Shown here: piece after piece, positions 1 through 64,000 of the stretch | Layout of the letters: every line of letters starts with the position of its first letter | Numbering within the stretch: the stretch's first letter is position 1 | Source of the DNA: Candidatus Cloacimonadota bacterium | GTDB lineage: Bacteria; Cloacimonadota; Cloacimonadia; Cloacimonadales; TCS61 | Assembly: GCA_030600585.1 (NCBI GenBank) | Contig: JAUVLU010000004.1 | Coordinates: forward strand, 19,016-83,015 | Direction: 5' to 3' | Length of the DNA: 64,000 nt | Position numbers and translations under genes: made by a program | The notes under the pieces: model-generated | Seen by the model: only the letters and a program-made list of their open reading frames with translations | The model's database searches: none | What the model was told of the DNA's origin: nothing

Positions 1-383
1 ATATTTGCCAGCTCCAGCATATAAAGGATGTTGGTAAATGTCAGCTCAGATTGAAGCGTAAAACCAATTACATCGAAATGAGAACAGGCAACAGAACTTT
101 CAATTCCAAAAAGAGGAATATTATTTTTATTAAGCAGATCACCAAAATCCGGCCATGGCGCATAAACACGGTCTGCAACTGCATCATTCTCATTATTAAG
201 AATTGTATAGAGAATCTTGAGTCCGAGATGTGAAAAGCCGATTTCATAAACATCGGGGAAGGCAAGACAGAAATTTACACTGTTTACAGAAGGTGTTTTC
301 CCATAACTGTTCAGTTCGTTATTTATATAACGTGCAGGTTTAAGGACGGACTCCAGAAGGTGTTCGTATTTTACCTTAATCAT
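1..383 (-). CDS. B12-binding/radical SAM family protein, N-terminal part (gene runs off the left edge)
   Basis: Reverse-strand ATG at 383-381 opens a frame uninterrupted to position 1: MIKVKYEHLLESVLKPARYINNELNSYGK... The KPxRYxxxExN N-terminus matches what I recall for TIGR03960-type radical SAM proteins. It is absent from the ORF track because it has no stop in the window. Confidence 0.6.
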   Translation of the reverse strand, partial: MIKVKYEHLLESVLKPARYINNELNSYGKTPSVNSVNFCLAFPDVYEIGFSHLGLKILYTILNNENDAVADRVYAPWPDFGDLLNKNNIPLFGIESSVACSHFDVIGFTLQSELTFTNILYMLELAN

Positions 384-392
384 AAATTGATA

Positions 393-1019
393 TTATTCGT
401 CGTAGTTGAATGGGCTTTTTTTATTTTTAAAAAGCAGTTCGTCCAGGTGATCGATTGTATCATTAATTGCTTTTGCCTCGGGTTTTTCGATCTGTTCCAT
501 CATAACTGTTTCTTTTTCTGTTTTTGGAACACTTTTTTTGCTATTATCCGCAGTTGGATTTTCGGTTTTTTCTTTAGGTCTTATCTGCATTTCTGTCTCT
601 GCTTTTTTAAAAGGTGGCCATGTGAGAACTCCATCCCGATATAGGTTAACAACAAGAAAAGATAGGAAGGCGATAACGATGATAAGAAGTATTACAGAGA
701 ATATTTTTGTAGGAATTAAATATTTCTTAGGTTGAAAAGAATTGCTTTTGGGTACATATTGTGGTTTTGTGTTAAACTGATTTTCCAGAAGTTCATGAAT
801 TTGATCTTCAGTTATTCCCAGTGCTTTAGCATAAGTTAATATCATGGCTTTAGCATAACCAATTCCACCGAGATCATCAAAAAGATTACTTTCAAGTTTT
901 TCCAAAAGCCGCACCTTTATCTTTGTGCTTTCCGAGATGTCTTCAAGTGTTAAATTCTTCTTCTCTCTAACCGTATTTAAATATTTTCCAATTGTTATGT
1001 TCTCTACAGAATTTTCCAT
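393..1019 (-). CDS. RodZ-like helix-turn-helix membrane protein
   Basis: 208 aa. N-terminal Xre-type HTH (IGKYLNTVREKKNLTLEDISESTKIKVRLLEKLE), then a single TM helix (IFSVILLIIVIAFLSFLVV) and a charged tail. This is the RodZ architecture. Confidence 0.6.
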   Translation of the reverse strand: MENSVENITIGKYLNTVREKKNLTLEDISESTKIKVRLLEKLESNLFDDLGGIGYAKAMILTYAKALGITEDQIHELLENQFNTKPQYVPKSNSFQPKKYLIPTKIFSVILLIIVIAFLSFLVVNLYRDGVLTWPPFKKAETEMQIRPKEKTENPTADNSKKSVPKTEKETVMMEQIEKPEAKAINDTIDHLDELLFKNKKSPFNYDE

Positions 1020-1024
1020 AGTAT

Positions 1025-1348
1025 TTACCTCAAATTATTAATTAATACAATTCCGGCAATCACTCCGGCAGTGTCATAAGCCAAATCATACCAGTTGAAA
1101 CCGGTTTTCTTAAGTTTTTTATCACTATACTCTTTTGCAGTTCCCAAAGCAAGGGTAAATGAAACAGCAAAATAGACACTTTTTTTGGAAGAATGTCCCA
1201 GAATATCTTTGTTCATTCCATAATTCCAGTATGTAAGAAATGCACTTCCGGTAAAATGCAGAACTTTATCTTCTCCCAGCCATTTACTTTTTGCGGGTAG
1301 AGAGACAGCCAGAAGAATAATTAAAATGATGAATAAATATTTTTTCAT
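1025..1348 (-). CDS. small secreted/lipoprotein-like protein (possibly DUF2279/YfiM-like)
   Basis: 107 aa with an N-terminal signal/TM (MKKYLFIILIILLAVSL) and a DKVLHF motif. It overlaps the dapF stop by 4 nt, which suggests an operon. Function not recognised with certainty. Confidence 0.5.
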   Translation of the reverse strand: MKKYLFIILIILLAVSLPAKSKWLGEDKVLHFTGSAFLTYWNYGMNKDILGHSSKKSVYFAVSFTLALGTAKEYSDKKLKKTGFNWYDLAYDTAGVIAGIVLINNLR

Positions 1349-2127
1349 ATTTCTATACTTCCTTCAAACACATATTCCACTTTTCCGGTTAGGAAAATAT
1401 TGTTTTCCTTTAGTTCCACAGTAACGCTTCCACCCTGCATTTGCACAATAACAGGAGATGAGAGAATTCCTTTTTTCATTCCGCTGAAGGCAGCGGCACA
1501 GGCTCCTGTTCCGCAGGCAAGAGTTGCACCGCTCCCGCGTTCCCATACTTTTATCTCAATTTCATTTTTGTTTATTATCTTTACGAATTCAACATTGATC
1601 CCATCGGGAAAATAGGCAGGGTTATCTATAATAGGTCCCTGATATTTGGCAATATTCTCCGAGAAGGATTTTATGAAAGTAACAAAATGAGAATTGCCAA
1701 CCGAGATCAAACTTCCTATATGTTCATTTATCTCGATCTCTTTATTCTGAATAAATTCAGGAACGCCGAGATCAATTGCCACCAGTTTTTCTTCTTTATC
1801 TTTGATCAGCCCTGTTTTAATGCCTGCAAGTGTTTCCACAGTCACTTCATTTTTCCCTGAAATCTGCGATAAATAATAAGAGACACAGCGTAGCGCAGAA
1901 CCGCACATCTTGCCTTCAGAGCCGTCTGCATTGAACATTCTCATTCCGGCATCGCAGGTTTCTGAGTTGAGCATTAAAACAATACCGTCTGAGCCGATAC
2001 CAAAATTTCTATTAGAAAGTTGTACTGCAAGTTTAGAAATCTCTATCTTTGGAAGTGGTTTATTTATAAAGTCAAAATAAATATAATCGTTTCCTTGAGC
2101 GTGCATTTTAAAGAAATCTAATTTCAT
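1345..2127 (-). CDS. dapF: diaminopimelate epimerase
   Basis: 260 aa. FFKMHAQGNDYIYFD N-terminus plus two catalytic Cys contexts (MCGSALRC and ACGTGACAAA) typical of DapF. Adjacent to dapB. Confidence 0.85.
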   Translation of the reverse strand: MKLDFFKMHAQGNDYIYFDFINKPLPKIEISKLAVQLSNRNFGIGSDGIVLMLNSETCDAGMRMFNADGSEGKMCGSALRCVSYYLSQISGKNEVTVETLAGIKTGLIKDKEEKLVAIDLGVPEFIQNKEIEINEHIGSLISVGNSHFVTFIKSFSENIAKYQGPIIDNPAYFPDGINVEFVKIINKNEIEIKVWERGSGATLACGTGACAAAFSGMKKGILSSPVIVQMQGGSVTVELKENNIFLTGKVEYVFEGSIEI

Positions 2128-2133
2128 AAAATA

Positions 2134-2871
2134 TCAACCTATAATCTCGTCTAATTTATCTGTAAAATTATAAAATCCTGTTTTATTATTGATCCATTTT
2201 GCAGCTCTTATTGCACCGAGAGCAAGACCGTTCCTGTTACGTGCTGTGTGTTTCAATTCTATCGTATCAGCTTCCGAATCAAAGCTGATGGAGTGCATTC
2301 CGGGTATATCGCCACAACGGATGCTGGAAAAATGGAATTCATCTTTTTCTATTTTTCTATCAAGTTTTTCATATTGAGCAAAGTTTTTTCTATCAATGTT
2401 TTTCAAGATGATTTCCGAAAGAACTTTTGCAGTTCCGGAAGGGCTGTCCTTCTTGTTTTTGTGGTGCATTTCCAATCCGTAAAGGTCGTAATCTTCTATC
2501 CGGTTCATCAGTTTTGCGGTAGATTCGACAATTGAGAAAAACAAATTCATTCCAACCGAGAAATTTGATCCGTAAATAAATCCGGTTCCCGCATCTTCTA
2601 CCAATAATTTGATCTTATCGAGTTCATCGAACCAGCCGGTAGTTCCCGTAACAACGTTCTTACTCAATTTAATTAATTTTTGTATGTTGGCAAAGGCAGC
2701 GTCAGGTGTAGAAAATTCAATGCATACATCGGCATCTGCAACTGTATCGGCAGTTATATCATTACCCAAAATCGGATCTATCTTTGCTACAATTTCACAA
2801 TTATTTTGCAAGGCAATCTGCTCGATGAGTTTGCCCATCCGGCCATAACCAATTAATGCAATTTTTAACAT
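2134..2871 (-). CDS. dapB: 4-hydroxy-tetrahydrodipicolinate reductase
   Basis: 245 aa. Rossmann N-terminus (KIALIGYGRMGK) and the DapB signature E-x-HH-x-x-K-x-D-S-P-S-G-T-A (EMHHKNKKDSPSGTA). Confidence 0.9.
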   Translation of the reverse strand: MLKIALIGYGRMGKLIEQIALQNNCEIVAKIDPILGNDITADTVADADVCIEFSTPDAAFANIQKLIKLSKNVVTGTTGWFDELDKIKLLVEDAGTGFIYGSNFSVGMNLFFSIVESTAKLMNRIEDYDLYGLEMHHKNKKDSPSGTAKVLSEIILKNIDRKNFAQYEKLDRKIEKDEFHFSSIRCGDIPGMHSISFDSEADTIELKHTARNRNGLALGAIRAAKWINNKTGFYNFTDKLDEIIG

Positions 2872-2916
2872 ATATTATCCTTTTTACAGCTTTAATTTAC
2901 AACTAACAATAACAAA

Positions 2917-3128
2917 CCTGTCTTCGTCCCGAAAGCATTCAGGACTACGCCATGGCAGGCAAACACGAACTAAAGAAAAGAGCAAGTCCAAATTATCCTT
3001 CGATACACTGCTTTGCAGCACTCAGGATGACACTAGCTCGGGGAGATAATTAATCATGTAGAAACAATGTCATGGTGAGTCCTTCGACAAAGCTCAGGAC
3101 AGGCTTAGTCGAACCATCATTGTTTCTA
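2917..3128. repeat. cluster of dispersed palindromic (REP/MITE-like) repeats
   Basis: Perfect 11-bp inverted repeat tagaaacaatg (3059-3069) / cattgtttcta (3118-3128) encloses tgtcatggtgag...ctcaggaca. Upstream lie ccttcgatacactg...ctcaggatgaca and tcccgaaagcattcagga, words that recur at 5.9, 13.6, 24.4, 37.8-38.0 and 44.4 kb. Confidence 0.7.
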
Positions 3129-3174
3129 AACAAACTGAACCGAACAACGTTTTTTTGTTGGCTGTTTATCACAT

Positions 3175-4299
3175 CTATCTTTTTGAATACTCTCTGATAA
3201 CTTCTTTAACCCATTTAGCTCCATTTTCCAGATCGATGAGTTTTATAAATTCATTAACGGTGTGAACATCTTCCATACCGCTTCCTACAACTGCCATTTT
3301 CATGCCTTTATAATTAAAGATGTTAGCATCACTGCCGCCGCCGCCGATCCCACTTTTAAATGGTAAACCAATATTTTCAGTAGCTTTTTTTGCAAGAAGT
3401 ATGCACGGATCGTTATCTTCAATAACAAAAGCCGAATATTCCATTTCGATCTTTGATTCTACAGATGCCTGGAAATCACCAAGTTTGTATTTTGCTGCAG
3501 TATCTAATAATATCTGTTTAACATCATCTGTTACTTTTTGCAATTTTTCTTTATTATGACTTCTTGCTTCAGCTTTCAAAATAACCTTTTTTGGAATTAT
3601 ATTTGTAGCAGTTCCACCGGTTATTGTTCCAATACTGCAGGTAGTTTCATCATCAATTCTACCAAGCTTCATTTTGGAAATTGCTTCCGCTGAAATTTGA
3701 ATGGCACTTACTCCGAATTCCGGAGCAGCTCCTGCGTGAGATTCTTTCCCGTGAATTGTGAATTCCATACTATTTTGTGAGGGTGCACCGGTTACGGCAT
3801 GACCAATTTCATGTGAATCCAGAGCATAACCGAAATCAGATTTTATATTAGATAGATCAAAATATTTTGCACCAAAAAGTCCAATCTCTTCTGAGATAGT
3901 AAACAGCACTTCGATGGGAGCATGATCTTCGTTAGCTTCCTTGAGTTCCTTTATAGCCCATATAATTTCAGCTATACCTGATTTATCGTCTGAGCCGAGA
4001 ATTGTTGTTCCATCAGAAGTAATTCTATCGTCTTTGATCTGTGGTTTAATGCCGTTTCCAGGAACAACTGTATCCATGTGCGCACAGAACAGAATAGGCT
4101 TTTTATCAATATTCCCATGAAAGCAGCCAAACAGGTTTCCAATATTTCCACCGGTCTTTTCATTAGCATTATCAAAAGTAACTTCTGCACCCAATAGTCG
4201 CAAATCTTCAGCGATCTTCAAAGCTACCTCTTTTTCATTTTTAGATTCACTATCAATCTTGATCAGCGAAATAAAATAATCTACAAGTGTTTCTTTCAT
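3175..4299 (-). CDS. M20-family metallopeptidase, peptidase T-like
   Basis: 374 aa. Metal-ligand motifs CAHMDTV, GSDDKSGIAEI and SEEIGLFGA are typical of M20/PepT-like tripeptidases. Confidence 0.75.
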   Translation of the reverse strand: MKETLVDYFISLIKIDSESKNEKEVALKIAEDLRLLGAEVTFDNANEKTGGNIGNLFGCFHGNIDKKPILFCAHMDTVVPGNGIKPQIKDDRITSDGTTILGSDDKSGIAEIIWAIKELKEANEDHAPIEVLFTISEEIGLFGAKYFDLSNIKSDFGYALDSHEIGHAVTGAPSQNSMEFTIHGKESHAGAAPEFGVSAIQISAEAISKMKLGRIDDETTCSIGTITGGTATNIIPKKVILKAEARSHNKEKLQKVTDDVKQILLDTAAKYKLGDFQASVESKIEMEYSAFVIEDNDPCILLAKKATENIGLPFKSGIGGGGSDANIFNYKGMKMAVVGSGMEDVHTVNEFIKLIDLENGAKWVKEVIREYSKR

Positions 4300-4422
4300 A
4301 TCCTCACCTTATTTTTTAAATGAAAGTTGAAGGGAGAGCATTTTCTGTCAACAGGAAAAATTGATAGACAGATTCTTTGTTACTGCATTATTTGATACAT
4401 AGAAAGTCAACCGGAGGAAATT

Positions 4423-4872
4423 TTGAACAGAATCATCTTGGTATCATTGCTAATATCAATATTTTTTGGATGCAGTTCAAATGCGCAATTTAAAACTAAA
4501 GGAACTTCAAAAAATCATCTGCATCAGAGATTCGGGAAGTCGGAAGTTTATGAAACAAAGGTCAAAAATGGTGACGAATTTTATTTTGTATGTTCATATT
4601 ATGGAAAAAAATTCCATGGACGTCAAACTGCAAACGGTGAAATTTTTGACATGAATAAACTGACCTGTGCTCATAAAACACTTCCTTTCAACACAAAATT
4701 AGAAGTTACAAATGAAGATAGTGGGAAATCTGTGATTGTGCGTGTGAATGATCGCGGACCTTTTATAAAAGGAAGAGATCTGGACTTGTCACGTGCAGCT
4801 GCAAACGAAATCGGATTGATACCATACGGCGTTAAAAAATTGAAAATAAGAATTTTAGAAGATAATGAATAA
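4423..4872 (+). CDS. rlpA: septal ring lytic transglycosylase RlpA-family lipoprotein (DPBB domain)
   Basis: TTG start and a lipobox-like signal (LLISIFFGCSS). SYYGKKFHGRQTANGEIFDMNKLTCAHKTLPFNTKLEVTN...VIVRVNDRGPF is the RlpA double-psi beta-barrel signature. Confidence 0.8.
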   Translation: MNRIILVSLLISIFFGCSSNAQFKTKGTSKNHLHQRFGKSEVYETKVKNGDEFYFVCSYYGKKFHGRQTANGEIFDMNKLTCAHKTLPFNTKLEVTNEDSGKSVIVRVNDRGPFIKGRDLDLSRAAANEIGLIPYGVKKLKIRILEDNE

Positions 4873-5764
4873 ATTTTTGGAAATAAACAAAAAAGTAAAA
4901 CAAGCGTTAGAAAATAATAAGCCTGTTATTGCTTTAGAATCTACAATAATCTCACATGGAATGCCGTATCCTGAGAATATCAGGGTAGCAAAAAATCTGG
5001 AAAAAATAGCTGAAGATGCCGGAGTGATTCCTGCTACTATTTGTTTGATGAATGGGAAAATAAAGATCGGGTTGAATGATGACGAACTGGAAATACTGGC
5101 AGTCAGCAAAGATGTAGCCAAAGTGTCACGCAGGGATTTCAGCCGAATATTAGCTTCAAAAAAAATTGGTGCTACAACAGTTGCTGCTACAATGATCGCT
5201 GCAAACCTGGCTGGCATAAAAGTTTTTGCAACAGGTGGAATTGGTGGTGTTCATCGTGGTGCAAAAGACTCATTTGATATATCTGCAGATCTACAAGAGT
5301 TTGCTCAAACTCCCGTGATTGTTGTTTCTGCCGGTGCAAAGGCAATTCTTGATCTTCCCAAAACTCTGGAAATGTTGGAAACTTTTGGCGTGCCGGTTTA
5401 TGGATTTCAAACTGAACTTTTCCCGGCTTTCTACTCTGCAGAGAGCAATCTGCACATCGATAGAATAGATTCTGAAAAAGAGATCGCTGATATTTACAAA
5501 ACTAATATAAAACTTGGTTTAAAAAATGGAATATTGGTGGCAAATCCGATTCCTAAAAAATATGAAATACCATTTAGTGAGATGGATGAACACATTAAAA
5601 AAGCTTTGGAAAGAGCAAAAATATATAATGTTACCGGCAGGGAATTAACTCCTTTCTTGCTGGCAGAAATTGTGAAAATAACTAAAGGTTCTTCGCTGGA
5701 AACAAATATAAGACTTGTAGAAAATAATGTTGCTTTAGCTTGCAGAATAGCTAAGAAGTTTTAA
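4865..5764 (+). CDS. psuG: pseudouridine-5-phosphate glycosidase
   Basis: 299 aa. ALESTIISHGMPYPEN and GGIGGVHRGA motifs are typical of PsuG/IndA. It overlaps the rlpA stop by 8 nt. Confidence 0.85.
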   Translation: MNKFLEINKKVKQALENNKPVIALESTIISHGMPYPENIRVAKNLEKIAEDAGVIPATICLMNGKIKIGLNDDELEILAVSKDVAKVSRRDFSRILASKKIGATTVAATMIAANLAGIKVFATGGIGGVHRGAKDSFDISADLQEFAQTPVIVVSAGAKAILDLPKTLEMLETFGVPVYGFQTELFPAFYSAESNLHIDRIDSEKEIADIYKTNIKLGLKNGILVANPIPKKYEIPFSEMDEHIKKALERAKIYNVTGRELTPFLLAEIVKITKGSSLETNIRLVENNVALACRIAKKF

Positions 5765-5770
5765 TTAGAA

Positions 5771-6080
5771 CACTCCGTCTTTCTGAGGAATTCAGCTTGC
5801 TTTTCCCACGAAGATTTATCCGCCGTGGAGGAATCTGGAGTGTGTGAAATATTACCATCTACACAAGCTATATTGAGACTCTTCCGACTACGTCCCAATA
5901 ACGGGACTTCGACGTGACAAGTCGTCTAATGCCTTTGCAATCCCGAAAGCTTTTGGAACTCAGAGTGACAAGATAACCTTTTCTTCTTGTTGATAAGTTG
6001 AACTTATCGACATAATTGCGTTTGCAAGTTCAACTTGCGAACGAGTAATAGTTCGGTCAATTCGGGGAATTGACCCTACA
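5771..6080. repeat. cluster of dispersed palindromic (REP/MITE-like) repeats
   Basis: Contains ccgtctttctgagg...ccacgaagat (same family as 15603 and 44601) and atcccgaaagcttttggaactcagagtgaca (same as 38020-38050). Several perfect hairpins are present: gataagtt/aacttatc, ggtcaattc/gaattgacc and ttgcaagtt/aacttgcga. Confidence 0.7.
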
Positions 6081-6084
6081 GAAT

Positions 6085-6456
6085 TCAAAAAGCCTGCATC
6101 ATCATATCCCAGGGTAAGTTTAATATTTTATTCTGAAGTACGTTGAATGGGATTTGAAGAATGTTCCAGATTCCCCACATTAGAAGTAAAGACCAAAAAT
6201 CATATCTATACAATCCCCATAATACAAAAAATGAAAGTACTATAGTGAGAATACCGCCATCCAGAAAATTGCTTACCATTGAGCCGTAAAAACCTTGAAA
6301 AGAAATAAATCCTAATAAGGAAATTACGAATATTAACGAGGTAGCAAGGAGTGCCTTTTTGTAACTTTGACGTTCTTCGGTAATACCGCTTATCGCCCAT
6401 AAAATTATTGCGTTAATTGGTATGAATAAAATTGAAATAATTATTTTACCTAACAT
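6085..6456 (-). CDS. hypothetical integral membrane protein
   Basis: 123 aa with about 4 hydrophobic helices. No recognisable motif. Confidence 0.5.
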   Translation of the reverse strand: MLGKIIISILFIPINAIILWAISGITEERQSYKKALLATSLIFVISLLGFISFQGFYGSMVSNFLDGGILTIVLSFFVLWGLYRYDFWSLLLMWGIWNILQIPFNVLQNKILNLPWDMMMQAF

Positions 6457-6606
6457 ATTTATTTTTCCTCCATAAACTTTTCATTTTCCCTTTAATTTTA
6501 TTATTGAATACAAACGATTTTAAAAAAGATATTTAGTCAAATAGAAAATAAAAGAAAATGAATTTCTGCATAATAGAGTGTTTTTGTAAGAAAAATGAAA
6601 GATAAT

Positions 6607-6721
6607 GTCTTTGCGAGTTATTTTATCTTGTTGTTACGAACGAAGCAATCTCTTTTATACTAATTGTTTACAAACTTAGATTGCTTCAATAGAATCTCTC
6701 CGTAAGAAACCTCGCAATGAC
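6607..6721. repeat. MITE-like nested inverted repeat
   Basis: Outer inverted repeat gtctttgcgag (6607-6617) / ctcgcaatgac (6711-6721), 10/11 complementary. Inner perfect 10-bp inverted repeat gaagcaatct (6642-6651) / agattgcttc (6678-6687). The gtctttgcga word recurs at 37924. Confidence 0.6.
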
Positions 6722-6835
6722 TATAAAGGTATTATGCAGAACCATTTTAAAAAAAAATTAAAAAAGAAATTATTAGACAAATTTAATTGAATCATAAAAA
6801 TCCATTTTTAAATGATTTGGAGATGGAGTATTGAT

Positions 6836-9800
6836 ATGAGAAAGATCGATCTTGTTTTTATTATTATGATTATTACAGCTTCCCTTTTTTCGGTGATCGA
6901 AGAAACCGAATCATTAAAAAACTTTCTGTATGCAGAAGCTTCCAACTGTGAATATGATAATTGGATGAGTCATGTTACTGAGGGAATTGCCGATCCCGGC
7001 TATAATCTTTATGCTCCATGGGATGTGCAGTCCGAAGGTTTTGGAGATTATGTGATTCCAACAGAGGACGATCTTTTGACATGGGGATTGATTATTGATG
7101 AATTCCTGCTTGGTAACCTGGATGAAGCACAAAGCATGATCGATGCAACTTCTTATCCCTACGAAATTGTGATTTTTAATGATACCGATACCGATCGTAC
7201 TTTTTATATGCTGCGTGAAATTCCCAATGATTCACATTATGATGATAACCAGACCGAAGATCCGGGTGATGATGAATTCGGCGCATTTGATTACGGCTGG
7301 GGATTGTATATTTATTATCCCGAAGGAGAATATCCGCACATTATTACAGCACCGCATCCTAATGATGATTATATTACAGTTCCCATAGCTTATAAAACAT
7401 TTATAGATATTAACTCAAAATTTTTACTTATCTCAGGTTGCGGAAGAGAAGTTGTATGGACGAATTCCGGCTCTTATTCTAACAGCAAATCGCTTTGTGA
7501 TCCTTCCAGGAAAGAAGAACATGTTTTTAATGTTAGCTATCAAAAATTCTGTGATCTTATCCGGGATGAATTTAACCGACATGAGTTCAGCTTGCAGATA
7601 CATAGTTACGATTGGGGGAGCAGGCATTGGGGATATCCAAATGTGCAGATCTCAGCCGGTTATTATATCGGATCACCAGATCTTCCAATAAGAGATCATT
7701 CATCAATGGGAAATGATATAGTTAATGTCTCTGATCCTGTTGTTCATCCGGCAAATTCTGTTGGATTACACGCTCCAGTATATTTGAATGATTTTTATGG
7801 TTTCCATTGCAGTGAATATGATTTTAATTTTTCAAATAGTGATACGACTTTTGCTGTTAATACGGATATAGATCTCTGGGGATACAGCACAAATCGTCAG
7901 ATCGTTTATACAAATTCCGGTTTAAGTAATTATGATAATATCGAAAGATTTCTGCATCTCGAAATGGATGAACTTCCCAATATTTACGCGCAAACAGTAA
8001 ATAATTATCATTGGTTTCATGGGTGGGATCCGGCAACTCAAACCTGGGATATGGAACACAGATTTGATTATTCTTTCGCATATTATTCTTCATGGATAGA
8101 TGCCTTAGCAGAGGCTCTCCCCGCAGTTTATGAAATGAATGATAATGAAATTCCGGTTGCCCCGAGTGAGCTTCAGGTTGTAACGGAATGCGCAGATCAT
8201 ATTGAAATTCAATGGACTTCCGGAGACTGCTTTGATATGGATACTTATAAAATTCTCTATTCTACTCAGCCAATATCAAGTGGCGGATATTCCATAAAGG
8301 ACAAAGATAATTTCGGGAAACTCGCATGTTTGGCACAAGATAGTTATACTTTAGGCGGGTTATATCCTGGAGCAGGATACTATTTTGCAATTTGCATTCA
8401 GGATAAGAATGGTAACGAATCTGAATTATCCAACGAAGTATTTGGAACAACCGGTCCTGCCGCAATTGATGATTTTATAAGTTATGGAAGAGATGAATAT
8501 ATCAATTTGGAATGGGAAGCTTCTGCTGCCGGCGCATATTCCGGGTTCAATATTTATAGGAAAACATCTGAAAGTGATTTTATTTTGTTGGATTCATGGA
8601 TTGTGAATCCTGAACTTGTAGGGTTTCAAGGTGAAAATGTTCCATATTTCTATATTGATTCTAATGTTGAAAACGGACAAATTTATACTTATAAACTGGG
8701 GTTTGAAGATAATGATATTGAATATCTTTTCGGTGAAATATCTTCTGCTGTCTCACAAGAAATATTTGAAATATATGCTTCTCAAACAACCGGAACCTTA
8801 AGTGATACTTGCTATTTTGGATATAATGAATTTGCTTCCGACGGTTATGATACTAATTTTGAAATTGAAGCTGATGATTCAACTGCCGGAGAATATTTTT
8901 TCTGCCAGTTCTATGAACAATACTGGAGCAGTAGTGTTCCTGAAAATTATGAACAGGAGATCTACGGAGCTTACAATACCGAAGAACAACTCAAAAGCTG
9001 GATCTATCGAGTGCGCACAAATTATTTGAATACACCGATTGAAATAGGAATTGCAAATCCGGAGAGAAATGCCGAAAGATCCTACCTTTATGTAAATGGG
9101 CAATATACCGACCTCTCAACTACCACATATACATTCACTCCAACCACTTCAAATTATTACAGTTTCACTCTCTATTATGGGAACTTAACACCTTCACTTG
9201 AATTTGATGATGTTCCAAACCAACTGCTTTATCCAAACGAAATCCTTGATATAAGTTGGTCGGTGAATATGAATTCTACTATCGATCATATAAATGTTTA
9301 TGCAGAAAATGATGAGATTACAATTCCGATTGAGTTGGAATTATTACCAACTACTTCTAACGTTGAATGGATTATCCCACAACTACTATTTGAAGACCTT
9401 AATTGCAGGATAGATCTAATTATGGATGAAGGCGATACATTGCATTATTATTCACCTTACAGTTTTGGGATAATCTCTCCGCAAAATATCGTGGAAACTT
9501 ATCAGGGTTGGGATCTGATGACTAAGAATTTTGATACAGATCAATATTCAACAGAGGAGATATTCGGTGAGAATGTTGAATTTTATGAATTTATAAATAA
9601 TGAATTTAACATGGTCGATGAACCGGTATTTCTGCATCCTTACTGGAATTATGCACCGCAAAACAATTATTTTACTTTGGATAATGCAACAATGCAGAAG
9701 ACGGCGTACGGAACACAACTGAACTTAGGATGGAATATTATTCCAAATCCGCATAAGGCACATTATGATCTTGATCAGTTAGTGTTTTCTGTTAATAATG

Positions 9801-10738
9801 TCGATTACGAATATTATCAGGCAGTTCAGAACAGGTTGATAGAACCGGCTGTATTTGATTATGATAATTGCTTTGATCCGGTTTATGAGCTTACTCCGGC
9901 GAATGCATATTATTTATATTGTTATGAAGATGATATTATTGTGAAATTTATTCCGTATTACTCAAATGAGTTTTCACCTGAGTATGAAATTAATTGGAAA
10001 GCAAAGATCAATGTGGAACAGGAAAACAGTGATCTGTCATCTGTAATTGTTGGAACCTCCAATTTTGCAGATTCGCTCTATAATGCAAATTACGATCTTC
10101 TTAAGCCAATAAATAAACCATTCGAGAGTATTATCACGTTCAGTATTCTAATGGAGATTGACGGGGTAATACGACCTAAGAAGCTGCATCAATCTATTAC
10201 ATCATCACAAGATGAAACACAAGAGTTTACATATTCTTGGAATGCAGAATTACAACTCGTTGATCTGCAACCATTATTTTTTGATGCTGAAAATTATGAG
10301 CTTCCTGAAAATTCCAGCATATATCTTGAAATGCCGGAAGGTTATTTGGAAATATTTGAAAATGAAATTGTGGAATACACTCCGGCTGACACACTTTTGG
10401 AGATCACAATTCTTATAACGGATCAAGAATACAGCGATGCGGATGATGAGGTTGTTCAAAATACATTCAAATTGCAGAACTATCCAAATCCATTTAATCC
10501 CGAAACAAATATACATTACAACATTCCAGAAGAAGGAAAAGTTGAATTGAGCATTTATAATATTAAGGGTCAAAAAGTTAAAACATTGGTAAATGAGACT
10601 CAACTAAGTGGGGAACACACTGTAGTTTGGAACGGAACAAATAAACAAAATAAACGTGTGGCATCGGGTGTTTACTTTTATAAATTAGAAATTAATGATT
10701 CCAAATTACTGATCAATAAAATGTTGTTGTTGAAATGA
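6836..10738 (+). CDS. large secreted protein with FN3-like domains and T9SS C-terminal sorting domain
   Basis: The ORF track starts at 6812. I prefer ATG 6836 (GGAG 7 nt upstream, signal-like MRKIDLVFIIMIITASLFS). The C-terminus LQNYPNPFNPETNIHYNIPEEGKVELSIYNIKGQKVKTLV...VVWNGTN...ASGVYFYKL is the type-A/FlgD-Ig-like T9SS sorting domain. Confidence 0.8.
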   Translation: MRKIDLVFIIMIITASLFSVIEETESLKNFLYAEASNCEYDNWMSHVTEGIADPGYNLYAPWDVQSEGFGDYVIPTEDDLLTWGLIIDEFLLGNLDEAQSMIDATSYPYEIVIFNDTDTDRTFYMLREIPNDSHYDDNQTEDPGDDEFGAFDYGWGLYIYYPEGEYPHIITAPHPNDDYITVPIAYKTFIDINSKFLLISGCGREVVWTNSGSYSNSKSLCDPSRKEEHVFNVSYQKFCDLIRDEFNRHEFSLQIHSYDWGSRHWGYPNVQISAGYYIGSPDLPIRDHSSMGNDIVNVSDPVVHPANSVGLHAPVYLNDFYGFHCSEYDFNFSNSDTTFAVNTDIDLWGYSTNRQIVYTNSGLSNYDNIERFLHLEMDELPNIYAQTVNNYHWFHGWDPATQTWDMEHRFDYSFAYYSSWIDALAEALPAVYEMNDNEIPVAPSELQVVTECADHIEIQWTSGDCFDMDTYKILYSTQPISSGGYSIKDKDNFGKLACLAQDSYTLGGLYPGAGYYFAICIQDKNGNESELSNEVFGTTGPAAIDDFISYGRDEYINLEWEASAAGAYSGFNIYRKTSESDFILLDSWIVNPELVGFQGENVPYFYIDSNVENGQIYTYKLGFEDNDIEYLFGEISSAVSQEIFEIYASQTTGTLSDTCYFGYNEFASDGYDTNFEIEADDSTAGEYFFCQFYEQYWSSSVPENYEQEIYGAYNTEEQLKSWIYRVRTNYLNTPIEIGIANPERNAERSYLYVNGQYTDLSTTTYTFTPTTSNYYSFTLYYGNLTPSLEFDDVPNQLLYPNEILDISWSVNMNSTIDHINVYAENDEITIPIELELLPTTSNVEWIIPQLLFEDLNCRIDLIMDEGDTLHYYSPYSFGIISPQNIVETYQGWDLMTKNFDTDQYSTEEIFGENVEFYEFINNEFNMVDEPVFLHPYWNYAPQNNYFTLDNATMQKTAYGTQLNLGWNIIPNPHKAHYDLDQLVFSVNNVDYEYYQAVQNRLIEPAVFDYDNCFDPVYELTPANAYYLYCYEDDIIVKFIPYYSNEFSPEYEINWKAKINVEQENSDLSSVIVGTSNFADSLYNANYDLLKPINKPFESIITFSILMEIDGVIRPKKLHQSITSSQDETQEFTYSWNAELQLVDLQPLFFDAENYELPENSSIYLEMPEGYLEIFENEIVEYTPADTLLEITILITDQEYSDADDEVVQNTFKLQNYPNPFNPETNIHYNIPEEGKVELSIYNIKGQKVKTLVNETQLSGEHTVVWNGTNKQNKRVASGVYFYKLEINDSKLLINKMLLLK

Positions 10739-10868
10739 TGATACAAAACCTTGCGAATTATGCTCTTGTATCCAAGCCCCAGCTTGGATACAAATAATCA
10801 ACGTGATGAGAAGATTTCCAAGCTGGGGTCCTGGAAACCAGAAAATTAAGGGACATTTGGCACTAATG
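10724..10868 (+). repeat. 145-bp 3-prime element, copy 1 (duplicated at 13817-13961)
   Basis: Begins in the last 5 codons of the T9SS gene and runs 130 bp past the stop. Aligns without indels to 13817-13961 (offset 3093) with about 6 mismatches. Contains the hairpin gtatccaagc-ccca-gcttggatac (10768-10791). Confidence 0.85.
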
Positions 10869-10888
10869 TAAATTATTTGGAGGTTTTT

Positions 10889-13831
10889 ATGAAGAAAACA
10901 TTTACTATGTCTTTTTTATTATTCATCACTTTTGTTAATGCAACTATTATCAATGTTCCAGCAGATCAACCAACAATCCAAGAAGGTATTAATGTTGCAG
11001 TTGATGCAGACACCGTTCTTGTACAACCTGGAACTTATATAGAAAATATCAACTACAATGGAAAAAATATTACGGTTGCTTCATTATTTCTCACTACTCA
11101 AGATACTTCATATATTTCTCAAACAATAATTGATGGTAATAACAATGAGCGAATTGTTTCTTTTACAAATGGAGAAACCGAAGAAGCAAAATTGATCGGA
11201 TTAACTATTAGAAATGGTTATGGTTATTATGTCAATCAACAAGACGCATGTGGAGTTGGTATTTATATTTTAAATAGCTCTCCTTCAATAGAAAATAATA
11301 TAATTGAGGATAATGATAGTTACTGGTATGTTAATGGGTGTGGGTTAGGAATTCAAAATTCATCAGCTAAGATCAAAAACAATATTATCAGGAACAATAA
11401 TGGTGGATACTTCGGTGGTGGAATATATGTTTATCAATCCGAAAATGTTGTAATAGAAAATAATGTAATTTATGATCATCATACGATTAGTGGATATGGT
11501 GTTGATTATGGAGCGGGAATTTGTATCAATCAATCAAGTGATATTTTAATTCAAAGTAATCTTTTATATAACAATGCGGTTGGATTTTCGGGTGGTGGGA
11601 TAGCTTGTAGAGACAATAGTTCCGTATGTTTGATAAACAATACAATTACAAAAAATCATTCGGGTGGAAGCGGATCTGGCATATATTGCACATCTCAAAC
11701 CTCTGAAGTTGAAATTCTTAATACTATTATCTGGAATAATCAGCCAAATACCAGTGCACAAGTATTTGGTGAAAATATTATAGTGAATTACTGTGATATC
11801 CAAAATGGTTATTCCGGGATTGGTAATATAAACAGCAATCCTCTTTTTGAAGAACCAGCCGCTGGTAATTTTTCTTTAACTCTTCAATCTCCCTGTATCA
11901 ATTCCGGTGATCCTGAGTATGAGCTTGATCCTGATGGAACAATCGCTGATATTGGTTTTCAATATTTTGATATGAGCGAATATGGTTCGATATCGGGTAC
12001 AGTCAGCCTTTCAGGTGGATACGGAAATGTAGAAAATACAGTTATAACATGTAATGGTTTCCAAACTAATCCCAATGAAGCTGGATACTATTTTTTCCAC
12101 TTAACTCCAGGATTTCATGACCTTACTGCATCATTAGAAGATTATGAGAGCATTGAGTTTAATAATATTGAGGTTCTCCAGGGTCAAACCACTTCTAATA
12201 TTAACTTCGATTTACAATACGTCGGTTCTAATGGGATTATTAATATTGCACAAGACGGTTCAGGTGATTTCATTACTATCCAGGAAGGGATCAATGCTGC
12301 AACTGGAGGAGATACGATTCTTGTTCATCCTGGCACATATTTTGAAAACGTTAATTTTTATGAAAAAAATCTCATTCTAGGTAGTCTGTTTCTTACAACT
12401 CAAGATAGTTCGTATATTGAAATGACCATTTTAGATGGAATGGACAACAATCACACTATAATGATAGAAAATAATTCTAACAATTTAACAAGAATTTGCG
12501 GATTTAAACTTTTAAACTCAAGTCATGATTACTATTGTATATTTGGTTTCAATGTTTCACTAAATATCAATAATAATATTATTACAAATACTGTTAAATC
12601 AGGTGTAAAAATCAATTTTTCTTCAATGTTGGAAATAAAAAACAACAAATTTTTGAATAATGGCAGTAAAGGTTTAATCATCTATTATGCAAATAATACA
12701 ATTTTAGAAGACAATGTTTTTGATGATAACAGTATTGGGATTAGTTCTAATAATTCTTATGCTATAATAAAAGATAATACTTTTTCCAATAATACTTGGG
12801 GAATTTCAGGAAATAGCACAGGAACAATTATAAAAAATAATTACTTCACAAATAATTTAGATGGAGTTAGTTGTCATGGTTTTTCTCCTACTATTAACTG
12901 CAATATTTTCTTAAACAATCAGAATGGTATTTATATCTCTAGCAGTTCAAATCCGTTAGTTGTCAATAACCTGATCGTTGAGAATGAGAATGATGGAATA
13001 ATTTGCTTAGGATCAACTTCACCAATAATTGTTAATAACACGATTGTTAATAACAATGAGGGGATATCTTGCCATTATAATTCCGGTTCACCTCAAATAA
13101 TAAATTGTATAATTTTTTTTAATGATTCAAGCTTTGATAGTTATTGGGATGAAACTACTACAACGATTTCTTATTGCTGCATTGAAGACAGTTTACCAGC
13201 TAATGCCATAAATGGAGGTGGAAACATTATTATTGATCCTGATTTTGTGGCTTATGATGATTTTCAATTATCGGAAAACAGTCCATGTATAGATACTGGA
13301 ACACCAGATACTACAGGATTGAATTTACCACCTTGGGATATAATCGGTAATCATCGTATCTGGGATGGAGATGGAAACGGAATTGCTATTATTGATATGG
13401 GAGCTTATGAATATGGTGCTCCACCTTATGTAGATATAGATGACAATGTAATTATTCAAACTTCTGAAATCTCTTTACATCAGAATTATCCAAATCCATT
13501 TAATCCAACAACAACTATTTGTTTTGAAACCACGAATTTATACAAATTTGCACAAATAGAGATTTATAATATCAAAGGGCAGAGAGTTAAAACTTTGTCT
13601 GTCACCCTGAGTCCCGAATCTTCGCTCGGGAAAGGGTCAGACAATAATTATATTAATATTCCCAGTCCTTCGGCTACGCTCAGGATGACACGAGCAGGGA
13701 GTAAATATTATTCAGTCATCTGGAACGGCACTAACCAAAATAATCAACCTGTTTCATCAGGAGTTTATTTATATAAGTTGAATGTGGATGGTAAAACTGA
13801 AGAAGTTAAAAAATGTTTGTTGTTGAAATGA
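10889..13831 (+). CDS. secreted right-handed beta-helix repeat protein with T9SS C-terminal sorting domain
   Basis: The ORF track starts at TTG 10877. ATG 10889 follows GGAGG and gives the signal peptide MKKTFTMSFLLFITFVNA. Two homologous modules (IINVPADQPTIQEGINVA...GTYIENI and IINIAQDGSGDFITIQEGINAA...GTYFENV) are followed by NN-rich beta-helix repeats. The C-terminal YPNPFNPTT...IYNIKGQRVKTL...WNGTN...SGVYLYKL domain is interrupted by a repeat (see 13600-13690). Confidence 0.8.
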   Translation: MKKTFTMSFLLFITFVNATIINVPADQPTIQEGINVAVDADTVLVQPGTYIENINYNGKNITVASLFLTTQDTSYISQTIIDGNNNERIVSFTNGETEEAKLIGLTIRNGYGYYVNQQDACGVGIYILNSSPSIENNIIEDNDSYWYVNGCGLGIQNSSAKIKNNIIRNNNGGYFGGGIYVYQSENVVIENNVIYDHHTISGYGVDYGAGICINQSSDILIQSNLLYNNAVGFSGGGIACRDNSSVCLINNTITKNHSGGSGSGIYCTSQTSEVEILNTIIWNNQPNTSAQVFGENIIVNYCDIQNGYSGIGNINSNPLFEEPAAGNFSLTLQSPCINSGDPEYELDPDGTIADIGFQYFDMSEYGSISGTVSLSGGYGNVENTVITCNGFQTNPNEAGYYFFHLTPGFHDLTASLEDYESIEFNNIEVLQGQTTSNINFDLQYVGSNGIINIAQDGSGDFITIQEGINAATGGDTILVHPGTYFENVNFYEKNLILGSLFLTTQDSSYIEMTILDGMDNNHTIMIENNSNNLTRICGFKLLNSSHDYYCIFGFNVSLNINNNIITNTVKSGVKINFSSMLEIKNNKFLNNGSKGLIIYYANNTILEDNVFDDNSIGISSNNSYAIIKDNTFSNNTWGISGNSTGTIIKNNYFTNNLDGVSCHGFSPTINCNIFLNNQNGIYISSSSNPLVVNNLIVENENDGIICLGSTSPIIVNNTIVNNNEGISCHYNSGSPQIINCIIFFNDSSFDSYWDETTTTISYCCIEDSLPANAINGGGNIIIDPDFVAYDDFQLSENSPCIDTGTPDTTGLNLPPWDIIGNHRIWDGDGNGIAIIDMGAYEYGAPPYVDIDDNVIIQTSEISLHQNYPNPFNPTTTICFETTNLYKFAQIEIYNIKGQRVKTLSVTLSPESSLGKGSDNNYINIPSPSATLRMTRAGSKYYSVIWNGTNQNNQPVSSGVYLYKLNVDGKTEEVKKCLLLK
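13600..13690 (+). mobile_element. MITE-like palindromic repeat inserted in frame inside the T9SS sorting domain
   Basis: Terminal inverted repeats tgtcaccctgag (13600-13611) / ctcaggatgaca (13679-13690), of the same family as 24411-24492, 3068 and 44443. It encodes SVTLSPESSLGKGSDNNYINIPSPSATLRMTRAG, at the position where the two sister sorting domains have only about 11 residues between KTL and VWNG. Confidence 0.7.
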
Positions 13832-13961
13832 TGATACAAAACCTTGCGAATTATGCTCTTGTATCCAAGCCCCAGCTTGGATACAAATAATCAACGTGAT
13901 GAGAAGGTTTCCAAGCTGGGGTCCTGGAAACCAGAATATTAGGGGACATTTTTCACTAATG
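13817..13961 (+). repeat. 145-bp 3-prime element, copy 2
   Basis: See 10724-10868. Same hairpin at 13861-13884. Confidence 0.85.
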
Positions 13962-14007
13962 AAAATAAATTGGAAATAAAAGGAATTCTGAAACAACATG
14001 GGAAAAT

Positions 14008-14697
14008 ATGAAATATAAATTAGTATTATTCGATGCTGATGGAACGCTCTTTGATTTTGATACAGCAGAAAAGCAAGCATTTGAGAAAACATTTAAGCAA
14101 TTTGGAATCACAGAAAATCTAAAGCAATTACACAAAGAATATGAAATTATCAATATGGCTATCTGGCGTGACTTTGAGCAGAAAAAAATAACTTCCGAAA
14201 AACTACGGGTAGAGCGTTTCCGAATATTTTTTGATAAAGAAAATTTGCAGCTTGATCCCAAAGTTATCAGCCCAATCTATCTGAAATATCTTTCGGAAGG
14301 GACTCATCTTTTACCGGGGGCAAAAGAAATAGTCAGCTTCCTATTTGGAAAATGTGAACTTGCGCTTGCCACAAATGGTATTGCCGATGTTCAAAATCCC
14401 AGATTTGCAGGTTCGGATCTGGCAAAATATTTCCGGCATATATTTATTTCTGAAGAGATTGGACATCCAAAACCGGACCCCAAATTTTTTGAACATGTAT
14501 TCATGAAACTCACTCATAAAGAGTCTGCGATAATTATTGGGGATAATTTAAGTTCAGATATTAAGGGTGGAAATAATTTTGGAATTGACACATGTTGGTT
14601 CAATCCAAATAAACGTCACAATAAAAGTGGGATAGTTCCTACTTATGAAATTAGTGATCTAAGAGAGATAAAAAAAATATTAAATAAAGGAGATTGA
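14008..14697 (+). CDS. HAD-superfamily hydrolase, YjjG-like nucleotidase subfamily
   Basis: 229 aa. Motif I LFDADGTLFDFD and the C-terminal GDNLSSDIKGG motif resemble the YjjG/noncanonical pyrimidine nucleotidase group. Confidence 0.7.
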   Translation: MKYKLVLFDADGTLFDFDTAEKQAFEKTFKQFGITENLKQLHKEYEIINMAIWRDFEQKKITSEKLRVERFRIFFDKENLQLDPKVISPIYLKYLSEGTHLLPGAKEIVSFLFGKCELALATNGIADVQNPRFAGSDLAKYFRHIFISEEIGHPKPDPKFFEHVFMKLTHKESAIIIGDNLSSDIKGGNNFGIDTCWFNPNKRHNKSGIVPTYEISDLREIKKILNKGD

Positions 14698-15599
14698 AGA
14701 TGAAATTTATTAAGATAATTTTACTTTTTATTGTCTTGTTTGTATTTGGTTGTGCTCCACAGGCAGAGCTTGGAACCAAAAAGAATCCGATCAAAATGTA
14801 TTTTGTTCCTTCTATGGAAGCGGGAAAGATTGTTACCAGTGGCAAGGAAGTAGCCGATTATATTACTCAAAAAACAGGATATTATTTCAAAGTTGCTGTT
14901 CCCACCAGCTATGCTTCTGTGATCGAAGCAATGGGAACGGAAGAAACCGATATTGCCTGGCTGGCTACTTTTGCTTACATCTTGGCTAGCGAAAAATTCG
15001 GAGCTGAAGTAGCTTTAACAGCGGTTCGTAAAGGGCTGGATAAATATAAAGGTCAGTTTATTGCTCAAACAAATAGTGGAATTAACAGTTTAGAGGATAT
15101 CGATGGGAAAATTATTGCTTATACAGATGCTGCTTCTACTTCCGGTTTTATGTATCCGTCTGCCTTGCTTGCAAGAAAAGGTATTAAGCCGGAAAAATAC
15201 TTCTTTGCCGGAGGTCATCCGCAGTCCATTTTGACTGTATATGATGGTAAAGCAGATGTAGGCTGCACTTTCTGGGCTCCGGAAGGTGAAGAAGGTCCTC
15301 GTGATGCACGTCGGGCTGTGATAGAAACTTATCCTGATGTGATGGAAAAGATCAAGATAATTGGTTATACAGATTGGATACCTAATGATACGGTTACATT
15401 TCGCAAGGATTTTCCAAAAGATATGAAGGAAAAAATTGTGGATGCATTATTGGAATATGCCAATACTGAGGAAGGTCATGCAACTTTAGTGAAATTATTG
15501 GATATAGACAATTTTGTACGTTCAACCGATGCTGATTACGATGTAGTACGTCAAACCTTAAAAGCTATCGGCAGAGATGCTTCTGATTTGGTAAAATAA
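14694..15599 (+). CDS. phnD: phosphate/phosphite/phosphonate ABC transporter substrate-binding protein
   Basis: 301 aa with a lipoprotein signal (LFVFGCAP). PhnD-like body (IKMYFVPS, DIAWL, YTDAASTSGFMYP). Followed by phnC and phnE. Confidence 0.8.
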   Translation: MKMKFIKIILLFIVLFVFGCAPQAELGTKKNPIKMYFVPSMEAGKIVTSGKEVADYITQKTGYYFKVAVPTSYASVIEAMGTEETDIAWLATFAYILASEKFGAEVALTAVRKGLDKYKGQFIAQTNSGINSLEDIDGKIIAYTDAASTSGFMYPSALLARKGIKPEKYFFAGGHPQSILTVYDGKADVGCTFWAPEGEEGPRDARRAVIETYPDVMEKIKIIGYTDWIPNDTVTFRKDFPKDMKEKIVDALLEYANTEEGHATLVKLLDIDNFVRSTDADYDVVRQTLKAIGRDASDLVK

Positions 15600-15602
15600 T
15601 TG

Positions 15603-15730
15603 CTGTCTTTCTGAGGTCTCTAATAGCTTTACACTCGAAGAATCTCATGGAATATCTTTCAGCTTTTCATCTTGTGTAAAAAAATGAGATCTTTCCAAAG
15701 ATCAACGAGCAAGAAACGTCAGGAAGACAG
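15603..15730. mobile_element. 128-bp MITE-like element between phnD and phnC
   Basis: Terminal inverted repeats ctgtctttctgagg (15603-15616) / cgtcaggaagacag (15717-15730), 12/14 complementary. The interior (cgaagaatctcatggaa...cagctttt) matches the copy at 44601-44700 and partly the one at 5776-5815. Confidence 0.7.
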
Positions 15731-15743
15731 AAAAGGAAAAAAT

Positions 15744-16511
15744 ATGAAAAGTATAATCGAATTAAAAAACCTGCACAAAGTCTATGCAACCGGAACACAC
15801 GCTCTCAAAGGCATCGATCTGGAAGTAAAGGAAGGTGAATTCTGTATTCTACTGGGTCTTTCCGGTTCAGGAAAATCTACCTTACTTCGTTGTTTGAACC
15901 GCCTTATCGAGCCTACATCCGGCGAAATTCATATCGATGGAGAAGATGTTATTGCAGCCAAAGGACAAAAACTTCGTTTCATCCGCCGTAAGATCGCGAT
16001 GATCTTCCAGCAATTTAATCTGATAAAAAACTTAAGTTCGCTTACTAATGTTCTAACAGGCAAGCTCGGATATTCTACGCTTATTCATTCTCTCACTTTT
16101 CCTCAACATAAAAATGATGTGAAAATTGCTCTGGAGAATTTAAGGCGGGTTGGACTGAAAGAGTTTGCCAATAAGAAAACCAGAAATTTGAGTGGTGGAC
16201 AGCAGCAGCGTGTTGCCATTGCACGTGCCCTGATGCAGGATCCTAAAATTATTTTAGCCGATGAACCTGTTGCCAGTCTTGATCCTGCTACCGCAGATTC
16301 CGTGATGCGATACCTGGGAGAATTGAATAAAAAAGATAACATGACCGTGATCTGTTCTCTTCACTTTCTTAGTCTTGCCAGGAAATACGGCACGCGAGTT
16401 GTTGCTTTAAAAGATGGTAAAATAGTATTCGACGGCACTCCTGAAGAAATCGATGAGAAGAAATTCAAGGAGATTTACGGCGAAGATGCAGAGGAGGTTG
16501 AAATAAGATGA
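15744..16511 (+). CDS. phnC: phosphonate ABC transporter ATP-binding protein
   Basis: Walker [10 protein letters not shown], signature [15 protein letters not shown] and Walker B ILADEP. I prefer ATG 15744 ([14 protein letters not shown]) over the track start 15672, which reads through the MITE. Confidence 0.85.
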
Positions 16512-17515
16512 AAAAAGAAAATAAAATTAAATCAATAATTCAGGCAATACTTACCGACCTGCTGTTCTGGATATATATTTTTGGATGTATTTCCTTTCTG
16601 ATAAATCATTGGTTTGAAAAAACTATTCCAAGCAATTTTGTAGTAATATTTGGTATTGCAGTAGGATTAATAACTTTTATTCTGGGTCTGTCAGTTGGCA
16701 GGAAAGTGTTTTTTCCCACTATTAGAACCGATAAAAAATGGCACAAATCTTTCTGGGGTTGGTCGGTCTTTTTTATACTACTCATCACATTTGTAGTTGG
16801 TTGGAATCTGGTAGAAGTTGACCTTTATAAACTATTTACTAAATTCCGGAATGCAGGCGGCATTCTGAGTGGGATTTTTGATCCGAACCTGAATATTCTT
16901 ACTCTGTGTCTTACAGCTTTGGCAGAAACTATTTACCTGGCACTGCTTGCTACGGTTTTTGCTATTCCGCTTGCTTTTTCATTAAGCTTTTTCGCTGCCC
17001 GCAATTTGATGCCGCGAACATTTATAGGAAATACTGTTTATATAATTGTGCGAACTATTGCTACTATTTTTCGTTCTATTGAAGCAATTGTATGGGCTAT
17101 AATTTTCAGTGTATGGGTTGGAATTGGTCCCTTTGCCGGTATGCTGGCACTTATGATCCATTCGGTTGCATCTCTCACCAAGCTCTATTCCGAACAGATC
17201 GAAAATATCGATCCCGGTCCGGTGGAAGCAATCAAAGCAACCGGTGCGAGTACACTTCAAACCTGGTTATTTGCAGTAGTACCCCAGATAATTTCGCCGT
17301 ATTTGGCTTTCACGATCTACCGTTGGGATATAAATGTGCGTATGGCGACTATTGTCGGTTTTGTTGGTGGTGGTGGTATCGGGCTTCTTCTTCTTCAACA
17401 GCAGCAACTTCTACGCTGGCAGAATGTAGGGGTCATTATCTGGTTGATAGCTATCGTTGTTTGGACAATGGATATGGTGAGTGCGAAAGTACGGGAGAAA
17501 TTGCAAGAAATGTAA
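16508..17515 (+). CDS. phnE: phosphonate ABC transporter permease
   Basis: 335 aa, multi-TM. PhnE-like EAIKATGAS...QTWLFAVVPQI motif. ATGA overlap with the phnC stop. Confidence 0.8.
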   Translation: MKKENKIKSIIQAILTDLLFWIYIFGCISFLINHWFEKTIPSNFVVIFGIAVGLITFILGLSVGRKVFFPTIRTDKKWHKSFWGWSVFFILLITFVVGWNLVEVDLYKLFTKFRNAGGILSGIFDPNLNILTLCLTALAETIYLALLATVFAIPLAFSLSFFAARNLMPRTFIGNTVYIIVRTIATIFRSIEAIVWAIIFSVWVGIGPFAGMLALMIHSVASLTKLYSEQIENIDPGPVEAIKATGASTLQTWLFAVVPQIISPYLAFTIYRWDINVRMATIVGFVGGGGIGLLLLQQQQLLRWQNVGVIIWLIAIVVWTMDMVSAKVREKLQEM

Positions 17516-17528
17516 GAAAAAGATAAAA

Positions 17529-17690
17529 GCAGAAATCAGAAATCAGAAATCAGAAAGCAGAAATCAAAAATCAGAAATTAGAAAGCAGAAATCAAAAATC
17601 AGAAATTAGAAAGCAGAAATCAAAAATCAGAAATTAGAAAGCAGAAATTAAAAATCAGAAATTAGAAAGCAGAAATTAGAAAGCAGAAAG
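17529..17690. repeat. tandem repeat: 7-nt cagaaat-type units organised in about 5.5 copies of a 28-bp higher-order unit
   Basis: gcagaaatcaaaaatcagaaattagaaa repeats head to tail starting 14 nt after the phnE stop. No spacers are present. Confidence 0.9.
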
Positions 17691-17777
17691 AATAAAGACC
17701 ATCCGCCTTCATTTCATTACGGCGGACAAGATGGAAAAAACTTAGTGGAGTTTAGTGTTTTTAGCGGCTAATAAAAT

Positions 17778-18437
17778 ATGAAATATAAAGCAGTAATTTT
17801 TGATCTGGATGGAACTCTTATCGATTCGATGGGTATTTGGATACAAATCGATAAAGAATATCTGGAAATGCGCAATATTCCTGTACCTGATGATCTTTTT
17901 AAGGATGTGACAACAGGTAATAGTTTTAAAGAGATATGCCGGTATTTCAAAGATAAATTTGATCTGCCGGATTCTGTTGAAGAGATCGGAGCAGAATGGA
18001 CCAACATGGTGGAAGAACATTATAAAACCGATGTTAAACTAAAACCCGGTGCACATGAACTTCTGAAATTTCTGGAAGAGAATAATATTAAGATGGGTTT
18101 GGGAACGAGTAATTCCAAACATCTCGCAGAAACTGTGCTCAAGGCGAATAATGTTCTGGAAAAATTTAATTCGATAGTTACAGGATGCGAAGATATTAAT
18201 GGTAAACCATTTCCGGATATTTTCTTGAAAGTTGCAGAAGAATTAGATGAAGCTCCGCAAGACTGTCTGGTCATTGAAGATGTTTTAATTGGTGTGCAGG
18301 CTGCTAAGCAGGCGGGAATGGATGTATTCGGCATCTACGATGAACACGCTGCCCATGAAACAGAAAAGATTAAACAAACAGCAGATTTTTACGCTGAAGA
18401 ATTTAGTGAGATATTAGAAAAATTGAATAAGATTTAG
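17778..18437 (+). CDS. HAD-IA family hydrolase (beta-phosphoglucomutase-like)
   Basis: 219 aa. Motif I IFDLDGTLIDS, GLGTSNS and IEDVLIGVQAAKQAGM motifs. Confidence 0.7.
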   Translation: MKYKAVIFDLDGTLIDSMGIWIQIDKEYLEMRNIPVPDDLFKDVTTGNSFKEICRYFKDKFDLPDSVEEIGAEWTNMVEEHYKTDVKLKPGAHELLKFLEENNIKMGLGTSNSKHLAETVLKANNVLEKFNSIVTGCEDINGKPFPDIFLKVAEELDEAPQDCLVIEDVLIGVQAAKQAGMDVFGIYDEHAAHETEKIKQTADFYAEEFSEILEKLNKI

Positions 18438-18462
18438 AAATTATATTTTGCAATTAGATTAA

Positions 18463-18684
18463 GCTTATTGGGGGAGTAAATTTCACTACTATCAAACATT
18501 TCTTATTGAAGGAATGACCTGCAACCACTGTGTAGCAAATGTGAAAGATTCGCTTATTAAGATTGACGGTGTGAAGAATGTAAGAATAAATCTTGAAAAG
18601 AAAAACGCTGTTGTGGACGGAGATTATAATTCTGACGAAATAAAAGCAGCGATTGAAAAAGCAGGTTATAAAGTAGTTGAATAA
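18463..18684 (+). pseudogene. heavy-metal-associated (CopZ-like) domain ORF without a canonical start codon
   Basis: The open frame after TAA (18460-18462) reads AYWGSKFHYYQTFLIEGMTCNHCVANVKDSLIKIDGVKNVRINLEKKNAVVDGDYNSDEIKAAIEKAGYKVVE*. It is a complete HMA fold with the GMTCxxC site. The only ATG/GTG/TTG in frame is the Met inside GMTC (18514). Confidence 0.5.
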
Positions 18685-18815
18685 TAAAAATACTAACGGT
18701 CTAAATATGGTGTATTCTGCATTTTAACGCAATTTACTGTTTATTTAATTGATTGCTATTATCTTTATCTTTAATACTATCTGCTAAAGACCTTATGTTT
18801 TTTATTATACACAGA

Positions 18816-19850
18816 TTATCTTTTTAAAAATATTTTTTCTTCTGTATTAAAGTACCAATATTCTATTTCTATTGAAATAATATTTCTCAATCTTATCAAA
18901 TATTTAGATTCATAATCTTTTAAATCAGCAGGACCAATAACAATTAATTTATTTGTATTTATTTTATTATCAATCAAAGCATATTCTAAAATTTGTCCGA
19001 TTGCATCTCTAATATTTGTTAAACCTGAATTACTTGTTTTAACTTCATAAAAATTAAACTTGTTTTTTTTAATTCTTTCTAATAAGTCTATAATTTTTCC
19101 ATTAACAATAGATTTCTCTACTGATAAATTACTTTTATCATTTTTTCTGAGTAGATGTTTATATAAATAATCCAATATTTCAACGTGCAAACTTTTTACT
19201 TCTCTTTTCCCTTTCTTTCTGCTAATTGTATAAGAACTCTTATTCTTTGATTTTCCTGATAAAAACTTTAATTTTGGTTTTTCAAATATTTTTGTATTAG
19301 CAAATTTCTCTAATTCAGGTGTTAACTTATAAGGTTGATATCTTCTATATTTAGAATCTTCAATGGTAACGGGAATCGGTTCTTCAAAAATAATTGCATC
19401 TTTCCACTTAAATTTAAGGGTTGGTAATAAACCTGTTTTTAAAATTTCAGTGTGGACAGCATTTACATCTTTTAGTTCATCAATAGCTGTACAATGGTAT
19501 TTCTGATATAGTTTTTCAATTAAACGCTGTTCTCTTGTATCGTCCTTGATTCTTATTACACTTTTCAATATAGCAACAAGGAAATAATTATTCGATGGGT
19601 CTTTTGTATAAAGATACAATTCATCTATAATTCCAGTTTTTAAACTAGCTTTTTCAACGCCTCTTACATATCCAAATTGAAACCCTTTTAATCTATATCT
19701 TGGATTAAAAATCCACTCTTCATGTCCAAATCCATATTGATTTTCATACGGAACATTTTTATTTCCTTGATTTTCTTTTTTCCAGAAATGTCCACTTGGT
19801 TTTTCCCAATTGTATTCATTCCATGTTATTCTCATCTGCCTTTTATCCAT
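18816..19850 (-). CDS. hypothetical protein with C-terminal PD-(D/E)xK-like nuclease motif
   Basis: 344 aa. C-terminal HVEILDYLYKHL...VEKS...GKIIDLLERIKKNKFNFYEVKTS...IRDAIGQILEYA fits an E...D...ExK restriction-endonuclease-like core. The N-terminal domain (ITWNEYNWEKPSG...YGFGHEEWIFN) is not identified. Confidence 0.55.
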   Translation of the reverse strand: MDKRQMRITWNEYNWEKPSGHFWKKENQGNKNVPYENQYGFGHEEWIFNPRYRLKGFQFGYVRGVEKASLKTGIIDELYLYTKDPSNNYFLVAILKSVIRIKDDTREQRLIEKLYQKYHCTAIDELKDVNAVHTEILKTGLLPTLKFKWKDAIIFEEPIPVTIEDSKYRRYQPYKLTPELEKFANTKIFEKPKLKFLSGKSKNKSSYTISRKKGKREVKSLHVEILDYLYKHLLRKNDKSNLSVEKSIVNGKIIDLLERIKKNKFNFYEVKTSNSGLTNIRDAIGQILEYALIDNKINTNKLIVIGPADLKDYESKYLIRLRNIISIEIEYWYFNTEEKIFLKR

Positions 19851-19951
19851 GATTTCCTCTCTTATGACTACTTAATAAACGGTATATGTCGTTTAGTATG
19901 TCAATACTCCTTACAAAATCTTATTTTGAATATTAAATATCATTTTAATAA

Positions 19952-20347
19952 TTATCCCACAAACCATAAATCAAACTTTTCTGTTTCCCGAATTAGTTTG
20001 AAATGTTTATCTTTAGTTATTAAAGTTAATTTATTATCTACGGTATGGTAGAATATCAATAGATCGGTGAGAGGAATTGTAATCCCTTTTCTTAAAAAGT
20101 TATTTCCATAATTTGAAAGTCTTTTGAAATCATCTAAATCGAAAGGTAAATAGATAAAACCGTCGAAATTATTCTGAATAAAATTTCTCTCTTTAATGTT
20201 TTTTGTTCCAATCAAAAGTTCAGATAATATAATTCCGTTATAATATATTTCATCATTTTCAATGTAACCGATAATTTGATTCTTTAGCGAGTCACTCAAT
20301 TTTCCATTGAAAAAGTCGATCCAAACGGAAGTATCAATTAGATACAT
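19952..20347 (-). CDS. vapC: type II toxin-antitoxin PIN-domain toxin
   Basis: 131 aa. MYLIDTSVWIDFFNG N-terminus (PIN acidic residue context). Stop/start overlap with the upstream antitoxin. Confidence 0.8.
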   Translation of the reverse strand: MYLIDTSVWIDFFNGKLSDSLKNQIIGYIENDEIYYNGIILSELLIGTKNIKERNFIQNNFDGFIYLPFDLDDFKRLSNYGNNFLRKGITIPLTDLLIFYHTVDNKLTLITKDKHFKLIRETEKFDLWFVG

Positions 20348-20538
20348 TATTCATCTCTCATTTTCAGAACATTTTCATCTATTTCGATCTTACCAAACTT
20401 ATCGGCTATCATATTTCTTTTCAGTTTTCGCAGATATTCTTCCAAAGCTAAATGAATGATCTTGGTCTTGTTATGAATTCCTGTTGTTAATATAAGCTTA
20501 TCTATTAGTTCATTTGATAAATTTAATGTCGTTCTCAT
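20347..20538 (-). CDS. vapB: VapB-family antitoxin (DUF2191-like)
   Basis: MRTTLNLSNELIDKLILTTGIHNKTKIIHLALEEYLRKL is the typical short ribbon-type VapB. ATG 20538 lies 6 nt after GGAGGTG. The track start 20547 is the GTG inside that ribosome-binding site. Confidence 0.7.
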   Translation of the reverse strand: MRTTLNLSNELIDKLILTTGIHNKTKIIHLALEEYLRKLKRNMIADKFGKIEIDENVLKMRDE

Positions 20539-20997
20539 TATATGCACCTCCTATGCATACATTTTCAAAAAAGGAATATTTTGGTCAATGAATTTGTGTA
20601 ATAAAGATTTAGCAAAATCATGAAATCTCTTGTATTAAGTTAATTATTGATAGATTAATTTACAACAATATATCAATCAAATAAAACAATTGTTGCCAAT
20701 TTGAACAGTAACTCCAAAATCTGTTTCAATTGTTGCAAATCAAGTCTTTCAATGGCATCTTGTGTTCCCTCTCTTTATTTTAAGAGAGGAACACGCCTTT
20801 GCCATCTTCGGTGGTGCAGGCAGCAGGTTTACCCCGTGAAATTCAACTTGCTGAATATTTTAACGGGGGTGAGTTAGTTTCTTTCAACGGCATCTTATGT
20901 TTCCTTTTACTAAAAGGGAATAGCAGGGATTCTAAAATAAAAATCATTGCCAAATTCTCTGCATAGAAAAAAGATCATCATTGAAAGAGGTGTAACA

Positions 20998-23286
20998 ATG
21001 AAATACTGGTTTTCAATTCTAACTATATTGTTACTTGTGTTTTCTGCAATTGAGTTAAAGGCAGAAATTCCGAATTATGATGAAATGATTGAGAAGTTAG
21101 AAAGTTCCAAAGATGATTCTCTGAAATATGAAAATATAAAAGGAGCGTTATGCTTTTATCATCCTGAATCCGAAAAAGTTTTTGAATTTGCCAATGAAGA
21201 ATTTTATGAAAAAATGTATCCAATCTGGCAGAATGATTCGCTCAAAGTGATTGAAATAAATAAATTATTGGAGAAATATCCCAAAACGAACTGGCGTAGA
21301 TTGATGTATCAATATCTCACATATTCACTGCATAATCTAAACCGAAAAATTCCCTTAATACTTGTGATCGATGCGTTTAGAGAAGCATTTCCAAATGATT
21401 ACAAACCATATTCTCAATCTGCGAGATACTATAATAAATTAGATAATTCTCCGGATGAGGCACTTGAATTTGCAATAAAAGCGCACGCAATGTCATTTGA
21501 TTATCCAAAAGTAGAATTCTTTCCCGAAGAAGAATGGATGCTGGAAAAACGTTCGGCTCCCGTGAAAACTGCTGCCCTTCTGGCAGAAATATATTTCAAA
21601 CAAGACAAATATAAAGAAGCTGAAGATATGCTGAATAAAATTATCAGCAACAATGATCTGGGAATGGATGATGAAACTACATTATGCGGCTGCTGCTACT
21701 GGCTGGCAAAAATCCATAAAGAATTAGGCAATAGGGAAGATGCTGTTCAGTCAGCAATAAAGGCACTCGTTGCAGGTGATTCACGGAATTATTACACTTC
21801 CAAAGCCGATTCATTATTACGTAGAGTGATCGCTTATAATGATCTTTCCGAAGCTGAATATCCCGATTTTATTCGTAAGCAAGTTGGATATGATAAAGTT
21901 GTTTTCTCTGATGTTACAGAACAGGTTGGAATGAAGAATGTTTCAGCCGGTCGCATTGCCTGGGGAGATTATAATAATGATGGATTTCAGGATATTTTAC
22001 TCAATGGAATGCGTCTTTTCAGGAATATGAACGGAACACAATTTGTGGAAATCACGCAAGCTGCTTTCCCTGATACAATCCGCGGCGGAGGCGGTTTGTG
22101 GGGTGATTTTGATAACGATGGATTTTTGGATATTATCACGAAAGACCCTGAATTTATTTGGCTGAACGATCAAGGAACTTTTCATAAAGTAAATGGAACA
22201 AATTCGATTTGTGATAATCAGGTTTCTACGGAAGGAATTGGAATCGGCGATGTTGATAAAGATGGATTTTTAGATATTTATTTTGCCAATTATGAGGTCT
22301 GGAAGCAGACGCATTCCGAACCTGAAGAAGATCAGTTTTTTCGTGGAATTGGAGATGGAAGATTTCTGGATATTACCGAAAGTGCAGGGCTGCTTCCTAT
22401 AGACGGAAAAAAACGTGCCGGACGCGGCGTGAATATGTGTGATTTTGATCTGGATGGAGACCTCGATATTTTTGTTTCCAACTACCGTTTGCAGGATAAT
22501 TTTTTATGGCAGAATGATGGAACCGGACATTTTGAGAACAAAGCTTTAGAGCTTGGAATAGCGGGAGATGAAGTTGAAGGCTGGTGGGGTCACACGATCG
22601 GCAGTGAATGGGCAGACATCGATAACGATGGTGATTTCGATCTCATCACCTGTAATCTGGCACATCCAAGATACATCGATTTTTCCAACAAAACAAGATT
22701 ATATATTAATGAGAACGGGAAATTCATAGATCGCAGAAAAGAAGCAGGGATCAAATTTGAGGAAACTCATTCCGAACCGTGTTGGGCAGATTTTAATAAT
22801 GATGGCTTTCTCGATTTGTATATAACCAGCATCTATGAAGGACGCCGCTCTTTCTTATATTTAAGTAATGGAGATGGAACATTTAAGGAAACCACATTTT
22901 TGGCAGGAGTCAGGCATTTCAACGGTTGGGGTGCAGCCTGCGCAGATTATGATAATGACGGCGATTTGGATTTGCTCGTTGCAGGCGGGAAGATCCAGTT
23001 ATTCCAAAATGAAACAAATATGAAAAACAACTGGTTGGAAGTGCGAGTTATCGGCAAAAACCATATCGATGCAATCGGAACAAAGTTGATACTTTCTAAT
23101 GATGAAATTTCGCTCATGCGTGAAATTCAGGGTGGGAAGGGAACTACAAATCAGCATTCATTTGTTCAGCATTTTGGTTTAGGAAATTTGCAGCCTCCTT
23201 TTGAATTGGAAGCAATTTTCCCCGATGGAACAAAAAAGATATTGATAATAAATGAGATAAATAAAATTGTGATTGTGGATGAATAA
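20998..23286 (+). CDS. CRTAC1-family protein (TPR region, FG-GAP/VCBS repeats, ASPIC/UnbV C-terminal domain)
   Basis: Signal-like start MKYWFSILTILLLVFSA at ATG 20998. Repeated DxDxDGxxD calcium-type loops (WGDYNNDGFQDIL, GDFDNDGFLDII, DVDKDGFLDIY, DFDLDGDLDIF, DIDNDGDFDLI, DFNNDGFLDLY, DYDNDGDLDLL). The C-terminal NNWLEVRVIGK...AIGTKL...REIQGG...HFGLG is the UnbV/ASPIC pattern. Confidence 0.75.
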   Translation: MKYWFSILTILLLVFSAIELKAEIPNYDEMIEKLESSKDDSLKYENIKGALCFYHPESEKVFEFANEEFYEKMYPIWQNDSLKVIEINKLLEKYPKTNWRRLMYQYLTYSLHNLNRKIPLILVIDAFREAFPNDYKPYSQSARYYNKLDNSPDEALEFAIKAHAMSFDYPKVEFFPEEEWMLEKRSAPVKTAALLAEIYFKQDKYKEAEDMLNKIISNNDLGMDDETTLCGCCYWLAKIHKELGNREDAVQSAIKALVAGDSRNYYTSKADSLLRRVIAYNDLSEAEYPDFIRKQVGYDKVVFSDVTEQVGMKNVSAGRIAWGDYNNDGFQDILLNGMRLFRNMNGTQFVEITQAAFPDTIRGGGGLWGDFDNDGFLDIITKDPEFIWLNDQGTFHKVNGTNSICDNQVSTEGIGIGDVDKDGFLDIYFANYEVWKQTHSEPEEDQFFRGIGDGRFLDITESAGLLPIDGKKRAGRGVNMCDFDLDGDLDIFVSNYRLQDNFLWQNDGTGHFENKALELGIAGDEVEGWWGHTIGSEWADIDNDGDFDLITCNLAHPRYIDFSNKTRLYINENGKFIDRRKEAGIKFEETHSEPCWADFNNDGFLDLYITSIYEGRRSFLYLSNGDGTFKETTFLAGVRHFNGWGAACADYDNDGDLDLLVAGGKIQLFQNETNMKNNWLEVRVIGKNHIDAIGTKLILSNDEISLMREIQGGKGTTNQHSFVQHFGLGNLQPPFELEAIFPDGTKKILIINEINKIVIVDE

Positions 23287-23289
23287 GGT

Positions 23290-23520
23290 GTTTTTGTAAT
23301 TTTGAAAATGGTTGTCTTTCTGCTTGCCAAGTGTTTTCGTCAGATCGTCCCGATCTGAGAAGGTTTGAATGATGTACATTGAGACGATGTACAAAAAACA
23401 AGTGGACTCCTCGGGACGAGAAGTCCAACCACGACATTGTAAGAACAGTCACTCTTGACTGTTTATACACGTTCAGGATTTATCAGCCGGTCTTCTTGGC
23501 TGAGTGAACGTGCTACATAA
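23290..23520. repeat. cluster of dispersed palindromic repeats
   Basis: Contains gttgtctttctg and small hairpins. The 23468-23512 element (cacgttcaggatttatcagccggtcttcttggctgagtgaacgtg) is repeated in inverted orientation at 44230-44274. Confidence 0.7.
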
Positions 23521-23529
23521 GGAGAAATT

Positions 23530-24354
23530 ATGAAGTATAAATTATTATTATTAGTACTTTTGGTTGCAATATCAACGCAGTTATTTTCATGGGGAGCTTT
23601 GGGTCATGAAGTTATTACACGTCTGGCAATTGAAGGTCTTCCTGATGAGATGAGTTTCATAAAAGAGAACTGCGAATATTTATGTGATCATTCTACAGAT
23701 GCTGATAAAAGAAAGAGTGAAGACCCAACGGAAAAGAATAAGCACTACTTAGATATTGATTATTATAAAGAATTTAATGTTGGTGATATGATAACGGATA
23801 AAACTGAATTGATCGAGATATATGGAGAAAATATTGTAGATAAAATGGGTATTTTACCCTGGAACACAATTGAAGTTCTAAATAACCTGACTGTTGCCAT
23901 GAAAGAGAATAATAAAATTGATATTCTTTTCTTTGCTGCTGATCTGGCTCATTATGTTGGTGATGCACATCAGCCTCAACATTTGATACTAAATTATGAT
24001 GGAGCACGAACAGGGCAGAGAGGAATTCACGGAAGATATGAGATCAATATTATCAATGCTAATATTGAAGAGCTGCAAGAGAATATTTCTCCGATAGAAA
24101 TTACTTATGTTAAAGAACCTCTTCAGTTTATGTTTGATTATTGCGCACAGTCAAACAGTTTTGCCGGTCTTATAGAACTGGCTGATCTTCATTCATTAAA
24201 ATACAGTGATAATGAGTATAACGAAAAATACTTCAAGATATTCTGGTTCAGAACAAAATATATGACGTTCCATCAATTTTCAAATGCGGCGGAAGACCTT
24301 GCATCAATGTATTATACCGCATGGATCAATGCGGGTAAACCTGAAATAAAATAA
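23530..24354 (+). CDS. S1/P1-type zinc nuclease family protein
   Basis: 274 aa. The signal peptide is followed directly by WGALGHEVITRLAIEGL. NKHYLDID and LAHYVGDAHQPQH are the S1/P1 (zinc phospholipase C-like) metal-ligand motifs. Confidence 0.7.
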   Translation: MKYKLLLLVLLVAISTQLFSWGALGHEVITRLAIEGLPDEMSFIKENCEYLCDHSTDADKRKSEDPTEKNKHYLDIDYYKEFNVGDMITDKTELIEIYGENIVDKMGILPWNTIEVLNNLTVAMKENNKIDILFFAADLAHYVGDAHQPQHLILNYDGARTGQRGIHGRYEINIINANIEELQENISPIEITYVKEPLQFMFDYCAQSNSFAGLIELADLHSLKYSDNEYNEKYFKIFWFRTKYMTFHQFSNAAEDLASMYYTAWINAGKPEIK

Positions 24355-24410
24355 GAAAAAGGCGATCATCTGACCGCCTGATTCTATTGATAAATTTTAC
24401 TCTGAGCTTG

Positions 24411-24492
24411 TGTCATCCTGAGCTTGTCGAAGGACGAAGGATAAATACTTCATTACTCTGACATTCATGGTTCGTCTCCGCTCACCATGACA
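24411..24492. repeat. MITE-like palindromic repeat
   Basis: Terminal inverted repeats tgtcatcctgag (24411-24422) / ctcaccatgaca (24481-24492). Interior cttgtcgaaggacgaaggat. Same family as 13600-13690, 3068 and 44443. Confidence 0.7.
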
Positions 24493-24497
24493 GGATT

Positions 24498-25289
24498 TTA
24501 AAAAGAGCCAAGAACTGTTGTTGCGTTCTTACCTTTTGCAATTATCTTACTTTTCCACAGGACTTCACCCTGATCGACTATCTGGTATTGGGCAACACCG
24601 CCGGGTACTTCTTTGGTGATCCACCATTCTACTTTTCCCTGTCCGTAAACAGCAAGGAAGACAACATGATCACAATTAAAGACACCTGCATTTGTTTTTA
24701 TACTTGATTTTCCTACAGTTGCTCCTTCGATGCTTTCATTCGTAACATCTTGAGGTGGGAAGTATATCTGCTGTCCGGCTACCGGAATTTCTCCCTGGTT
24801 TCCGTCTGCATCTTTTGCCCGAAGTCTTAGCAGTGAACCATCCGGTGAGATCAGTGTCTCATATATCCAGCTATCTTCGCCATCCATCCAGGAAATTCTC
24901 CACCAGTGATTTCCTTTTTCGTCCACTTTCATGTAAGCACGTTCCATTTCAATAGTATTATCACTATCTGTAATGATCTCGAATTTTGTCCATTCACCGG
25001 GTGCATAATCAACTTGACCAAGCCATAAACCTCCGGCTGAGAACGCATAAGTAAATACGATCTGAGCCTGCATTGCCATGAAATTTCCCCAGTTTGCAGA
25101 ACGAGGCGGTGGAAGCTTCTCTTTAGGTGCAGTACGTCTGTATGCTTCATTTTCGGCATGTTCACCTACAGCTTTTCCAATACCGCGGCTAATACCTCTG
25201 GAAATAGGATCGTAACCACCGATGCAGCCTGTTGTAATAATAATAATGAACGAAATTAAAACATAAAAAAATGATCTGTTTTTTTTCAT
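24498..25289 (-). CDS. hypothetical lipoprotein
   Basis: I prefer ATG 25289 (MKKNRSFFYVLISFIIIITTGC, lipobox) over the track start 25343. No family recognised. Confidence 0.6.
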   Translation of the reverse strand: MKKNRSFFYVLISFIIIITTGCIGGYDPISRGISRGIGKAVGEHAENEAYRRTAPKEKLPPPRSANWGNFMAMQAQIVFTYAFSAGGLWLGQVDYAPGEWTKFEIITDSDNTIEMERAYMKVDEKGNHWWRISWMDGEDSWIYETLISPDGSLLRLRAKDADGNQGEIPVAGQQIYFPPQDVTNESIEGATVGKSSIKTNAGVFNCDHVVFLAVYGQGKVEWWITKEVPGGVAQYQIVDQGEVLWKSKIIAKGKNATTVLGSF

Positions 25290-25391
25290 AAATCCTCCCT
25301 TTATTAAGATATTCATATTACTGGTCAATTCGATATATTGCAATGAGTTCTGTCAATGAATTTGGTAAATTTAGTTTCTGAATAATGCTAT

Positions 25392-26672
25392 TTAAAAAAT
25401 CGATGCTTTCTCTTTTATAACTTCTGAGATAGTATAAAGTGAACCTGAGATCATCACAATATCATTTGCATCGGCGTCTAACATTGCTTTCTTAACAGCA
25501 GTAATAACATCTTCATAAACTTCAAAAGGTTGGTTATAAAGTTTCACAAATTTTACCTGATCTTCAATTTCCGCAGCTCGATTCGATTTATTTTTAGAAA
25601 TATAAACTTTATGACTGATACTGCAAATATCTTTGATGATAGTCTCTAAATTCTTATCACGCAAAATAGCCAGAACGAAATATATTTTTTTATTTGGAAA
25701 TATCTCGATCAGATTATTCTTCAGTGATTTTATGCCTTCTTCATTATGAGCACCATCGATAATAACAGTTGGATGAGAGGATATTATCTGCATTCTCCCC
25801 TGCCAGTTAACTTTAGATAATGCGTCATATATTTTTTGTTTATCAAGTTTTCTGCCGGTTCTTTGCAGGAACGTAATGAATGCTGTGATCGCAGTTGCTG
25901 CATTATATGCCTGATGTTTTCCCAATAGATTAACTGTAATGTTTTTCATAGAAAATTGAGGTGAATGATAATCAAATGAAGTTCCCAATTCATTAATTTT
26001 GATATTAGAAATTGAAAAATCTTTTCCATATTCGAAAACCGGAGCAGACAACTCCTCAGCTCTTTTTCTTATCACTTTTGCTGCTTGTTCAGTAATTTTT
26101 CCAAGAATAACAGGCGTATTTTCTTTGATAATACCGGCTTTTTCATAAGCAATTTTTTCTATAGAATCACCAAGGCTTTTCGTATGATCATATGATATTG
26201 TTGTGATTATCGTGACTGTGGAAGCAAACGGGTTTGTGCCATCCAGTCTTCCACCTAATCCGACCTCAAATATTGCGTTATCAACATTGTTTGAGTGGAA
26301 AATATCAAATGCCATTGCTGTTGTTATTTCAAAGAATGAAGCTTCATTTTCTTCCAGAACAGATTCCCACTTTTTATAGGTTGAAATTAGTTCATTCAAT
26401 TCAATATTATTCCCATTTAATCTAATTCGTTCGCGATAATCAACCAAATGTGGAGAAGTATTTAATCCTGTTTTCATGCCGTATTGCATTGATAAAGCTT
26501 CACACATTGCGGCAGTAGAACCTTTGCCGTTAGTTCCGGCTATATGGATTCCTTTTAATTTTTCGTTCGGTAAATCCATTGATTTAAGAATATTGTGTAT
26601 TCTGTCCAATCCGAGTTTCACATTGCCGGAGTGTCGCTTATAAATATAGTCTAAAAATTCCTGGTATTTCAT
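25392..26672 (-). CDS. folC: bifunctional folylpolyglutamate synthase / dihydrofolate synthase
   Basis: 426 aa. P-loop HIAGTNGKGST and Mur-ligase family layout. Confidence 0.85.
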   Translation of the reverse strand: MKYQEFLDYIYKRHSGNVKLGLDRIHNILKSMDLPNEKLKGIHIAGTNGKGSTAAMCEALSMQYGMKTGLNTSPHLVDYRERIRLNGNNIELNELISTYKKWESVLEENEASFFEITTAMAFDIFHSNNVDNAIFEVGLGGRLDGTNPFASTVTIITTISYDHTKSLGDSIEKIAYEKAGIIKENTPVILGKITEQAAKVIRKRAEELSAPVFEYGKDFSISNIKINELGTSFDYHSPQFSMKNITVNLLGKHQAYNAATAITAFITFLQRTGRKLDKQKIYDALSKVNWQGRMQIISSHPTVIIDGAHNEEGIKSLKNNLIEIFPNKKIYFVLAILRDKNLETIIKDICSISHKVYISKNKSNRAAEIEDQVKFVKLYNQPFEVYEDVITAVKKAMLDADANDIVMISGSLYTISEVIKEKASIF

Positions 26673-26682
26673 TATTTTTCCA

Positions 26683-26712
26683 TAAAAAAACCTTCAAGGA
26701 GTCTTGAAGGTT
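26683..26712 (-). terminator. Rho-independent terminator after the 26734-27099 gene
   Basis: Perfect stem accttcaag/cttgaaggt with a 4-nt loop. It is followed on the minus strand by a run of 7 T (A-run 26684-26690 on the plus strand). Confidence 0.65.
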
Positions 26713-26733
26713 TTATTTGTTCAGTTTAATATC

Positions 26734-27099
26734 TTATTCTATAAGGCTTTCTGGAAGTATATGATCTGCGAATTTATCATGGTTAGGGCATGTAACAATG
26801 ATCTCTCCAGTTTCATAATTTCCATACATGAAGTACTTATCGCCAACACCATTTTCCGGACATTCGTATGTTGTTTTAAGATAATTCATTCTCTTTAAAT
26901 CAAGAGCTGTACCTTCAAAATTTTCTTCTCGTTCATTCATGTATGACTGAATAGCTTTATATATAGTAGTCATATTCTTTATACATTCTTCTGTTTTCTG
27001 TTTTTTATCCACATTATAGATTTGAGGTAAGATCAATATGAAGAATAGAACCACTAATGCAACTAAACTAATTATTTTATAAATATTAAGCTTTTTCAT
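26734..27099 (-). CDS. small membrane-anchored hypothetical protein
   Basis: I prefer ATG 27099 (MKKLNIYKIISLVALVVLFFILILPQIY) over the track start. One N-terminal TM helix and four Cys in the soluble part. Confidence 0.5.
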   Translation of the reverse strand: MKKLNIYKIISLVALVVLFFILILPQIYNVDKKQKTEECIKNMTTIYKAIQSYMNEREENFEGTALDLKRMNYLKTTYECPENGVGDKYFMYGNYETGEIIVTCPNHDKFADHILPESLIE

Positions 27100-27242
27100 T
27101 CTTACTCCTTTAATTTTTTTTCGATAACACCGTTTTGGTGAAATATTCGTCAAGCTTTTTGTTTGAAGAAAAATGCAAGTTGATTCTACTTGACTGTTTA
27201 TTTGCTTTCTTTATAAAGTCTAATAAAAAATTGGAGGATATT

Positions 27243-28169
27243 ATGGCGAAGAGAGTTCTTATAGCAACAGCAAAACCATTTGCTTCTCAAGCAGTTGAGG
27301 AGATTAAAAATATTTGTGAAGAGAAAGGTTATGAATTTATTTTGAAAGAAAAGTATGCAGAACAGAGTGATCTTGTAAATGCAGTTAAGGATGTAGATGC
27401 TTTGATAGTAAGAAGTGATAAGGTTACAAGCGAAGTTATTGGGAATGCTGATGATCTTAAGGTTGTGGTTCGTGCCGGTGCCGGATATGATAATCTCGAT
27501 TGTGAAGCAGCTTCCCAAAAAGGTATTATTTGTATGAATACTCCCGGACAGAATTCTAACGCAGTTGCAGAGCTTGCTTTTGGTATGATGATTTATATGG
27601 CTCGTGGTAAGTTCAATGGTAAATCGGGAACCGAGCTTAAAGGTAAAACTGTTGGTATTCACGCTTATGGCAATGTAGGATTGAATGTGGCGAGAATTGC
27701 CAAAGGTTTTGATATGCAGGTAATTGCGTTTGATCCTTATGTAGATAATGCAATAATGGAAGCTGATGGTGTTAAACCGGTTGATTCAGTTGAAGAATTA
27801 TACAGCCAAAGTGATTATTTATCAATTCATATTCCTTCTATTCCTGCTACACAAAGATTCGTTAACTATAAACTGATCAAACAAATGAAAAAAGGTTCTG
27901 TCATTATTAATACTGCCAGAAAAGAAGTGGTTTGTGAAGATGGAATTATGAAAATATTTGCCGAAAGAGAAGACTTAAAATATGCATCTGATATTGCACC
28001 GATTAGAGCAAATGAAATGATTGAAAAATTTGAAGATCGGGTTTTCTTTACTCCAAAGAAAATGGGTGCTCAAACATTGAAAGCAAATATAAACGCCGGT
28101 GTAGCAGCAATTAAACAGATAATTGCTTATTTCGAAAATGGTGATACAACTTTTCAAGTTAATAAATAA
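27243..28169 (+). CDS. D-isomer-specific 2-hydroxyacid dehydrogenase, 3-phosphoglycerate dehydrogenase-like (no ACT domain)
   Basis: ATG 27243 follows GGAGGA. NAD motif GIHAYGNVGLNVAR and the VVVRAGAGYDNLD and HIPS contexts are typical of the SerA/2-HADH family. Confidence 0.7.
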   Translation: MAKRVLIATAKPFASQAVEEIKNICEEKGYEFILKEKYAEQSDLVNAVKDVDALIVRSDKVTSEVIGNADDLKVVVRAGAGYDNLDCEAASQKGIICMNTPGQNSNAVAELAFGMMIYMARGKFNGKSGTELKGKTVGIHAYGNVGLNVARIAKGFDMQVIAFDPYVDNAIMEADGVKPVDSVEELYSQSDYLSIHIPSIPATQRFVNYKLIKQMKKGSVIINTARKEVVCEDGIMKIFAEREDLKYASDIAPIRANEMIEKFEDRVFFTPKKMGAQTLKANINAGVAAIKQIIAYFENGDTTFQVNK

Positions 28170-28418
28170 AATTTAAATCCTCTATAGCAAGCAGGATTTT
28201 ATGACATAATATTATTACAGTTTATTTATTTTGTGTAAAGAATAGATGTCACTATTAATGAAATATTATGTGTAAAATTCGATAGTTAATATCGTTATCT
28301 TATTTAGGTATGGGTAAATATATACAACAGGATATTGTTATTCATATTTTGGACTGATTATTGCATTAATAACTATAATAATAATATAACTAAAAATAAA
28401 AAGAAAATAGGAGGAATT

Positions 28419-31400
28419 ATGAAACATTTGAAATTATTTGTAACAATCCTGTTGTTACTTACTATTGTTCAACTTTTTGCACAAAACAGGATTGACAGTA
28501 AGTACATTATTCGAACATTTATTGATGAAGATGGAAATTCGATCGATGAGATCATTGTGCCGGGAAGACCACCGGTAGATTTTCGGGCACCTATTGCAGA
28601 ACCAACTGAAAGCTCGGTCATTTTGTCTAATGTTCCGGCATTTGATTGGGTTTATGGCTGCTCGGCAACTTCGGCTGCTATGATGGCAGGTCATTATGAT
28701 AATACGATTTTCCCGCAAATGTATACGGGACCAACCAATGGTGGGATAGTACCCATGAATAACAGTAGCTGGGGAAGTGGAGAATGTCCGCTAAGCGCAA
28801 CTCATCAGGGATATGATGGTCTTAGCGTAAGAGGACATGTTGATGATTATTGGTATGCTTATAATTCATCTGTAGATCCGTATTACGGCAATTGGACAGA
28901 GCATGGTTATGCAGATTGCACAGCGGACTATATGGGTACGAACCAATATCAGAATTGGGGAAACACCGATGGAGCTACAACTTTTTATTATTACAATAAC
29001 GGAGCACCTATATATGATTATACCGGCTGTGAACCAGCTCAGAAAGATGGTTGTCATGGTCTCAGAGAATTCTTTAATTCGAGAGGTTATGCTATTCAAT
29101 ATAGTGGTGGAGATTACCAGAATTATTCTCAATATATCATTGAACAAGGTTTAACATACGGTTTTACCTACACTCAATTCAAAGCAGAAATAGATGCCGG
29201 TCGTCCTGTGATAATTCAAGTAGCAGGTCACTCTATGCTCGGTTATGGATATGATGATAGTAGTAATCTGGTATATATTCACGATACATGGGATCATAAC
29301 AATCACACCATGACATGGGGTGGTTCTTATAGCGGCATGGCACATTATGGAGTTGCCGTATTTATTTTGGAAGATCCTACTATTACAGTAACCGCTCCCA
29401 ATGGAGGTGAAAGCTGGGATCTGGGCACATCACATAATATTACTTGGACAAGCCAGTATGTAACAAATGTTGATATTGATCTTTATAATTCGGGAACTTA
29501 TGTGATGACAATTGTTGGCAATCAAACAGCAAGTGTTGGAACTTTCTCATGGCCGATACCTACAGGTCTTTCTGCATCTACAACTTATTCGATAAAGATA
29601 AGTGACTCAAATGCTTCTGCGAATTATGATGATAGCGATGCATATTTTACATTAAATAATCCAGGAACACCAACACCAGTTATAGATGTAACTCCATTGT
29701 CTTTTACATCTACTTTAGAAATTGATGATTCTGAAACTCAACAAATGTATATTACAAATATTGGAGATCCGGGATCAACTTTAAATTATTCACTTTCACA
29801 TGGTTTTACCGATGCTGATAACATATCTGGTTCTTATGTAGCATGTTCTCCCAGTTCGTTTACTCCAGGTGAAACTACCGATTGGACTTTATCTGTTTAT
29901 AACGCAAGTACCGATGCCGAATGGCTTACGGATGTTTACGTTACATTCCCTTCAGGAGTGACAGTTAATTCCGGAACAGATTTTGTTGGAGGTAATTCTC
30001 CTCTTATTAATGATGGAAGTACTGGTGACGGTGTAACTGTTCACTGGTATGATAATAATGGAGGATGGGGTAATATATATGGAGGGCAAACTGCGACTGC
30101 CACCGTTAATGTTACTATCTCTCCAAGTTTTACAGGGCATATTTCACTTGCATACCAGATAGATGGTGATATATATGGTAGTGCACCTCATACAGTAACA
30201 GGTTCAATTATGCTGTTACATGAGACATGGCTTACTTATAACCCTGCAACCGGTTCATGTGCTCAAGGTGTTACAGATGATATAGATGTTACTTTTGATG
30301 CTGCCGGACTTCCAGTTGGAACATATACAGCAGATATTATAATTACAAACAATGGTGGTGGACCGGTTACTGTACCGTGTACACTTAAAGTTATCTTCTC
30401 ACCTGATATTGAAGTTTCACCATCTTCATTTTCCGAAAATCTATATACAAATGAAACATCAACTCAATGGTTAACGATAGATAATATTGGTGGTGAACAA
30501 CTAGATTTTACTATAGCCTGTAATCCTGTAGTTAGTTGGTTATCAGTAAGGAACAGCAGTGGTAGTGTTGCTTCGTATGGTGGCACAATGACAATTGGTG
30601 TTGATTTTGATACTGCATCGATTCCTCATGGAAACTATACAACAAATATTGTAATAGATTGTAATGATCCGAGTGAACCTCAAGTTACTATTCCTGTTAC
30701 ACTAACTGTTCACAACGATGCACCGACAATTATTTTACCTGATGATTTTACTTATGCTGAAGATGCAGGCTTAATTGTAGATTTCAGTTCATACGTAAAT
30801 GACCTTGATAACGATCCTCTTACTTTAAATGTATCTGGAAATACAGATGTTACAGTTAGTATCGATGGACTTGAAGTAACATTTGGTAATTCACAAGATT
30901 GGAACGGCACTGAAATATTAATATTTACTGTAAATGATGGTCAGACCGATGCAACAGCAGCAGATATGGTAGATATTATTGTAACTCCTGTTAATGATCC
31001 GCCGATCCTGAATATTACCGGAACATTTGAAGCAGAAGAAGATCTGATTTCCGTTACTTATGATTTCAGCGGATTCTGTTCTCAAACATGGGGTGAAACA
31101 GATGTTCTTACATTAAGTGCTGCCAACTCTGCTCATATTAATGTGAATATTACTGACTTCAATGTTGTCTTTCAATCTAATACATCTAATTGGAATGGAA
31201 CTGAGGATATAACATTCTATCTTGATGATAATATTACAGATAACGGACGTGCTGAATGCAGCCAAACTATTCCCGTGATAATAAATCCTGTTAACGATGC
31301 TCCAACAATAGTATTACCGGCTCAATTCAATGTTGATGAAGATGTTCTAACTACATTTGATTTTACACCATACATCGATGATGTTGACGGAGATATTTTA

Positions 31401-33293
31401 ACACTTTCAGCATACAATAATGTGAACATTTATGTTGTCATTTCAGATTATAATGTGACTTTTGAAAATCTGCTGAATTGGTATGGAACAGAAGCCATTA
31501 CATTTACGGTTAGCGATGGTGTATCTGATGCTATGGCTGCTGATATGGCTGATGTTGTTATCGATCCTGTAAACGATCCGCCTATCCTGAATATTACCGG
31601 AACATTTGAAGCTGACGAAGATCTGCCTTCTGTAACTTATGATTTCAGTGGATTCTGCAGTCAGGTTTGGGGCGAGATAGATGATCTTACACTTTCAGCA
31701 GATAACTCGATGCATATCGATGTTACTATCACAGATTTTGATGTAGTATTTTCTTCCAATACACTTAACTGGAATGGAACTGAAGATACAACATTCTATC
31801 TTGATGATAATGTAGCATATAATCGTGATATTGTAAGCCAGGTAATTCAAGTAACTATCAATCCCGTAAATGATGCACCGACAATTATTCTACCCGATAA
31901 TTTCACATTTGAAGAAGATGGGACATTGGTAGAAGATTTCGCTCCATACATTGATGATGTTGATCCTGATGATCTCACGCTTTCTGTTACCGGAAATATT
32001 GAGATCACAGTTGATATTGTTGGAACGATTGTAACATTTAGTGCTGCTGAAAACTGGAATGGAACAGAAACACTTACGTTTACAGTTAATGATAATGTAA
32101 CAGATGCGACAGCCGAAGACGATGTTGATGTTATTGTAATTCCAGTTAACGATCCGCCGATCCTGAATATTACAGGGACATTTGAAGCTGACGAAGATCT
32201 GCCTTCTGTAACTTATGATTTCAGTGGATTCTGCAGTCAAACTTGGGGAGAGACAGATGATCTTACACTTTCAGCAGATAATTCAACGCATATCGATGTT
32301 AGTATCACCGATTTTGATGTAGTATTTTCTTCAAATACACTTAACTGGAATGGAACTGAAGATATAACATTCTATCTCGATGATAATGTTGCGTATAGCC
32401 GTGATATTGTAAGTCAGGTAATTCAAGTAACTATCAATCCTGTAAATGATGCACCGACAATTATTCTACCCGATAATTTCACATTTGAAGAAGATGGAAC
32501 ATTGGTAGAAGATTTTGCTCCATACATTGATGATGTCGATCCTGATGATCTCACGCTTTCTGTTACCGGAAATATTGAGATCACGGTTGATATTGTTGGA
32601 ATGATTGTAACATTTGGTGCTGCCGAAAACTGGAATGGAACAGAAACACTTACATTTACAGTTAATGATAATGCAACAGATGCAACTGCCGAAGATGATG
32701 TTGATGTTATTGTAACTCCAGTAAACGATGCACCTGAAATAATAAGCTTCACACCTGAGGAACTTGTATTTACTGTGATCCAGGACAGTATCGTTGCATT
32801 TACTGTAATTGCGGAAGATATCGATAGTGATTTGACTTATGAATGGTTGGTTGATGATGATCTGCAAACCGAGATAACAGAAGAGTTCGTTTATCAATTT
32901 GCAGATCTGGGCGTGATTGAGATAAAATCAATTGTATCAGATGAAGAGTATAGCTTAGAAACTATTTGGAATGTTACTGTAGAACCAGGAACAGGTTCCA
33001 ACGAGATCATTCCGGTAACGACGATGCTGTATCAAAATCATCCAAATCCATTTAATCCGACAACTAATATTAGATTTGCTATTACTAAAGCCGGTAATAT
33101 CAGCATAAATATCTATAACATCAAAGGTGAGCAGATCAAAACATTAGTGAATGGTGTTTATTCAGTTGGGGAACATAGTGTAGTTTGGAATGGAAAGGAT
33201 AATAATGGTAAGACTGTTTCTTCAGGTGTATATTTCTATCATATGCTATCCAAAGGATATTCCAGTACTAAGAAAATGATTCTTATGAAGTAA
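28419..33293 (+). CDS. giant secreted protein: N-terminal papain-fold cysteine peptidase-like domain, Ig-like domains, tandem cadherin-like modules, T9SS C-terminal sorting domain
   Basis: ATG 28419 follows GGAGGA and gives the signal peptide MKHLKLFVTILLLLTIVQLFAQ. Cys context FDWVYGCSATSAAMMAGHYD and His context GHSMLGYGYDD...IHDTWD resemble C39-like/C10-like peptidases. The repeated (V)NDAPTI / (V)NDPPIL modules are described at 30714-32723. The C-terminus is YQNHPNPFNPTTNIRF...INIYNIKGEQIKTLV...VVWNGKDNNGKTVSSGVYFYHM. Confidence 0.8.
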   Translation: MKHLKLFVTILLLLTIVQLFAQNRIDSKYIIRTFIDEDGNSIDEIIVPGRPPVDFRAPIAEPTESSVILSNVPAFDWVYGCSATSAAMMAGHYDNTIFPQMYTGPTNGGIVPMNNSSWGSGECPLSATHQGYDGLSVRGHVDDYWYAYNSSVDPYYGNWTEHGYADCTADYMGTNQYQNWGNTDGATTFYYYNNGAPIYDYTGCEPAQKDGCHGLREFFNSRGYAIQYSGGDYQNYSQYIIEQGLTYGFTYTQFKAEIDAGRPVIIQVAGHSMLGYGYDDSSNLVYIHDTWDHNNHTMTWGGSYSGMAHYGVAVFILEDPTITVTAPNGGESWDLGTSHNITWTSQYVTNVDIDLYNSGTYVMTIVGNQTASVGTFSWPIPTGLSASTTYSIKISDSNASANYDDSDAYFTLNNPGTPTPVIDVTPLSFTSTLEIDDSETQQMYITNIGDPGSTLNYSLSHGFTDADNISGSYVACSPSSFTPGETTDWTLSVYNASTDAEWLTDVYVTFPSGVTVNSGTDFVGGNSPLINDGSTGDGVTVHWYDNNGGWGNIYGGQTATATVNVTISPSFTGHISLAYQIDGDIYGSAPHTVTGSIMLLHETWLTYNPATGSCAQGVTDDIDVTFDAAGLPVGTYTADIIITNNGGGPVTVPCTLKVIFSPDIEVSPSSFSENLYTNETSTQWLTIDNIGGEQLDFTIACNPVVSWLSVRNSSGSVASYGGTMTIGVDFDTASIPHGNYTTNIVIDCNDPSEPQVTIPVTLTVHNDAPTIILPDDFTYAEDAGLIVDFSSYVNDLDNDPLTLNVSGNTDVTVSIDGLEVTFGNSQDWNGTEILIFTVNDGQTDATAADMVDIIVTPVNDPPILNITGTFEAEEDLISVTYDFSGFCSQTWGETDVLTLSAANSAHINVNITDFNVVFQSNTSNWNGTEDITFYLDDNITDNGRAECSQTIPVIINPVNDAPTIVLPAQFNVDEDVLTTFDFTPYIDDVDGDILTLSAYNNVNIYVVISDYNVTFENLLNWYGTEAITFTVSDGVSDAMAADMADVVIDPVNDPPILNITGTFEADEDLPSVTYDFSGFCSQVWGEIDDLTLSADNSMHIDVTITDFDVVFSSNTLNWNGTEDTTFYLDDNVAYNRDIVSQVIQVTINPVNDAPTIILPDNFTFEEDGTLVEDFAPYIDDVDPDDLTLSVTGNIEITVDIVGTIVTFSAAENWNGTETLTFTVNDNVTDATAEDDVDVIVIPVNDPPILNITGTFEADEDLPSVTYDFSGFCSQTWGETDDLTLSADNSTHIDVSITDFDVVFSSNTLNWNGTEDITFYLDDNVAYSRDIVSQVIQVTINPVNDAPTIILPDNFTFEEDGTLVEDFAPYIDDVDPDDLTLSVTGNIEITVDIVGMIVTFGAAENWNGTETLTFTVNDNATDATAEDDVDVIVTPVNDAPEIISFTPEELVFTVIQDSIVAFTVIAEDIDSDLTYEWLVDDDLQTEITEEFVYQFADLGVIEIKSIVSDEEYSLETIWNVTVEPGTGSNEIIPVTTMLYQNHPNPFNPTTNIRFAITKAGNISINIYNIKGEQIKTLVNGVYSVGEHSVVWNGKDNNGKTVSSGVYFYHMLSKGYSSTKKMILMK
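30714..32723 (+). repeat. intragenic tandem array: 3.5 copies of a 576-579-bp unit (two ~93-100-aa subdomains each)
   Basis: In-frame NDAPT/NDPPI module starts lie at 30714, 30993, 31293, 31572, 31869, 32148, 32445 and 32724. 31572-32147 and 32148-32723 are almost identical at the DNA level. Confidence 0.85.
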
Positions 33294-33311
33294 GAGAAAA
33301 AATAACAAATT

Positions 33312-33341
33312 AGCCCTTCAGCGTTGGCTGGAGGGCTTTTT
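33312..33341 (+). terminator. Rho-independent terminator after the adhesin gene
   Basis: agcccttcagc-gttg-gctggagggct stem-loop (one mismatch) followed by TTTTT. It sits between convergent genes. Confidence 0.7.
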
Positions 33342-33383
33342 ATGTGATTTATTTTGATAAAGTAAAATTAATTTCAATGGTAA

Positions 33384-34133
33384 TTATATTCCAAACAGCT
33401 TGAAAACACCAAATAATTTCAGGCAGGCAATTATAATTGCAATTGCAAGAATAATCTTCACGAATTTCTCACCTTTTGTGATAGCAGTTTTAACTCCGAT
33501 AAATGCACCAAGACTATTTCCGGCAGCTAATATGAGACCGTATTTCCAGATCACTTTACCCGAATAAGCAAAAATGATCACGACAAAAACAGTATAGCTC
33601 ATAATAATAAATACTTTTACAGCGTTAGCTTTAATAAGATCGAACTCTTCAACCAGATTTAATGTAGCAAGAAAAATAAAGCCGACTCCAACCTGAATTA
33701 ATCCGCCATAAAATCCAATGATCATAAAAATGATGAATTTGAGCCATTTAGGTAATTTATTTGTAAGTGATGATCTTTTTTTATGCGGCTTAAGCATTAA
33801 GATGAGAATAATAATAAATACAACTGCGAGGATCTTATCGTAATAGACAGAAGAAATATTTATTGCAAATATTGAGCCTGCTATTGCGCCAATTATGGCA
33901 GCAATTGTAATATGGGTTATAGAGCCGATTTCCAAGATTTTATGTTTATGAAACCTGTAAGATCCTGTAGCATTTTGAAAAAGGATAGCAACACGATTTG
34001 TAGCATTTGCTATTGGTGAGGGTATTCCGGCAAGTATTAGAACCGGAAGTACCAGAATAGAACCACCTCCGGCAAGCGTATTAATGAAACCGGCTATTAT
34101 TCCAACAAGAAACAAAACAATTAATAAGATCAT
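33384..34133 (-). CDS. TauE/SafE (TSUP) family anion exporter
   Basis: 249 aa, about 8 TM helices. N-terminal GFINTLAGGGSILVLPVL motif is typical of TSUP/TauE. Confidence 0.7.
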   Translation of the reverse strand: MILLIVLFLVGIIAGFINTLAGGGSILVLPVLILAGIPSPIANATNRVAILFQNATGSYRFHKHKILEIGSITHITIAAIIGAIAGSIFAINISSVYYDKILAVVFIIILILMLKPHKKRSSLTNKLPKWLKFIIFMIIGFYGGLIQVGVGFIFLATLNLVEEFDLIKANAVKVFIIMSYTVFVVIIFAYSGKVIWKYGLILAAGNSLGAFIGVKTAITKGEKFVKIILAIAIIIACLKLFGVFKLFGI

Positions 34134-34271
34134 ACCCTACTCGATTATTTTTTTTCTAAACTCTAAAGTTCAATTCTGATGTCAAATATTATCGCTAATT
34201 TTATCTGATTATATTCATATTGACATAGAGTTAACAATAAAAATGATAGGAATCGTTTTGTGGAGGAATTA

Positions 34272-37200
34272 ATGAAAAAAATGATATTTATTTTACTGAC
34301 TATTCTGTCGGTAAGTTTATGGTCCGATCTTAATTTTGGTAAAGGATTATTTAATGACGGTTTATATGAAGAGGCAATAAATGAATTTGAAAAAGTTATA
34401 GCTTACTCTCCAACTTCTGATGATGCCAAAGAATCTATTTTTCTTATTGGAGAAAGTTATCGGGAGAGAGACCAATTTATTAAAGCGGAATCAGCATATA
34501 AAAGATTATTAGAGGGATTTCCCGGTTTATTGTTCCGTGATAAAGTATTATATTATTTGGCACAAACTCAAAACAAACAACAAGATTATACTAAAACTGC
34601 AGAAAATTTAAAACTATTGATCGATACATATCCAAACTCAAATTTCAGTAAAATGGCATTATCACAATATCTGGAATGCTTATATAAAATGAAGCAATAT
34701 GACAATGTGATAATTGAGGGAAAAAAGATCGTGCGGAGTTACAAAGATTATCATAATATCCCTGATGTTCTTCTCTGGCTTGCTAATGCCAGATTTAAAT
34801 TGCAAATGCCGGCGGAAGGAAAAAGGATACTGAATGAAATTATTATAGATCATCCTGATCATATTTCGCGCTGGAAAGCTGTGGAAAAACAGATCGAGAT
34901 CACAGAAAAGGAAGAAGGAATAAAAAAAGCTGCAGAAGCTTTAACTGCCAAACTTCAAGAAGAAATACCGCGTAATTACGAGGAGAAACTCCGTTCCAAA
35001 CTTGCTGATTATTACATTAATTTACAGGATTTCCATAAAGCTTATTTTGAACTTTCTAATTTAATAAATAAATTTTCCAGTTCACTTCAACTCGATGAAT
35101 ATATTTTAAAATTTACTTCTGTTCAAATAGAATTGAAAAAATTTTCCGACATCAAAAATGATTATGTAAAATATAAAAAAGTATTTCGTGAAAGTGATAA
35201 AAAAGATGCATATTTACTGCAATTAGCAAAAGCTGACTTTTTATTAAATGATCTTGATTCTGCTAAAGATTGGTTGAATAAAATAACTACAAATGATGGG
35301 AAAATATTATATCGAAAACAATTGCTGAATGCTGATATAATGCTTGCTTCCGGTAAATATACCGATGCAGTAAAAGAATATAAAAAATTGCTGAACAATA
35401 AATTTGCGTCAAGAGATGAATTATTGCTGGTGCTGGGAGATATTTATTTTAAAAAATTCCAACAATACAATACTGCAAAGAAATATTATCAGTGGATATT
35501 AACGGAATATTCTGCTAATGAACTTATAGATGAAGCTTCTTATAAAATTGCTTTATGTTTAGAAAATCTTGATGATTTTGAAGAGGCAGTAACAGAATTG
35601 GAACAGATCGATATTCAAAAAATAAAGAATGCAGATTTGAAATTGAAAATAACAAATAAGCTTGAATACCTCAAGAAATTTAAAAAACGTGATTATGAAA
35701 CTGCGTTTAATAATTTACTTAATTCGTTAATTAATAATTCATATAAGACTGATGCACAAGAATTCAAAGCTGATCTGCTTAATATTCTTGTCACAGATTT
35801 AAAAGATTATAAATCAGCGATCAGAATTCTTGAAGATGGAACTGATCCGGGAAACAATTACAAAAAAGCAGTATTATGGATACAAATTGCAGAGAAATAT
35901 AAGTATGAATCGAAAAACAATCTAACAGATGAAGCCATTATGAAAGTAGATGCGATAGTTTCCAAATTGGATAAAACCAAGCATGCTGATTGGTTGGAAG
36001 AAATATACATTCGGAAACAGCTTTTGCAAAATCCAGAACTTACATCGGAAATTATTACAAGGATGAAAACATTTGTAAGTAATCATTCAAACAACATGGC
36101 TGCAAATGAGTTCAGACTGCATATTGGAAAACATTATATTTCCAAAAATGAAATTGAAAAAGCTGCAGATCATTTTGCCGATCTTGTTAATAATTCAACA
36201 ATTGATAATGCAGATTTTTATGATGCAAAGATACATTTAGCTGAATATTATTACTTAAAAAATGATGATGCTAAAGCACTGCATTATTACAAGATAGCAG
36301 ATGAGTATATCAAGCTTAATAGTCCGCTTATATACTTCCATTATGCTGTTGTTCTAAATGAACAGGGAAGAAAAAAAGAGGCTTATAATAAACTTATTTT
36401 TCTTGTAAATAATGCGGAAAGATTTGAGCAATATCCCAAAGTTATCCAATATTTCACAAAATCTCTGCGGGAATCCGGAGATTATGAAAACGCAATTAAA
36501 TATCAGTTGCTTCTACCCGAAATGAGTAGAAATGATGATACTTATAAACTTCTTGCGAGTGATTATGAAAAGTTAGGCAATGATGAAAAGGCAAAAGAAG
36601 CACTGATGCATATTGTAGAAAAAAGTGAGGACGATCTTGCAAAACTTGCTCATCTTCAGTTTACTACAAACGATCTTGAAATGGCAAAATATACTTATAG
36701 CGAACTCGCTAAAAACAATAAATCTAATTTGGAATATTATGAAATGCTCGGGCGAATAAATTTTATTCAGGAGAATTACCTTGAATCTGCTGTCAATTAC
36801 AAAAAAGTTATCGATAAACTGGGAGATAAATTTAATGGATATGACAATATCAGATCTGTAGCAAAAGAGAATATCATTGCCTTATATAGAATTGAGAACA
36901 GACCGAAAGCTGAAACACTCGCCAAGAAATTTAAGAATCAATTAACCGATAAAGACAAAAATGAAATTGAAGTTAACCGCGGAATATATTATAAAAAAAT
37001 TGATAAAAAGAAAGCTGAATCGATATTTACAAAATTATTGAAAAAGAAGAACTTAACCAGCGATGTAATGATAAAGACGTATTTCTGGCGGGGAATCGTA
37101 AGATTGGAAAAAGAAGAATTAGATAAAGCGGAAGAAGATTTTTCCACTGTTGCCAATTCGATCGATATAAATATGAGCAATCAGGCACATCTCAAACTGG

Positions 37201-37775
37201 GAACAATAAATTTTTCCAAAGAAAATTATCAGAAAGCACTTTCTCATTATTACAAAGTAATTGAAAATGATGAAGATGGAGAACTTGCTTTTGATGCTGC
37301 CAGAAATTTCGCATTTGTTTGTAAAACAATGAAGGAATGGCAAAAGGCGATAGTTGCTTATCAGATAATTCTGGAGCGTTGGGGAGATGAAGAATTAGAA
37401 GCGAAAACAGTTTTTGATATTGCATTCTGCCACTTCCGCGATAAAAAATATTCTCATGCCATCGAAATGTTTACTCGCGCAATTCCTCTGCTTAAAGAGA
37501 AAGAAACTCAGGCGGAAGCTCAATATTGGATCGGGGAATCGCTATTTGGAATGGAAAGCTATGAAGATGCAGTTTCGGAATTATTAAAGGTCGGATACAA
37601 TTATCCTCAATTCACTCAGTGGGCTGCTTCGGCTGAACTCAAAGCGGGAGAAGCTTACCAGAATAATAATCAGTTTGATAAAGCGGTACAAATATATGAA
37701 CGTGTTATCAGTAAATACGGCAAGTACAGTCAATGGGGAACAGAAGCCGGTAATCGTTTGCAAACTTTGAAATAA
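34272..37775 (+). CDS. large tetratricopeptide-repeat protein (YbgF-like repeats), secreted
   Basis: ATG 34272 follows GGAGGA and gives the signal MKKMIFILLTILSVSLWS. TPR-like A/Y/L periodicity runs throughout (YEEAINEFEKVI, YENAIKYQ, FDKAVQIYERVISKY). Confidence 0.7.
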   Translation: MKKMIFILLTILSVSLWSDLNFGKGLFNDGLYEEAINEFEKVIAYSPTSDDAKESIFLIGESYRERDQFIKAESAYKRLLEGFPGLLFRDKVLYYLAQTQNKQQDYTKTAENLKLLIDTYPNSNFSKMALSQYLECLYKMKQYDNVIIEGKKIVRSYKDYHNIPDVLLWLANARFKLQMPAEGKRILNEIIIDHPDHISRWKAVEKQIEITEKEEGIKKAAEALTAKLQEEIPRNYEEKLRSKLADYYINLQDFHKAYFELSNLINKFSSSLQLDEYILKFTSVQIELKKFSDIKNDYVKYKKVFRESDKKDAYLLQLAKADFLLNDLDSAKDWLNKITTNDGKILYRKQLLNADIMLASGKYTDAVKEYKKLLNNKFASRDELLLVLGDIYFKKFQQYNTAKKYYQWILTEYSANELIDEASYKIALCLENLDDFEEAVTELEQIDIQKIKNADLKLKITNKLEYLKKFKKRDYETAFNNLLNSLINNSYKTDAQEFKADLLNILVTDLKDYKSAIRILEDGTDPGNNYKKAVLWIQIAEKYKYESKNNLTDEAIMKVDAIVSKLDKTKHADWLEEIYIRKQLLQNPELTSEIITRMKTFVSNHSNNMAANEFRLHIGKHYISKNEIEKAADHFADLVNNSTIDNADFYDAKIHLAEYYYLKNDDAKALHYYKIADEYIKLNSPLIYFHYAVVLNEQGRKKEAYNKLIFLVNNAERFEQYPKVIQYFTKSLRESGDYENAIKYQLLLPEMSRNDDTYKLLASDYEKLGNDEKAKEALMHIVEKSEDDLAKLAHLQFTTNDLEMAKYTYSELAKNNKSNLEYYEMLGRINFIQENYLESAVNYKKVIDKLGDKFNGYDNIRSVAKENIIALYRIENRPKAETLAKKFKNQLTDKDKNEIEVNRGIYYKKIDKKKAESIFTKLLKKKNLTSDVMIKTYFWRGIVRLEKEELDKAEEDFSTVANSIDINMSNQAHLKLGTINFSKENYQKALSHYYKVIENDEDGELAFDAARNFAFVCKTMKEWQKAIVAYQIILERWGDEELEAKTVFDIAFCHFRDKKYSHAIEMFTRAIPLLKEKETQAEAQYWIGESLFGMESYEDAVSELLKVGYNYPQFTQWAASAELKAGEAYQNNNQFDKAVQIYERVISKYGKYSQWGTEAGNRLQTLK

Positions 37776-37789
37776 TATAGTTTTGTCAT

Positions 37790-38055
37790 CTGTCACACTG
37801 AGTAGGAGCGGAGTGACGTATCGAAGTGTCGACCTAATTTACTATTTCTCATTATCCTTCGATACATCCGGCAAAGCCGGACACTCCAGTCTTCGCAATG
37901 ATGCGTCGGCTTTGCAAAGCTCCGTCTTTGCGAAATAACCTTCGCAACGGTTGAAAACCTTGCGAAAGGTTGGGAAAAGTCTTTAGAGGAAAAGAGACTC
38001 TTCGTGAGAAGAATTGTAATCCCGAAAGCTTTCGGGACTCAGAGAGACAGATCTT
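37790..38055. repeat. cluster of dispersed palindromic repeats
   Basis: tgtcacactgag...; ttatccttcgatacatccggcaaagccgga; gtctttgcgaaataaccttcgcaa; atcccgaaagctttcgggactcagagagaca (the same word as 5940-5970). Confidence 0.7.
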
Positions 38056-38069
38056 TCAGAAAAAATTAT

Positions 38070-38096
38070 ATCAGTGAGTATCAGTGTTCATCAGTG
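38070..38096 (+). promoter_or_regulatory. three helically phased 10-bp direct repeats (atcagtg) upstream of the endoQ-like gene
   Basis: atcagtg occurs at 38070, 38080 and 38090, a spacing of exactly 10 bp. The last copy ends 8 nt before the AAGGAG ribosome-binding site. Any regulatory function is inferred only. Confidence 0.3.
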
Positions 38097-38110
38097 GTTA
38101 ATAAGGAGAG

Positions 38111-39343
38111 ATGATTTTGAAATTAGCAGTTGATCTTCATTCCCATTCCGGGTATGCTGGAGGAGTGGGACAAATAGAACTTACAGCAGTTTCCAGAACT
38201 ATGAAGCTGAAAGGCATCGATGTTTTTGGAACAGGAGATTGCATTTTCCCACCGAGAACAGAAGAGCTGAAACAAGAATTAACAGAAGTTAACGAAGGAT
38301 TATTTGCTCTTCCAAAAGATAAAAGCAAATTTCTTCTACAAACCGAAGTTATCTTTTCTACTAAATTAGCGCACAAAAGAAATAAAACAATTGCTCATCA
38401 TATCATTCTTTTCCCAAATTTTGATTCGATATATAAAATGCAGATATTAATGAATAAATGGAAAATGAAGAACACTATCGGCAGACCGTTTATAACCAGC
38501 GATACTCAAAAAGAAATGGAAGATCAACTTTTTGAGATTCATAATATCCATCCGCTCATTGAAATTATTCCGGCTCACGTAATGACTCCTGACGGTATCT
38601 TTGGAAGTAAGAACGATCTTGATGAATTGAGCGAATTCTATGGTAAGTTTCTCTCCAAAATAAAAGCTATTGAAACCGGTTTAAGCGCAGATCCGCAAAT
38701 GTTAGAAAAGATCCCCGATCTTGCAGAATTAACATTTATTTCTAATAGTGATTGTCACAGTGCAGCCCTGAACAGGATCGGTAGAGAATTTACTATTCTT
38801 GATGTGGATCAAGTTGATTATAAGAGTATAATTAATTCTATTCGACAGAATAATGTAATGATGACAGCAGAATTTAATCCGGCAGAAGGAAGATATTATC
38901 TTACCGGACATAGAGCAGATAGAAAAGGGCATTCACATGAAATGATCTTTGCGGATGAATTACCGGCAAATATGATCTGCCCGGTTTGTAATAAAAAGAT
39001 GAATCTGGGAGTACGGGAGAGGAGCATTCAATTGCAGGATGATTCTATTATTCCAATTACTCGTAACTACCTGCACCTCATACCGCTTATCGAAGTTGTG
39101 GCTGCATCACAAAATCTCAAGAGCATTACTTCAAAAAGAGTAAGAGAAATTTTCGATATTATTATGAGCATTTTCCCCTCGGAAATCTCTTTATGGCAAT
39201 CAGATAGCATTCAAGTTATGCTTGACAAAAGAATCGACCAAAAAACTATCAACCAGATTTTAGCTGTTAAGAAAGGTGATTTCATATTCCAACCACCTGG
39301 TTTTGACGGGGTTTATGGAAAATTGATAATAGGAGATAAATAG
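38111..39343 (+). CDS. endonuclease Q-like PHP-domain protein
   Basis: 410 aa. VDLHSHSGYAGG N-terminus, GTGDCIFP, HHIILFP, IIPAHVMTP, ETGLSADPQM, FISNSDCHS...IGREFT and a CPVCNKK zinc-finger-like element. This matches my recollection of archaeal/Bacillus EndoQ (TIGR00375 family). Confidence 0.6.
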   Translation: MILKLAVDLHSHSGYAGGVGQIELTAVSRTMKLKGIDVFGTGDCIFPPRTEELKQELTEVNEGLFALPKDKSKFLLQTEVIFSTKLAHKRNKTIAHHIILFPNFDSIYKMQILMNKWKMKNTIGRPFITSDTQKEMEDQLFEIHNIHPLIEIIPAHVMTPDGIFGSKNDLDELSEFYGKFLSKIKAIETGLSADPQMLEKIPDLAELTFISNSDCHSAALNRIGREFTILDVDQVDYKSIINSIRQNNVMMTAEFNPAEGRYYLTGHRADRKGHSHEMIFADELPANMICPVCNKKMNLGVRERSIQLQDDSIIPITRNYLHLIPLIEVVAASQNLKSITSKRVREIFDIIMSIFPSEISLWQSDSIQVMLDKRIDQKTINQILAVKKGDFIFQPPGFDGVYGKLIIGDK

Positions 39344-40552
39344 ATGAATCCAAAACTTCTAATTGATCGAAGAAAAGGACTGATCAAACAATTAAAAGAA
39401 AAGGAACTGGTTATTGTGTTTGCAGCTTCCGTAGCCGAATATCCCCGAAATTTCCTGCAGGACAAAAATTTTAAATATCTTACAGGATTGGATTTGCCGG
39501 ATGCGGCACTTGTAATAAGTAAGCAGAAAAAACCTGTGATTGAGATCTTTATCGAGCGCGGAATTCCTGAAATGGAAGTATGGGTAGGTAAGAAGATGAC
39601 AAAGAAGGAAGCTGCCGAAGTTTCCGGAATTGTAAAAGTTTCCTACCTCGATGAATTTGAGCGAAAGATTGGTTTCTATTTAAATAGTTGCAAGAAAGTT
39701 TATCTGAATATTGGATATAATAATATTGATAGATCACTTAATAAACAGCAGGATTTCATTACCAAAGCAAAGCAGCATTTTTCACATATAACAGCAATGG
39801 ATATGACGAAAATCATGATCCCGCTTAGAAGTGTGAAAACAAAATGGGAACTGGAACAGATGCAAAAAGCAATTGATGTTACAGGTGAAGGGATTAAAAA
39901 CATCATGAAAAATGCGAAGATCGGGATGATGGAATATGAACTGGAAGCTATCCTGCAATATGAGGTTACTCGCAATGGACTTCAGCACATGGGTTTCAAA
40001 CCAATCATTGCTGCCGGCGGTAATGCAGCAACTCTCCATTATGAACAAAATGATTCCAAAATTGGAAAGGATGAAATGGTACTTTTGGATGTTGGTGCTG
40101 CCTGTAATGGTTACAGTGCTGATATTTCCAGAACTTTCCCGGTTTCAGGAAAATTTACCAAACGGCAAAAAGAAATTTATTCCGAAGTTTTAAAAATAAA
40201 TAAAATAATTATAAAAATGGTTAAGCCCGGTATCGGGATGAAAGAGCTGAACGAAAAAACTGTTGAATTGATCCAGAAAGCTCTCATAAAACTGAAACTG
40301 ATCAAAGATAAAAAAGATTATCGTAAGTATTATATGCATAGTATCGGTCATCATCTTGGAATGGATACTCACGATCTTGGCAAAAGGGATTCTGTCCTTG
40401 AAGTTGGGAATGTGATCACGATAGAGCCGGGTATTTATATCCCGGAAGAGAAGATCGGTGTGCGTATCGAGGATGATATTCTAATTACAAAAACCGGATA
40501 CAGAAATCTTTCCGAAAATATTCCAAAAGAGATAAAAGATTTGGAAAGATGA
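39344..40552 (+). CDS. pepP: Xaa-Pro aminopeptidase (M24B)
   Basis: 402 aa. M24 metal ligands in LLDVGAACNGYSADISRTF, HSIGHHLGMDTHD, ITIEPGIY and VRIEDD. Confidence 0.8.
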   Translation: MNPKLLIDRRKGLIKQLKEKELVIVFAASVAEYPRNFLQDKNFKYLTGLDLPDAALVISKQKKPVIEIFIERGIPEMEVWVGKKMTKKEAAEVSGIVKVSYLDEFERKIGFYLNSCKKVYLNIGYNNIDRSLNKQQDFITKAKQHFSHITAMDMTKIMIPLRSVKTKWELEQMQKAIDVTGEGIKNIMKNAKIGMMEYELEAILQYEVTRNGLQHMGFKPIIAAGGNAATLHYEQNDSKIGKDEMVLLDVGAACNGYSADISRTFPVSGKFTKRQKEIYSEVLKINKIIIKMVKPGIGMKELNEKTVELIQKALIKLKLIKDKKDYRKYYMHSIGHHLGMDTHDLGKRDSVLEVGNVITIEPGIYIPEEKIGVRIEDDILITKTGYRNLSENIPKEIKDLER

Positions 40553-40655
40553 CCCTGAAAAAGTCTCTTTCACATATTCTCGCACTTGACTCTTTTAGGG
40601 TTGTAACTGAAGAAGAATTGAAAGAAACATTTTCAAAGTAAATGAGAGGTTAAAT

Positions 40656-41141
40656 ATGAAGGTAGCAATATATGCGGGAACATTCGATCCCATCACAAAT
40701 GGGCATATTGATATTCTAACAAAAGCTTCTAAAGTTTTTGATAAAGTTATTCTATCTGTTGCCAAAAGTACAGGAAAAGAGACAATATTTTCATTGGAAG
40801 AACGTTGCGGTCTTTGTGAAAAATCCGTAGCGCATAATAAAAAAATTGAAGTTATGAAATTCTCCGGTTTGGTTGTAGATTTTGCAAAAAAAGTTAATGC
40901 CCTTATAATGATCCGCGGATTACGGGCAGTATCGGATTTTGAATATGAACTTTCTCTGGCACTTATGAATAAAAACTTATGTGATGATCTGGAAACAGTT
41001 TTTTTTGTTCCGGAAAATAAATATCTATACCTGAGCTCAACAATGATCCGGGAGGTTGTAGCTCTTGGCGGTGATGTAAGCGGGTTTATACCTGAATGCG
41101 TAGAAAAAGCGCTTAAGAAAAAATTGAAAATTGAAGATTGA
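40656..41141 (+). CDS. coaD: phosphopantetheine adenylyltransferase
   Basis: 161 aa. MKVAIYAGTFDPITNGHIDIL (T/HxGH motif), IRGLRAVSDFEYE and SSTMIRE motifs. Confidence 0.9.
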   Translation: MKVAIYAGTFDPITNGHIDILTKASKVFDKVILSVAKSTGKETIFSLEERCGLCEKSVAHNKKIEVMKFSGLVVDFAKKVNALIMIRGLRAVSDFEYELSLALMNKNLCDDLETVFFVPENKYLYLSSTMIREVVALGGDVSGFIPECVEKALKKKLKIED

Positions 41142-41171
41142 AGATTGAAGATTGAAGATTGAAAAGTGAAA
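41123..41171. repeat. heptanucleotide tandem repeat (attgaaR x7) spanning the coaD stop codon
   Basis: Units start at 41123, 41130, 41137, 41144, 41151, 41158 and 41165. The coaD TGA (41139-41141) lies inside the third unit. Confidence 0.9.
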
Positions 41172-41200
41172 TAAATAATTAAAATATAGGAGATAATAAA

Positions 41201-41512
41201 ATGAATCAACCCAAAAAACAAAAACTAAATATCAGACTCGATGAGCAGGTAGGAGAAGGAATATATTCAAATTTTTGCATGATAACAAATTCCCCTTCCG
41301 AGTTCATTATGGATTTTGGAAGAATAGTTCCGGGTTTGCCAAGTGCCAAAATATACAGCAGAATAATGACAACACCACAGCATGCAAAACAATTTCTTAA
41401 AACACTTCAACAAAACATTGAGAACTTTGAAAAAAAACATGGTGAGATCAATCTGCCGGGACAACATGAAGTGAAAGATATTGGTTTTAAGAGCCAACCA
41501 CAAAACTCTTGA
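41201..41512 (+). CDS. DUF3467 domain protein
   Basis: 103 aa. GIYSNFCMITNSPSEFIMDFGRIVPG matches my recollection of the DUF3467 core. Confidence 0.65.
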   Translation: MNQPKKQKLNIRLDEQVGEGIYSNFCMITNSPSEFIMDFGRIVPGLPSAKIYSRIMTTPQHAKQFLKTLQQNIENFEKKHGEINLPGQHEVKDIGFKSQPQNS

Positions 41513-41591
41513 CGGATGTATCAGAAAATAAGTTTTTGATTTTTCTGAAAAATATTTAGATAGATAATAGATTAATTAAGGAGTCATAATA

Positions 41592-43193
41592 ATGAGGAAC
41601 AGAAAAATTCGTGGTTTGATCATCCTTGTAGTTCTGCTGGTAACAGCATACTATTTCTTGCCGATGGTCGTTCCAAACCTACCTTCATTCTGGACGACTA
41701 AACGATTGAAACTCGGTTTAGACCTTCAGGGTGGTTCTCAAATCCAATTGAAAGTTGATGATTCTAAACTTCCTGAAAACGAAAAAGAGGACGCAATCAA
41801 AACTGCTTACGAGATAATTCGTAATAGAATTGACCAGTTCGGTGTTGCAGAACCATTAATTCAGAGAGTTGCAAATACAAACAGGATCATCATACAATTG
41901 CCGGGGTTAAAAGATCCGAGTAGAGCTAAAGAACTTATTGGGCAAACCGCTATACTTGAATTCAAATTTGTAGCTTCTTCCGAACAAATGCAGGAAACAT
42001 ACGAGACAATGGATAAATTCCTTCAAGAAAATATAGAGAAATATGATTTCCTGGAAGAATTTACTGATGTTGAAGAAACTGAAGAAATTATTGATGTATT
42101 AGGAACAGAAGAAGATATAGAAGATGCTTCTTATGATAATGCAATGATCTTTACAGATCTTACAACTTCCAAAGATGGAATGCCGTTGAAAATTGAATAT
42201 AAACATATTGCTAAACTTAAAAGTTTACTAAAGGATCCGCAATTCTTAAAAAATATTCCGGCTGGACTTCAAATTGCCTTAGGTAAAGATGATAAGAACG
42301 ATCCGTATTCTGCTAGAGATATTTATATTCTGCACAAACGTGCTGAGATCACCGGAAAATATCTTGATAATGCAATAACAAAAATTGGGCAAGGTTATAC
42401 AGCAAAAGATAAAGGTCCGTATATCATGCTTGAATTCAAGAAAACAGGCGCAAAGAAATTTAAAAACATCACAGGACAAAATATCGGAGAAAGACTTGCA
42501 ATTATGCTTGATAATATAGTATTCATAGCTCCAACAATTGAAACTCGTATTCCTGACGGGCATGCTCGTATTACAGGTAATTTCACAATTGAAGAATGCC
42601 ACGACCTTGTTATTGTGCTTAATGCCGGTAGTCTTCCCGCTCCTGTAAGTATAATCGAAGAAAGAACAGTAGGACCAACTCTCGGTTCCGATAGCATCAA
42701 AGCAGGTATTCTTGCAGCAATCATCGGTATGACTATTGTGATATTATTCATGTTTATCTACTACGGTCTTTCAGGGTTATTTGCAGATCTTGCGCTTATA
42801 GTTAACGTTACATTTATTATTGCTATAATGACAATGCTGGAAGGAACACTCACAATGCCCGGTATTGCCGGTATGATCCTTACGATCGGTATGGCGGTGG
42901 ATGCGAATGTTATAATTTTTGAGCGGATCAGGGAAAACCTGGCAGCCGGAAAAACAATTCGCTCTGCTGTGGATAGCGGTTTCAACCGTGCATTGGTTAC
43001 CATTTTGGATGCTAACATTACAACACTTATTACAGCACTTGTTCTATATCAGTTTGGAACAGGACCGATCAAAGGTTTTGCTGTAACACTTTCAATTGGT
43101 ATTGTTGGTTCCATGTTTGCATCTATCATATTAGTTAAAGCAATATTTGATGGTCTCATTACAAATACTGCTAAAGATAAATTGAGTATTTAG
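41592..43193 (+). CDS. secD: protein translocase subunit SecD
   Basis: 533 aa. LKLGLDLQGG, a large periplasmic loop, then a 6-TM C-terminus with GIAGMILTIGMAVDANVIIFERIRE. Confidence 0.9.
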   Translation: MRNRKIRGLIILVVLLVTAYYFLPMVVPNLPSFWTTKRLKLGLDLQGGSQIQLKVDDSKLPENEKEDAIKTAYEIIRNRIDQFGVAEPLIQRVANTNRIIIQLPGLKDPSRAKELIGQTAILEFKFVASSEQMQETYETMDKFLQENIEKYDFLEEFTDVEETEEIIDVLGTEEDIEDASYDNAMIFTDLTTSKDGMPLKIEYKHIAKLKSLLKDPQFLKNIPAGLQIALGKDDKNDPYSARDIYILHKRAEITGKYLDNAITKIGQGYTAKDKGPYIMLEFKKTGAKKFKNITGQNIGERLAIMLDNIVFIAPTIETRIPDGHARITGNFTIEECHDLVIVLNAGSLPAPVSIIEERTVGPTLGSDSIKAGILAAIIGMTIVILFMFIYYGLSGLFADLALIVNVTFIIAIMTMLEGTLTMPGIAGMILTIGMAVDANVIIFERIRENLAAGKTIRSAVDSGFNRALVTILDANITTLITALVLYQFGTGPIKGFAVTLSIGIVGSMFASIILVKAIFDGLITNTAKDKLSI

Positions 43194-43201
43194 GGGGAAC
43201 G

Positions 43202-44158
43202 ATGAGATTTTTTGGAAAAACAAAAATAGACTTCATTGGAAAAAGAAAAATTGCTTTTGCAATTTCTATAGTTATCATTCTTACAGGAATCGTTTCGCTT
43301 GTAATTAATAAGGGTCCAAAATACAGTATCGATTTTACCGGTGGTGTTTCTATGGAACTTGATCTTACACCTGTAAAAGAAGGTGCTCAAATAATTAAAG
43401 TTCAAGAAATTCGTGATGCACTTACAAATGCCGGTATCCAAGATGCTGAAATCCAGGAAATAAAGGGGACTGAAGGAAAAAAATTTATTCTTATCAAAAC
43501 CCAAAATTTGGGTGATATGCAAGTAAAAACAAGTACAAAAGTAATTAATATTATCAAGAAAAAATTTTCTAATAATATAGATGATGAAACACTGATCCGC
43601 CTTGTGGAAGAAGTGGGACCAAAGATAGGTGAAGAGCTTAAGGGTAAAGCTATTCTCGCTATATTCTGGGCATTGCTTGGAATTATTATCTACATCTGGT
43701 GGAGATTTGAATTTACATTCGGTCTGACTGCTGTAGCTGCCCTTTTCCATGATATTCTTATTACAATTGGTATCTTCTCTCTCTTAGAAATAGAGATCAG
43801 CCTTTCTATTATTGCAGCTCTGCTTACTATCGTTGGTTATTCTCTGAATGATACGATCGTTGTCTTTGACAGGATTCGTGAGGATCTTAAAGTATATAGA
43901 AAAGAATCGTATGGTAATGTAATTAATCACAGTATCAATGAAACACTTAGCAGAACTATTATTACATCACTCACAACTTTTGTGGTTGTTCTCAGTCTTT
44001 ACATCTTTGGCGGATCTGTTATCCATGATTTTGCATTTGCAATATTGGTTGGTGTAATTGTTGGTACATATTCTTCTATCTTTGTGGCAAGTCCGCTTCT
44101 GGTTGAACACTTCAATAAAAGAGAAAAGAAATTGGGAACCCGCGGTAAGAAGAGATAA
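43202..44158 (+). CDS. secF: protein translocase subunit SecF
   Basis: 318 aa. DFTGG motif and LTIVGYSLNDTIVVFDRIRE. Confidence 0.9.
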   Translation: MRFFGKTKIDFIGKRKIAFAISIVIILTGIVSLVINKGPKYSIDFTGGVSMELDLTPVKEGAQIIKVQEIRDALTNAGIQDAEIQEIKGTEGKKFILIKTQNLGDMQVKTSTKVINIIKKKFSNNIDDETLIRLVEEVGPKIGEELKGKAILAIFWALLGIIIYIWWRFEFTFGLTAVAALFHDILITIGIFSLLEIEISLSIIAALLTIVGYSLNDTIVVFDRIREDLKVYRKESYGNVINHSINETLSRTIITSLTTFVVVLSLYIFGGSVIHDFAFAILVGVIVGTYSSIFVASPLLVEHFNKREKKLGTRGKKR

Positions 44159-44193
44159 TCAAAAAACTTGATTTAAATTTGTAAATATAACAA

Positions 44194-44226
44194 AGCCCTT
44201 CAGTGTAAACTGAGGGGCTTTTTTTG
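44194..44226 (+). terminator. Rho-independent terminator after secF
   Basis: agcccttcag-tgtaaa-ctgaggggct stem-loop followed by TTTTTTT. Confidence 0.7.
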
Positions 44227-44900
44227 TACCACGTTCACTCAGCCAAGAAAACTGGCTGAAAATCTTGAACGTGATTTGTTTTTTATCCTTCCGAAGGTTA
44301 TGTAACTTTCATTTATTCTCAACCTTCGGAAGGTTAAATTCACCTCAGTCTTCTCCGCCCCGTTCTCCGCAGTAGCCCGACACTCCATGGCGGGAAAGTG
44401 AACCTGACTCATAATAACATTAGATGCCGCAGGAAGAAAAATTGTCATCCTGAGCGGAGACGAAGGATAATTCACCGCAAAGATTTATGCGCAGTGGCGT
44501 ACGCTAAGTACGCAAAGAAAGACAACTATTGAAAAATCTGTCTTTCTGAACCCCATCCCCAACCCTTCCCCTTAAACTAATGGGAAGGGAGTAAAAAAAA
44601 CTGTCTTTCTGAGGTATCTTTTTGCCTTACCCACGAAGAATCTCTTGGAAGAATCCTCAGCTTTACTCCTCGTAAACAATCGTCTGAGATCACACTCAGC
44701 AACTAAGCCCTTGTACTATTTAACCTTTTTCTAATTGACAACAAACCACCAGCCAAATCTTATCTTGCCAAATTAAGGAGAATTAAAGGGGGTTTAGTAT
44801 CATTGCATCCTTCACCGCTTCGACTCGACGTTTCTCTTTCGAGTCGAAACTCAGAATTATTTTCTAATTGACACTTAACTATTACTTTATCAAATTCGGT
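44227..44900. repeat. about 670-bp pile-up of dispersed palindromic repeats
   Basis: Inverted copy of the 23468-23512 element (44230-44274). Perfect 13-bp inverted repeat ccttccgaaggtt/aaccttcggaagg (44287-44299 / 44321-44333). tgtcatcctgagcggagacgaaggat at 44443. Two ctgtctttctga words (44538, 44601), the second starting a copy of the 15603 MITE. Hairpins cccttccc/gggaaggg and ttcgactcga/tcgagtcgaa. 14-bp direct repeat ttttctaattgaca at 44727 and 44860. Confidence 0.75.
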
Positions 44901-44918
44901 TTTGATTTTAATAATTAA

Positions 44919-45113
44919 CTTGAAACATTAGAATTTTGGAGAGGAAACTTGAGATATATTCAAAAAATTCTTGGACATAAGAATTTAAAAACCCCGATAC
45001 ATTTTTTCAAAACTATGGGGCAGGCAACAGAAATATATACCCATATAACAGAAAAAGGACTTACTAAGATTAAAAGTCCACTTGATAACTTGAATATTGA
45101 GGATGAATTATAA
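44919..45113 (+). pseudogene. intI: 3-prime remnant (about 64 codons) of an integron-integrase-like tyrosine recombinase
   Basis: The frame opens after TAA (44916) with no start codon: LETLEFWRGNLRYIQKILGHKNLKTPIHFFKTMGQATEIYTHITEKGLTKIKSPLDNLNIEDEL*. It contains the LLGH...IYTH box with the catalytic Tyr and the IntI-type tail G..G(V/I).SPLD.L. The N-terminal roughly 250 codons are absent and replaced by repeats. Confidence 0.6.
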
Positions 45114-45189
45114 AGGTGCGTAATAACTCTGATATTGAAGTTATGACGAACCTTTTTGGTGTAACTATAGGTTAGTTATGTGCACCTTT
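45112..45189 (+). repeat. imperfect palindrome directly after the recombinase stub (attI-like candidate)
   Basis: aaaggtgc (45112-45119) pairs with gcaccttt (45182-45189). Inner ataac...gttat words are present. It is followed at 45212-45218 by GTTAGCA, a GTTRRRY-like core. Confidence 0.4.
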
Positions 45190-45256
45190 TATAAGGGCGC
45201 AGCGTACATATGTTAGCAGAAATTAGTTTATTAAACAATAAGGGAAAATAAGTAGA

Positions 45257-46042
45257 GTGGATATGAATAAAGAAATGAAATTTGATTATTTAAAAAGCAA
45301 AATAAAGTTAAACAGCAAAATAATTTTGGAAAAATATAAAGTAGATATTCAAGAGATTATCGAAATATTTAATCTGCAATATGAGTATTTTGAAGAACAC
45401 TTGAGAGTAGCTTATCTTGAATGTTATTTTAATGATGATGAATTTACAAATTTATTAGCTACTGCCTTGAGAAAAAATATGTTTTCTTTTTTTTCTGCAA
45501 TTTTACAAACACAAGAGGGATTAGTTGGTTCTGCAAGGATAGTATTTAGAAATATTTTTGAATTCCTAATTATTGGTAAATATGCGGCAATATCAAAGAA
45601 TATGGAGTTTATTAATAAATGGGAAAAAGGTGAAGAGGTTTCATTAAAATACGAAGTCTTTTCAAAAATTAGAAAGCCAGATTCAGAAGAAATAAAAAAA
45701 CTTTGGAAGACTCTTTGTTCTTTTACACACAGCACTATTTATGCACAACAAGTTGATTTTGATGCAACAAAATATTTCAATGACATTAAATTTAACTTGG
45801 TTTTACTTAAAGTATTTTTAGAAATGAATTTTCACCTTATGAATTCATATTACATAAACAAATCACTTCAATATTATACACAAGTTTCTGATATTTATCC
45901 AGTAAATGAATTTAATGAAATACCTGTAAAAGAAAAAAAGAAATTATTAAAGTTATTGTTCACTAAAACAAAATTAAAGATGGAAAGAGACCCACGTAAA
46001 GTTATTTATGATTATAAGCTCAAATGGGAGATAAAAAAATAG
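45257..46042 (+). CDS. hypothetical all-helical protein (cassette 1, gene A)
   Basis: 261 aa, GTG start (ATG 45263 is an alternative). No firm family. The GSARIVFRNIFEFLIIGKY...LCSFTHS segment vaguely recalls DUF5677/AbiV-type helical domains (speculative). Confidence 0.65.
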   Translation: MDMNKEMKFDYLKSKIKLNSKIILEKYKVDIQEIIEIFNLQYEYFEEHLRVAYLECYFNDDEFTNLLATALRKNMFSFFSAILQTQEGLVGSARIVFRNIFEFLIIGKYAAISKNMEFINKWEKGEEVSLKYEVFSKIRKPDSEEIKKLWKTLCSFTHSTIYAQQVDFDATKYFNDIKFNLVLLKVFLEMNFHLMNSYYINKSLQYYTQVSDIYPVNEFNEIPVKEKKKLLKLLFTKTKLKMERDPRKVIYDYKLKWEIKK

Positions 46043-46149
46043 AATAAACCTAAAATCTATTTCATTTTTTTTATAACGTTTAGCAAGGAGTTGAACTATG
46101 AACAAGCTATTAAGAATCGTGAATTTTCTGAATTTCGTAGGAGATTAAA

Positions 46150-46755
46150 ATGAAATCAAAAAAAACAGTTAATCAAGATGATTTTGAAATAATAATAAAT
46201 AAAGCAATTAATCTATTAAAAAATGGAGAAAAGCGATTAAGCACATCAATATTCACATCAAAAATGAAATATTTAAAAGATTTTACTCCTAATATATCAG
46301 ATACTTTGTCATCTGACTATGGTATAAGTTCCACTAACAAAACTATTGAAACAGACTTCTTTGAAGAAGTAAACTTAATCGAAAAGCTTTTACAAGAATT
46401 AGGATTCCCAGTAAAACTTGCTGATTGGCAAAAAAGTTCAGATGATGAAAGGATGGAGAACATTTATAAAAAGATGAATCGACGTTCTTACGCAATGCAA
46501 ATTTGGAGTTTTTATGCAATTCCTTGGAGATTTAGTAATGATTGTGTTCACCTAATATGGGATCCTGAAGATGTTATGGGAACACCAATAATTAAAACAT
46601 TTGAATTAGAATATTTCATATCTACAGTATCAAATAACTTTGAAACTCAATATAATCAATATAAGAAAAATCAAAAGCAATTGAAATTTTGGATTAAATA
46701 TGGAGTTATCTTAACTGTCGTTGTACTCTTTTTTTTCTACTCTTGGTTCTTATGA
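46150..46755 (+). CDS. hypothetical protein with C-terminal transmembrane anchor (cassette 1, gene B)
   Basis: 201 aa with AGGAG 6 nt upstream. The last 20 residues are hydrophobic (YGVILTVVVLFFFYSWFL). No family recognised. Confidence 0.65.
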   Translation: MKSKKTVNQDDFEIIINKAINLLKNGEKRLSTSIFTSKMKYLKDFTPNISDTLSSDYGISSTNKTIETDFFEEVNLIEKLLQELGFPVKLADWQKSSDDERMENIYKKMNRRSYAMQIWSFYAIPWRFSNDCVHLIWDPEDVMGTPIIKTFELEYFISTVSNNFETQYNQYKKNQKQLKFWIKYGVILTVVVLFFFYSWFL

Positions 46756-46782
46756 GTTAATAATGATGAATGTTGAAGAAAA

Positions 46783-46913
46783 TTCTGCTAACAAACGTGT
46801 CAGCGGGTTAGCTGGTCGGTGTTCTTTGGCTGAATCGTTTCGATTCAGGTTTGGTCGGTTTGTTCGGTCGTGATCGTTCCGATCCCGCCGCACACGCCAA
46901 ACATTATGTGAAA
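46783..46913 (+). repeat. attC-like structured repeat (about 130 bp)
   Basis: TGCTAAC (46786-46792), 3-4-nt spacer, cgtgtcagcggg (46796-46807), central perfect hairpin ctgaatcg-ttt-cgattcag (46830-46848), cccgccgcacacg (46884-46896, pairs with 46796-46807 leaving one extra base), spacer ccaaac, then ATTATGTG (46903-46910). Confidence 0.55.
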
Positions 46914-46920
46914 AGGAGGT

Positions 46921-47955
46921 TGTATCGAGAATTATTTAATTATAAAATATGTTAATAAATTAAGAAATAACCTTTTATTCAAAGAGTGTTTTTTTCCAAC
47001 TAATGAGTGTAACAAAATTGGAAAAGCACATTCAATCCAAAATAATAGATTTCTTATAAAACTAATACAAAATCGTGATGATAAAATTCTATCATTTAAC
47101 AACAAAGAATCATTTTGTGAAACAGGTTATACTCTTGCTGAAATTGGTAGGAAAAAAGCTTCAACTTTTACCGGATTTTGTAATTATCACGACACAATAC
47201 TTTTTACTCCAATTGAATTATATGACTATAAAACTAATAATAAGCAACAAGAGTTTCTATTTTCTTATAGATGTTTAGCTTGGTTTTATTACAATAAAAA
47301 AATGGAATCTCTTATGAATAACAAATATTATGAAATATTCAAATTGAAGGAAAAAGACCATTTACAAAATATTTTTAATATTTATCAACCATATAATGAA
47401 TTTAAAATGTCTAAAATTGCTGATTCATTTAAAACTAAATATCAGCTTGCTTCTATAACTGTAAATGAATTAACTGAATTTAAAGAAATTATGAATACAA
47501 ATTTAAAGAGTAAGAATTACGATTCAATTTCTACAAAAGTTTTAATATTCCAGAATGAAACTCCAATATGTGCGACATCAGTTATTTACTTAAAAAGAGA
47601 TTTAGAGGGAAACTTGATTAATGATTATTTAGATTTTAGCAAAAAATTAGAACCAATCTTTTTTAGTGTATTTCCTCAAGCAGGGAAAACATATGTTTTA
47701 TTAAGTTATTTCACTGAAACAAAAAATACATTTTCATTTTTATACAATCAATTTGGAAAATTGACACTAAAACATCAGAAGGTATTAATCACGAGTTTAA
47801 TATTTTCATATATTGAAAATTTTTACACTTCAAACCAATATTGGAAATCAAAGAAGCAAAATTTAAGGAATATATTAACTTCACTATTTAATGAAACTTT
47901 AGAGGAAGCAAATGAGGAACTTGAACTGAATGAAAATGTTAACTACTTTAAATAA
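46921..47955 (+). CDS. hypothetical Cys-rich protein (cassette 2); start codon unresolved
   Basis: The track ORF 47302-47955 is only the distal part. The same frame is open for 130 further codons back to TGA 46909-46911 (…ECFFPTNECNKIGKAHSIQNNRFL…ASTFTGFCNYHDTILFTPIE…) with no ATG/GTG/TTG. AAGGAGG lies at 46913-46919. Confidence 0.55.
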   Translation, partial: CIENYLIIKYVNKLRNNLLFKECFFPTNECNKIGKAHSIQNNRFLIKLIQNRDDKILSFNNKESFCETGYTLAEIGRKKASTFTGFCNYHDTILFTPIELYDYKTNNKQQEFLFSYRCLAWFYYNKKMESLMNNKYYEIFKLKEKDHLQNIFNIYQPYNEFKMSKIADSFKTKYQLASITVNELTEFKEIMNTNLKSKNYDSISTKVLIFQNETPICATSVIYLKRDLEGNLINDYLDFSKKLEPIFFSVFPQAGKTYVLLSYFTETKNTFSFLYNQFGKLTLKHQKVLITSLIFSYIENFYTSNQYWKSKKQNLRNILTSLFNETLEEANEELELNENVNYFK

Positions 47956-48020
47956 TTTTTTCACATAGCTTGTTATTTTAATCCTATCCCGCCAAACACG
48001 CAGAACATTTTTGTGAAATT
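47956..48020 (+). repeat. short attC-like repeat (left arm degenerate)
   Basis: ttttcacata (47958-47967) ... cccgccaaacacgc (47988-48001) agaac ATTTTTGTGAAA (48007-48018). The right half aligns with 46884-46913. Confidence 0.45.
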
Positions 48021-48038
48021 TATTAGTAAGGAATAGCA

Positions 48039-49079
48039 ATGTATGATGAAAATGTAGAAGAAATGTTATCAGAATTGATAAATACTTTTGGAGTAAGAGA
48101 ACCTGTTAAAAGTGATTTAATTGCTATAAATATTAAAATGGGTAGAATCGAAAAGGCAGTAAATATGATTGTTAATATATTTAACTTACCTATTAACATT
48201 AATATTATTCGAGTTTCAAGAGATTCATTAAACAATTCAAGAAATTCACCAATAAGCTTTTTGGGTTTCAACAATTTGATTGCTCAAGTCCAAATTCCAA
48301 ACGATTTACCCATATTCGGTTCATCAACGTTAAACGGTTACCCAATAAATATAAAAGTCAGTCAAATTAACAAATCAAATCCAGATATATTTATTATGAT
48401 AATGGCTCACGAAATTTCGCATATTCTGCTTTACTCGCTACGTCACCTTCAAAAAACAAATGAAATCTATACTGATATCATTGCAATCTTGTTTGGGTTT
48501 CAAAATATTTTTAAAAAAGCACGAAAAATAATAACAACTTCTTTTGAGCAAGGACTAATAAGTTCTACAACAAAAACTAACACAACTACTTACGGATATT
48601 TAACTGATGCTCAATTTAATTCGGTTCTTGATAGAATTAAATCAGAATTGATTATAAACAGGAAAAACAAATCATCTTTACATAACAAACTCAAAGAAAG
48701 TCAAAAACAAATCTGCACATATAAAAGAATGATTACAAAATTCAAAAAAGGGCTAACTATTTTGACAAAAAACTTAAAGACTAACATATCCGAATTTGAT
48801 GGAAAAAGAATTTCTGTTTTTTATCAGCCAGGATTCATTGATAATATTGAAACACCACTTCAAAATCAAAAAAAAATAGAATTGATAGCAAACTTCAAGC
48901 AAGATTTAGTTCATTATAATTCACATAATTTGGATCAGTTGAACTGTTATTTAAAATATCTATTAGAGTTAAACATTGACATAAAGAATTTAATATCTTC
49001 CGTTCACAAAGATATAAAATTAATGAGTAAAAACATTGTACTTAAAAGGAGAATCATTTTTGGATTATTTAATAAATGA
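48039..49079 (+). CDS. hypothetical HExxH zinc-metallopeptidase-like protein with coiled-coil C-terminal half (cassette 3)
   Basis: 346 aa. IMIMAHEISHILLY...NEIYTDIIAILFGF (HExxH plus a downstream Glu). The C-terminal roughly 170 aa are K/N/L-rich and helical. Confidence 0.7.
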   Translation: MYDENVEEMLSELINTFGVREPVKSDLIAINIKMGRIEKAVNMIVNIFNLPININIIRVSRDSLNNSRNSPISFLGFNNLIAQVQIPNDLPIFGSSTLNGYPINIKVSQINKSNPDIFIMIMAHEISHILLYSLRHLQKTNEIYTDIIAILFGFQNIFKKARKIITTSFEQGLISSTTKTNTTTYGYLTDAQFNSVLDRIKSELIINRKNKSSLHNKLKESQKQICTYKRMITKFKKGLTILTKNLKTNISEFDGKRISVFYQPGFIDNIETPLQNQKKIELIANFKQDLVHYNSHNLDQLNCYLKYLLELNIDIKNLISSVHKDIKLMSKNIVLKRRIIFGLFNK

Positions 49080-49092
49080 ATATTTTGAAAGA

Positions 49093-49175
49093 AAATTTCA
49101 CATAACAAACAGCTCAGTGCTAAGATTGAGAGAAGATATGAAAGAGCACCGCAGCTGCCAACCATTATACACAAG
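49093..49175 (+). repeat. attC-like structured repeat (about 83 bp)
   Basis: ACATAAC (49100-49106), spacer aaa, cagctcagtgc (49110-49120), cagctgcggtgc complement at 49146-49157 with one extra base, spacer ccaacc, then ATTATACAC (49164-49172). Confidence 0.55.
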
Positions 49176-49258
49176 AAGGAATTAAAGCTTTACAGTAATA
49201 TAAGAATACCAACATTTGACACCAGAAGCTAAAAGGAGTCTATCGTTGGAGGTGAGAC

Positions 49259-50023
49259 TTGAGGAATTATAAGGAAGAAATCATAAAAAAGATTGGAGAA
49301 TATTTCTCTACTGAACAAACATTTACTCGCAAAGAGTTGTATGATTTCCTGGAGTTAAATTTCTTCCCAAATCTAAAAGAAACAACTTTTCGTTGGCGAA
49401 TATACGAATTAAAGAAAACAAACATAATTGTTTCTGTAACAAGAGGTATATTTAAACTATCTGACAACAAAGAATTGTTTGTGCCAAGCATTAATAATAA
49501 GCTTTCTAAAATCAGCAATTTGCTACAAAAGAATTTTAACTCAATATCTTATTGTCTTTGGAGTTCAAATTGGCTTAATGACTTTTCCAGGCATCAAGCT
49601 ACAAATGAAATAGTATTTGTAGAAGTAGAAAAAGAATTAGTAAATTCTGTTTTCAATTTGTTAATAGATAATAATTTTAAAAATGTTTACATAGAGCCCG
49701 ATAAATTCGTCACGGAAACTTATGTCTCTGAAAATCAAATCTCAATTATTGTAAAATCTCTGATAACCAAATCACCAACACAACCAGTGAAAAATACTAT
49801 TGTTCCGAAATTAGAAAAAATATTGGTCGATCTATTCTCAGACAATAAATATCTCGTTGCTTACAAAGGATATGAGCAAAAGGTCATCTTCAAAAATGCG
49901 TTTGATAAATATCAGTTAAATCTTTCCAGCTTAATTAATTATAGTCGCAGAAGAAAAAAAGACAAACTTATCACGGGTTTTTTGATTACTGAAATAAATA
50001 TTGATGAGAAACTATTGAGATGA
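49259..50023 (+). CDS. abiEi: AbiEi-like antitoxin / transcriptional regulator (type IV TA)
   Basis: 254 aa, TTG start. N-terminal winged-helix-like FTRKELYDFLE...TFRWRIYELKKTNIIVSVTRGIFKL. 4-nt ATGA overlap with the AbiEii gene. Confidence 0.6.
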   Translation: MRNYKEEIIKKIGEYFSTEQTFTRKELYDFLELNFFPNLKETTFRWRIYELKKTNIIVSVTRGIFKLSDNKELFVPSINNKLSKISNLLQKNFNSISYCLWSSNWLNDFSRHQATNEIVFVEVEKELVNSVFNLLIDNNFKNVYIEPDKFVTETYVSENQISIIVKSLITKSPTQPVKNTIVPKLEKILVDLFSDNKYLVAYKGYEQKVIFKNAFDKYQLNLSSLINYSRRRKKDKLITGFLITEINIDEKLLR

Positions 50024-51090
50024 TTAAAACAAGCTCTTATAAGTCAGACTGGATAACAAAACTCAGAAACAAAAAGCGAAAGATAGATCCGATATTATGC
50101 GAGAAGATGATAAGAGCTTTAGGACTTTTGGAGCAATTAGTGATCAGCAATCTGCAATTTGTTTTTAAAGGTGGAACTTCATTGATCTTACTCGTAAAGA
50201 AACCGCAAAGGTTCTCGATCGATATTGATATTAATACGGAAGATTCAAAAGAAAAATTATTAAACATTCTTGAAACAATATGTTCAAATGATTTATTTAA
50301 GCGATTTGAAGAAAATAAAAGAACGAACAGAGGTATCCCAAAAGCTCATTTTAAATTTTATTATGATTCTGTTATAAACGGACGAGAAAATTATATTTTG
50401 CTCGATGTGCTTTTTGACAAACATTCATATCCTATAGTAATTGAAACTCCAATTAAATCTTTCTGGATTGATACTGATGACAATATTACAAAAGTAAATA
50501 CTCCTTCGATTGATTCTATTCTCGGTGATAAACTTACTGTTTTTGCTCCAAATACAACTGGCATTAAATACGAAATCGGTAAATCTATGGAGATGATGAA
50601 ACAGCTTTTTGATATTGGTAGATTGTTCGATCATTTTGAAGATATAGAAGTTGTAGCTACTTCTTTCAAAAATATCGCAAAGAATGAATTAGAATATAGA
50701 GAATCTGCTGATACTACTGATGATGTTTTGCAGGATATTATTGATACAAGTTTGATAGTTTCACAATTTCCTGGTGGAACTAAATCTGATTCTCCTGAAC
50801 TTATTGAGTTGATTGACGGATTAAAACGATTTAAAGCATTTCCGATAGATTTTGCATTCAGAGCAGATGATGCAATTCTTTCTGCTGCAAAAGCTGCTTA
50901 TCTAGCTGCAAATTTTTTGAATAAGGATTTCGCCATAATTGAGAAATTTTCAAATAACGTAAAATATAATGAACCCAACTTTACTGATAACTATGAACAT
51001 CTTAAAAAGTTAAAGAAAAGAAAAATTGAAGCTTATTATTATTGGTGCAAGGTATTTGACTTATTAATATTTGATAAAAGATCTAAGTAA
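50020..51090 (+). CDS. abiEii: nucleotidyltransferase AbiEii/AbiGii toxin family protein
   Basis: 356 aa. FVFKGGTSLILLVKKPQRFSIDIDI is the AbiEii (DUF1814) nucleotidyltransferase motif. Confidence 0.75.
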   Translation: MIKTSSYKSDWITKLRNKKRKIDPILCEKMIRALGLLEQLVISNLQFVFKGGTSLILLVKKPQRFSIDIDINTEDSKEKLLNILETICSNDLFKRFEENKRTNRGIPKAHFKFYYDSVINGRENYILLDVLFDKHSYPIVIETPIKSFWIDTDDNITKVNTPSIDSILGDKLTVFAPNTTGIKYEIGKSMEMMKQLFDIGRLFDHFEDIEVVATSFKNIAKNELEYRESADTTDDVLQDIIDTSLIVSQFPGGTKSDSPELIELIDGLKRFKAFPIDFAFRADDAILSAAKAAYLAANFLNKDFAIIEKFSNNVKYNEPNFTDNYEHLKKLKKRKIEAYYYWCKVFDLLIFDKRSK

Positions 51091-51283
51091 AAAATGAAAA
51101 TAGTTCTTTTAAATAAATAGTGTGGGCTTAATTTTATTTGATGGGAAACCTGGATTAATGAAAATCCTATCCATAACTTATTGTGTTGCAACGAAATCCT
51201 TATTTGATAGTTATTTGATAGAAGAATGAAAATGAGAGATTTAGAAACTAACAAAGAGAGTTTTTCATATTCTTAACTAATAT

Positions 51284-52057
51284 CTATTTAGTAATTCCTC
51301 TATCAGAGTCATCTATGAAATCGAGGAATATTTTTTGTTCCTTTGTGAGATTCGGTATCTGTAATGCTTTTTCCATTGCCTGGCTTGTATTTAATTCGGA
51401 TCTATAAAACAATTTATAAACATCTTTTATAGATTTAATAGATTCTTTAGAGAATCCGCGTCTTTGGAGTCCAACACTGTTCAATCCCATTAGTTTATAT
51501 GGAGATCCTTCTCCGCGTGTGTATGGCGGAATATCTTTTTTAATGCCGGATTTCCCGCCGATGAATGCATAAGTTCCAATTTTTACAAATTGATGAATAG
51601 CAACCATGCCGCCGATTATCACGTTATCTTGAACATGAATATGACCGGCGAAATTAACAGCATTGGCAATAATGAGATTATTACCGAGAATACAATTATG
51701 AGCAACATGAGAATAAGCCATGAAAAGACTGTTATCACCGATCTGTGTAGGTTCATCCATTGTTGCAGATTTATTAATTGTACAGAATTCCCGGAAAGTA
51801 TTATTATTCCCGATTATCAATTGTGTCGGCTCACCTTTATATTTCAAATCCTGAGAATCTGTTCCAATAACTGCTGAATGAAAAAACTTGTTGCTGTTTC
51901 CAATTGTAGTGTGTCCATCGATAATAACACTGGAAACAAGCTCATTATCATCACCCAATTTTACGTTTTCATGGATAATACAAAAAGGTCCGATAACACA
52001 ATTTTTACCAATTACAGCTTTTGGATCTACAATTGCGGTTGGATGTATTTTCGTCAT
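51284..52057 (-). CDS. lpxA: acyl-ACP--UDP-N-acetylglucosamine O-acyltransferase
   Basis: 257 aa. MTKIHPTAIVDPKAVIG, hexapeptide repeats, and a C-terminal helical domain containing GLQRRGFS. Confidence 0.9.
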   Translation of the reverse strand: MTKIHPTAIVDPKAVIGKNCVIGPFCIIHENVKLGDDNELVSSVIIDGHTTIGNSNKFFHSAVIGTDSQDLKYKGEPTQLIIGNNNTFREFCTINKSATMDEPTQIGDNSLFMAYSHVAHNCILGNNLIIANAVNFAGHIHVQDNVIIGGMVAIHQFVKIGTYAFIGGKSGIKKDIPPYTRGEGSPYKLMGLNSVGLQRRGFSKESIKSIKDVYKLFYRSELNTSQAMEKALQIPNLTKEQKIFLDFIDDSDRGITK

Positions 52058-52076
52058 AAATTATCCTTAATATAAA

Positions 52077-53468
52077 CTATTTCTTCATAACTTTAGCTAG
52101 GAAGTCACCTTCACAGACTTTTGTATTTCCCACATACGTATCACCGTGCATTTTAGCTAATCCACGCTTCATAGATATTACTTTAAGTTCAAACCGCAAT
52201 GTATCTCCCGGGCTAACAGGTTTGCGGAATTTTACATTATTTATTGAAGCAAAATAAGCAACGTATTTTTCGGGATCATCAAGAGCATTAAGCAGCATGA
52301 TACCACCGGTTTGAGCCATCGCTTCCACAATGAGAACTCCGGGCATTACCGGATGTTCCGGAAAATGACCGTTAAAGAATGGTTCATTGATTGTTACGTT
52401 CTTCATGCCGACTATACGTTCTCCGGCTTCAAATTCGATTATTTTATCGATCATCAGGAAAGGATATCTGTGCGGAAGGATCTTCTGGATAGCCGTTATA
52501 TCAAATACAACTTCCGATAATTTCTTCTCTTGATATATCTTTTGCAATACCTGTTTCTTATGAAGTTTGCGTAGTTTCTTCACCAGTTCAACATTAGTTT
52601 TATGACCAGATCTGGCAGCCAGGAAATGTCCTTTTATTGGAACTCCCAAAAGTGCGATGTCGCCGATAAGATCTACAACTTTATGACGAACAAATTCATT
52701 ATAATATCGCAAAGGCGTGTGGTTCAATAATCCATCGGAACCAACATGAATTTCTTCGTGATAATCGAATATTTCTCTTAAGCGTTTTATCTCTTCTTTT
52801 GCTGTATCCGGGTTAGCTACGACCAAAGCATTTTCCAAAGAACCGCCTTTGATAAGTCCAGCTTCTTTTAACATAATTATTTCATGCAGGAAACAGAAGG
52901 TTCTGGCAGAGGCAAAATCTTTTTCGAAATCATCGAGCGTCTGCATAGTTGTATATTGTGTACCCAATGCTTTCTGCTGGTAGTCAACCATGAAAGTAAT
53001 TTTAAGATCATCAGAAGGCATGATAACAATGTCCACATTATCGGCAGGAGCGGAAAAAGAAAGAGGTTTCTCAATTTCAAGATATTCACGTTCGGCATCT
53101 TGCTCTACGATTCCAACCTTTTTCAAAAGTTCCAAATATACAATTGCGCTACCATCTGCAACCGGCACTTCAGGTCCATCAACTTCAATGCGGATGTTAT
53201 CGATATTGATTCCTTTAATAGCAGCAAGAACATGCTCGATCGTTGCAACCGTAGCTTTTCCTACACCAATTGTCGTACCTCTGGAAATATCAATTACATG
53301 ATCGATATCAGCAGGAATTTCCGGATTGCCTTCCAAGTCGGTTCGGATGAAAACAATTCCTTCATCCTTCCCCGCAGGTTTAAATGTTATGGTAGAAACA
53401 TGACCGGAATGAAGTCCAATGCCATTATAACTGATCGAACCTTTTATGGTTTTTTTAAATTCTTTCAT
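52077..53468 (-). CDS. lpxC/fabZ: bifunctional UDP-3-O-acyl-GlcNAc deacetylase / 3-hydroxyacyl-ACP dehydratase (LpxC-FabZ fusion)
   Basis: 463 aa. LpxC N-terminal part ([29 protein letters not shown]) is fused to FabZ ([36 protein letters not shown]). Confidence 0.9.
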
Positions 53469-54511
53469 TTTTTATCCTTTGCTTTCTGACGTTTTCTATA
53501 TTCTTTCACGACTTCCGGTAAATATTTTTCGGAAACCATTATTCTTTTTTGAAGTCCTGCTTCTATGGCAGGTGAACCAAATAATTTAGCATCTTTTGGA
53601 ACATCATTAGTTACTCCGGATTGTGCTCCGATCATTGCTCCGTCATCGATTTTAAGGTGACCGGCTACTCCAACCTGTCCCGCAAGATATACAGTTTTTC
53701 CAATTTCAGTACTTCCGGCAAGTCCGGTTTGAGCACAAAGAATTGAATTTTCATCGATCTTGCAATTATGCCCGACCTGAACCAGATTATCAATTTTAGT
53801 GCCTTTACCAATTATTGTAGAACCTAAAGTTGCGCGGTCGATTGCAGAATTAGCTCCAATTTCAACATCATCTTCAATGATCACATTCCCAACCTGAGGG
53901 ATTTTGTTGTGAATTCCATTATGGAATATATAGCCGAATCCATCTGCGCCAATAACGCAACCGGCATGAATAATAATATTATTCTTTAAAACACAATCCT
54001 CATAGATAGTTGTATTAGGAAAAATGTGACAGTTCTTACCGATTCTTACATCATCCTGAATAACGCAGTTGCTTTCGATGATAGTGTCATCACCAATATT
54101 CACGTTCTCGCCGATCACACAGTTACTTCCCAAAACGATATTTTTCCCAAGAAAAGCTGAACTTGCGATCTTTGCAGAATTATCGATTCGACTTTTTTTC
54201 ATTTTAGGGTTATCGAGATTGAGCCATGTTCGCACAAGCATCACAAAATGAATATATGGTTTATCAATTAATAGAAGATTTGCATTTGGTTTTAGGCTTT
54301 TATCAAAATCTTTTGAAACAAAGATCAATCCCGCTTTTGTTTCCCTGAGTGCATCCATAAATTTGGGATTCTCAAAAAAACAAACAGAATGTTCGTTAGC
54401 TTCATGAAGCTCAGTTACATTATTCAACTTAACCTTTTTAGTGAAGTTAGTTGTGCAATCAAGCTTGGAAGCTATCTTTTTTGGAGTGAGCGGGAAATTG
54501 AATTTCTTCAT
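53465..54511 (-). CDS. lpxD: UDP-3-O-(3-hydroxymyristoyl)glucosamine N-acyltransferase
   Basis: 348 aa. N-terminal LpxD domain and long hexapeptide left-handed beta-helix. Operon position lies between skp and lpxC/fabZ. Confidence 0.9.
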
Positions 54512-55033
54512 TTATTCTACAGATTTTTCCATTTCGTCTAAGATAACATCTGTGATATCAAGACTTGGCTTTGCATAAAGTATGCTGCCTGCAGAAGCAT
54601 CGAGAATGAGAGAATAATTATTTTCTACAGATACTTTTTCAATAATTGTTTTTAATTTATTCAGGATCGGTGCAAGAAGTTCATTTTGTTTTTGTACAAA
54701 TTTTCCATTCTCACCAAAGAGCTCTTGAACTCTTGCCTGACGTGACTCGGACATGGTCATGATCTTTGTTTCTGCTTCCTGTTTACCGGATTCGGTCAAG
54801 ATCATTTTCTTGCTTTCATAATCGGCATAGAGTTGTTCGATCTCAGCATCGATATCTGCAATTTCCTGCTCCCATTTCTGACGCTCACCCATCAAAATTG
54901 TTTGTGCTTCCTGAGTTTCAGGACTTGTCATCATGATCCTGTCCGTATCGATGTAAGCGATTTTCTCAGCTTCAGCAAATACTATTGTCGTTAAAATTAC
55001 CGCTAAAACTATTGTTAATACTATTTTTTTCAT
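54512..55033 (-). CDS. skp: OmpH/Skp-family periplasmic chaperone
   Basis: ATG 55033 follows GGAGGAG and gives the signal MKKIVLTIVLAVILTTIVFA. Coiled-coil Q/E/K-rich body. Classic skp-lpxD synteny. Confidence 0.75.
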   Translation of the reverse strand: MKKIVLTIVLAVILTTIVFAEAEKIAYIDTDRIMMTSPETQEAQTILMGERQKWEQEIADIDAEIEQLYADYESKKMILTESGKQEAETKIMTMSESRQARVQELFGENGKFVQKQNELLAPILNKLKTIIEKVSVENNYSLILDASAGSILYAKPSLDITDVILDEMEKSVE

Positions 55034-55136
55034 TTTCTCCTCCATTTTTTTTATATTAGATTATTGCCTTTTCTATGAATTAATATTTAAAGTCAAATAA
55101 AAAGTTCATAATCGGAACTGAATAATAGACTTAATT

Positions 55137-55592
55137 TTATTCAGCAGCCTTATTTACAGCATTTAAAATTGGAACATAACCGGTGCATCTGCAGAGGTTA
55201 CCCTCCAAAGCTTCTTTTATTTGTTCCTCAGATGGATGCGGATTTTTATCAAGGAGCGCTTTTGCACTCATCAGCATACCGGGTGTACAAAAACCGCACT
55301 GAATTGCGCCTTCTTCTACAAAGGCATTTTGCAGTTTGGAAAGAACATCGTCCTGCTCCAGATTTTCCACTGTTTCAATTGTTGCATTATTTGCCTGAGT
55401 TGCCAGGATTAAACAAGAATTTACAGCATCACCGTTCATAATGACAGTACAGGCTCCACATTCTCCAACTCCGCATCCTTCCTTGGTTCCGGTAAGCCTT
55501 AGTTCATCACGTAAAATATCTAATAACCGCATTGAATCTTCAACTTCCAAAATATGATCTTTTCCATTTACATTAATTTTTATATTTATCAT
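55137..55592 (-). CDS. [2Fe-2S]-binding small subunit of a xanthine dehydrogenase/aldehyde oxidoreductase-family enzyme
   Basis: 151 aa. GCGVGECGACTV (plant-type cluster) and QCGFCTPG...CRCTGY (second cluster). Confidence 0.85.
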   Translation of the reverse strand: MINIKINVNGKDHILEVEDSMRLLDILRDELRLTGTKEGCGVGECGACTVIMNGDAVNSCLILATQANNATIETVENLEQDDVLSKLQNAFVEEGAIQCGFCTPGMLMSAKALLDKNPHPSEEQIKEALEGNLCRCTGYVPILNAVNKAAE

Positions 55593-55594
55593 TA

Positions 55595-58500
55595 TTATCC
55601 TCTTTGTTCAATTATTTCGGTTAATGCATCTTTTGTCATATTAATGAAAACAGGTAATTTATAAGCGGATGACCAGCGTTTTCCAATTGCATTATCAATT
55701 ATTTTTTTCAATGGCTCTTCAATGGAATTTATTGATTCTTTGGTTAATTCTTTGCCAATCAGCAATTGCTCGATCTCTTCAAGACGCATGGGTTTATGGA
55801 AAAGTGAGCCGGAAACGATCTTGCATTCTTCTACCTTGTTGTTATCAAAATTAATAAGAACTCCAATGCTGATCCTGGTTATGTTTACAGCGTTTCTTCT
55901 GCCAAGTTGGAAATAGCTGTATTCATATTTTTTCTTTGGAATTGGAATGATCACCTCAGTAAGGATCTCATCTGATTTAAGTTGTGTTTTGTAATTTTTT
56001 ATAATAAATTCATCAGCGGGAATTCTACGAGTTCCATTTTTAGAAGTTAATATGAATTCAGCTTTATAAGCAATGAGAGGTGGATATGAATCGGCGCAGG
56101 GAGCAGCGTTTGCAATATTACCCCCGATAGTTCCTTTATTCCTGATCTGCAAAGAACCAATTGTTGAACATGCTTTTGTGAGCATTGGAAAATGTTTTTT
56201 GATATATTGGATAGAAAGGATCTGTGAAAATGTGCAGCCTCCACCAATTCTTATTTCATTTTCCGCAACCTTGATATTCTTTAATTCATCGAGATGTGAA
56301 ATATCTAATAGTGTGTGTTTACCTGTTTTCATTCTCAATTCGATGATCACATCTGTTCCGCCGGAAAGAACGAGAAGTTCTTTTTTGGATAATTGTTCCA
56401 GAGCATCATTAATATTTTGTGGAGTAATTGTTTTTATATCAGCAATACGCAAGGTTTGTTTATCGATAACTCTATCATGATTTTTACAAGAATCATGCAC
56501 TGCTATCTGACTTTGTCTTGATGGTTTTCTCAAATTCTTTCCAAGGAATACTTTTTCCAGAGTTAGCGGGAGTTCATAAGAATGTTTGCCGGTAGCGAAT
56601 TTTAGTGCATTATTGATAGCAGCGGAAGTGAGTTCCAATGTGGGTTCACCTAAACTTTTAGCTCCAAATGGTCCGTCTTTATCTTCATTTTCTATTAATA
56701 CGGGGTCGATATTTCCAATATCTTTAATAGTGGGGATAAGGTAATTATCGAGATTATCCGATTTAACGATTCCATTCTGGATATTATAATCTTCAATTAC
56801 AGCATATCCGAAACCTTGTGTTACACCACCATAAATCTGACCTTCAGCCCCAAGCCTGTTCAATACTTTTCCAACGTCATGAGCAGCCGTAATATTCTTT
56901 ACATCGATCTTTCCGGTGGAAGTATCGATCTTGATATCCGCAACATGAGCACCATAAACGTAAGTGAAATATGCGTTACCTTGTCCTGTCTTTTCATCCC
57001 AGCTAACATCGGGTGCTTTATACCAGCCGTAAGCTGAAAGATTTTCCCCAGCCCAATATGCTTTTTCTGCTGCATCTTCAAATTTTATCGGTTTAATATT
57101 CGGAACTTGATCTTTTCGGGAAATTGTACCTTCTTTCCAGATAGTTTCTTCAATATCAGTTACTTGCAGATCTTCCTTTATTATGTTAAATATTTTCATC
57201 TTAACTTTTTCTGCTGCAATAATAATTGCATTGCCACCCATTAATGTCCCACGTGATGCAACGGTTGGACCACCATCGGTAATTGTAGCAGTTTGTGGTT
57301 CTAAGAATACAATTTTCTCAAGATCGGTTCCAAGAACTTCTGCTGTAACTTGAGAGAATGTGGTTCGCAAACCCTGTCCATTCTCATTCAAGCCGGAGAG
57401 CACATAAATACTTCCGTCTGCCTGAACCGAAACGATTGCAGAAGTAGCATCAGTTCCCTCTGCACCGAGAGCACATCCGCGATAACTGCATGAGAATCCG
57501 ATCCCATATTTATAGCGTCCATTCTGCTCATTCAATTTTTTATATTCTTCAAGTTTTTTATTATAATCAGCTTTTTTCAAAGCTTTATCGATAACCTCAT
57601 CCAAAGAAACAGTATGCTTATTTAAAATTTGTCCGCTTGCCGTAGCACTTCCCTGTTTAAAACCGTTCAATTCTCTAATTTCACGAGCAGAAATTCCACA
57701 AATATCAGCAATCTCATCTATTAAAGATTCTTGCGCAAAAATAACTTGCGGGGAACCAAAACCACGGAAAGCAGCAGTATAAGTATTATTTGTGTAAACT
57801 CCTTTTACATCTGTTTCTACATTTTCAATTTCATAAGGTCCGGTAGCTTGAACAACTGAACGCCAGGTAACAAAGAAAGTTTGAGATGAATATGCTCCGC
57901 TATCTGCAATTATGTTTATCTTCATTGCTTTTAGTTTTCCATCATTATTAAAACCGACTTTATACTTCATATAATAAGGATGTCTTTTATAACTCTCTTT
58001 AAATGAATTTTCTCGGGTATAAGTTAATTTTACAGGTTTTCCGGTAAGTTTGGAAAGTAAAGCACATCGGCAAGCCATATAGTTTATTATATCATCTTTG
58101 CCACCAAAAGAGCCACCCAATGTAGAACCGAAAATATTGATCTGATTCATATTCAAACCCATGAATAATGCAATAACTTTTCTGGTAGTATATGGATTTT
58201 GGATCGAACCATATACTTTATAGCCTTTACAAGTATGATCGGGGATTACGGTTATTGTTTCAGGTTCGATATAGGCATGTTCATGGAATCCTGTCTTATA
58301 CTCTCGTTCGATAATGTTATCAGATTCGCTGAACCCTTTTTCTACATTTCCTTTCCGAAGTGGATAATGAACAACTACATTGCTTTTATATTCGGGATGG
58401 ATATGCCTTGCTTCCGGTTTAACAGCTTCACGTGGATCAAATATACCTTCGATAGGTTCGTATTTCACATGAATCAGATCGGCAGCTTTAAAGGCACTTT

Positions 58501-58822
58501 CTTTTGTTTCAGCAGCAACTACAGCGATCACATCACCGGAAAAAAATACTTCATCTTCTACAATTGCATATTGATCGTGGCGAATAGGACCAAGCCTTTG
58601 CTGCCCGGGAATATCTTTAAATGCAGCAATTTTTATAACTCCGGGAACTTTTTCTGCTTCACTGCAATCGATGTTAATTATCTTTCCAACGGGAATATCA
58701 GTATATCGAACCGCTGCATGGAGCATATCAATCAGCTTAATATCATCACCATAAATTGCTTTTCCGGTTACTTTTTCATATGCGTCGATCCTTTTTACTT
58801 TTTTCCCGATGATATTGTTCAT
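55595..58822 (-). CDS. fused molybdopterin-binding (large) and FAD-binding (medium) subunit of a xanthine dehydrogenase-family enzyme
   Basis: 1075 aa. Residues 1 to about 760 form the a/b-hammerhead plus MoCo domains (RIDAYEKVTGKAIYGDD, GGSFGGK, FRGFG, GEP). Residues from about 790 to the end are the CoxM/XdhB-like FAD domain (LVLSGGTDVIIELR, TIGGNIANAAPCAD). Confidence 0.8.
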   Translation of the reverse strand: MNNIIGKKVKRIDAYEKVTGKAIYGDDIKLIDMLHAAVRYTDIPVGKIINIDCSEAEKVPGVIKIAAFKDIPGQQRLGPIRHDQYAIVEDEVFFSGDVIAVVAAETKESAFKAADLIHVKYEPIEGIFDPREAVKPEARHIHPEYKSNVVVHYPLRKGNVEKGFSESDNIIEREYKTGFHEHAYIEPETITVIPDHTCKGYKVYGSIQNPYTTRKVIALFMGLNMNQINIFGSTLGGSFGGKDDIINYMACRCALLSKLTGKPVKLTYTRENSFKESYKRHPYYMKYKVGFNNDGKLKAMKINIIADSGAYSSQTFFVTWRSVVQATGPYEIENVETDVKGVYTNNTYTAAFRGFGSPQVIFAQESLIDEIADICGISAREIRELNGFKQGSATASGQILNKHTVSLDEVIDKALKKADYNKKLEEYKKLNEQNGRYKYGIGFSCSYRGCALGAEGTDATSAIVSVQADGSIYVLSGLNENGQGLRTTFSQVTAEVLGTDLEKIVFLEPQTATITDGGPTVASRGTLMGGNAIIIAAEKVKMKIFNIIKEDLQVTDIEETIWKEGTISRKDQVPNIKPIKFEDAAEKAYWAGENLSAYGWYKAPDVSWDEKTGQGNAYFTYVYGAHVADIKIDTSTGKIDVKNITAAHDVGKVLNRLGAEGQIYGGVTQGFGYAVIEDYNIQNGIVKSDNLDNYLIPTIKDIGNIDPVLIENEDKDGPFGAKSLGEPTLELTSAAINNALKFATGKHSYELPLTLEKVFLGKNLRKPSRQSQIAVHDSCKNHDRVIDKQTLRIADIKTITPQNINDALEQLSKKELLVLSGGTDVIIELRMKTGKHTLLDISHLDELKNIKVAENEIRIGGGCTFSQILSIQYIKKHFPMLTKACSTIGSLQIRNKGTIGGNIANAAPCADSYPPLIAYKAEFILTSKNGTRRIPADEFIIKNYKTQLKSDEILTEVIIPIPKKKYEYSYFQLGRRNAVNITRISIGVLINFDNNKVEECKIVSGSLFHKPMRLEEIEQLLIGKELTKESINSIEEPLKKIIDNAIGKRWSSAYKLPVFINMTKDALTEIIEQRG

Positions 58823-59013
58823 ATTAAACCTCTTGTACTAAATTTACGCATAAATCATTTTTTTATTTTTTGTAAATACGGTCAAATTATTAATTAAGGG
58901 TAATTTTGACTTCAGGGATTAAATTCATTTTGTTGACAAAGAAAATTGAAAAGAAAATTTGGATACATTCATTTTTTATATTTATTTCAATAATGTTCTT
59001 AATGGAGGAAAAA

Positions 59014-62000
59014 ATGAAAAAAGGTTTTATGTTACTACTGATTATCATCCCATTAACACTATCCGCAAATTTTAATATTAAATCCACATCTGCAACAAAA
59101 GTTATTTTTGATTATGAAGCAGACAGTTATAATATTTATCAGGAAAATGGATTTTCACATCTTTATTTCAGTAACTTTGGAAGTCAGCAGACTCCCGGGG
59201 AACCGGAACTTCCTTACAGGGAATTCTGTATTGGTGTCCCTCCAAATGGTAATATTGAAGTAGTTATTATATCGATAGAAAAAGAAACGATTAAGTTAGA
59301 AAATCTGCTTTCTCCTGTCCCGCGGATTATTCCTTCAGGTAAGACATTTGATTATATTTATGAAATTGATCAAGAATTGTATAATGCGCAAGAAAAGAAA
59401 TTTATTCAGATTATGGAAAGAGCAAAGTACCGATTTAATAATATTGTGCCGGTAAGATTCTATCCGGTAATTTATGATCAGAATACAAATGAGATAACAA
59501 TATGTAAAAATATCAAATTTGAAATTCGCATTAATGGAAATGTGAAATTTAGAAATTATATCGAAGAAAAAAATGAAATATCACTTTCAAAACTGATTGT
59601 AAATTATGATCATGCTAAGAATTGGAAGGAAAAAAGTGAAGTAACTTTTACAAAAATGCCATTTGAAAATTCGGATTTCTGGTATAAATTTAAAACAGAT
59701 AGATTTGGATGGTACGAAATAAATTATGAAGATCTGCAAATGTTGCCGGATTTCTGTCAACCTTCTCAAATTCGGATGTTAATAATGGTAAAAAAGCAGA
59801 TCAATAACAAAACTGAATTTGAGCTTCTGGAAATTCCAATTTATACCGATGCAGGAAATGACGGCTCTTTTGATGCGGGAGACCGCATAATATTTGAACG
59901 TGAGCAATTCCCTAATATGGGAAAGTATTTTCAAAATGAAATGGTCTTTTGGATTACATTCGGTGGGGATTTTCAGGGAAATCCGGCACGATTGGAAAAG
60001 AATCCAAATTTATCACACTACAATTCTATAATGGATTTCAAGAAGAAAACATTCTCAGATAACCAAATTTATCGTGAAGATAAAGATGGCATAATAATTT
60101 ATCCTGGATATCTTACAGCAAGTCAAACCAATGTTTTTGAGACTCATTCCCAAGAGTTTGCGCAGCTTCATCCCGATATGAGTTTCATCATAAAAAGTCA
60201 ATCCGAAATATTCGATGAATTCAGTGGTGGAGATCCTGACCAGCAAGCTGTAGAAAATTACATTGAATCTGAATTTAATGATCATCCGGAAATGCAATAT
60301 GTTGTTTTGATGGGATCGGGTATCGAAAATTGGGATCCGCAAAATGAAAAAAATAAGATCATTGTTGCTAAGGTTCCGGATTCAGTAGCCAGCGATGATG
60401 AATTTGTTGATTTCGATAATGATAATAGACCTGAACTGATCATTGGCAGGATCCCGGCTAAGAACAACCAAATGATGGATTATTATTTGCAGAGAATTGA
60501 AGATCATCTTCAAGATTTAACTCCGGGTTTCTGGCGGAATAAAGTATTGATAATGGCAGATGATGAGCATAAAGGTGATACTTTGGAAGGCTTAAGTCTA
60601 AACAGTGGTTTGAACCATACAGCTCGTGCTCAGGAAACTGAAGACTTCATAACAAATACTATTATTATGGATAAGGTTTTGGGAATAGAATATGGCTTTG
60701 ATGAATATCAAAGTAAACCGGAAGCACGCATGGCTCAGATAGAGAAGATTAACCAGGGACGATTGATCTGGTATTTTATCGGGCATGGTAATGAAGATGT
60801 CTTGGGTGATGAAGATTATTTCAGAGCTTCGCTGCATATGGATCTACTGGATAATATAGAACATTTACCATTATTTCTGGCTGCGTCCTGTGAAGTAGGT
60901 AAATTCGATAATACGGAAATAGATTGTATAGCAGAAAAATTCCTTTTTCATGATAGTGGAGGTTCAATTGCATCCATTGCTGCTACTGCTAGTGTTAGTG
61001 GTGGAGCAAATACAATATTAATGAAATATGTTATGAAAAATATAATTGAAGAACGAATGAATATTGGGAATGCCTTATTAGATGCAAAATTAAACTCATC
61101 AGCCGGATTGATCAATAGTCAGTTTTTCAATATTATGGGTGATCCCATTCTTAACGTTCTTCCTCCACAAACAAATGAAACTATTACCGGTATTCCTGAC
61201 AGCGTTCAGGCAAGGCAAACAGTTGATTTTAGTGGTGATTATGAAAATGGAATAAATGAGATCGGTGAAACCCGTATCTATGAATCAAAATATGATAAGC
61301 ATTATGAAAATACACTCGTTACACCCGACGATACTTATAACTATGAGGTGGATTACACCGGTAATGGTCATACATTTTATTATGGTAATATTGATATAAA
61401 TAATGGTGAATATAATGCGCAGTTTATTGTCCCTGATGATGTTCACTCCGGAAATGACGGCAGGATATTGAATTATGTTTACGATAACAGCACATCTACA
61501 GATTTTCTGAACTGCTATCTTCCAATGAAACTTAGCAGTATCCCTGTTTTGGCACAAAGTACAGGCTCGCCGGAAGTTCAGTTATGGATGGATTCCCCAT
61601 CTTTTATCGCGGGAGATTTTGTATCAACAGATCCAACATTAATTGCTCACATCGAGGATGAAAACGGAATTAATATTCTAGGCTCTTCCGGACATTGTAT
61701 TCTGCTAATAATTGATGAATCTTTAACACCGATCGATATAACAGATGGATTTATGTATGATCTTGGTTCTGCTACGGAAGGTGAACTCACATGGCAGCTT
61801 AATGATCTCTCGGAAGGAAGCCATACACTTCAGCTTATTGTATTTGATAACTTTAATAATCCTACTGTTGCAGAAACAAATTTTGTTTGCAAGACATCAG
61901 GAAAGGTCTCGATCGAACAAATGCTTCCCTATCCAAATCCAATGAAAAAGGATGGGTACTTTACATTCGTAATCACCGAAGATTCTGATATTACAATTAC

Positions 62001-62202
62001 AATTTATACATTAACAGGCAGGAAAATTAAAACCATCAAACAACTGAATTCTCTAGCTGGATATAATCAGATCTATTGGAATGGGAAGGATGCGGATGGC
62101 GATGATATCGCTAATAATACTTATTTCTATAAGATCAAAGCTAAACAACTAACTAATAATAAAATTACTGAGAAAATTGGTAAACTCATTATTTTAAAGT
62201 AG
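59014..62202 (+). CDS. C25-family (gingipain-fold) cysteine peptidase with T9SS C-terminal domain; candidate PorU-type sortase
   Basis: ATG 59014 follows GGAGGA and gives the signal MKKGFMLLLIIIPLTLSA. Propeptide-like GEPELPYREF. Catalytic His context WYFIGHGNEDVLGDE and Cys context LFLAASCEVGKFD. The C-terminus is LPYPNPMKKDGYFTFV...ITIYTLTGRKIKTI...IYWNGKDADGDDIANNTYFYKI. Confidence 0.75.
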   Translation: MKKGFMLLLIIIPLTLSANFNIKSTSATKVIFDYEADSYNIYQENGFSHLYFSNFGSQQTPGEPELPYREFCIGVPPNGNIEVVIISIEKETIKLENLLSPVPRIIPSGKTFDYIYEIDQELYNAQEKKFIQIMERAKYRFNNIVPVRFYPVIYDQNTNEITICKNIKFEIRINGNVKFRNYIEEKNEISLSKLIVNYDHAKNWKEKSEVTFTKMPFENSDFWYKFKTDRFGWYEINYEDLQMLPDFCQPSQIRMLIMVKKQINNKTEFELLEIPIYTDAGNDGSFDAGDRIIFEREQFPNMGKYFQNEMVFWITFGGDFQGNPARLEKNPNLSHYNSIMDFKKKTFSDNQIYREDKDGIIIYPGYLTASQTNVFETHSQEFAQLHPDMSFIIKSQSEIFDEFSGGDPDQQAVENYIESEFNDHPEMQYVVLMGSGIENWDPQNEKNKIIVAKVPDSVASDDEFVDFDNDNRPELIIGRIPAKNNQMMDYYLQRIEDHLQDLTPGFWRNKVLIMADDEHKGDTLEGLSLNSGLNHTARAQETEDFITNTIIMDKVLGIEYGFDEYQSKPEARMAQIEKINQGRLIWYFIGHGNEDVLGDEDYFRASLHMDLLDNIEHLPLFLAASCEVGKFDNTEIDCIAEKFLFHDSGGSIASIAATASVSGGANTILMKYVMKNIIEERMNIGNALLDAKLNSSAGLINSQFFNIMGDPILNVLPPQTNETITGIPDSVQARQTVDFSGDYENGINEIGETRIYESKYDKHYENTLVTPDDTYNYEVDYTGNGHTFYYGNIDINNGEYNAQFIVPDDVHSGNDGRILNYVYDNSTSTDFLNCYLPMKLSSIPVLAQSTGSPEVQLWMDSPSFIAGDFVSTDPTLIAHIEDENGINILGSSGHCILLIIDESLTPIDITDGFMYDLGSATEGELTWQLNDLSEGSHTLQLIVFDNFNNPTVAETNFVCKTSGKVSIEQMLPYPNPMKKDGYFTFVITEDSDITITIYTLTGRKIKTIKQLNSLAGYNQIYWNGKDADGDDIANNTYFYKIKAKQLTNNKITEKIGKLIILK

Positions 62203-62292
62203 AGAGTTGACAAGAAACAGTAATAATTTTCTTTTGGACAGCTAAAAAGGTTTTATATAAAATTAGATATTTAATATAATTGCGGAGGATAT

Positions 62293-64000
62293 ATGAAAAC
62301 TATAAGAAACATCGCTCTTGTCGGAGCTATTGGTGCTGGGAAGACAAGTCTGGTTGAACAGATGTTATTCAACTCGAAAACGACAAATAGAATCGGTAAG
62401 ATCGAAGATGGCACTACTGTCATGGATTTCAATCCTGAGGAAATTGAAAGAAAATCTTCTGTTTCTCTGAGTATTGCAAATTTTATGTGGATGAAAAATA
62501 AGATCAATATTATTGATGTACCCGGTCTGGTAGATTTTAGCTCTGAGCAGATATCTGCTTCGATCGCTGCGGAAACAATTTTGTTTGTAGTAAACGGAGC
62601 TTCAGAGTTTGACGTAAGCCTTGAAAAATCTATAGAATTGCTTGCAGATAGACCTGTGGTGAAAGGTTTTATTGTTAATAGAATAGATAATGAAGGTGCA
62701 GATTTCAATAAAGCAATTGAAAGGATCAGAGAGAATACGGATTTCAATCCTACACCTATTCTTATTCCAATTGGAAGTGAACACAAATTTGAAGGTGTTG
62801 TTGATATCGCAAAAGGTAAAGCTTTTAAAAACGGAGAAGAGATCGATATCCCTGCAAAAATGGCTGATCAAGTTGAAGAAAGTAAAATGGAATTGATGGA
62901 AGCTGTTGCAGAAAGCGATGATATACTTCTTGAAAAATATTTTGAAGCAGGAGAACTTACAAAAGAAGAAATGACTACCGGCTTAAAGAATGCAATCATT
63001 CAAGGTAAATTGACACCTGCTTTTGCAACTTCCGCAACTCATGATATTGGAGTTATTGATCTTATGAATGCCATTGTGGAATATTTACCTTCTCCGGCTG
63101 ACAAAAATGAACTTCAAGTTATCGAAAATAAAAAAGAAAAAATCATTCAACTTAGTGAGACCGGAGATCTTTTTGCATATGTTTTCAAATCATTTTCCGA
63201 TCCGAACGTAGGCGATATTTCTTATGTAAGGGTTTTCTCAGGTAAAATGACAAGTGGATTAGATGTATATATCCCAGAGAAGGATAGTAAAGATAGAATT
63301 GGTTCAATGTATTTTGTGAATGGAAAGAATAGGAAAGACACGGATAAATTGAAAGCTGGGGACATTGGCGGCTTAGTTAAAATGAAAGTTGCCCGTGGTT
63401 TTGATTCTATCGTTAATACAAATTCTAAACTTAAATTCCGTGAGATCAAACTTCCTACACCTGTTTATTGGCAAAGTATTAAAGCAGCCAATCAGCATGA
63501 TGAAGATAAGATTGGTGCAGCTTTAAATAAATTATTAGATGAAGATCATACATTAAATCTTGAAATGAATCAAGAAACCGGACAGAACATCATATCATGT
63601 ATTGGTGAGCAGCAGATCACACTTCTTCAAAAAAGGCTTAAATCCAGATACAAGATCGAAGCAAATTTAAAAACACCAGCAGTTCCTTATAAAGAAACAA
63701 TATCAGGAATGGCTGATGTACATTATAAACATAAAAAACAATCAGGTGGTAAGGGTCAGTTTGGGGAAGTATATTTTAGAGTGAAGCCACTTCCTCGCGG
63801 CAGCGGTTTCGAGTTTGTCAATTCTGTTGTTGGTGGTAGAATTCCTACTAAATTCATTCCGGCTATCGAGAAGGGACTAATTGAGGTAGTTGGGAAAGGA
63901 ATAATCTCCGGTAATCAAATTGTTGATCTTTGTGTTGATGTTTATGATGGCGGTTACCATGATGTCGATTCATCTGAGATGGCGTTTAAAATTGCTGCAT
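62293..64000 (+). CDS. elongation factor G paralog (EF-G2-like), 3-prime end beyond the window
   Basis: ATG 62293 lies 4 nt after GGAGGA. MKTIRNIALVGAIGAGKTSLVEQML... (P-loop), DVPGLVDF (G3), NRID (G4), then EF-G domains II-IV (GDISYVRVFSGKM..., HKKQSGGKGQFGEV). The frame is open to position 64000. It is absent from the ORF track because no stop lies in the window. Confidence 0.8.
   Translation, partial: MKTIRNIALVGAIGAGKTSLVEQMLFNSKTTNRIGKIEDGTTVMDFNPEEIERKSSVSLSIANFMWMKNKINIIDVPGLVDFSSEQISASIAAETILFVVNGASEFDVSLEKSIELLADRPVVKGFIVNRIDNEGADFNKAIERIRENTDFNPTPILIPIGSEHKFEGVVDIAKGKAFKNGEEIDIPAKMADQVEESKMELMEAVAESDDILLEKYFEAGELTKEEMTTGLKNAIIQGKLTPAFATSATHDIGVIDLMNAIVEYLPSPADKNELQVIENKKEKIIQLSETGDLFAYVFKSFSDPNVGDISYVRVFSGKMTSGLDVYIPEKDSKDRIGSMYFVNGKNRKDTDKLKAGDIGGLVKMKVARGFDSIVNTNSKLKFREIKLPTPVYWQSIKAANQHDEDKIGAALNKLLDEDHTLNLEMNQETGQNIISCIGEQQITLLQKRLKSRYKIEANLKTPAVPYKETISGMADVHYKHKKQSGGKGQFGEVYFRVKPLPRGSGFEFVNSVVGGRIPTKFIPAIEKGLIEVVGKGIISGNQIVDLCVDVYDGGYHDVDSSEMAFKIAA

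Follow-up and report, generated by a model that had tools for sequence, protein, structure and literature searches.

A tyrosine recombinase remnant in a probable collapsed and multiplied integron-like platform head of a Cloacimonadota genome

The secF-lpxA locus and its cassettes

The genome analyzed is a Candidatus Tenebribacter (Cloacimonadota) MAG, and the relatives used for comparison are MAGs as well. Within the window, which is the whole stretch of 64,000 nucleotides that was analyzed, a short recombinase frame (the stub) is flanked by two conserved noncoding segments, the L and R modules, and followed on the same strand by three gene cassettes (Table 1). We refer to L module, stub and R module together as the head. 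Head and cassettes are located in the spacer between secF and lpxA, which is hypervariable; in four congeners these genes are adjacent with a spacer of 230-380 nt. The name Y2 is used here for the intact relatives of the parent of the stub, and Y1 for the catalytically dead paralogue found upstream of each Y2.

Table 1. Features of the head and cassette region (window coordinates)
Feature	Position	Strand	Description
Repeat mosaic	44240..44861		Dispersed short repeats (REP-like hairpins) to the left of the head
L module	44862..44927	+	Conserved promoter-like upstream region and leader of the platform operon; from blastn copies and strict pattern
Stub	44919..45113	+	64-codon open frame including stop; approximately the last 53 codons of a putative Y2-type, IntI-related tyrosine recombinase
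Deletion junction	44925..44930	+	...GAAACA/TTAGAA...; leader fused to about Y2 codon 313
Insert PIHFFKTMGQA	44994..45026	+	33 nt in frame between ...KNLKT and TEIYTH; from alignment
R module (attI-like site)	45114..45212	+	In G001, G002, G003 and L072 a conserved counterpart follows immediately on the Y2 stop codon
Crossover G/TTA	45212..45213	+	Joint of platform and cassette 1 at G45212/T45213
Cassette 1	45213..46903	+	ORFs 45257-46042 (261 aa) and 46150-46755 (201 aa); ends in attC1
attC1	46786..46909	+	124 nt; covariance model R1 70.2 bits, E 8.8e-14
Cassette 2	46904..49164	+	Open frame 46912-47955 (annotatable ORF 47302-47955), ORF 48039-49079 (346 aa); ends in attC2
attC2	49100..49170	+	71 nt; R1 59 bits, E 6.7e-11
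Cassette 3	49165..51250	+	DUF6577 protein 49259-50023 and AbiEii nucleotidyltransferase toxin 50020-51090; from Pfam

The downstream cassettes are real, attC-bounded cassettes. The orientation originally predicted for the stub, on the same strand as the cassettes, proved correct, with a genuine attC-bounded array starting ca. 100 nt 3' of it. The bottom strand of attC1 folds with a z of -5.0, and the stems of attC1 and attC2 covary. In the attC alignment 90% is paired, and none of 500 shuffles reached the observed covariation. Covariance model R1 detected 43 attC sites in the genome, two of them in the window, and an Rfam scan of 43.5-52.5 kb gave nothing near any gathering score. The start of cassette 2, TTATGTGAAA, is the reverse complement of the R'' end of attC2 over 10 nt; among successive pairs in the genome such complementarity between start and R'' end (8-10 nt) was present at 5 of 15.

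The ORFs of cassette 1 gave no significant Pfam family, and the first of them had no record on exact-sequence look-up in public assemblies. Both proteins of cassette 3 were assigned by Pfam (PF20217, 2.3e-66; PF08843, 6.2e-20). The end coordinate of this cassette is approximate because no terminal attC was detected before lpxA, either by model R1 or by complementarity to the cassette start.

The recombinase stub

Translation of the stub frame gives LETLEFWRGNLRYIQKILGHKNLKTPIHFFKTMGQATEIYTHITEKGLTKIKSPLDNLNIEDEL, followed by the stop codon. A TAA at 44916-44918 immediately precedes the frame, which contains no ATG; the sole candidate start is a TTG at 44949, from which a protein of 54 aa would be made. 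The original prediction had described a recombinase C-terminal frame that lacks a start and follows a stop, and it had quoted exactly this translation. It had also reported 11 extra codons between the LGH and IYTH boxes, and these are indeed absent from all eight full-length recombinases that were aligned. The inserted segment holds a small palindrome (CCCCGATA...TATGGGG) and occurs in five copies in this genome and in copies of two relatives (G006 and G007), whereas head copies on contigs C80, C36 and C19 lack it.

Two catalytic residues remain in the stub, the histidine of LGH and the tyrosine of IYTH. Arg-I, the Lys and both catalytic residues of HxxR (His and Arg) are missing, leaving the R-K-H-R-H/W-Y set incomplete. 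The Pfam scan reported no match under Pfam's own filters for so short a piece, and the 54-aa frame starting at TTG had no record on exact-sequence look-up in public assemblies. In NCBIfam the best match was the integron integrase profile TIGR02249 (27.2 bits, E 2.3e-6, profile positions 278-315 of 315), a similarity beyond chance. When the insert is left out, the stub agrees with the C-terminal end of the intact Y2 of congener G006 at 39 of 44 aligned residues, and over all Y2-type C-termini the identities are 26-39 of 40-44 aligned residues. Taken alone the stub is an ordinary pseudogene fragment, which would itself have no function.

Intact Y1-Y2 platforms in relatives

In relatives the order is a promoter-like region, Y1, Y2, an attI-like site and attC-ended cassettes, all on one strand. 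The intact Y2 proteins (355-393 aa) have all catalytic residues and an extra N-terminal domain. Residues R230, K255, H319, R322 and H345 are invariant in 33 homologues, and Y354 is conserved in at least 90% of them. Y1 is somewhat shorter (278-346 aa). It retains the fold, including the SAM-like and the catalytic domain, but Arg-I and the HxxR motif are gone, and one genome has a Y1 in which the tyrosine is missing too. The precomputed Pfam family PF22823 (MrpR_C_cat) matches the Y1/Y2 family.

In G001, G002 and G011 the Y1 and Y2 genes adjoin a conserved gene of 632 aa, and the orthologous place in the present genome (C80) holds a head only, with no Y1 or Y2. In L072 (GCA_008633355.1) a run of four consecutive cassettes lies behind Y1, Y2 and the R module. 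Cassettes one to three begin with 11, 18 and 14 nt that are complementary to their own attC R'' ends, and the fourth with only 4 nt. The cassettes behind the intact platforms of G001 and G002 each have a 10-nt complementary start.

When 61 related genomes were compared, intact Y2 was found in 7 of the 12 that are rich in attC sites and true IntI in 2 of the 12. In G002 the same type of attC flanks cassettes beside a true, frameshifted IntI. Model R1, which was trained on the sites of the present genome, detected no attC behind Y2-like genes in one Spirochaetota contig and one Marinimicrobia contig, a negative that carries little weight given this training. The literature searched contained nothing relevant on integrons in Cloacimonadota or Cloacimonetes, or on integron-like systems that lack the additional domain. 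The intact Y1-Y2 platforms of other Cloacimonadota, with their attI-like site and attC cassettes, suggest an undescribed integron variant, and an integron-like gene-capture platform is typical of this genus.

The head, its junction and its copies

The L module begins at TTCTAATTGACA, with a TTGACA box at 44868-44873, and contains CAAATTCGGTTTTG. About 30 copies of the module were found in the genome by blastn and 20 by a strict pattern; the conservation among copies has a sharp left edge just before TTCTAATTGACA. The same boxes lie 34-150 nt upstream of Y1, the first platform gene, in G001, G002 and G011. A simple sigma-70 consensus scan did not flag the TTGACA box. We infer that L would act as a promoter reading towards the cassettes. 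We also considered L as an attC-like hairpin (TTCTAAT...ATTAGAA). This was set aside: the bottom strand folds only modestly (z -2.4), the top strand does not fold (z -0.6), and in G001 and G002 the region upstream of Y1 shows no clear conservation of the palindrome.

Homology to intact Y2, at both the nucleotide and the protein level, starts at TTAGAA, which corresponds to the HLLEQG motif; compared with the intact platform, the junction removes Y1 and about 310 codons of Y2. All L copies in the genome continue unbroken through this junction. It also occurs in congener G006 (contig C39), there too with the insert. The collapsed head of G006 has an in-frame TAA, and G006 holds an intact platform as well.

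Matches related to the stub number 12 in the genome at the protein level and about 36 at the nucleotide level, and the collapsed head is present at some 20-30 places. At least 5 copies are full, and more than 20 heads are abridged by further deletions that always spare the L module and the junction; most heads lack the middle of the stub frame. The stub is part of a dispersed unit whose copies share the deletion junction, and the original picture of a single gene eroded in place did not hold.

The heads are linked to arrays in one direction. Of the 20 L boxes found by the strict pattern, 13 have an attC on the same strand within 6 kb downstream, as compared to a mean of 0.72 and a maximum of 4 in 2000 trials of random placement; at the other 7 no downstream attC was detected.

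Directly after the stub the R module contains a hairpin (AGGTGCGTAATAAC...GTTATGACGAACCT), then GTAACTATAGGTTAGTTATGTGCACC and the tail GGCGCAGCGTACATATG, along with several GTTA/TAAC boxes. The genome has 18 R tails, and the R copies lose similarity right after ...ATG/TTA. Over 9 nt, the bases that follow the crossover (TTAGCAGAA) match the R'' end of attC1 in reverse complement. Among the R tails with an attC downstream, 8 of 15 show a complementarity of 9-11 nt to the R'' end of the first attC, and behind the intact platforms of G001, G002 and L072 it is 10-11 nt at the R crossover. By this sequence logic the R module qualifies as a putative attI at which cassettes would insert. The alternative of R being the attC of a 'stub cassette' was discarded, its TAAC boxes not being complementary to the start of the stub.

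In the repeat mosaic to the left of the head the TTCTAATTGACA box occurs once more, at 44729-44740, and a hairpin lies at 44813-44848. A left crossover at 44410-44430 (...ATAACA/TTAGATGCCGCAGG), with the head itself as a 'cassette', was considered and dropped, as the motif belongs to dispersed short repeats. This GCCGCAGGAAGAA family gave 91 matches with at most two mismatches, many of them chance or coding matches, and its usual form is CATAAGA(T/A)GCCGC..., not CATTA.

Origin of the stub

We consider it probable that the stub is a dead Y2 remnant within a collapsed and multiplied integron-like platform head that points into the cassettes. One internal deletion in this lineage would have fused the leader to about codon 313 of Y2. 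What remained would be a head of ca. 350 nt in which the 64-codon stub is flanked by a promoter-like L and an attI-like R module. This head and its shorter derivatives would then have multiplied over the genome, and at the secF-lpxA spacer three cassettes would have been joined to it at G45212/T45213. The useful parts of the head would be an outward-facing promoter and an attI-like landing site, and the reaction would depend on a recombinase provided in trans. Neither Y1/Y2 nor IntI was found in this 97%-complete assembly, whose only intact recombinases are XerC/D, so the arrays may be frozen at present.

An unlikely competitor is that a self-mobile element, with the Y1/Y2 pair as its transposase, gave rise to the head as a MITE-like, non-autonomous derivative. 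The link of the head with cassettes would then reflect a target preference for attC sites or array borders, like that of IS1111-attC elements or group IIC-attC introns, and no role as a platform. The numerous copies with one shared internal deletion and both ends retained show the copy pattern of a MITE, as does the coexistence of an intact and a collapsed copy in G006. Moreover, the contigs of many relatives break ca. 100 nt past the end of Y2, in the way contigs break at repeats, and the platform has other locations in G006, G020 and G029 than in G001, G002 and G011. Yet it lies in the same chromosomal neighborhood in four species, and no terminal inverted repeats or target duplications were recognized at the edges of the head, the left one being situated amid other repeats. 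Neither an attC nor an attC half is found to the left of the heads, and an attC within 6 kb upstream occurs at just 1 of 20. Finally, the complementarity between the start of cassette 1 and the attC of that cassette lies precisely at the R crossover, as expected if a cassette inserts into R but not if a head inserts into an attC.

Multiplication of a dead remnant also has to be weighed against retention of the frame as a small protein of 54-64 aa, for example a tail peptide that would interfere with the C-terminal helix donated in trans and thus act as a recombination brake. We find this improbable. Five copies are exactly 64 codons long and carry the same insert; they share 80-91% nucleotide identity with no stop or indel in the frame, and dN/dS is 0.23-1.07 with a median of about 0.45. 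The noncoding L and R modules on either side of the stub are, however, equally free of indels. The differences by codon position among the five stubs (66/103/120) do not follow the pattern of purifying selection. A GGAGAGG box precedes the TTG at 44949, but the GGAG..TTG motif is inherited from the parent codons for G-E-D-L-R. In some copies key residues are altered (IYIH and ERYTH), and neither the in-frame TAA of the G006 copy nor the loss of the middle of the frame from most heads fits a conserved peptide.

The original prediction took the stub for the end of a canonical IntI of the 'inverted' class that had decayed in place beside its own array. We now regard this as very improbable, even though TIGR02249 is the top HMM match, the stub is co-oriented with real cassettes, and the family does contain true IntIs. 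Genes lie 3' of intI on the intI strand in G021 and G024; no attC was detected there. Part of the argument had been a post-tyrosine tail, G..G(V/I).SPLD.L, said to be lacking in Xer proteins. The tail is real and is absent from the XerC-like and XerD-like proteins of this genome, which end in ...HPRS. The alignment showed it, as G..KI.SPLD.L, in the stub, in Y1 and Y2 and in true IntIs; because IntI and the non-IntI Y1/Y2 family both carry it, the tail is not diagnostic of IntI.

Against this reading stands the parent gene. The IntI-specific additional domain is an insertion around the I2 helix, with an ALE.KYP... motif, within the catalytic domain. It was examined on intact Y2 because the stub does not reach that region. 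VchIntIA (also IntI4; 2a3v) was the best sequence and fold match of intact Y2 (146 bits, Foldseek E 6e-15) and shares its C-terminal G....SPL tail, but the 66 residues of the integrase at positions 181-246 are represented by 23 in Y2, and the IntI-specific domain is lacking. Archaeal XerA (5hxy, 4a8e) followed with 124-126 bits; Y2 resembles it in size and in the absence of the insert, and differs by adjoining attC cassettes. Intact Y2-type genes scored 209-217 bits against TIGR02249, in two stretches that skip profile positions ~180-245. This is below the curated threshold of 265 bits used as the IntI cut-off, whereas the true IntIs of the same bacterial family reached 439-443 bits. Inserts of 24 and 13 aa in the IntIs of G020 and G021 are absent from Y1, Y2 and the Xer proteins. 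The stub is also further from the C-termini of the family's true IntIs (17-20 identical of 36-40 aligned residues) than from those of Y2, and in a small tree IntI and the core Y2 clade are separate, with a support of 100/100 for each. The same tree hints at an origin of IntI from within the Y2 grade, the other possibility being loss of the domain by Y2.

The original assignment thus survives in part. The nearest characterized relatives are integron integrases, as found by HMM, PDB sequence search and fold search. The intact copies of the same gene in relatives lack the IntI-specific insertion domain on which the assignment had been made to depend. Judged from these comparisons, the parent of the stub is a Y2-type enzyme that is related to the classical integron integrase and distinct from it.

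The chance that the stub is instead a XerC/XerD or phage or ICE integrase remnant with no connection to the cassettes is negligible: its matches to the XerC and XerD profiles are weak (19.8 and 18.7 bits) and both below the 27.2 bits for integron integrase, so that the better fit to Xer against which the original prediction had been set was not seen; the genome has separate XerD-like (C40, 325 bits) and XerC-like (C83, 326 bits) genes with only 13-19 of 30 residues in common with the stub; Y1, Y2 and IntI split from both Xer proteins in the tree (support 100/99); and no phage or ICE genes were found near the stub.

Comparison with known systems and implications

Among the closest described arrangements is the Treponema integron system (Cury et al. 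2016, PMC4889954). As in the present case, an attI-type site and a cassette array lie behind the recombinase gene and on its strand, a structured attC ends each cassette, the crossover is N/TTA and the cassette start is complementary to the R'' end of its own attC. The cassette genes are likewise mostly of no known function and include a toxin-antitoxin pair. The recombinases differ in that Y2 lacks the IntI-specific domain, has an extra N-terminal domain of ~95 aa and is always preceded by a catalytically dead paralogue. In the genome studied here the platform is collapsed and present in 20-30 copies with about 20 mini-arrays, as opposed to one long array. IntI is defined by its specific domain, on which activity is reported to depend (Messier and Roy 2001, as cited in PMC4889954).

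A CALIN is an attC cluster lacking an integron integrase, and intI pseudogenes were found nearby in 15 of 279 (PMC4889954). With at least two attC sites, no intact recombinase in the window region, no functional integrase within reach and a recombinase pseudogene alongside, the locus falls under the CALIN definition, and IntegronFinder-type criteria would presumably file it there. Two features set it apart. The pseudogene is not an intI remnant as defined by intI_Cterm, judged here by TIGR02249 and the alignment in place of that HMM, and the same head of promoter, stub and attI, with an identical deletion junction, stands at many arrays. A recurrent head with one junction is not what independent loss of integrases predicts.

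These attC arrays are real, and the recombinases associated with them are not canonical IntIs but enzymes in which the hallmark IntI domain is absent. If Y2 recombines, the requirement for this domain in the recognition of folded attC sites needs to be revisited, and part of the puzzle of the abundant 'integrase-less' CALINs would be explained. In the literature searched, a collapsed and multiplied platform heading about 20 mini-arrays is not a described integron architecture.

A wider interpretation, to which we give somewhat less than an even chance, is that Cloacimonadota and perhaps other lineages of the FCB group and Spirochaetota possess a distinct class of integrons, made up of a Y2 platform and of collapsed heads that serve as landing pads. 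Its recombinase would be related to IntI but devoid of the IntI-specific domain, which is regarded as essential for recombination at attC sites. The N-terminal domain of Y2 might bind arm sites, and its partner would be the catalytically dead paralogue. The attI would lie just after the stop codon, with the cassettes on the same strand, and integrase-less heads (promoter, stub and attI) would spread as non-autonomous pads, seeding mini-arrays equipped with a promoter. If this holds, standard tools would score all such arrays as CALINs.

The constant pairing of Y2 with the dead recombinase paralogue Y1 on the platform suggests that Y1 is a subunit with a regulatory or architectural role. The SPbeta proteins MrpR (8a0a) and YopR (8bj6) are inactive DNA-binding proteins with a tyrosine-recombinase fold, and Y1 has similarly kept the fold and lost catalytic residues. 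Those proteins are phage repressors, whereas Y1 is a paralogue encoded on a cassette platform directly upstream of Y2, a predicted active-type enzyme with a complete set of catalytic residues.

Identity of the stub

The frame at 44919-45113 (+) translates as LETLEFWRGNLRYIQKILGHKNLKTPIHFFKTMGQATEIYTHITEKGLTKIKSPLDNLNIEDEL*. As the original prediction had noted, it lacks a start codon and has a stop ahead: no ATG is in frame and a TAA stands immediately upstream. A TTG at 44949 is a possible start, giving 54 aa. The Pfam scan of the stub reported no family; the top NCBIfam match was TIGR02249 'integron integrase' (27.2 bits, E 2.3e-6, profile positions 278-315 of 315), with XerC (19.8 bits) and XerD (18.7 bits) both behind it. 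The predicted resemblance to a recombinase C-terminus is not due to chance. The 11 extra codons were also found: PIHFFKTMGQA (44994-45026) is an insertion relative to all eight full-length recombinases aligned with the stub.

The stub is one copy of a repeated unit, not a lone relic. A search of its own assembly (2.58 Mb, 89 contigs, 96.8% complete, the window lying on contig C48) gave 12 stub matches, five of which (C48, C53, two on C57, and C69) are open over exactly 64 codons and carry the insert as well. With 44700-45300 as blastn query ca. 36 matches on 24 contigs were obtained. The unit, called the head, comprises an L module (promoter-like upstream region or leader), the stub and an R module (attI-like site); full copies have the whole stub between L and R. 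Conservation among copies begins sharply just ahead of TTCTAATTGACA and ends directly past ...CATATG|TTA. Upstream of the head, other short dispersed repeats form a mosaic (44240-44861). A search for terminal repeats, target duplications or a left-hand recombination junction that might explain multiplication of the head found none.

Origin of the head

In relatives, the stub corresponds to the C-terminal part of the recombinase Y2, which is encoded by open frames of 355-393 aa. Another gene, Y1 (278-346 aa), always precedes Y2 on the same strand (G001, G002, G006, G011, G020 twice, G029, and L072 from GCA_008633355.1), and the pair lies just 3' of a conserved 632-aa gene in G001, G002 and G011. 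The part of L ahead of the stub is homologous to the stretch 34-150 nt ahead of Y1 in relatives (TTCnAnTTGACA ... CAAWTTCGRTTTTG), and the orthologous place in the genome under study (contig C80) holds only L, an insert-free stub and R. The head is thus an internally deleted platform. The fusion is located near 44927|44928 (...GAAACA|TTAGAA...), where the leader is joined to about codon 313 of Y2 with the Y2 3' flank retained.

Since this junction is present in every L copy, and together with the 11-codon insert also in G006 (contig C39, with an in-frame TAA) and G007, a single deletion event followed by copying is the parsimonious history. The shorter heads would stem from later deletions. 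G006 additionally has an intact Y1-Y2 pair, of which the Y2 C-terminus is identical to the stub at 39/44 residues. Truncations in other species (74, 87 and 118 aa) are independent.

Relationship of the parent to IntI

The original prediction took the stub for an IntI remnant, a reading contradicted by the intact parent. On TIGR02249, Y2 reached 209-217 bits against a cut-off of 265, and its match is split in two, leaving out profile positions ~180-245; where VchIntIA (2a3v) has 66 residues, Y2 has 23. The family also has true IntIs, in G020, G021 and G024 plus a frameshifted one in G002. Those that are intact reach 439-443 bits, and the G021 IntI shares 45% identity with IntI1. In the alignment the true IntIs carry two inserts (24 and 13 aa; …ALEKKYP…, …RRRHH…) that are absent from Y1, Y2 and Xer. 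The stub has 26-39 of 40-44 residues in common with Y2 C-termini, 17-20 of 36-40 with IntIs, and 13-19/30 with the XerC-like and XerD-like proteins of its own genome. By the defining test, the parent Y2 is not an IntI.

Among characterised proteins, IntI is nonetheless the closest to Y2, being its top HMM, top PDB sequence match (146 bits) and top fold match (Foldseek E 6e-15, XerA ranking next). A small tree placed Y1, Y2 and IntI apart from the XerC/D of the genome with a support of 100/99. IntI formed a long-branched clade (100/100) within a Y2 grade, in a sampling too thin to give direction.

Cassettes and the attI-like site

The two attC sites in the window are built alike: nnnTAAC-AMAC leads into a stem whose bulge is fixed, followed by a variable loop, the other arm of the stem and GCCAAMC-ATTAnnn. 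In an alignment of 19 such sites from the genome 90% of the cells were paired, and covariation was lower in each of 500 shuffles and in every slid control. The covariance model R1, which was trained on this genome and is genus-biased, recovered 43 attC sites in it, including 46786-46909 and 49100-49170. The cassettes are real. Sites of this type also bound the cassettes of a classical integron in G002 (contig C175), which are divergent from its frameshifted true intI. Because this broken canonical integrase adjoins cassettes with window-type attC, both platform types coexist in one congener. A more classical-looking inverted-repeat site was seen, by eye only, at ~2195-2290 of the same sequence.

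An integron signature is that the cassette start past N|TTA is complementary to the R'' end of its own attC. This complementarity spans 10 nt in window cassette 2 and 8-10 nt in 5/15 successive attC pairs of the genome. Among R tails with a downstream attC, 8/15 have 9-11 nt past ...ATG|TTA that are the reverse complement of the R'' end of the first attC; in the window R tail these bases are TTAGCAGAA. R is thus a putative attI-like landing site. The rule also holds behind intact platforms (11 nt in L072 and 10 nt each in G001 and G002), and L072 has three further cassettes after the first, two with 18 and 14 nt of complementarity. The architecture is thus a promoter-like region, Y1, Y2, an attI-like site and repeated ORF-attC units, all on one strand. 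The integron-like reading of the locus, with attC cassettes and an attI-like R on the same strand, is supported. From the proposed 'inverted integrase' class the same-strand order of recombinase genes, attI-like site and cassettes is retained; the layout is built on a non-IntI recombinase pair.

In cassette 2, the frame of a 217-aa ORF remains open for 130 codons further upstream, to 46912 just inside the cassette. This extension has no ATG, GTG or TTG, and the 347 aa that are stop-free in total (46912-47955) matched no Pfam family. The genes of cassette 3 form a type IV toxin-antitoxin or abortive-infection pair, and no attC was detected after this cassette.

Coordinates of features in the window, its genome and relatives (G, related genomes; L plus number, sequences from relatives; C, contigs)
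Feature	Sequence	Position	Remark
L module	window	44862 to ~44955 or 44991	~30 occurrences in genome
R module	window	~45135-45230	18 occurrences in genome
Hairpin CCTTCCGAAGG...CCTTCGGAAGG	window	44287-44335	also in G009, same locus
Cassette 3 genes	window	49259-51090	DUF6577 protein and AbiEii nucleotidyltransferase, overlapping ATGA
TTAAACAACATTCCGCTTCGCTCCATGT sites	own genome	C48:16329, C58:2171, C85:51499, C47:97714, C24:6937	C48 site outside window
TTAAACAACATTCCGCTTCGCTCCATGT sites	G003 L013; G002 L014
Y1	L030 (G001)	2512-3348	first gene in every intact platform
Y1	L034 (G002)	5180-6061
Y1	L072	5959-6999
Canonical integron integrase	L047 (G002:C175)	55-1098	in three frames; cassettes divergent, region 1292-5700
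attC, window type	L047	3520-3641, 4591-4713, 5570-5692

Properties of Y2 and Y1

The catalytic residues R230, K255, H319, R322 and H345 of Y2 are invariant among 33 homologues, and Y354 is found in at least 90%. Its N-terminal domain of ~60 residues is beta-rich and confidently modelled (pLDDT ~87-92 for residues 20-80 of L030:3345-4481, from G001); a Pfam search with this extension gave no match. Because full-length lambda integrase chains align over ~350 columns, the domain is possibly of the arm-binding type.

Y1 has Arg-I replaced (SAGLS/T), S/T-I-L-K for H-x-L-R and, in L072, Phe for the tyrosine, with the SPLDNLDV tail retained. Having lost these catalytic residues, Y1 is a dead paralogue of the recombinase; it resembles an inactive partner that binds DNA, in the manner of MrpR/YopR-type recombinase-fold regulators.

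A Y2-like gene without Y1 occurs in a Spirochaetota sequence (GCA_034190085.1, 7001-14072), where R1 found no Tenebribacter-type attC. Downstream on the same strand are defence-type genes for a DNA methyltransferase, a DEAD/ResIII helicase and an AAA ATPase.

Role of the stub

By itself the stub most likely does nothing. Four of the six catalytic residues are missing, copies vary at all codon positions (66/103/120 differences; dN/dS 0.23-1.07), the tyrosine box is altered in some copies, a stop interrupts one congener copy, and the middle of the stub is gone from most heads. It would survive as filler, separating the outward-facing upstream region from the attI-like site, the two elements of the head that matter. 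Since no Y1, Y2 or IntI was found in the 96.8% complete assembly, the arrays are frozen unless a gene in the unassembled part of the genome serves them.

The stub is one copy of a collapsed platform that has been multiplied and belongs to a probably undescribed integron variant. Compared with described integrons, Y2 differs by its missing IntI domain, additional N-terminal domain and dead partner, and multiplication of the collapsed platform is another difference. The literature searched had nothing on Cloacimonadota integrons or on such platforms, and the NCBI labels of family members go no further than 'site-specific integrase' or 'site-specific tyrosine recombinase/integron integrase'. The locus would score as a CALIN with a recombinase pseudogene nearby; intI pseudogenes lie near only 15/279 CALINs, for which several origins were discussed (Cury et al., PMC4889954).

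Distribution of arrays and the insertion locus

A same-strand attC lies within 6 kb downstream of 13 of the 20 strict-pattern L boxes, whereas random placement (2000 trials) yields 0.72 on average and never more than 4; only one of the 20 has an attC upstream. The genome map shows ~20 mini-arrays of 1-3 attC, each behind a head. Among 61 related genomes, all of them MAGs like the genome under study, 12 have at least 10 attC of this type. Intact Y2 was present in 7/12 of these vs 4/49 of the others (Fisher p 4e-4), and true IntI in 2/12 (one frameshifted and the other interrupted by a stop; p 0.17). The association of attC richness with intact Y2 is only suggestive because the MAGs are related and R1 was trained on the genome under study.

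Within the genus, the secF-lpxA spacer is an insertion hot spot, empty (230-380 nt) in G001, G003, G006 and G009; it measures 7.1 kb here (44159-51283), 4.6 kb in G007 and 2.5 kb in G008, with unrelated contents.

At several attC sites and R tails the crossover is immediately followed by the short, conserved TTAAACAACATTCCGCTTCGCTCCATGT..., which may be a minimal cassette or one end of a different element that targets these sites. At 44729-44770 a second TTCTAATTGACA box is fused to ACAAAC-CACCA-GCCAAATCTTA, an arrangement also present on contigs C84, C36 and C33 that looks like an attC minus its stem-loop. Several families of short GC-richer hairpin repeats, such as ...CATAAGATGCCGCAGRAAGAA..., are found in the intergenic DNA at 44240-44861 and genome-wide.

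Follow-up and report, generated by a model that had tools for sequence, protein, structure and literature searches.

Probable remains of a two-recombinase cassette-capture platform between secF and lpxA in a Cloacimonadota bacterium

Introduction

The systems chosen for comparison with the present locus are sedentary chromosomal integrons and CALINs, the latter being attC clusters devoid of any integrase (Cury et al. 2016, PMC4889954; IntegronFinder 2.0, PMC9024848). Both are co-oriented arrays of mostly unannotatable cassettes; their hairpin-forming sites are similar within an array and conserved in structure rather than in sequence, crossover takes place before TT, the start of a cassette is complementary to its own R'', and toxin-antitoxin modules are present. 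Their attI adjoins the recombinase gene, and degenerate arrays that have no functional integrase are frequent. The locus described here shares these features. Unlike in either system, its recombinase genes point towards the array and attI follows the stop codon. In the so-called 'inverted integrase' integrons (Treponema, Chlorobi, others) the integrase gene reportedly also lies on the cassette strand, as here; their integrases are said to carry the IntI additional domain and to act alone, unlike those of the present system. Archaeal XerA (PDB 5hxy) is nearest to the recombinases in fold and length, and their two-paralogue arrangement resembles that of XerC/XerD. The task of Xer systems is to resolve dimeric chromosomes at one duplex site of 28 bp, whereas the genes considered here adjoin cassette arrays at different, non-conserved loci. 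No description of such a system was found in the searchable literature.

Results

Setting and content of the block

The window, a 64-kb stretch of a Candidatus Cloacimonadota genome, contains the block of interest at 44949-51283 between secF and lpxA, with secD/secF upstream and lpxA downstream. Every ORF from 45257 to 51090 lies on the + strand and the GC content is 0.23-0.32 inside the block vs 0.33-0.41 in the flanks, in agreement with an earlier note on this DNA that had reported one orientation, AT-richness and a housekeeping setting. The closest SecF among the available relatives of the host genome is 61% identical. Sites were sought with a covariance model, R1, built from 14 sites that all lie in other contigs, the window sequence being excluded. 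The features are the following.

44159..44948, no strand: non-coding stretch in the place of the deleted intA and most of intB; secF terminator and short dispersed repeats
44949..45113, + strand: intB-type tyrosine recombinase stub, last 54 codons, LGH...TEIYTH...SPLDNLNIEDEL and stop
45114..45212, + strand: attI, about 100 nt; core ...GCGTACATATG, crossover after G45212
45213..46903, + strand: cassette 1, two ORFs and its own attC
45257-46042, + strand: cassette 1 ORF, 261 aa, weak DUF5677 match
46150-46755, + strand: cassette 1 second ORF, 201 aa
46781..46914, + strand: W1, long-type attC-like site, intact (R1 118.3 bits, E 1.7e-27)
46904..48007, + strand: cassette 2, one open frame from 46912 to 47955, then an internally deleted attC at 47956-48007
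48008..49164, + strand: cassette 3, ORF 48039-49079 and its own attC
49095..49175, + strand: W3, short-type attC-like site, intact (R1 45.6 bits, E 6e-9)
49165..51283, + strand: terminal module, AbiEi 49259-50023, AbiEii 50020-51090, then 193 nt to the lpxA stop

The non-coding stretch holds the secF terminator at 44192-44221, and no recombinase remnant was seen in its six-frame translation. Likewise, tblastn with IntA and IntB returned no recombinase copy in the 64-kb window besides the stub. The short repeats of this stretch recur at 23468-23520 and 15591-15666 of the window, as well as upstream of intA in a related contig (L088).

Recombinase stub and its intact relatives

The stub carries a clade-specific 11-codon insertion, shares 72-77% identity with other stubs and can be aligned to the C-terminal end of full-length IntB. 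Among NCBIfam families it fits the integron integrase TIGR02249 best (positions 280-315 of 315, E 4e-6), which confirms the IntI-like stub reported earlier, and its sole PDB match is VchIntI4. Together with the integron-like array, attI and cassette geometry, these matches speak for a canonical IntI-type 'inverted integrase' chromosomal integron in decay, with ATT cores and weak arms arising by mutation. The full-length relatives of the stub argue against this reading, since they stay under the TIGR02249 cutoff (210.6 vs 265 bits) and match it in two separate stretches; residues 180-246 of IntI4 have a counterpart of no more than 24 residues in IntB, which is colinear with XerA. The IntI-specific I2 domain, thought essential for integron recombination, is absent from IntA and IntB alike, unlike in sedentary integrons. 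Moreover, intact platforms carry two tandem recombinase genes, intA then intB, co-oriented and abutting, a pair present in 5/5 distinct platforms that have upstream sequence. IntB retains the full R-K-HxxR-H-Y catalytic set, while IntA displays GLR to GL(S/T)P and HxxR to TxxK substitutions, with Y to F in L100, and is apparently inactive in view of these residues. A pair with one catalytically degenerate member sets the system apart from sedentary integrons and CALINs and also from XerC/XerD, as does, in the latter comparison, an extra N-terminal beta-rich domain of ~60-85 residues in both proteins.

attI and the crossover point

An inverted pair lies within attI at 45115-45127 and 45140-45152 (GGTGCGTAATAAC / GTTATGACGAACC); one more copy, the third, follows in direct orientation at 45175-45186 (GTTATGTGCACC). 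The DNA fold has a z-score of -3.8. The element ends CATATG/TTA at 45212/45213 (the slash marks the crossover). Among intact relatives attI measures ~80-107 nt and begins directly after the intB stop codon. It is ~80% conserved with L082 and L083 and near-identical to L087/L088, conservation ending at GTTA; in the three-way alignment it is lost at 45215. Three contig pairs (L087/L088, L085/L086 and L096/L097) have intB and attI in common and diverge right after G/TTA, which is the variation at a predicted core that the earlier note had suggested looking for in related genomes. The recombination points that it had placed at 45212, 46903, 48007 and 49164 are borne out. These junctions, read from sequence, show cassettes to be exchanged at the ...G/TTA of attI and the ...A/TTA of the sites.

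attC-like sites in the window

Four attC-like sites had been claimed. R1, the kind of covariance model that had been proposed as a check, finds exactly two intact ones in 64 kb, W1 and W3, and nothing else credible. W1 consists of an R'' with TAAC at 46789-46792, an L''/L' stem, two inner hairpins and an R' A/TTA whose A is 46903; its DNA fold has a z-score of -4.5, and it is homologous to L082 6122-6256 and L100 12916-13049. W3, of the same subtype as L102 17221-17301, has its R'' TAAC at 49103-49106, a stem CAGCTCAGTGCT / AGCACCGCAGCTG and an R' A/TTA with A at 49164. The third site, W2 (47956-48007), has suffered an internal deletion, reads TAGC instead of TAAC at R'' and is undetected by R1 with filters on or off. 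Its right arm (47982-48009, 82% identical) and that of W3 (49139-49166, 61%) nevertheless form one repeat family with that of W1 (46878-46905), and two copies of the motif CCCGCCNNACACGCNNAACATT are present in the window, where chance predicts 0.01. The homologous right arms described earlier thus hold for three sites, while the element at 45197-45220 is attI, not attC. At the fourth proposed site, near 51177, no attC is detectable, R1 having no match in 51091-51283. A 'collapsed junction' suggested at 46073 has no model match either, and the start of unit 1 pairs with the site at 46781. The array has three cassettes and a terminal module in place of the four to five cassettes first counted.

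Cargo

Cassette 1 starts with TTAGCAGAAATT, whose complement, AAATTCTGCTAA, lies at 46780-46791 (12/13). In the frame of cassette 2 the first ATG/GTG/TTG comes only at 47302, and the ribosome-binding site at 46914-46919 is followed by ATC at 46924; as its reading frame stands, this gene has lost its start codon. Cassette 3 encodes a 346 aa protein with an HExxH motif and no family match, and its 5' core is mutated (TTTTTGTG vs TTATGTG in L106). Its nucleotide homology with L106 (80.5%) extends from the R' core, at 47998, as far as the R'' core, at 49107, and the L106 gene sits between two R1 matches in a different array. In the terminal module, 49259-51090 matches both genes of AbiE, a type IV toxin-antitoxin / abortive-infection system, at full length (PADLOC: AbiEi 1.3e-74, AbiEii 1.8e-120; Pfam: DUF6577 and AbiEii); here the pair, whose function is predicted, ends a cassette array. 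The view that the cargo is defence-related is supported for AbiEi/AbiEii and not for the rest.

Site structure and cassette-end complementarity across loci

The window shares its attI and attC families with related Cloacimonadota contigs, and R1 also finds arrays in L082, L084-L086, L100, L102 and L106. The order of a site is R'' (a variable word and TAAC), a 2-3-nt spacer, L'', a variable loop, L', a 5-6-nt spacer and R' (A/TTA and a variable word), with R'' and R' 45-125 nt apart. The crossover reads A/TT at 17/17 aligned sites from six loci. ATT had been taken as a departure from GTT, the R' of canonical integrons, through decay; it is the rule in every related array, and by this alignment a lineage trait, not decay. 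In L', a G that never varies pairs with an equally invariant C, and a bulged base follows. Bulge and longer spacer both belong to the R'-L' arm, which mirrors the layout of canonical attC, where the longer, bulged arm is R''-L'' (PMC2727003). With the A/TT rule, the mirrored arm and the gene pair against it, a canonical integron in decay is an unlikely account of the locus.

In the aligned sites 85.9% of cells are paired vs 20-42% with the partners slid, and the L-stem has changes on both sides in 11/13 pairs (covariation score 0.416 vs <=0.118), which shows across these alignments that the stem is kept by compensatory changes. The L''/L' pairing of long-type sites rests on this covariation, because in their DNA fold of lowest energy L' is often paired to an inner segment and not to L''. 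When folded, restored sites form R stems of ~9-14 bp. Complementarity between R'' and R' of the same cassette averages 7.0/9 (14 cassettes, six loci), compared with 4.1/9 for the start of the next cassette and 3.5/9 for unrelated junctions, 4% of which reach at least 7. The earlier observation that units start with the complement of a word after their last stop codon holds for unit 1 and for units 2 and 3, both 8/9 once the register was corrected by eye where automatic scoring gave 4/9. For the fourth pair (49169-49178 vs 51177-51186) the 9/10 is within chance by estimate.

Discussion

The region is most likely the fossil of a type of cassette-capture platform that occurs in Cloacimonadota and in neighbouring FCB lineages and is made of intA-intB, attI and cassettes with hairpin sites. 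The first description, of mobile cassettes in a decayed chromosomal array beside a recombinase stub, is retained; the filing of this array as an integron fails on the absent I2 domain, the catalytically degenerate paralogue and the mirrored attC asymmetry.

Since the first bases of a cassette are complementary to its own R'', circularisation would give the cassette a single complete site able to form a hairpin. As with integron sites, recombination may act on this site as folded single-stranded DNA, given that partner sites overlap only in TTA and that pairing, unlike sequence, is conserved. Cleavage would be the work of IntB bound at the R box, and IntA would be a non-cleaving partner, for example at the L box. 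In the window intA and intB have been deleted except for 54 intB codons, hence a fossil array. With the recombinases gone, W2 deleted internally, a mutated core, a lost start codon and a last module without site, the array should be immobile unless recombinases act in trans.

Equally improbable as the decayed integron is a conventional integrative island or a set of Xer/dif-type modules, in which a Xer-like pair shifts entire blocks by duplex recombination at short cores and the hairpins are incidental. The recombinases are Xer-like in architecture and paired like XerC/XerD, and homology between L106 and the window is limited at both R boxes. However, neither a tRNA nor flanking direct repeats were found for such an island, the TTA identity at the crossover is too short for a duplex reaction with two ordered strand exchanges, and R'' and R' lie too far apart for one duplex core site. 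Pairing is maintained by compensatory change, and one partner is without catalytic residues while XerC and XerD both have theirs. Least probable of all, REP-like repeats or transcription terminators in a horizontally acquired island would fit stable, G+C-rich hairpins after stop codons in an A+T-rich block and the other short dispersed repeats of the window, but the stems are without T-run, terminator predictions include only W1 fragments, the outer stem sequence is cassette-specific and divided between both cassette ends, identical platforms continue, from one and the same base, into different first cassettes, and the repeats, with no further copy in 64 kb, are confined to the gene strand around intA-intB-attI platforms or stubs.

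Within the cassette-capture platform, the cassette homologous between L106 and the window is flanked by different attC bodies on both sides. This is unpredicted if an ORF travels with its downstream site, and site homogenisation within a genome or R'' exchange is needed. The terminal module is either the flank that originally lay to the right of attI or a last cassette whose site is gone, and its AbiE toxin-antitoxin genes may help the array remnant persist.

An AT-rich block between secF and lpxA

The block at 44159-51283 lies between secD/secF (41592-44158, + strand) and lpxA (51284-52057, - strand). Every ORF in it is on the + strand, and its G+C content is 0.23-0.32 compared with 0.33-0.41 in the flanks, as expected from an earlier note on this DNA that had described a one-way, AT-rich ORF block between secDF and lpxA. 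The genes are as follows.

Genes of the block
45257-46042, + strand: first ORF of cassette 1, 261 aa, weak DUF5677 match only
46150-46755, + strand: second ORF of cassette 1, 201 aa, no family match
46912-47955, + strand: open frame of cassette 2, about 343-347 codons, no family match
48039-49079, + strand: ORF of cassette 3, 346 aa, HExxH motif, no family match
49259-50023, + strand: AbiEi (PADLOC 1.3e-74)
50020-51090, + strand: AbiEii (PADLOC 1.8e-120)

Searches of the products of cassettes 1-3 against Pfam, NCBIfam and PADLOC gave sub-threshold matches only. AbiE systems are encoded by adjacent genes for AbiEi (antitoxin/regulator) and AbiEii (nucleotidyltransferase toxin); here both genes are present side by side, overlapping at 50020-50023. 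The cassette 2 frame has no ATG, GTG or TTG before 47302, and ATC at 46924 comes after an AGGAGG at 46914-46919, so that the frame either uses a non-canonical start or no longer has its start codon. The cassette 2 protein carries a Cys/His-rich motif near its N-terminus. Canonical integrons have a Pc promoter upstream of the array. One sigma-70-like promoter match here (45082-45111) falls inside the recombinase stub, in a region with fewer such matches than its own shuffles, the promoter type of the phylum being outside the scan.

No Rfam family reached its gathering threshold in the window, and the weak matches obtained at E up to 1 are confined to 44124-44339, where the secF terminator is followed by repeats. 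These short intergenic repeats are dispersed, one type being 'GTCATCCTGAGCGGAGACGAAGGAT': they occur downstream of secF (44222-44273, 44414-44469, 44591-44664), elsewhere in the window (23468-23520, 15591-15666, 13666-13690) and in two related contigs (L088, where they precede intA, and L082).

In a single scan of genome contigs with SecF, the closest match shares 61% identity, and the secF neighbourhood of that relative is not comparable. Exact matches to SecF and to the cassette 3 protein came only from short contigs of one sequencing run, SRR18936872, while exact look-up of LpxA returned no record. Two contigs of that run (L001 and L105; Logan, same organism, other assembly) end 65 nt past secF or inside the right arm of the site at 46781-46914 (window 46879). 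Because they break off inside this arm, the sequence of the site is suggested to be repeated elsewhere in that genome or community.

The recombinase stub and its homologues

For the ORF immediately upstream of the array (44949-45113, 54 aa), the C-terminal end of TIGR02249 'integron integrase' is a better match (E 4e-6) than either XerC or XerD, and VchIntI4 was its only PDB match, in keeping with the IntI-like stub proposed at this place. Four database homologues (72-77% identical) are likewise short and share an 11-residue insertion, KT[PIHFFKTTGQA]TEIYTH. Two of them, P0001 and P0004, were traced to contigs, and the neighbour genes of one are unrelated to those of the other. The insertion corresponds to 33 nt in frame in intB, between ...KT and TEIYTH, just ahead of the catalytic tyrosine (window 44991-45023; L082 3206-3238), and is also found in the related contigs L083, L084, L085, L086 and L094; its nucleotide conservation is above that of the neighbouring codons, and it may serve as a protein loop, a promoter or a binding site. 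Since a recombinase of at least 320 aa in L085 has it too, the insertion is a clade trait, not a lesion. Full-length genes were reached by a metagenome scan with the stub as query. Contigs L087 and L088 encode a 364-aa recombinase with the same end as in the window, ...SPLDNLNIEDEL*, and a near-identical spacer comes after it.

The spacer behaves as an attI

A spacer of ~100 nt is conserved downstream of the stubs, and conservation in the stub relatives ends at CATATG|TTA (window 45212), precisely where the first recombination core had been placed.

Features of the window attI
45114-45212, + strand: attI, conserved spacer after the stub
45115-45127: GTTAT-word copy
45140-45152: GTTAT-word copy
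45175-45186: GTTAT-word copy

In each of three contig pairs, the two members share recombinase gene and spacer and differ from the base after G|TTA on.

First bases after attI in contig pairs
L087 and L088: TTAGGCG in the first, TTATGCG in the second
L085 and L086: TTATATG in the first, TTAGCGG in the second
L096 and L097: TTAGGTG in the first, TTAAGTG in the second

Because identical platforms diverge at this point in all three pairs, the spacer behaves as an attI. It has the properties of the attI of canonical integrons, which adjoins the integrase gene and where cassettes enter at G|TT. Every attI contains an inverted pair and a third, direct copy of a word made of GTTAT plus 7 nt. Within a platform the variable part of this word is common to all three copies; it differs from one platform to the next.

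The stub with its attI is also found in L082, L083 and L084, followed by an attC-bearing array in L082 and L084; the L083 contig stops within the first ORF. As stub and attI recur in this way, stub-type remnants seem common, like CALINs, in which two or more attC sites lie close together with no integrase gene nearby. The window fits this description under the lineage-specific model used here in place of that of IntegronFinder, as two model matches 2.2 kb apart are accompanied only by the 54-codon stub.

attC-like sites with a mirrored asymmetry

A repeat finder returned the right arms at 46878-46905, 47982-48009 (82% identical) and 49139-49166 (61%) as one family, the homology of these arms having been claimed beforehand, and also paired the left ends at 46779-46803 and 49093-49117 (72%). 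The motif CCCGCCNNACACGCNNAACATT has 2 copies in 64 kb, against 0.01 expected by chance. Sites homologous to those of the window occur in the downstream arrays of six related contigs (L082, L084, L085, L086, L100 and L102).

In an alignment of 17 sites, TAAC on the left side is kept in 16, the exception being the window site at 47956-48007 with TAGC; on the right side CATT is invariant and A|TTA is present in 16/17, the same window site having A|TTT. The canonical consensus is RYYYAAC for R'' and G|TTRRRY for R'. Here the first base of R' is A, not G, in 17/17 sites, and G|TTA is found at attI only. The stem between them contains an invariant C-G pair followed by an unpaired base on the right arm. 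Over the 17 sites, 85.9% of stem cells hold a standard pair; controls with the partners slid by 1-3 columns give 20-42%. Both sides have changed in 11 of the 13 stem pairs, and the stem covariation score is 0.416 versus 0.118 or less in the slid controls. An attC site is an imperfect palindrome, R''-L''...L'-R', whose structure is conserved more than its sequence, and the covariation places these sites in the same category.

R1, a covariance model built from 14 non-window sites only, matched the window at 46781-46914 (+ strand, 118.3 bits, E 1.7e-27) and at 49095-49175 (+ strand, 45.6 bits, E 6e-9), and gave nothing else credible over the whole window. With filters off it found no further site in 44000-52000, which leaves two sites of the earlier note, a collapsed junction at 46073-46085 and a last site near 51177-51283, without a match. 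The site at 47956-48007, which keeps the right arm alone and reads TAGC for TAAC, is an internally deleted site. A weak R1 match at 40115-40240 (- strand, 16 bits, E 0.21) lies within the ORF 39344-40552; with several of its pairs non-standard, it is most probably due to chance.

The bulged base (alignment column 119, beside the invariant C-G pair) is on the R'-L' arm, as is the longer spacer, of 5-6 nt against 2-3 nt. The sites thus do not have the extrahelical bases on R''-L'' that are found in canonical attC, where R''-L'' is the longer arm and an extrahelical G sets the choice of the bottom strand (Bouvier 2009, PMC2727003).

Cassettes fit their own sites

The cassette of a canonical integron is a circularisable unit: the bases with which it begins after G|TT complete the R' of the attC that belongs to it. 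For each cassette, we matched the 9 nt preceding TAAC against the reverse-complemented 9 nt that follow TTA at its own start. Over 14 cassettes from six loci the mean was 7.0/9, versus 4.1/9 with the start of the next cassette and 3.5/9 with unrelated junctions, of which only 4% reached 7. When a site is rejoined to the start of its own cassette, the outer stem of the fold measures some 9-14 bp. The geometry of circle excision and re-insertion claimed for these units is therefore upheld, and the cassettes have the circularisable form of those of integrons. From the complementarity and the folds of the restored sites, a circular cassette would bear one complete hairpin site, which insertion would split at [A/G]|TT. 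Cassette 1 of the window shows 12/13 complementarity with its own start; units 2 and 3 scored 4/9 in the test and 8/9 each after a one-base register shift made by eye. An ungapped 18-mer complement search, in which unit 1 alone stood out, was superseded by the register-aware test.

The closest homologue of the 346-aa protein of cassette 3 (74% identity) lies in a related contig, L106, between two R1 matches and with different neighbours, and L106 1393-2505 shows 80.5% nucleotide homology with window 47998-49107, from the upstream R' core to the downstream TAAC. Since L106 reads A|TTATGTGAAATTT where the window reads A|TTTTTGTGAAATTT, the core of cassette 3 is mutated in the window. Homologues at 40% identity are found in ordinary chromosomal contexts that lack such sites. 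The site bodies flanking cassette 3 and its L106 homologue are of different subtypes on both sides, and this difference suggests either that the sites of one genome are homogenised or that R'' is a second point of exchange. In L100, 4 of 5 sites score nearly alike with R1 (122-132 bits).

In L102, R1 matches at 11655-11789, 12514-12592 and 13280-13417 are separated only by tiny ORFs of 32-43 aa, and these units (11655-13417) may be ORF-less cassettes. The stretch L102 17291-17496 is 85% identical to one ~95 nt past the intB stop in L103 and L104 (L102 ~11170-11376), two contigs that are otherwise identical to L102.

Paired recombinases without the IntI-specific domain

An additional domain specific to IntI, the I2 helix around patch III, is described as both defining and required for activity (PMC9668308, citing Messier & Roy 2001; PMC7790495). 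Since the window keeps only the last 54 codons of intB, the domain was looked for in full-length relatives of the stub. Full-length IntB scored 210.6 bits on TIGR02249 (cutoff 265), with a match in two stretches, and the score on the archaeal XerA model was equal. IntB 94-259 aligns with VchIntI4 15-179 and IntB 284-356 with IntI4 247-319; as the aligned stretches stop at 179/259 and resume at 247/284, 67 residues of VchIntI4 (180-246, the IntI-specific domain) correspond to only 24 in IntB. IntB is colinear with XerA, and in an AlphaFold model (pLDDT 84.6) there is no extra helix at the place of I2, the best fold match being XerA and the second IntI4. The full-length stub relatives thus lack the IntI-specific domain. 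For its integron-like recombinase subgroup, Smyshlyaev 2021 (PMC8138268) describes the insertion only as 'not fully conserved'.

Canonical integrons have a single integrase gene. Here intA and intB form a pair in 5/5 platforms with upstream sequence, intA lying directly upstream and co-oriented; the two genes abut in L100 (GCA_008633355.1 contig SWBY01001662, an intact platform), L102, L103 and L104, and are 45-108 nt apart in L096/L097 and L098/L099. IntA and IntB are about 40% identical, and each has a beta-rich domain at its N-terminus, some 60-85 residues long. IntA has GL(S/T)P for GLR, TxxK for HxxR and, in one case, F for the tyrosine. About 400 nt upstream of intA, L100 alone has a third tyrosine recombinase gene (7472-8560, Arm-DNA-bind_5 / Phage_int_SAM_5 type), which is probably unrelated to the platform.

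Nature of the system and state of the window's copy

An integrative island is bounded by direct repeats, in many cases next to a tRNA gene, and has an integrase gene at one end. Such an island is unlikely here: no tRNA gene lies in the block and no flanking direct repeat family was found. The view of the block as an array of cassettes largely held. As for the integron claimed in the earlier note, it was right in kind, given the attI, the attC structure and the cassette geometry, and wrong in family, since I2 is absent, the recombinases are paired, the asymmetry is mirrored and R' starts with A. The system works like an integron, yet it is not a canonical one. It shares with canonical integrons an attI, hairpin sites conserved in structure and a circular geometry specific to each cassette; it differs from them in recombinases without I2, in the pairing of an active enzyme with a degenerate paralogue, in a bulge and a longer spacer on the R'-L' arm, and in an R' that begins with A instead of G. 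We put at about even the chance that this is a distinct, undescribed integron-type system, with a heteromeric Xer-like pair of active IntB and dead IntA, no I2, an extra N-terminal domain and mirror-asymmetric folded sites, widespread in Cloacimonadota and also present in other FCB and in Spirochaetota.

In the window, intA is missing, as is intB except for its last 54 codons, and we found no other recombinase copy in the 64 kb. One site is internally deleted, with the adjacent core mutated, cassette 2 has no canonical start codon, and no site follows the AbiE module. In this genome, the locus is thus an inactive remnant with an AbiE module.

Exchange takes place at the G|TTA of attI and the A|TTA of the sites, and the stems are conserved via compensatory change. 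As TTA is all that partner sites have in common at the crossover, and R'' and R' are 45-125 nt apart, recombination would proceed on a folded single strand. Top-strand cleavage at R'' (TAA|C) would restore the canonical relation between cleaved and bulged arm. This model was rejected because it predicts that sites face the other way with respect to attI and that attI is directly followed by a site body; neither is seen. IntB bound at the R box would instead cut the bottom strand at TAA|T, since no other polarity agrees with the orientation of the arrays, with IntA as a putative non-cleaving partner.

The window locus is of value as a pointer to an integron-like system apparently without the domain thought to enable integron recombination. 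To our knowledge, the I2 domain defines IntI in every detection tool. Integron integrases are considered to have gained recombination of folded, single-stranded attC by acquiring the I2 helix (PMC4792948, PMC7790495). In a distinct system, cassette capture would either have been invented independently or descend from a relative of the pre-I2 integron ancestor that has survived. If confirmed, it would offer a natural test system for cassette capture without I2 and extend integron-like gene capture to anaerobic phyla that have received little study. Such platforms would then presumably be undercounted by IntI-based surveys, which would not recognise these recombinases as integrases. A full-text literature search returned no account of integron-type cassette arrays in Cloacimonadota/Cloacimonetes, nor of I2-less or paired recombinases serving attC-like cassette arrays, and Cloacimonadota is not among the phyla listed in the IntegronFinder 2.0 paper.

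The recombinase family is large, with thousands of matches of about 360 aa, mainly in Cloacimonadota and with some members in Marinimicrobia, Spirochaetota and Bacteroidales, annotated at source as XerD or site-specific integrase. Contigs L091-L093 encode a more distant lone recombinase that has about 305 aa and shares 54% identity with the stub; CATCC|GTTAGCAGG or CATCCG|GTTATAAT lies only ~20 nt past its stop, the sequence downstream differs between them, and these contigs may represent another platform type with a very short attI.

Follow-up and report, generated by a model that had tools for sequence, protein, structure and literature searches.

Probable cassette-closing sites with covarying stems in a Cloacimonadota genome point to an apparently undescribed integron variant

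The two attC-like sites considered here are very probably recombination sites, each closing a cassette (cassettes 1 and 3) in a small array of the integron type that is flanked by secF and an lpxA-like gene. They lie in a window of 64,000 nucleotides (the whole stretch of DNA that was analysed), which corresponds to contig C48:19016-83015 of a 2.58-Mb MAG with 89 contigs and ~35% G+C. Recombinase loci of almost the same sequence assign this MAG to Candidatus Cloacimonadota and, within it, to the genus of Ca. Tenebribacter davisii. Judged from sequence comparison, these sites and the recombinases associated with them, which are related to IntI and do not carry its insert, point to an apparently undescribed integron variant in a Cloacimonadota lineage. 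The original prediction had spoken of an attC-like layout. What stands of it is that the sites bound cassettes, are conserved in structure and would serve an attC-like function, whereas the arm that carries the bulge, the crossover box and the recombinases all differ from the canonical system.

An island of co-oriented cassettes

The island is 7 kb long and is flanked by secF (43202-44158) and the lpxA-like gene (51284-52057, minus strand). It contains, in this order, a mosaic of short repeats (44160-44900), a recombinase stub, an attI-like region and six co-oriented ORFs, which are separated by site 1, a decayed site and site 2. The stub (44919-45113, plus strand) comprises the last ~64 codons of a long, insert-less, IntI-related tyrosine recombinase, with an intrusion of 11 codons and no start codon. 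Adjoining it is the attI-like insertion site, S0 (45114-45219, plus strand), which is made up of a hairpin, the conserved word GTAACTATAGGTTAGTTATG, the L'-like GCGCAGCGTA and then CATATG↓TTAGCAG (45207-45219), the predicted crossover (marked by the arrow, here and below) falling between 45212 and 45213.

Cassette 1 (45213-46903, plus strand) carries the ORFs 45257-46042 and 46150-46755 and would be closed by site 1; its start, TTAGCAGAAATT, is complementary to the left box of that site, AAATTCTGCTAA. Site 1 itself (46783-46913, plus strand; attC-type, 117 nt), recognized by covariance model, fold and sequence, consists of the left box ttctgcTAAC (46783-46792), the spacer AAA, L'' (46796-46807), a variable tip (46808-46883), L' (46884-46896) with the bulged C46891, the spacer CCAAAC and A↓TTA, with the crossover between 46903 and 46904. 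Cassette 2 (46904-48007, plus strand) has a frame open from 46912 to 47955 and ends in the decayed site; its start, TTATGTGAAAA, is complementary to TTTTCACATAg at 47958-47968. That decayed site (47958-48010, plus strand) has the left box cacaTAGC, has lost L'' and the tip by deletion and retains the right half cccgccaaacacgc-agaac-A↓TTT; its fold is weak and it does not match the covariance model R1 described below. Cassette 3 (48008-49164, plus strand) holds a single ORF (48039-49079) and would be closed by site 2, its start tTTTTGTGAAATTT being complementary to the left box AAATTTCACAtaa of that site at 7 of 8 positions. Site 2 (49093-49175, plus strand; attC-type, 64 nt), recognized in the same three ways, comprises the left box tttcacaTAAC (49096-49106), the spacer AAA, L'' (49110-49120), the tip (49121-49145), L' (49146-49157) with the bulged C49152, the spacer CCAACC and A↓TTA, with the crossover between 49164 and 49165. 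Cassette 4 (49165-51192, plus strand), a DUF6577 and AbiEii pair by Pfam (ORFs 49259-50023 and 50020-51090), starts at TTATACACAAG, and its own site is reduced to the left-box remnant CTTATTGTGTTGCAAC (51177-51192). The match between left box and cassette start in the window therefore holds for cassettes 1-3 and is partial for cassette 4.

As a side observation, the reading frame in cassette 2 stays open from 46912 onwards, immediately past the site-1 crossover, and the earliest ATG, GTG or TTG in it is found at 47302. ATC and ATT codons come after an AAGGAGG stretch (46914-46920), suggesting that translation may start in a non-standard way.

All the words that had originally been quoted for the two sites are correct, base for base: cgtgtcagcggg at 46796-46807 and cccgccgcacacg at 46884-46896 (reverse complement cgtgt-gcgg-cggg) for site 1, and cagctcagtgc at 49110-49120 and gcaccgcagctg at 49146-49157 for site 2. 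The 8-bp apical hairpin of site 1, ctgaatcg/cgattcag, is likewise present at 46830-46848, and the extra base does sit on the 3' arm of the plus strand in both sites (C46891 and C49152).

The relation of left box to cassette start extends to other arrays. When the left box of each site was compared with the 8 nt that follow the TTA of the previous site, the 33 consecutive pairs gave a mean of 5.79/8 reverse-complement matches, with 15 pairs matching at 7/8 or better; under shuffled pairing the mean was 3.36/8, and none of 2000 trials exceeded 4.3. In the 7-cassette array of G001:C93 the match is perfect from end to end. The DUF6577-AbiEii cassette, moreover, recurs in a congener and in metagenome contigs, with the DUF6577 protein 78-87% identical. 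Among contigs with a readable upstream junction, the homology always starts at TTATACAC, directly behind an A or G (A/G↓TTATACAC), after at least five different upstream sequences, four of them ending in A (site 2 of the source genome G000, G006:C55, L132 and L135/136) and that of L145 ending in G. In L133 the same cassette stands directly behind attI (...AGATG↓TTATACAC), which brings the number of contexts to six. Homology between orthologous sites covers the left flank and the whole of the site and breaks off right after ATTA, and a compensatory change, CGTGTC/CACACG (L025) against TGTATC/CATACA (L121), was found between orthologues; site pairs with a common right flank have unrelated interiors. 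The left-box match, the occurrence of one cassette in many contexts and the sites that travel with the upstream ORF together define the cassette as running from TTA through the ORF or ORFs and the site to the A. From this boundary and this ownership it follows that a site belongs to its upstream ORF, that the crossover lies between A or G and TTA, and that the polarity is that of canonical integrons.

The clusters of sites are all co-oriented, lie behind ORFs and are headed by attI copies, and the cassettes include abortive-infection and other candidate defence genes. Other events also occur: chimeric sites exist (the site after the AbiE cassette in L133 matches site 2 in its right half only), and some cassettes terminate in a bare left box.

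We find it hardly credible that the sites are generic palindromic intergenic repeats, such as REP, BIME, MITE or terminators, without any role in cassette exchange. Such repeats would agree with the many dispersed copies, with the location after stop codons, which is also that of terminators, and with the other repeat families that are plentiful upstream of the island. They would not agree with left boxes complementary to their own cassette start, with a cassette boundary that is precise across contexts, with the confinement of the sites to co-oriented arrays headed by attI copies or with stems that no T-run follows; dispersed copies of the REP, BIME or MITE kind come without cassette boundaries or a dedicated insertion site, and the sites have both. 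The copies outside the island sit in the same kind of cassette arrays, and the objection foreseen in the original prediction, that the elements might belong to a generic palindromic family, thereby falls away.

An ORF-less cassette of ~230 nt, with A↓TTA at both ends (TTAAACAAC, 17 nt, GTTGTTTAAT-GCCGGCGTGCCAC...GTGGCACGCCGGC-A↓TTA), lies behind many sites and is often array-terminal, in the source genome (e.g., C58:2171-2400 and C85:51499-51730) and in congeners; further examples begin at L024:18703 and L125:3679. Positions 1900-2045 of L118 (G006:C55), between attI (CATATG) and the AbiE cassette, contain a 32-nt palindrome (ATAGGCAAAA...TTTTGCCTAT) and a hairpin with a 13-bp stem ending in ...GTCCC-ATTA, and look like another small ORF-less insert at the crossover point. 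In Ca. Tenebribacter davisii (L024:4602-10794), the first two cassettes past attI encode proteins of 1124 and 903 aa with T9SS sorting domains, far larger than those of typical integron cassettes.

Covarying stems and strand polarity

Genome scans with hand-written regular expressions and stem scores were too noisy (the genome is AT-rich, and its reversed sequence gave more hits), and a covariance model was used instead. This model, R1, was built on alignment A1, which consists of 13 seed copies picked by eye from other contigs. In the genome-wide search it scored site 1 at 80.7 bits (E 3.8e-19) and site 2 at 62.5 bits (E 8.8e-14), and it found 46 sites over 23 contigs of the source MAG, both window sites included. 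The relatives yielded hundreds of sites, with 30-51 in each of several congeners and up to 47 in other genera of the family, and most other families of the order yielded zero. Only one weak match was obtained on the loci of distant homologues in Bacteroidota, which marks R1 as lineage-specific. Neither the window nor L023 gave any match when scanned with Rfam; the published attC covariance model (IntegronFinder) is absent from Rfam.

The claim that the stems covary is well borne out by the further genomic copies, in which compensatory changes appear in both the 13-site and the 54-site alignment. Among the 13 seed sites, 96.8% of cells are paired, against 15-41% with the partner column slid; for the 54 sites, drawn from 21 loci, the value is 93.1%, and the slid-partner controls over both alignments gave 15-44%. 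Eight of the nine L-box stem pairs have changed on both sides in the seed sites (and likewise across the 54 sites), none of 500 shuffles of the seed alignment matched the observed covariation score, and doubly changed cells number 82 against 17 expected among the 54 sites. The outer stems of the seed copies read CGTGT, CAGCT, CACCT, AGTGC, GCTAT and AGCAC. That the stems are kept complementary by compensatory substitutions implies an intramolecular hairpin or cruciform as the functional form.

Both window sites follow one order on the plus strand: the left box ...TAAC, the spacer AAA, a 5-bp outer stem (CGTGT or CAGCT), C, the inner stem and the tip, and then, in the 3' half, the inner stem, G, the extra C, the complementary 5-bp stem, the spacer CCAA(A/C)C and ATTA. 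The extra C thus sits between the G and the outer stem; on the minus strand it becomes a bulged G, and the A.C next to it becomes a G.T wobble. The C:G pair beside the bulge is invariant (52/52) and the bulged base is C in 51 of 54 sites, and so the conserved asymmetry is C versus GC. The cag/gcgg asymmetry originally reported as identical in both sites is indeed present in both, and only its left C:right G pair and the one bulged C are conserved family-wide; the A.C after the bulge is common to 14 of 54 sites, and the whole cag/gcgg word is not a family feature. The left box contains AAC in 53/54 sites, and the base preceding TTA is A in 52/54. The spacers (AAA or AAG versus C-N-AAAC-A) are unpaired and asymmetric, 3 versus 6 nt, and the length of the sites, 50-153 nt, varies through the tip. 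For sites of 117-130 nt a rival fold exists, with the L' arm paired to bases within the variable region.

These compensatory changes also bear on a second alternative, in which the sites act as double-stranded Xer-type sites: only the right half (the L' arm, the 6-7-bp spacer and the TTA box) would then serve, as an attI-like 11-6-11 duplex core, and the left half would be dispensable. The attI and the right half of the sites do have a common layout, GCGTGGC..-spacer-TTARRRR, and the recombinases score against the XerA, XerC and XerD models almost as well as they do against IntI. A duplex-only mechanism, however, would account neither for the compensatory changes that link L'' to L' nor for a bulge that is invariant nor for the one-strand G.T bias, and we regard it as very unlikely.

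Returning to the folded attC-type site, the ORF strand is its top strand, as judged by the polarity of the arrays and the comparison of orthologues. At the non-Watson-Crick positions, G.T is favoured on the minus strand, with A.C on the plus strand, by 26 to 8. In 52/54 sites the R box terminates in C.A on the plus strand and in T.G on the minus strand. The minus strand also folds better, by a mean of 0.65 kcal/mol (59 sites versus 35, p = 2e-4). The same kind of G.T bias is known for canonical attC bottom strands (PMC5027507).

The plus (ORF) strand was also considered as the recombining strand and was rejected, though its AAC on the 5' arm and the bulge opposite resemble a canonical bottom strand. 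The interiors of the sites travel with the upstream ORF, and homology stops at the right box; furthermore, G↓TTA of attI stands on the ORF strand, and an exchange with the plus strand would invert the cassettes.

The recombinase pair and the attI copies

The intact platform was found in contig G001:C93, where a 278-aa recombinase, a 378-aa recombinase, an inverted repeat, GTAACTATAGGTTAGTTATG, CACATATG↓TTAGTAGC and seven cassettes follow one another, all co-oriented. Every cassette there is an ORF followed by a site, and CATATG↓TTA lies ~100 nt past the stop codon of the long recombinase. The order of recombinase pair, attI and co-oriented array is repeated in G011:C56, G002:C3, G013:C84 and L082. 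As in integrons, an attI that adjoins the recombinase gene is the insertion point of the first cassette, in G001 beside the intact gene and in the window beside the stub.

Both recombinases have Phage_int_SAM_4 and Phage_integrase domains. TIGR02249 is the family that they match best, and both fall below its cut-off of 265 (long, 216.8 bits; short, 174.7 bits), so that neither passes as an IntI by this model. Alignment with the true IntI of relatives showed that both are devoid of a 29-residue and a 13-residue segment, which correspond to the IntI-specific insert. Smyshlyaev et al., who classified the tyrosine recombinases, describe the insert as "not fully conserved" in their integron-like subgroup (PMC8138268). 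The long recombinase has all the catalytic residues. The short one (L024:2512-3348 in G001:C93, upstream of the long one; homologues in G006, G026, G027 and G029) has Ser for Arg I (AGLSLSE or AGLTPSE) and S..K for H..R in box II (ILKNSFAVH), keeps the tyrosine, and by these substitutions looks like a dedicated non-catalytic partner. Five genomes (G001, G008, G010, G013 and G026) have 27-51 sites and the recombinase pair and no canonical IntI, and G020 has a canonical IntI and zero sites of the studied type. Since the sites abound where the pair is present without IntI, and an IntI occurs without the sites, we infer that the pair is the cognate enzyme.

This distribution has to be weighed against an alternative that we consider improbable, namely that the sites are ordinary attC of a classical integron or of CALINs (attC clusters without an integrase), recombined by a canonical IntI, and that the tandem recombinases are unrelated neighbours, e.g., an array-adjacent mobile element. 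For it speak the canonical IntI genes above the TIGR02249 cut-off in G002 (same genus, frameshifted), G020, G021 and G024, the three sites of the studied type that lie 2.5-4.6 kb from the canonical intI in G002:C175, and the short-recombinase gene itself, which stands just after a site in G010 and G021. Against it, the intI of G002:C175 has its own attI (GCGATG↓TTATGCC), one cassette and a canonical attC, and the array of studied sites does not begin until past another attI, a solo copy of the S0 type, CATA(C/T)G. The five pair-bearing genomes and G020 argue in the same direction, and the position of the bulge and the ATT core are unlike what IntI uses (PMC5027507). On this layout of G002:C175, the classical system and the studied one are side by side yet distinct. 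At the loci of the intact canonical IntI in three family members (L020-L022), no array was visible or the contig was cut. The canonical IntI of the one congener or of the three family members could nevertheless act in trans.

The classical integron in the same genus (L023:52-2284 of G002:C175) has an intI split by frameshifts into three ORFs, and a site of the non-canonical type is located 20 nt past the intI stop codon, at the contig end.

An intact pair recombinase or an IntI was not found in the source genome by tblastn and profile search, which returned XerC/D-like genes and stubs only. The stub of the window (44919-45113) is matched by TIGR02249 at the C-terminus only, with 22.8 bits, and its tail, ...TEIYTHITEKGLTKIKSPLDNLNIEDEL, shows near-identity to the C-terminal end of the intact recombinases (360-378 aa) that congeners encode. 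We considered the stub as a remnant of a true IntI as well and rejected this, as it has no DNA similarity to the intI of the congener and its tail fits the insert-less 360-378-aa recombinases.

The window array is one of several multiplied arrays that combine such a stub with an attI. There are ~25 copies of the first 100 nt of this unit in the source genome, together with 12 full copies of the attI word, each of which is followed by 1-3 sites on the same strand; in at least 8 of the 12, the 8-9 nt after G↓TTA can pair with the left box of the site that comes next downstream. Of the long gene, nothing but 3' stubs is left in this genome, and the arrays are therefore probably frozen unless an enzyme acts in trans.

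The repeated unit, at 44813-45219 of the window, combines a promoter-like TTGACA stretch, the 3' stub of the long recombinase and attI, and other copies of it were seen on contigs C11, C24, C36, C39, C41, C53, C57, C69, C75 and others of the source genome. In many MAGs (L041, L045, L047-L051, L057-L059, L063, L071, L084 and L088), the contig ends 50-400 nt past the stop codon of the long recombinase, which is consistent with assemblies breaking at a multi-copy stub and attI.

Proposed recombination and comparison with known systems

In the mechanism that we propose, the minus strand would be the recombining strand. Its predicted fold has an R box of 9-10 bp closed by the T.G wobble, an unpaired spacer of 6 versus 3 nt, an L box in which a single bulged G separates 5 bp from another 4-7 bp, and the variable tip of 10-100 nt as the cap. 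Cleavage would take place in 5'-TAA↓T, with exchange against 5'-TAA↓C of the attI-like site. The enzyme would be the co-oriented pair of IntI-related tyrosine recombinases encoded directly upstream of attI in congeners, of which the short one, without Arg I and His/Arg II, may occupy those places in the synapse where no cleavage is made. We would go further, at even chances, and propose that Cloacimonadota, and possibly other FCB (Fibrobacterota-Chlorobiota-Bacteroidota) bacteria, hold a separate integron lineage. Here, a heteromeric, insert-less, IntI-like pair, one active and one permanently inactive, would replace IntI and read a mirrored attC (the bulge on L', a bottom-strand R' with AAT, an R box closed by a wobble), strand choice would be reached by a different structural solution, and a dozen or more attI copies per genome would coexist, within a genus, with a classical IntI/attC integron.

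The most direct comparison is with the canonical attC sites (the 59-base elements, aadA1 and the Vibrio VCRs). In common with them, the studied sites are imperfect R''-L''...L'-R' palindromes in which pairing is conserved and sequence is not (93-97% of cells paired), with an unpaired central spacer (R/L) and variable terminal structure, and a total of 50-150 nt. Each site lies behind the ORF of its own cassette, the R'' box ends in AAC, as the canonical RYYYAAC does, and is complementary to the start of that cassette, the crossover falls one base before TT in the distal box, and the G.T pairs favour the bottom strand.

The differences concern the core and the bulge. In place of the R' core GTTRRRY, the crossover box is ATTA, with G before TTA only at attI junctions; the bottom strand consequently reads 5'-AAT instead of 5'-AAC, and a C.A mismatch (top) or T.G wobble (bottom) ends the R box. 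The spacers are of 6 versus 3 nt, whereas those of the canonical sites are of ~5-6 nt on each arm. One base is bulged here (C on the plus strand, G on the minus strand), against two or three there, and it lies on L', the arm of the cleaved triplet (the 5' arm of the bottom strand), whereas the canonical bases lie on L''. Canonical bottom strands have 5'-RYYYAAC in R', spacers of 5-6 nt and 2-3 extrahelical bases near L'', on the arm opposite the cleaved triplet, usually G and T and 6 bp apart (PMC5027507). Two controls agreed with this placement: both bulges came out on the 3' arm of the bottom strand in attC aadA1 (in a sequence that matched thousands of plasmids at 100%), and the bulges did so too in the canonical attC at L023:2190-2284 (GCATAAC...GTTATGT), beside the genuine IntI of the congener contig G002:C175. 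The bulge of the studied sites is thus on the arm where it hinders a canonical IntI, and the mechanism cannot simply be copied from IntI.

Among integrons, strand choice, and hence the expressible orientation of the cassettes, is attributed to the insert of IntI (I2 helix) together with the positions that the extrahelical bases occupy. The same cassette logic without the insert, with the bulge on the other arm and with a dedicated inactive partner would offer a natural experiment on strand selection. Integron-type gene capture would be extended to Cloacimonadota, a phylum without such a report in the literature searched: no paper combining Cloacimonadota, integron and attC was found in the open literature. 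The platform would escape detection tools that depend on IntI.

Sedentary chromosomal integrons and CALINs provide a second comparison, and their "inverted" group (Treponema denticola type) has intI co-oriented with the cassettes. This group also joins a recombinase gene, an attI and co-oriented, mostly promoterless cassettes, with integrase-less arrays elsewhere in the genome. Here, by contrast, the recombinase is without the IntI insert, scores below the TIGR02249 cut-off and is paired with a paralogue whose catalytic residues have degenerated; attI is present about a dozen times per genome, each copy with a 3' stub of the recombinase and 1-3 cassettes; and cassettes can be large, as with the ORFs of 1124 and 903 aa in G001.

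Finally, XerC and XerD acting on the folded ssDNA of the CTX phage attP, and the Xer-dependent dif modules, also rely on two paralogous Xer-like recombinases with one cleavage being enough, and on CTX attP they can act on a single strand that is folded and has an asymmetric centre. Unlike these systems, the one studied here involves no dif and no phage, the sites are borne by cassettes, co-oriented and provided with covarying stems, and the inactive partner appears to be permanently inactive, not regulated.
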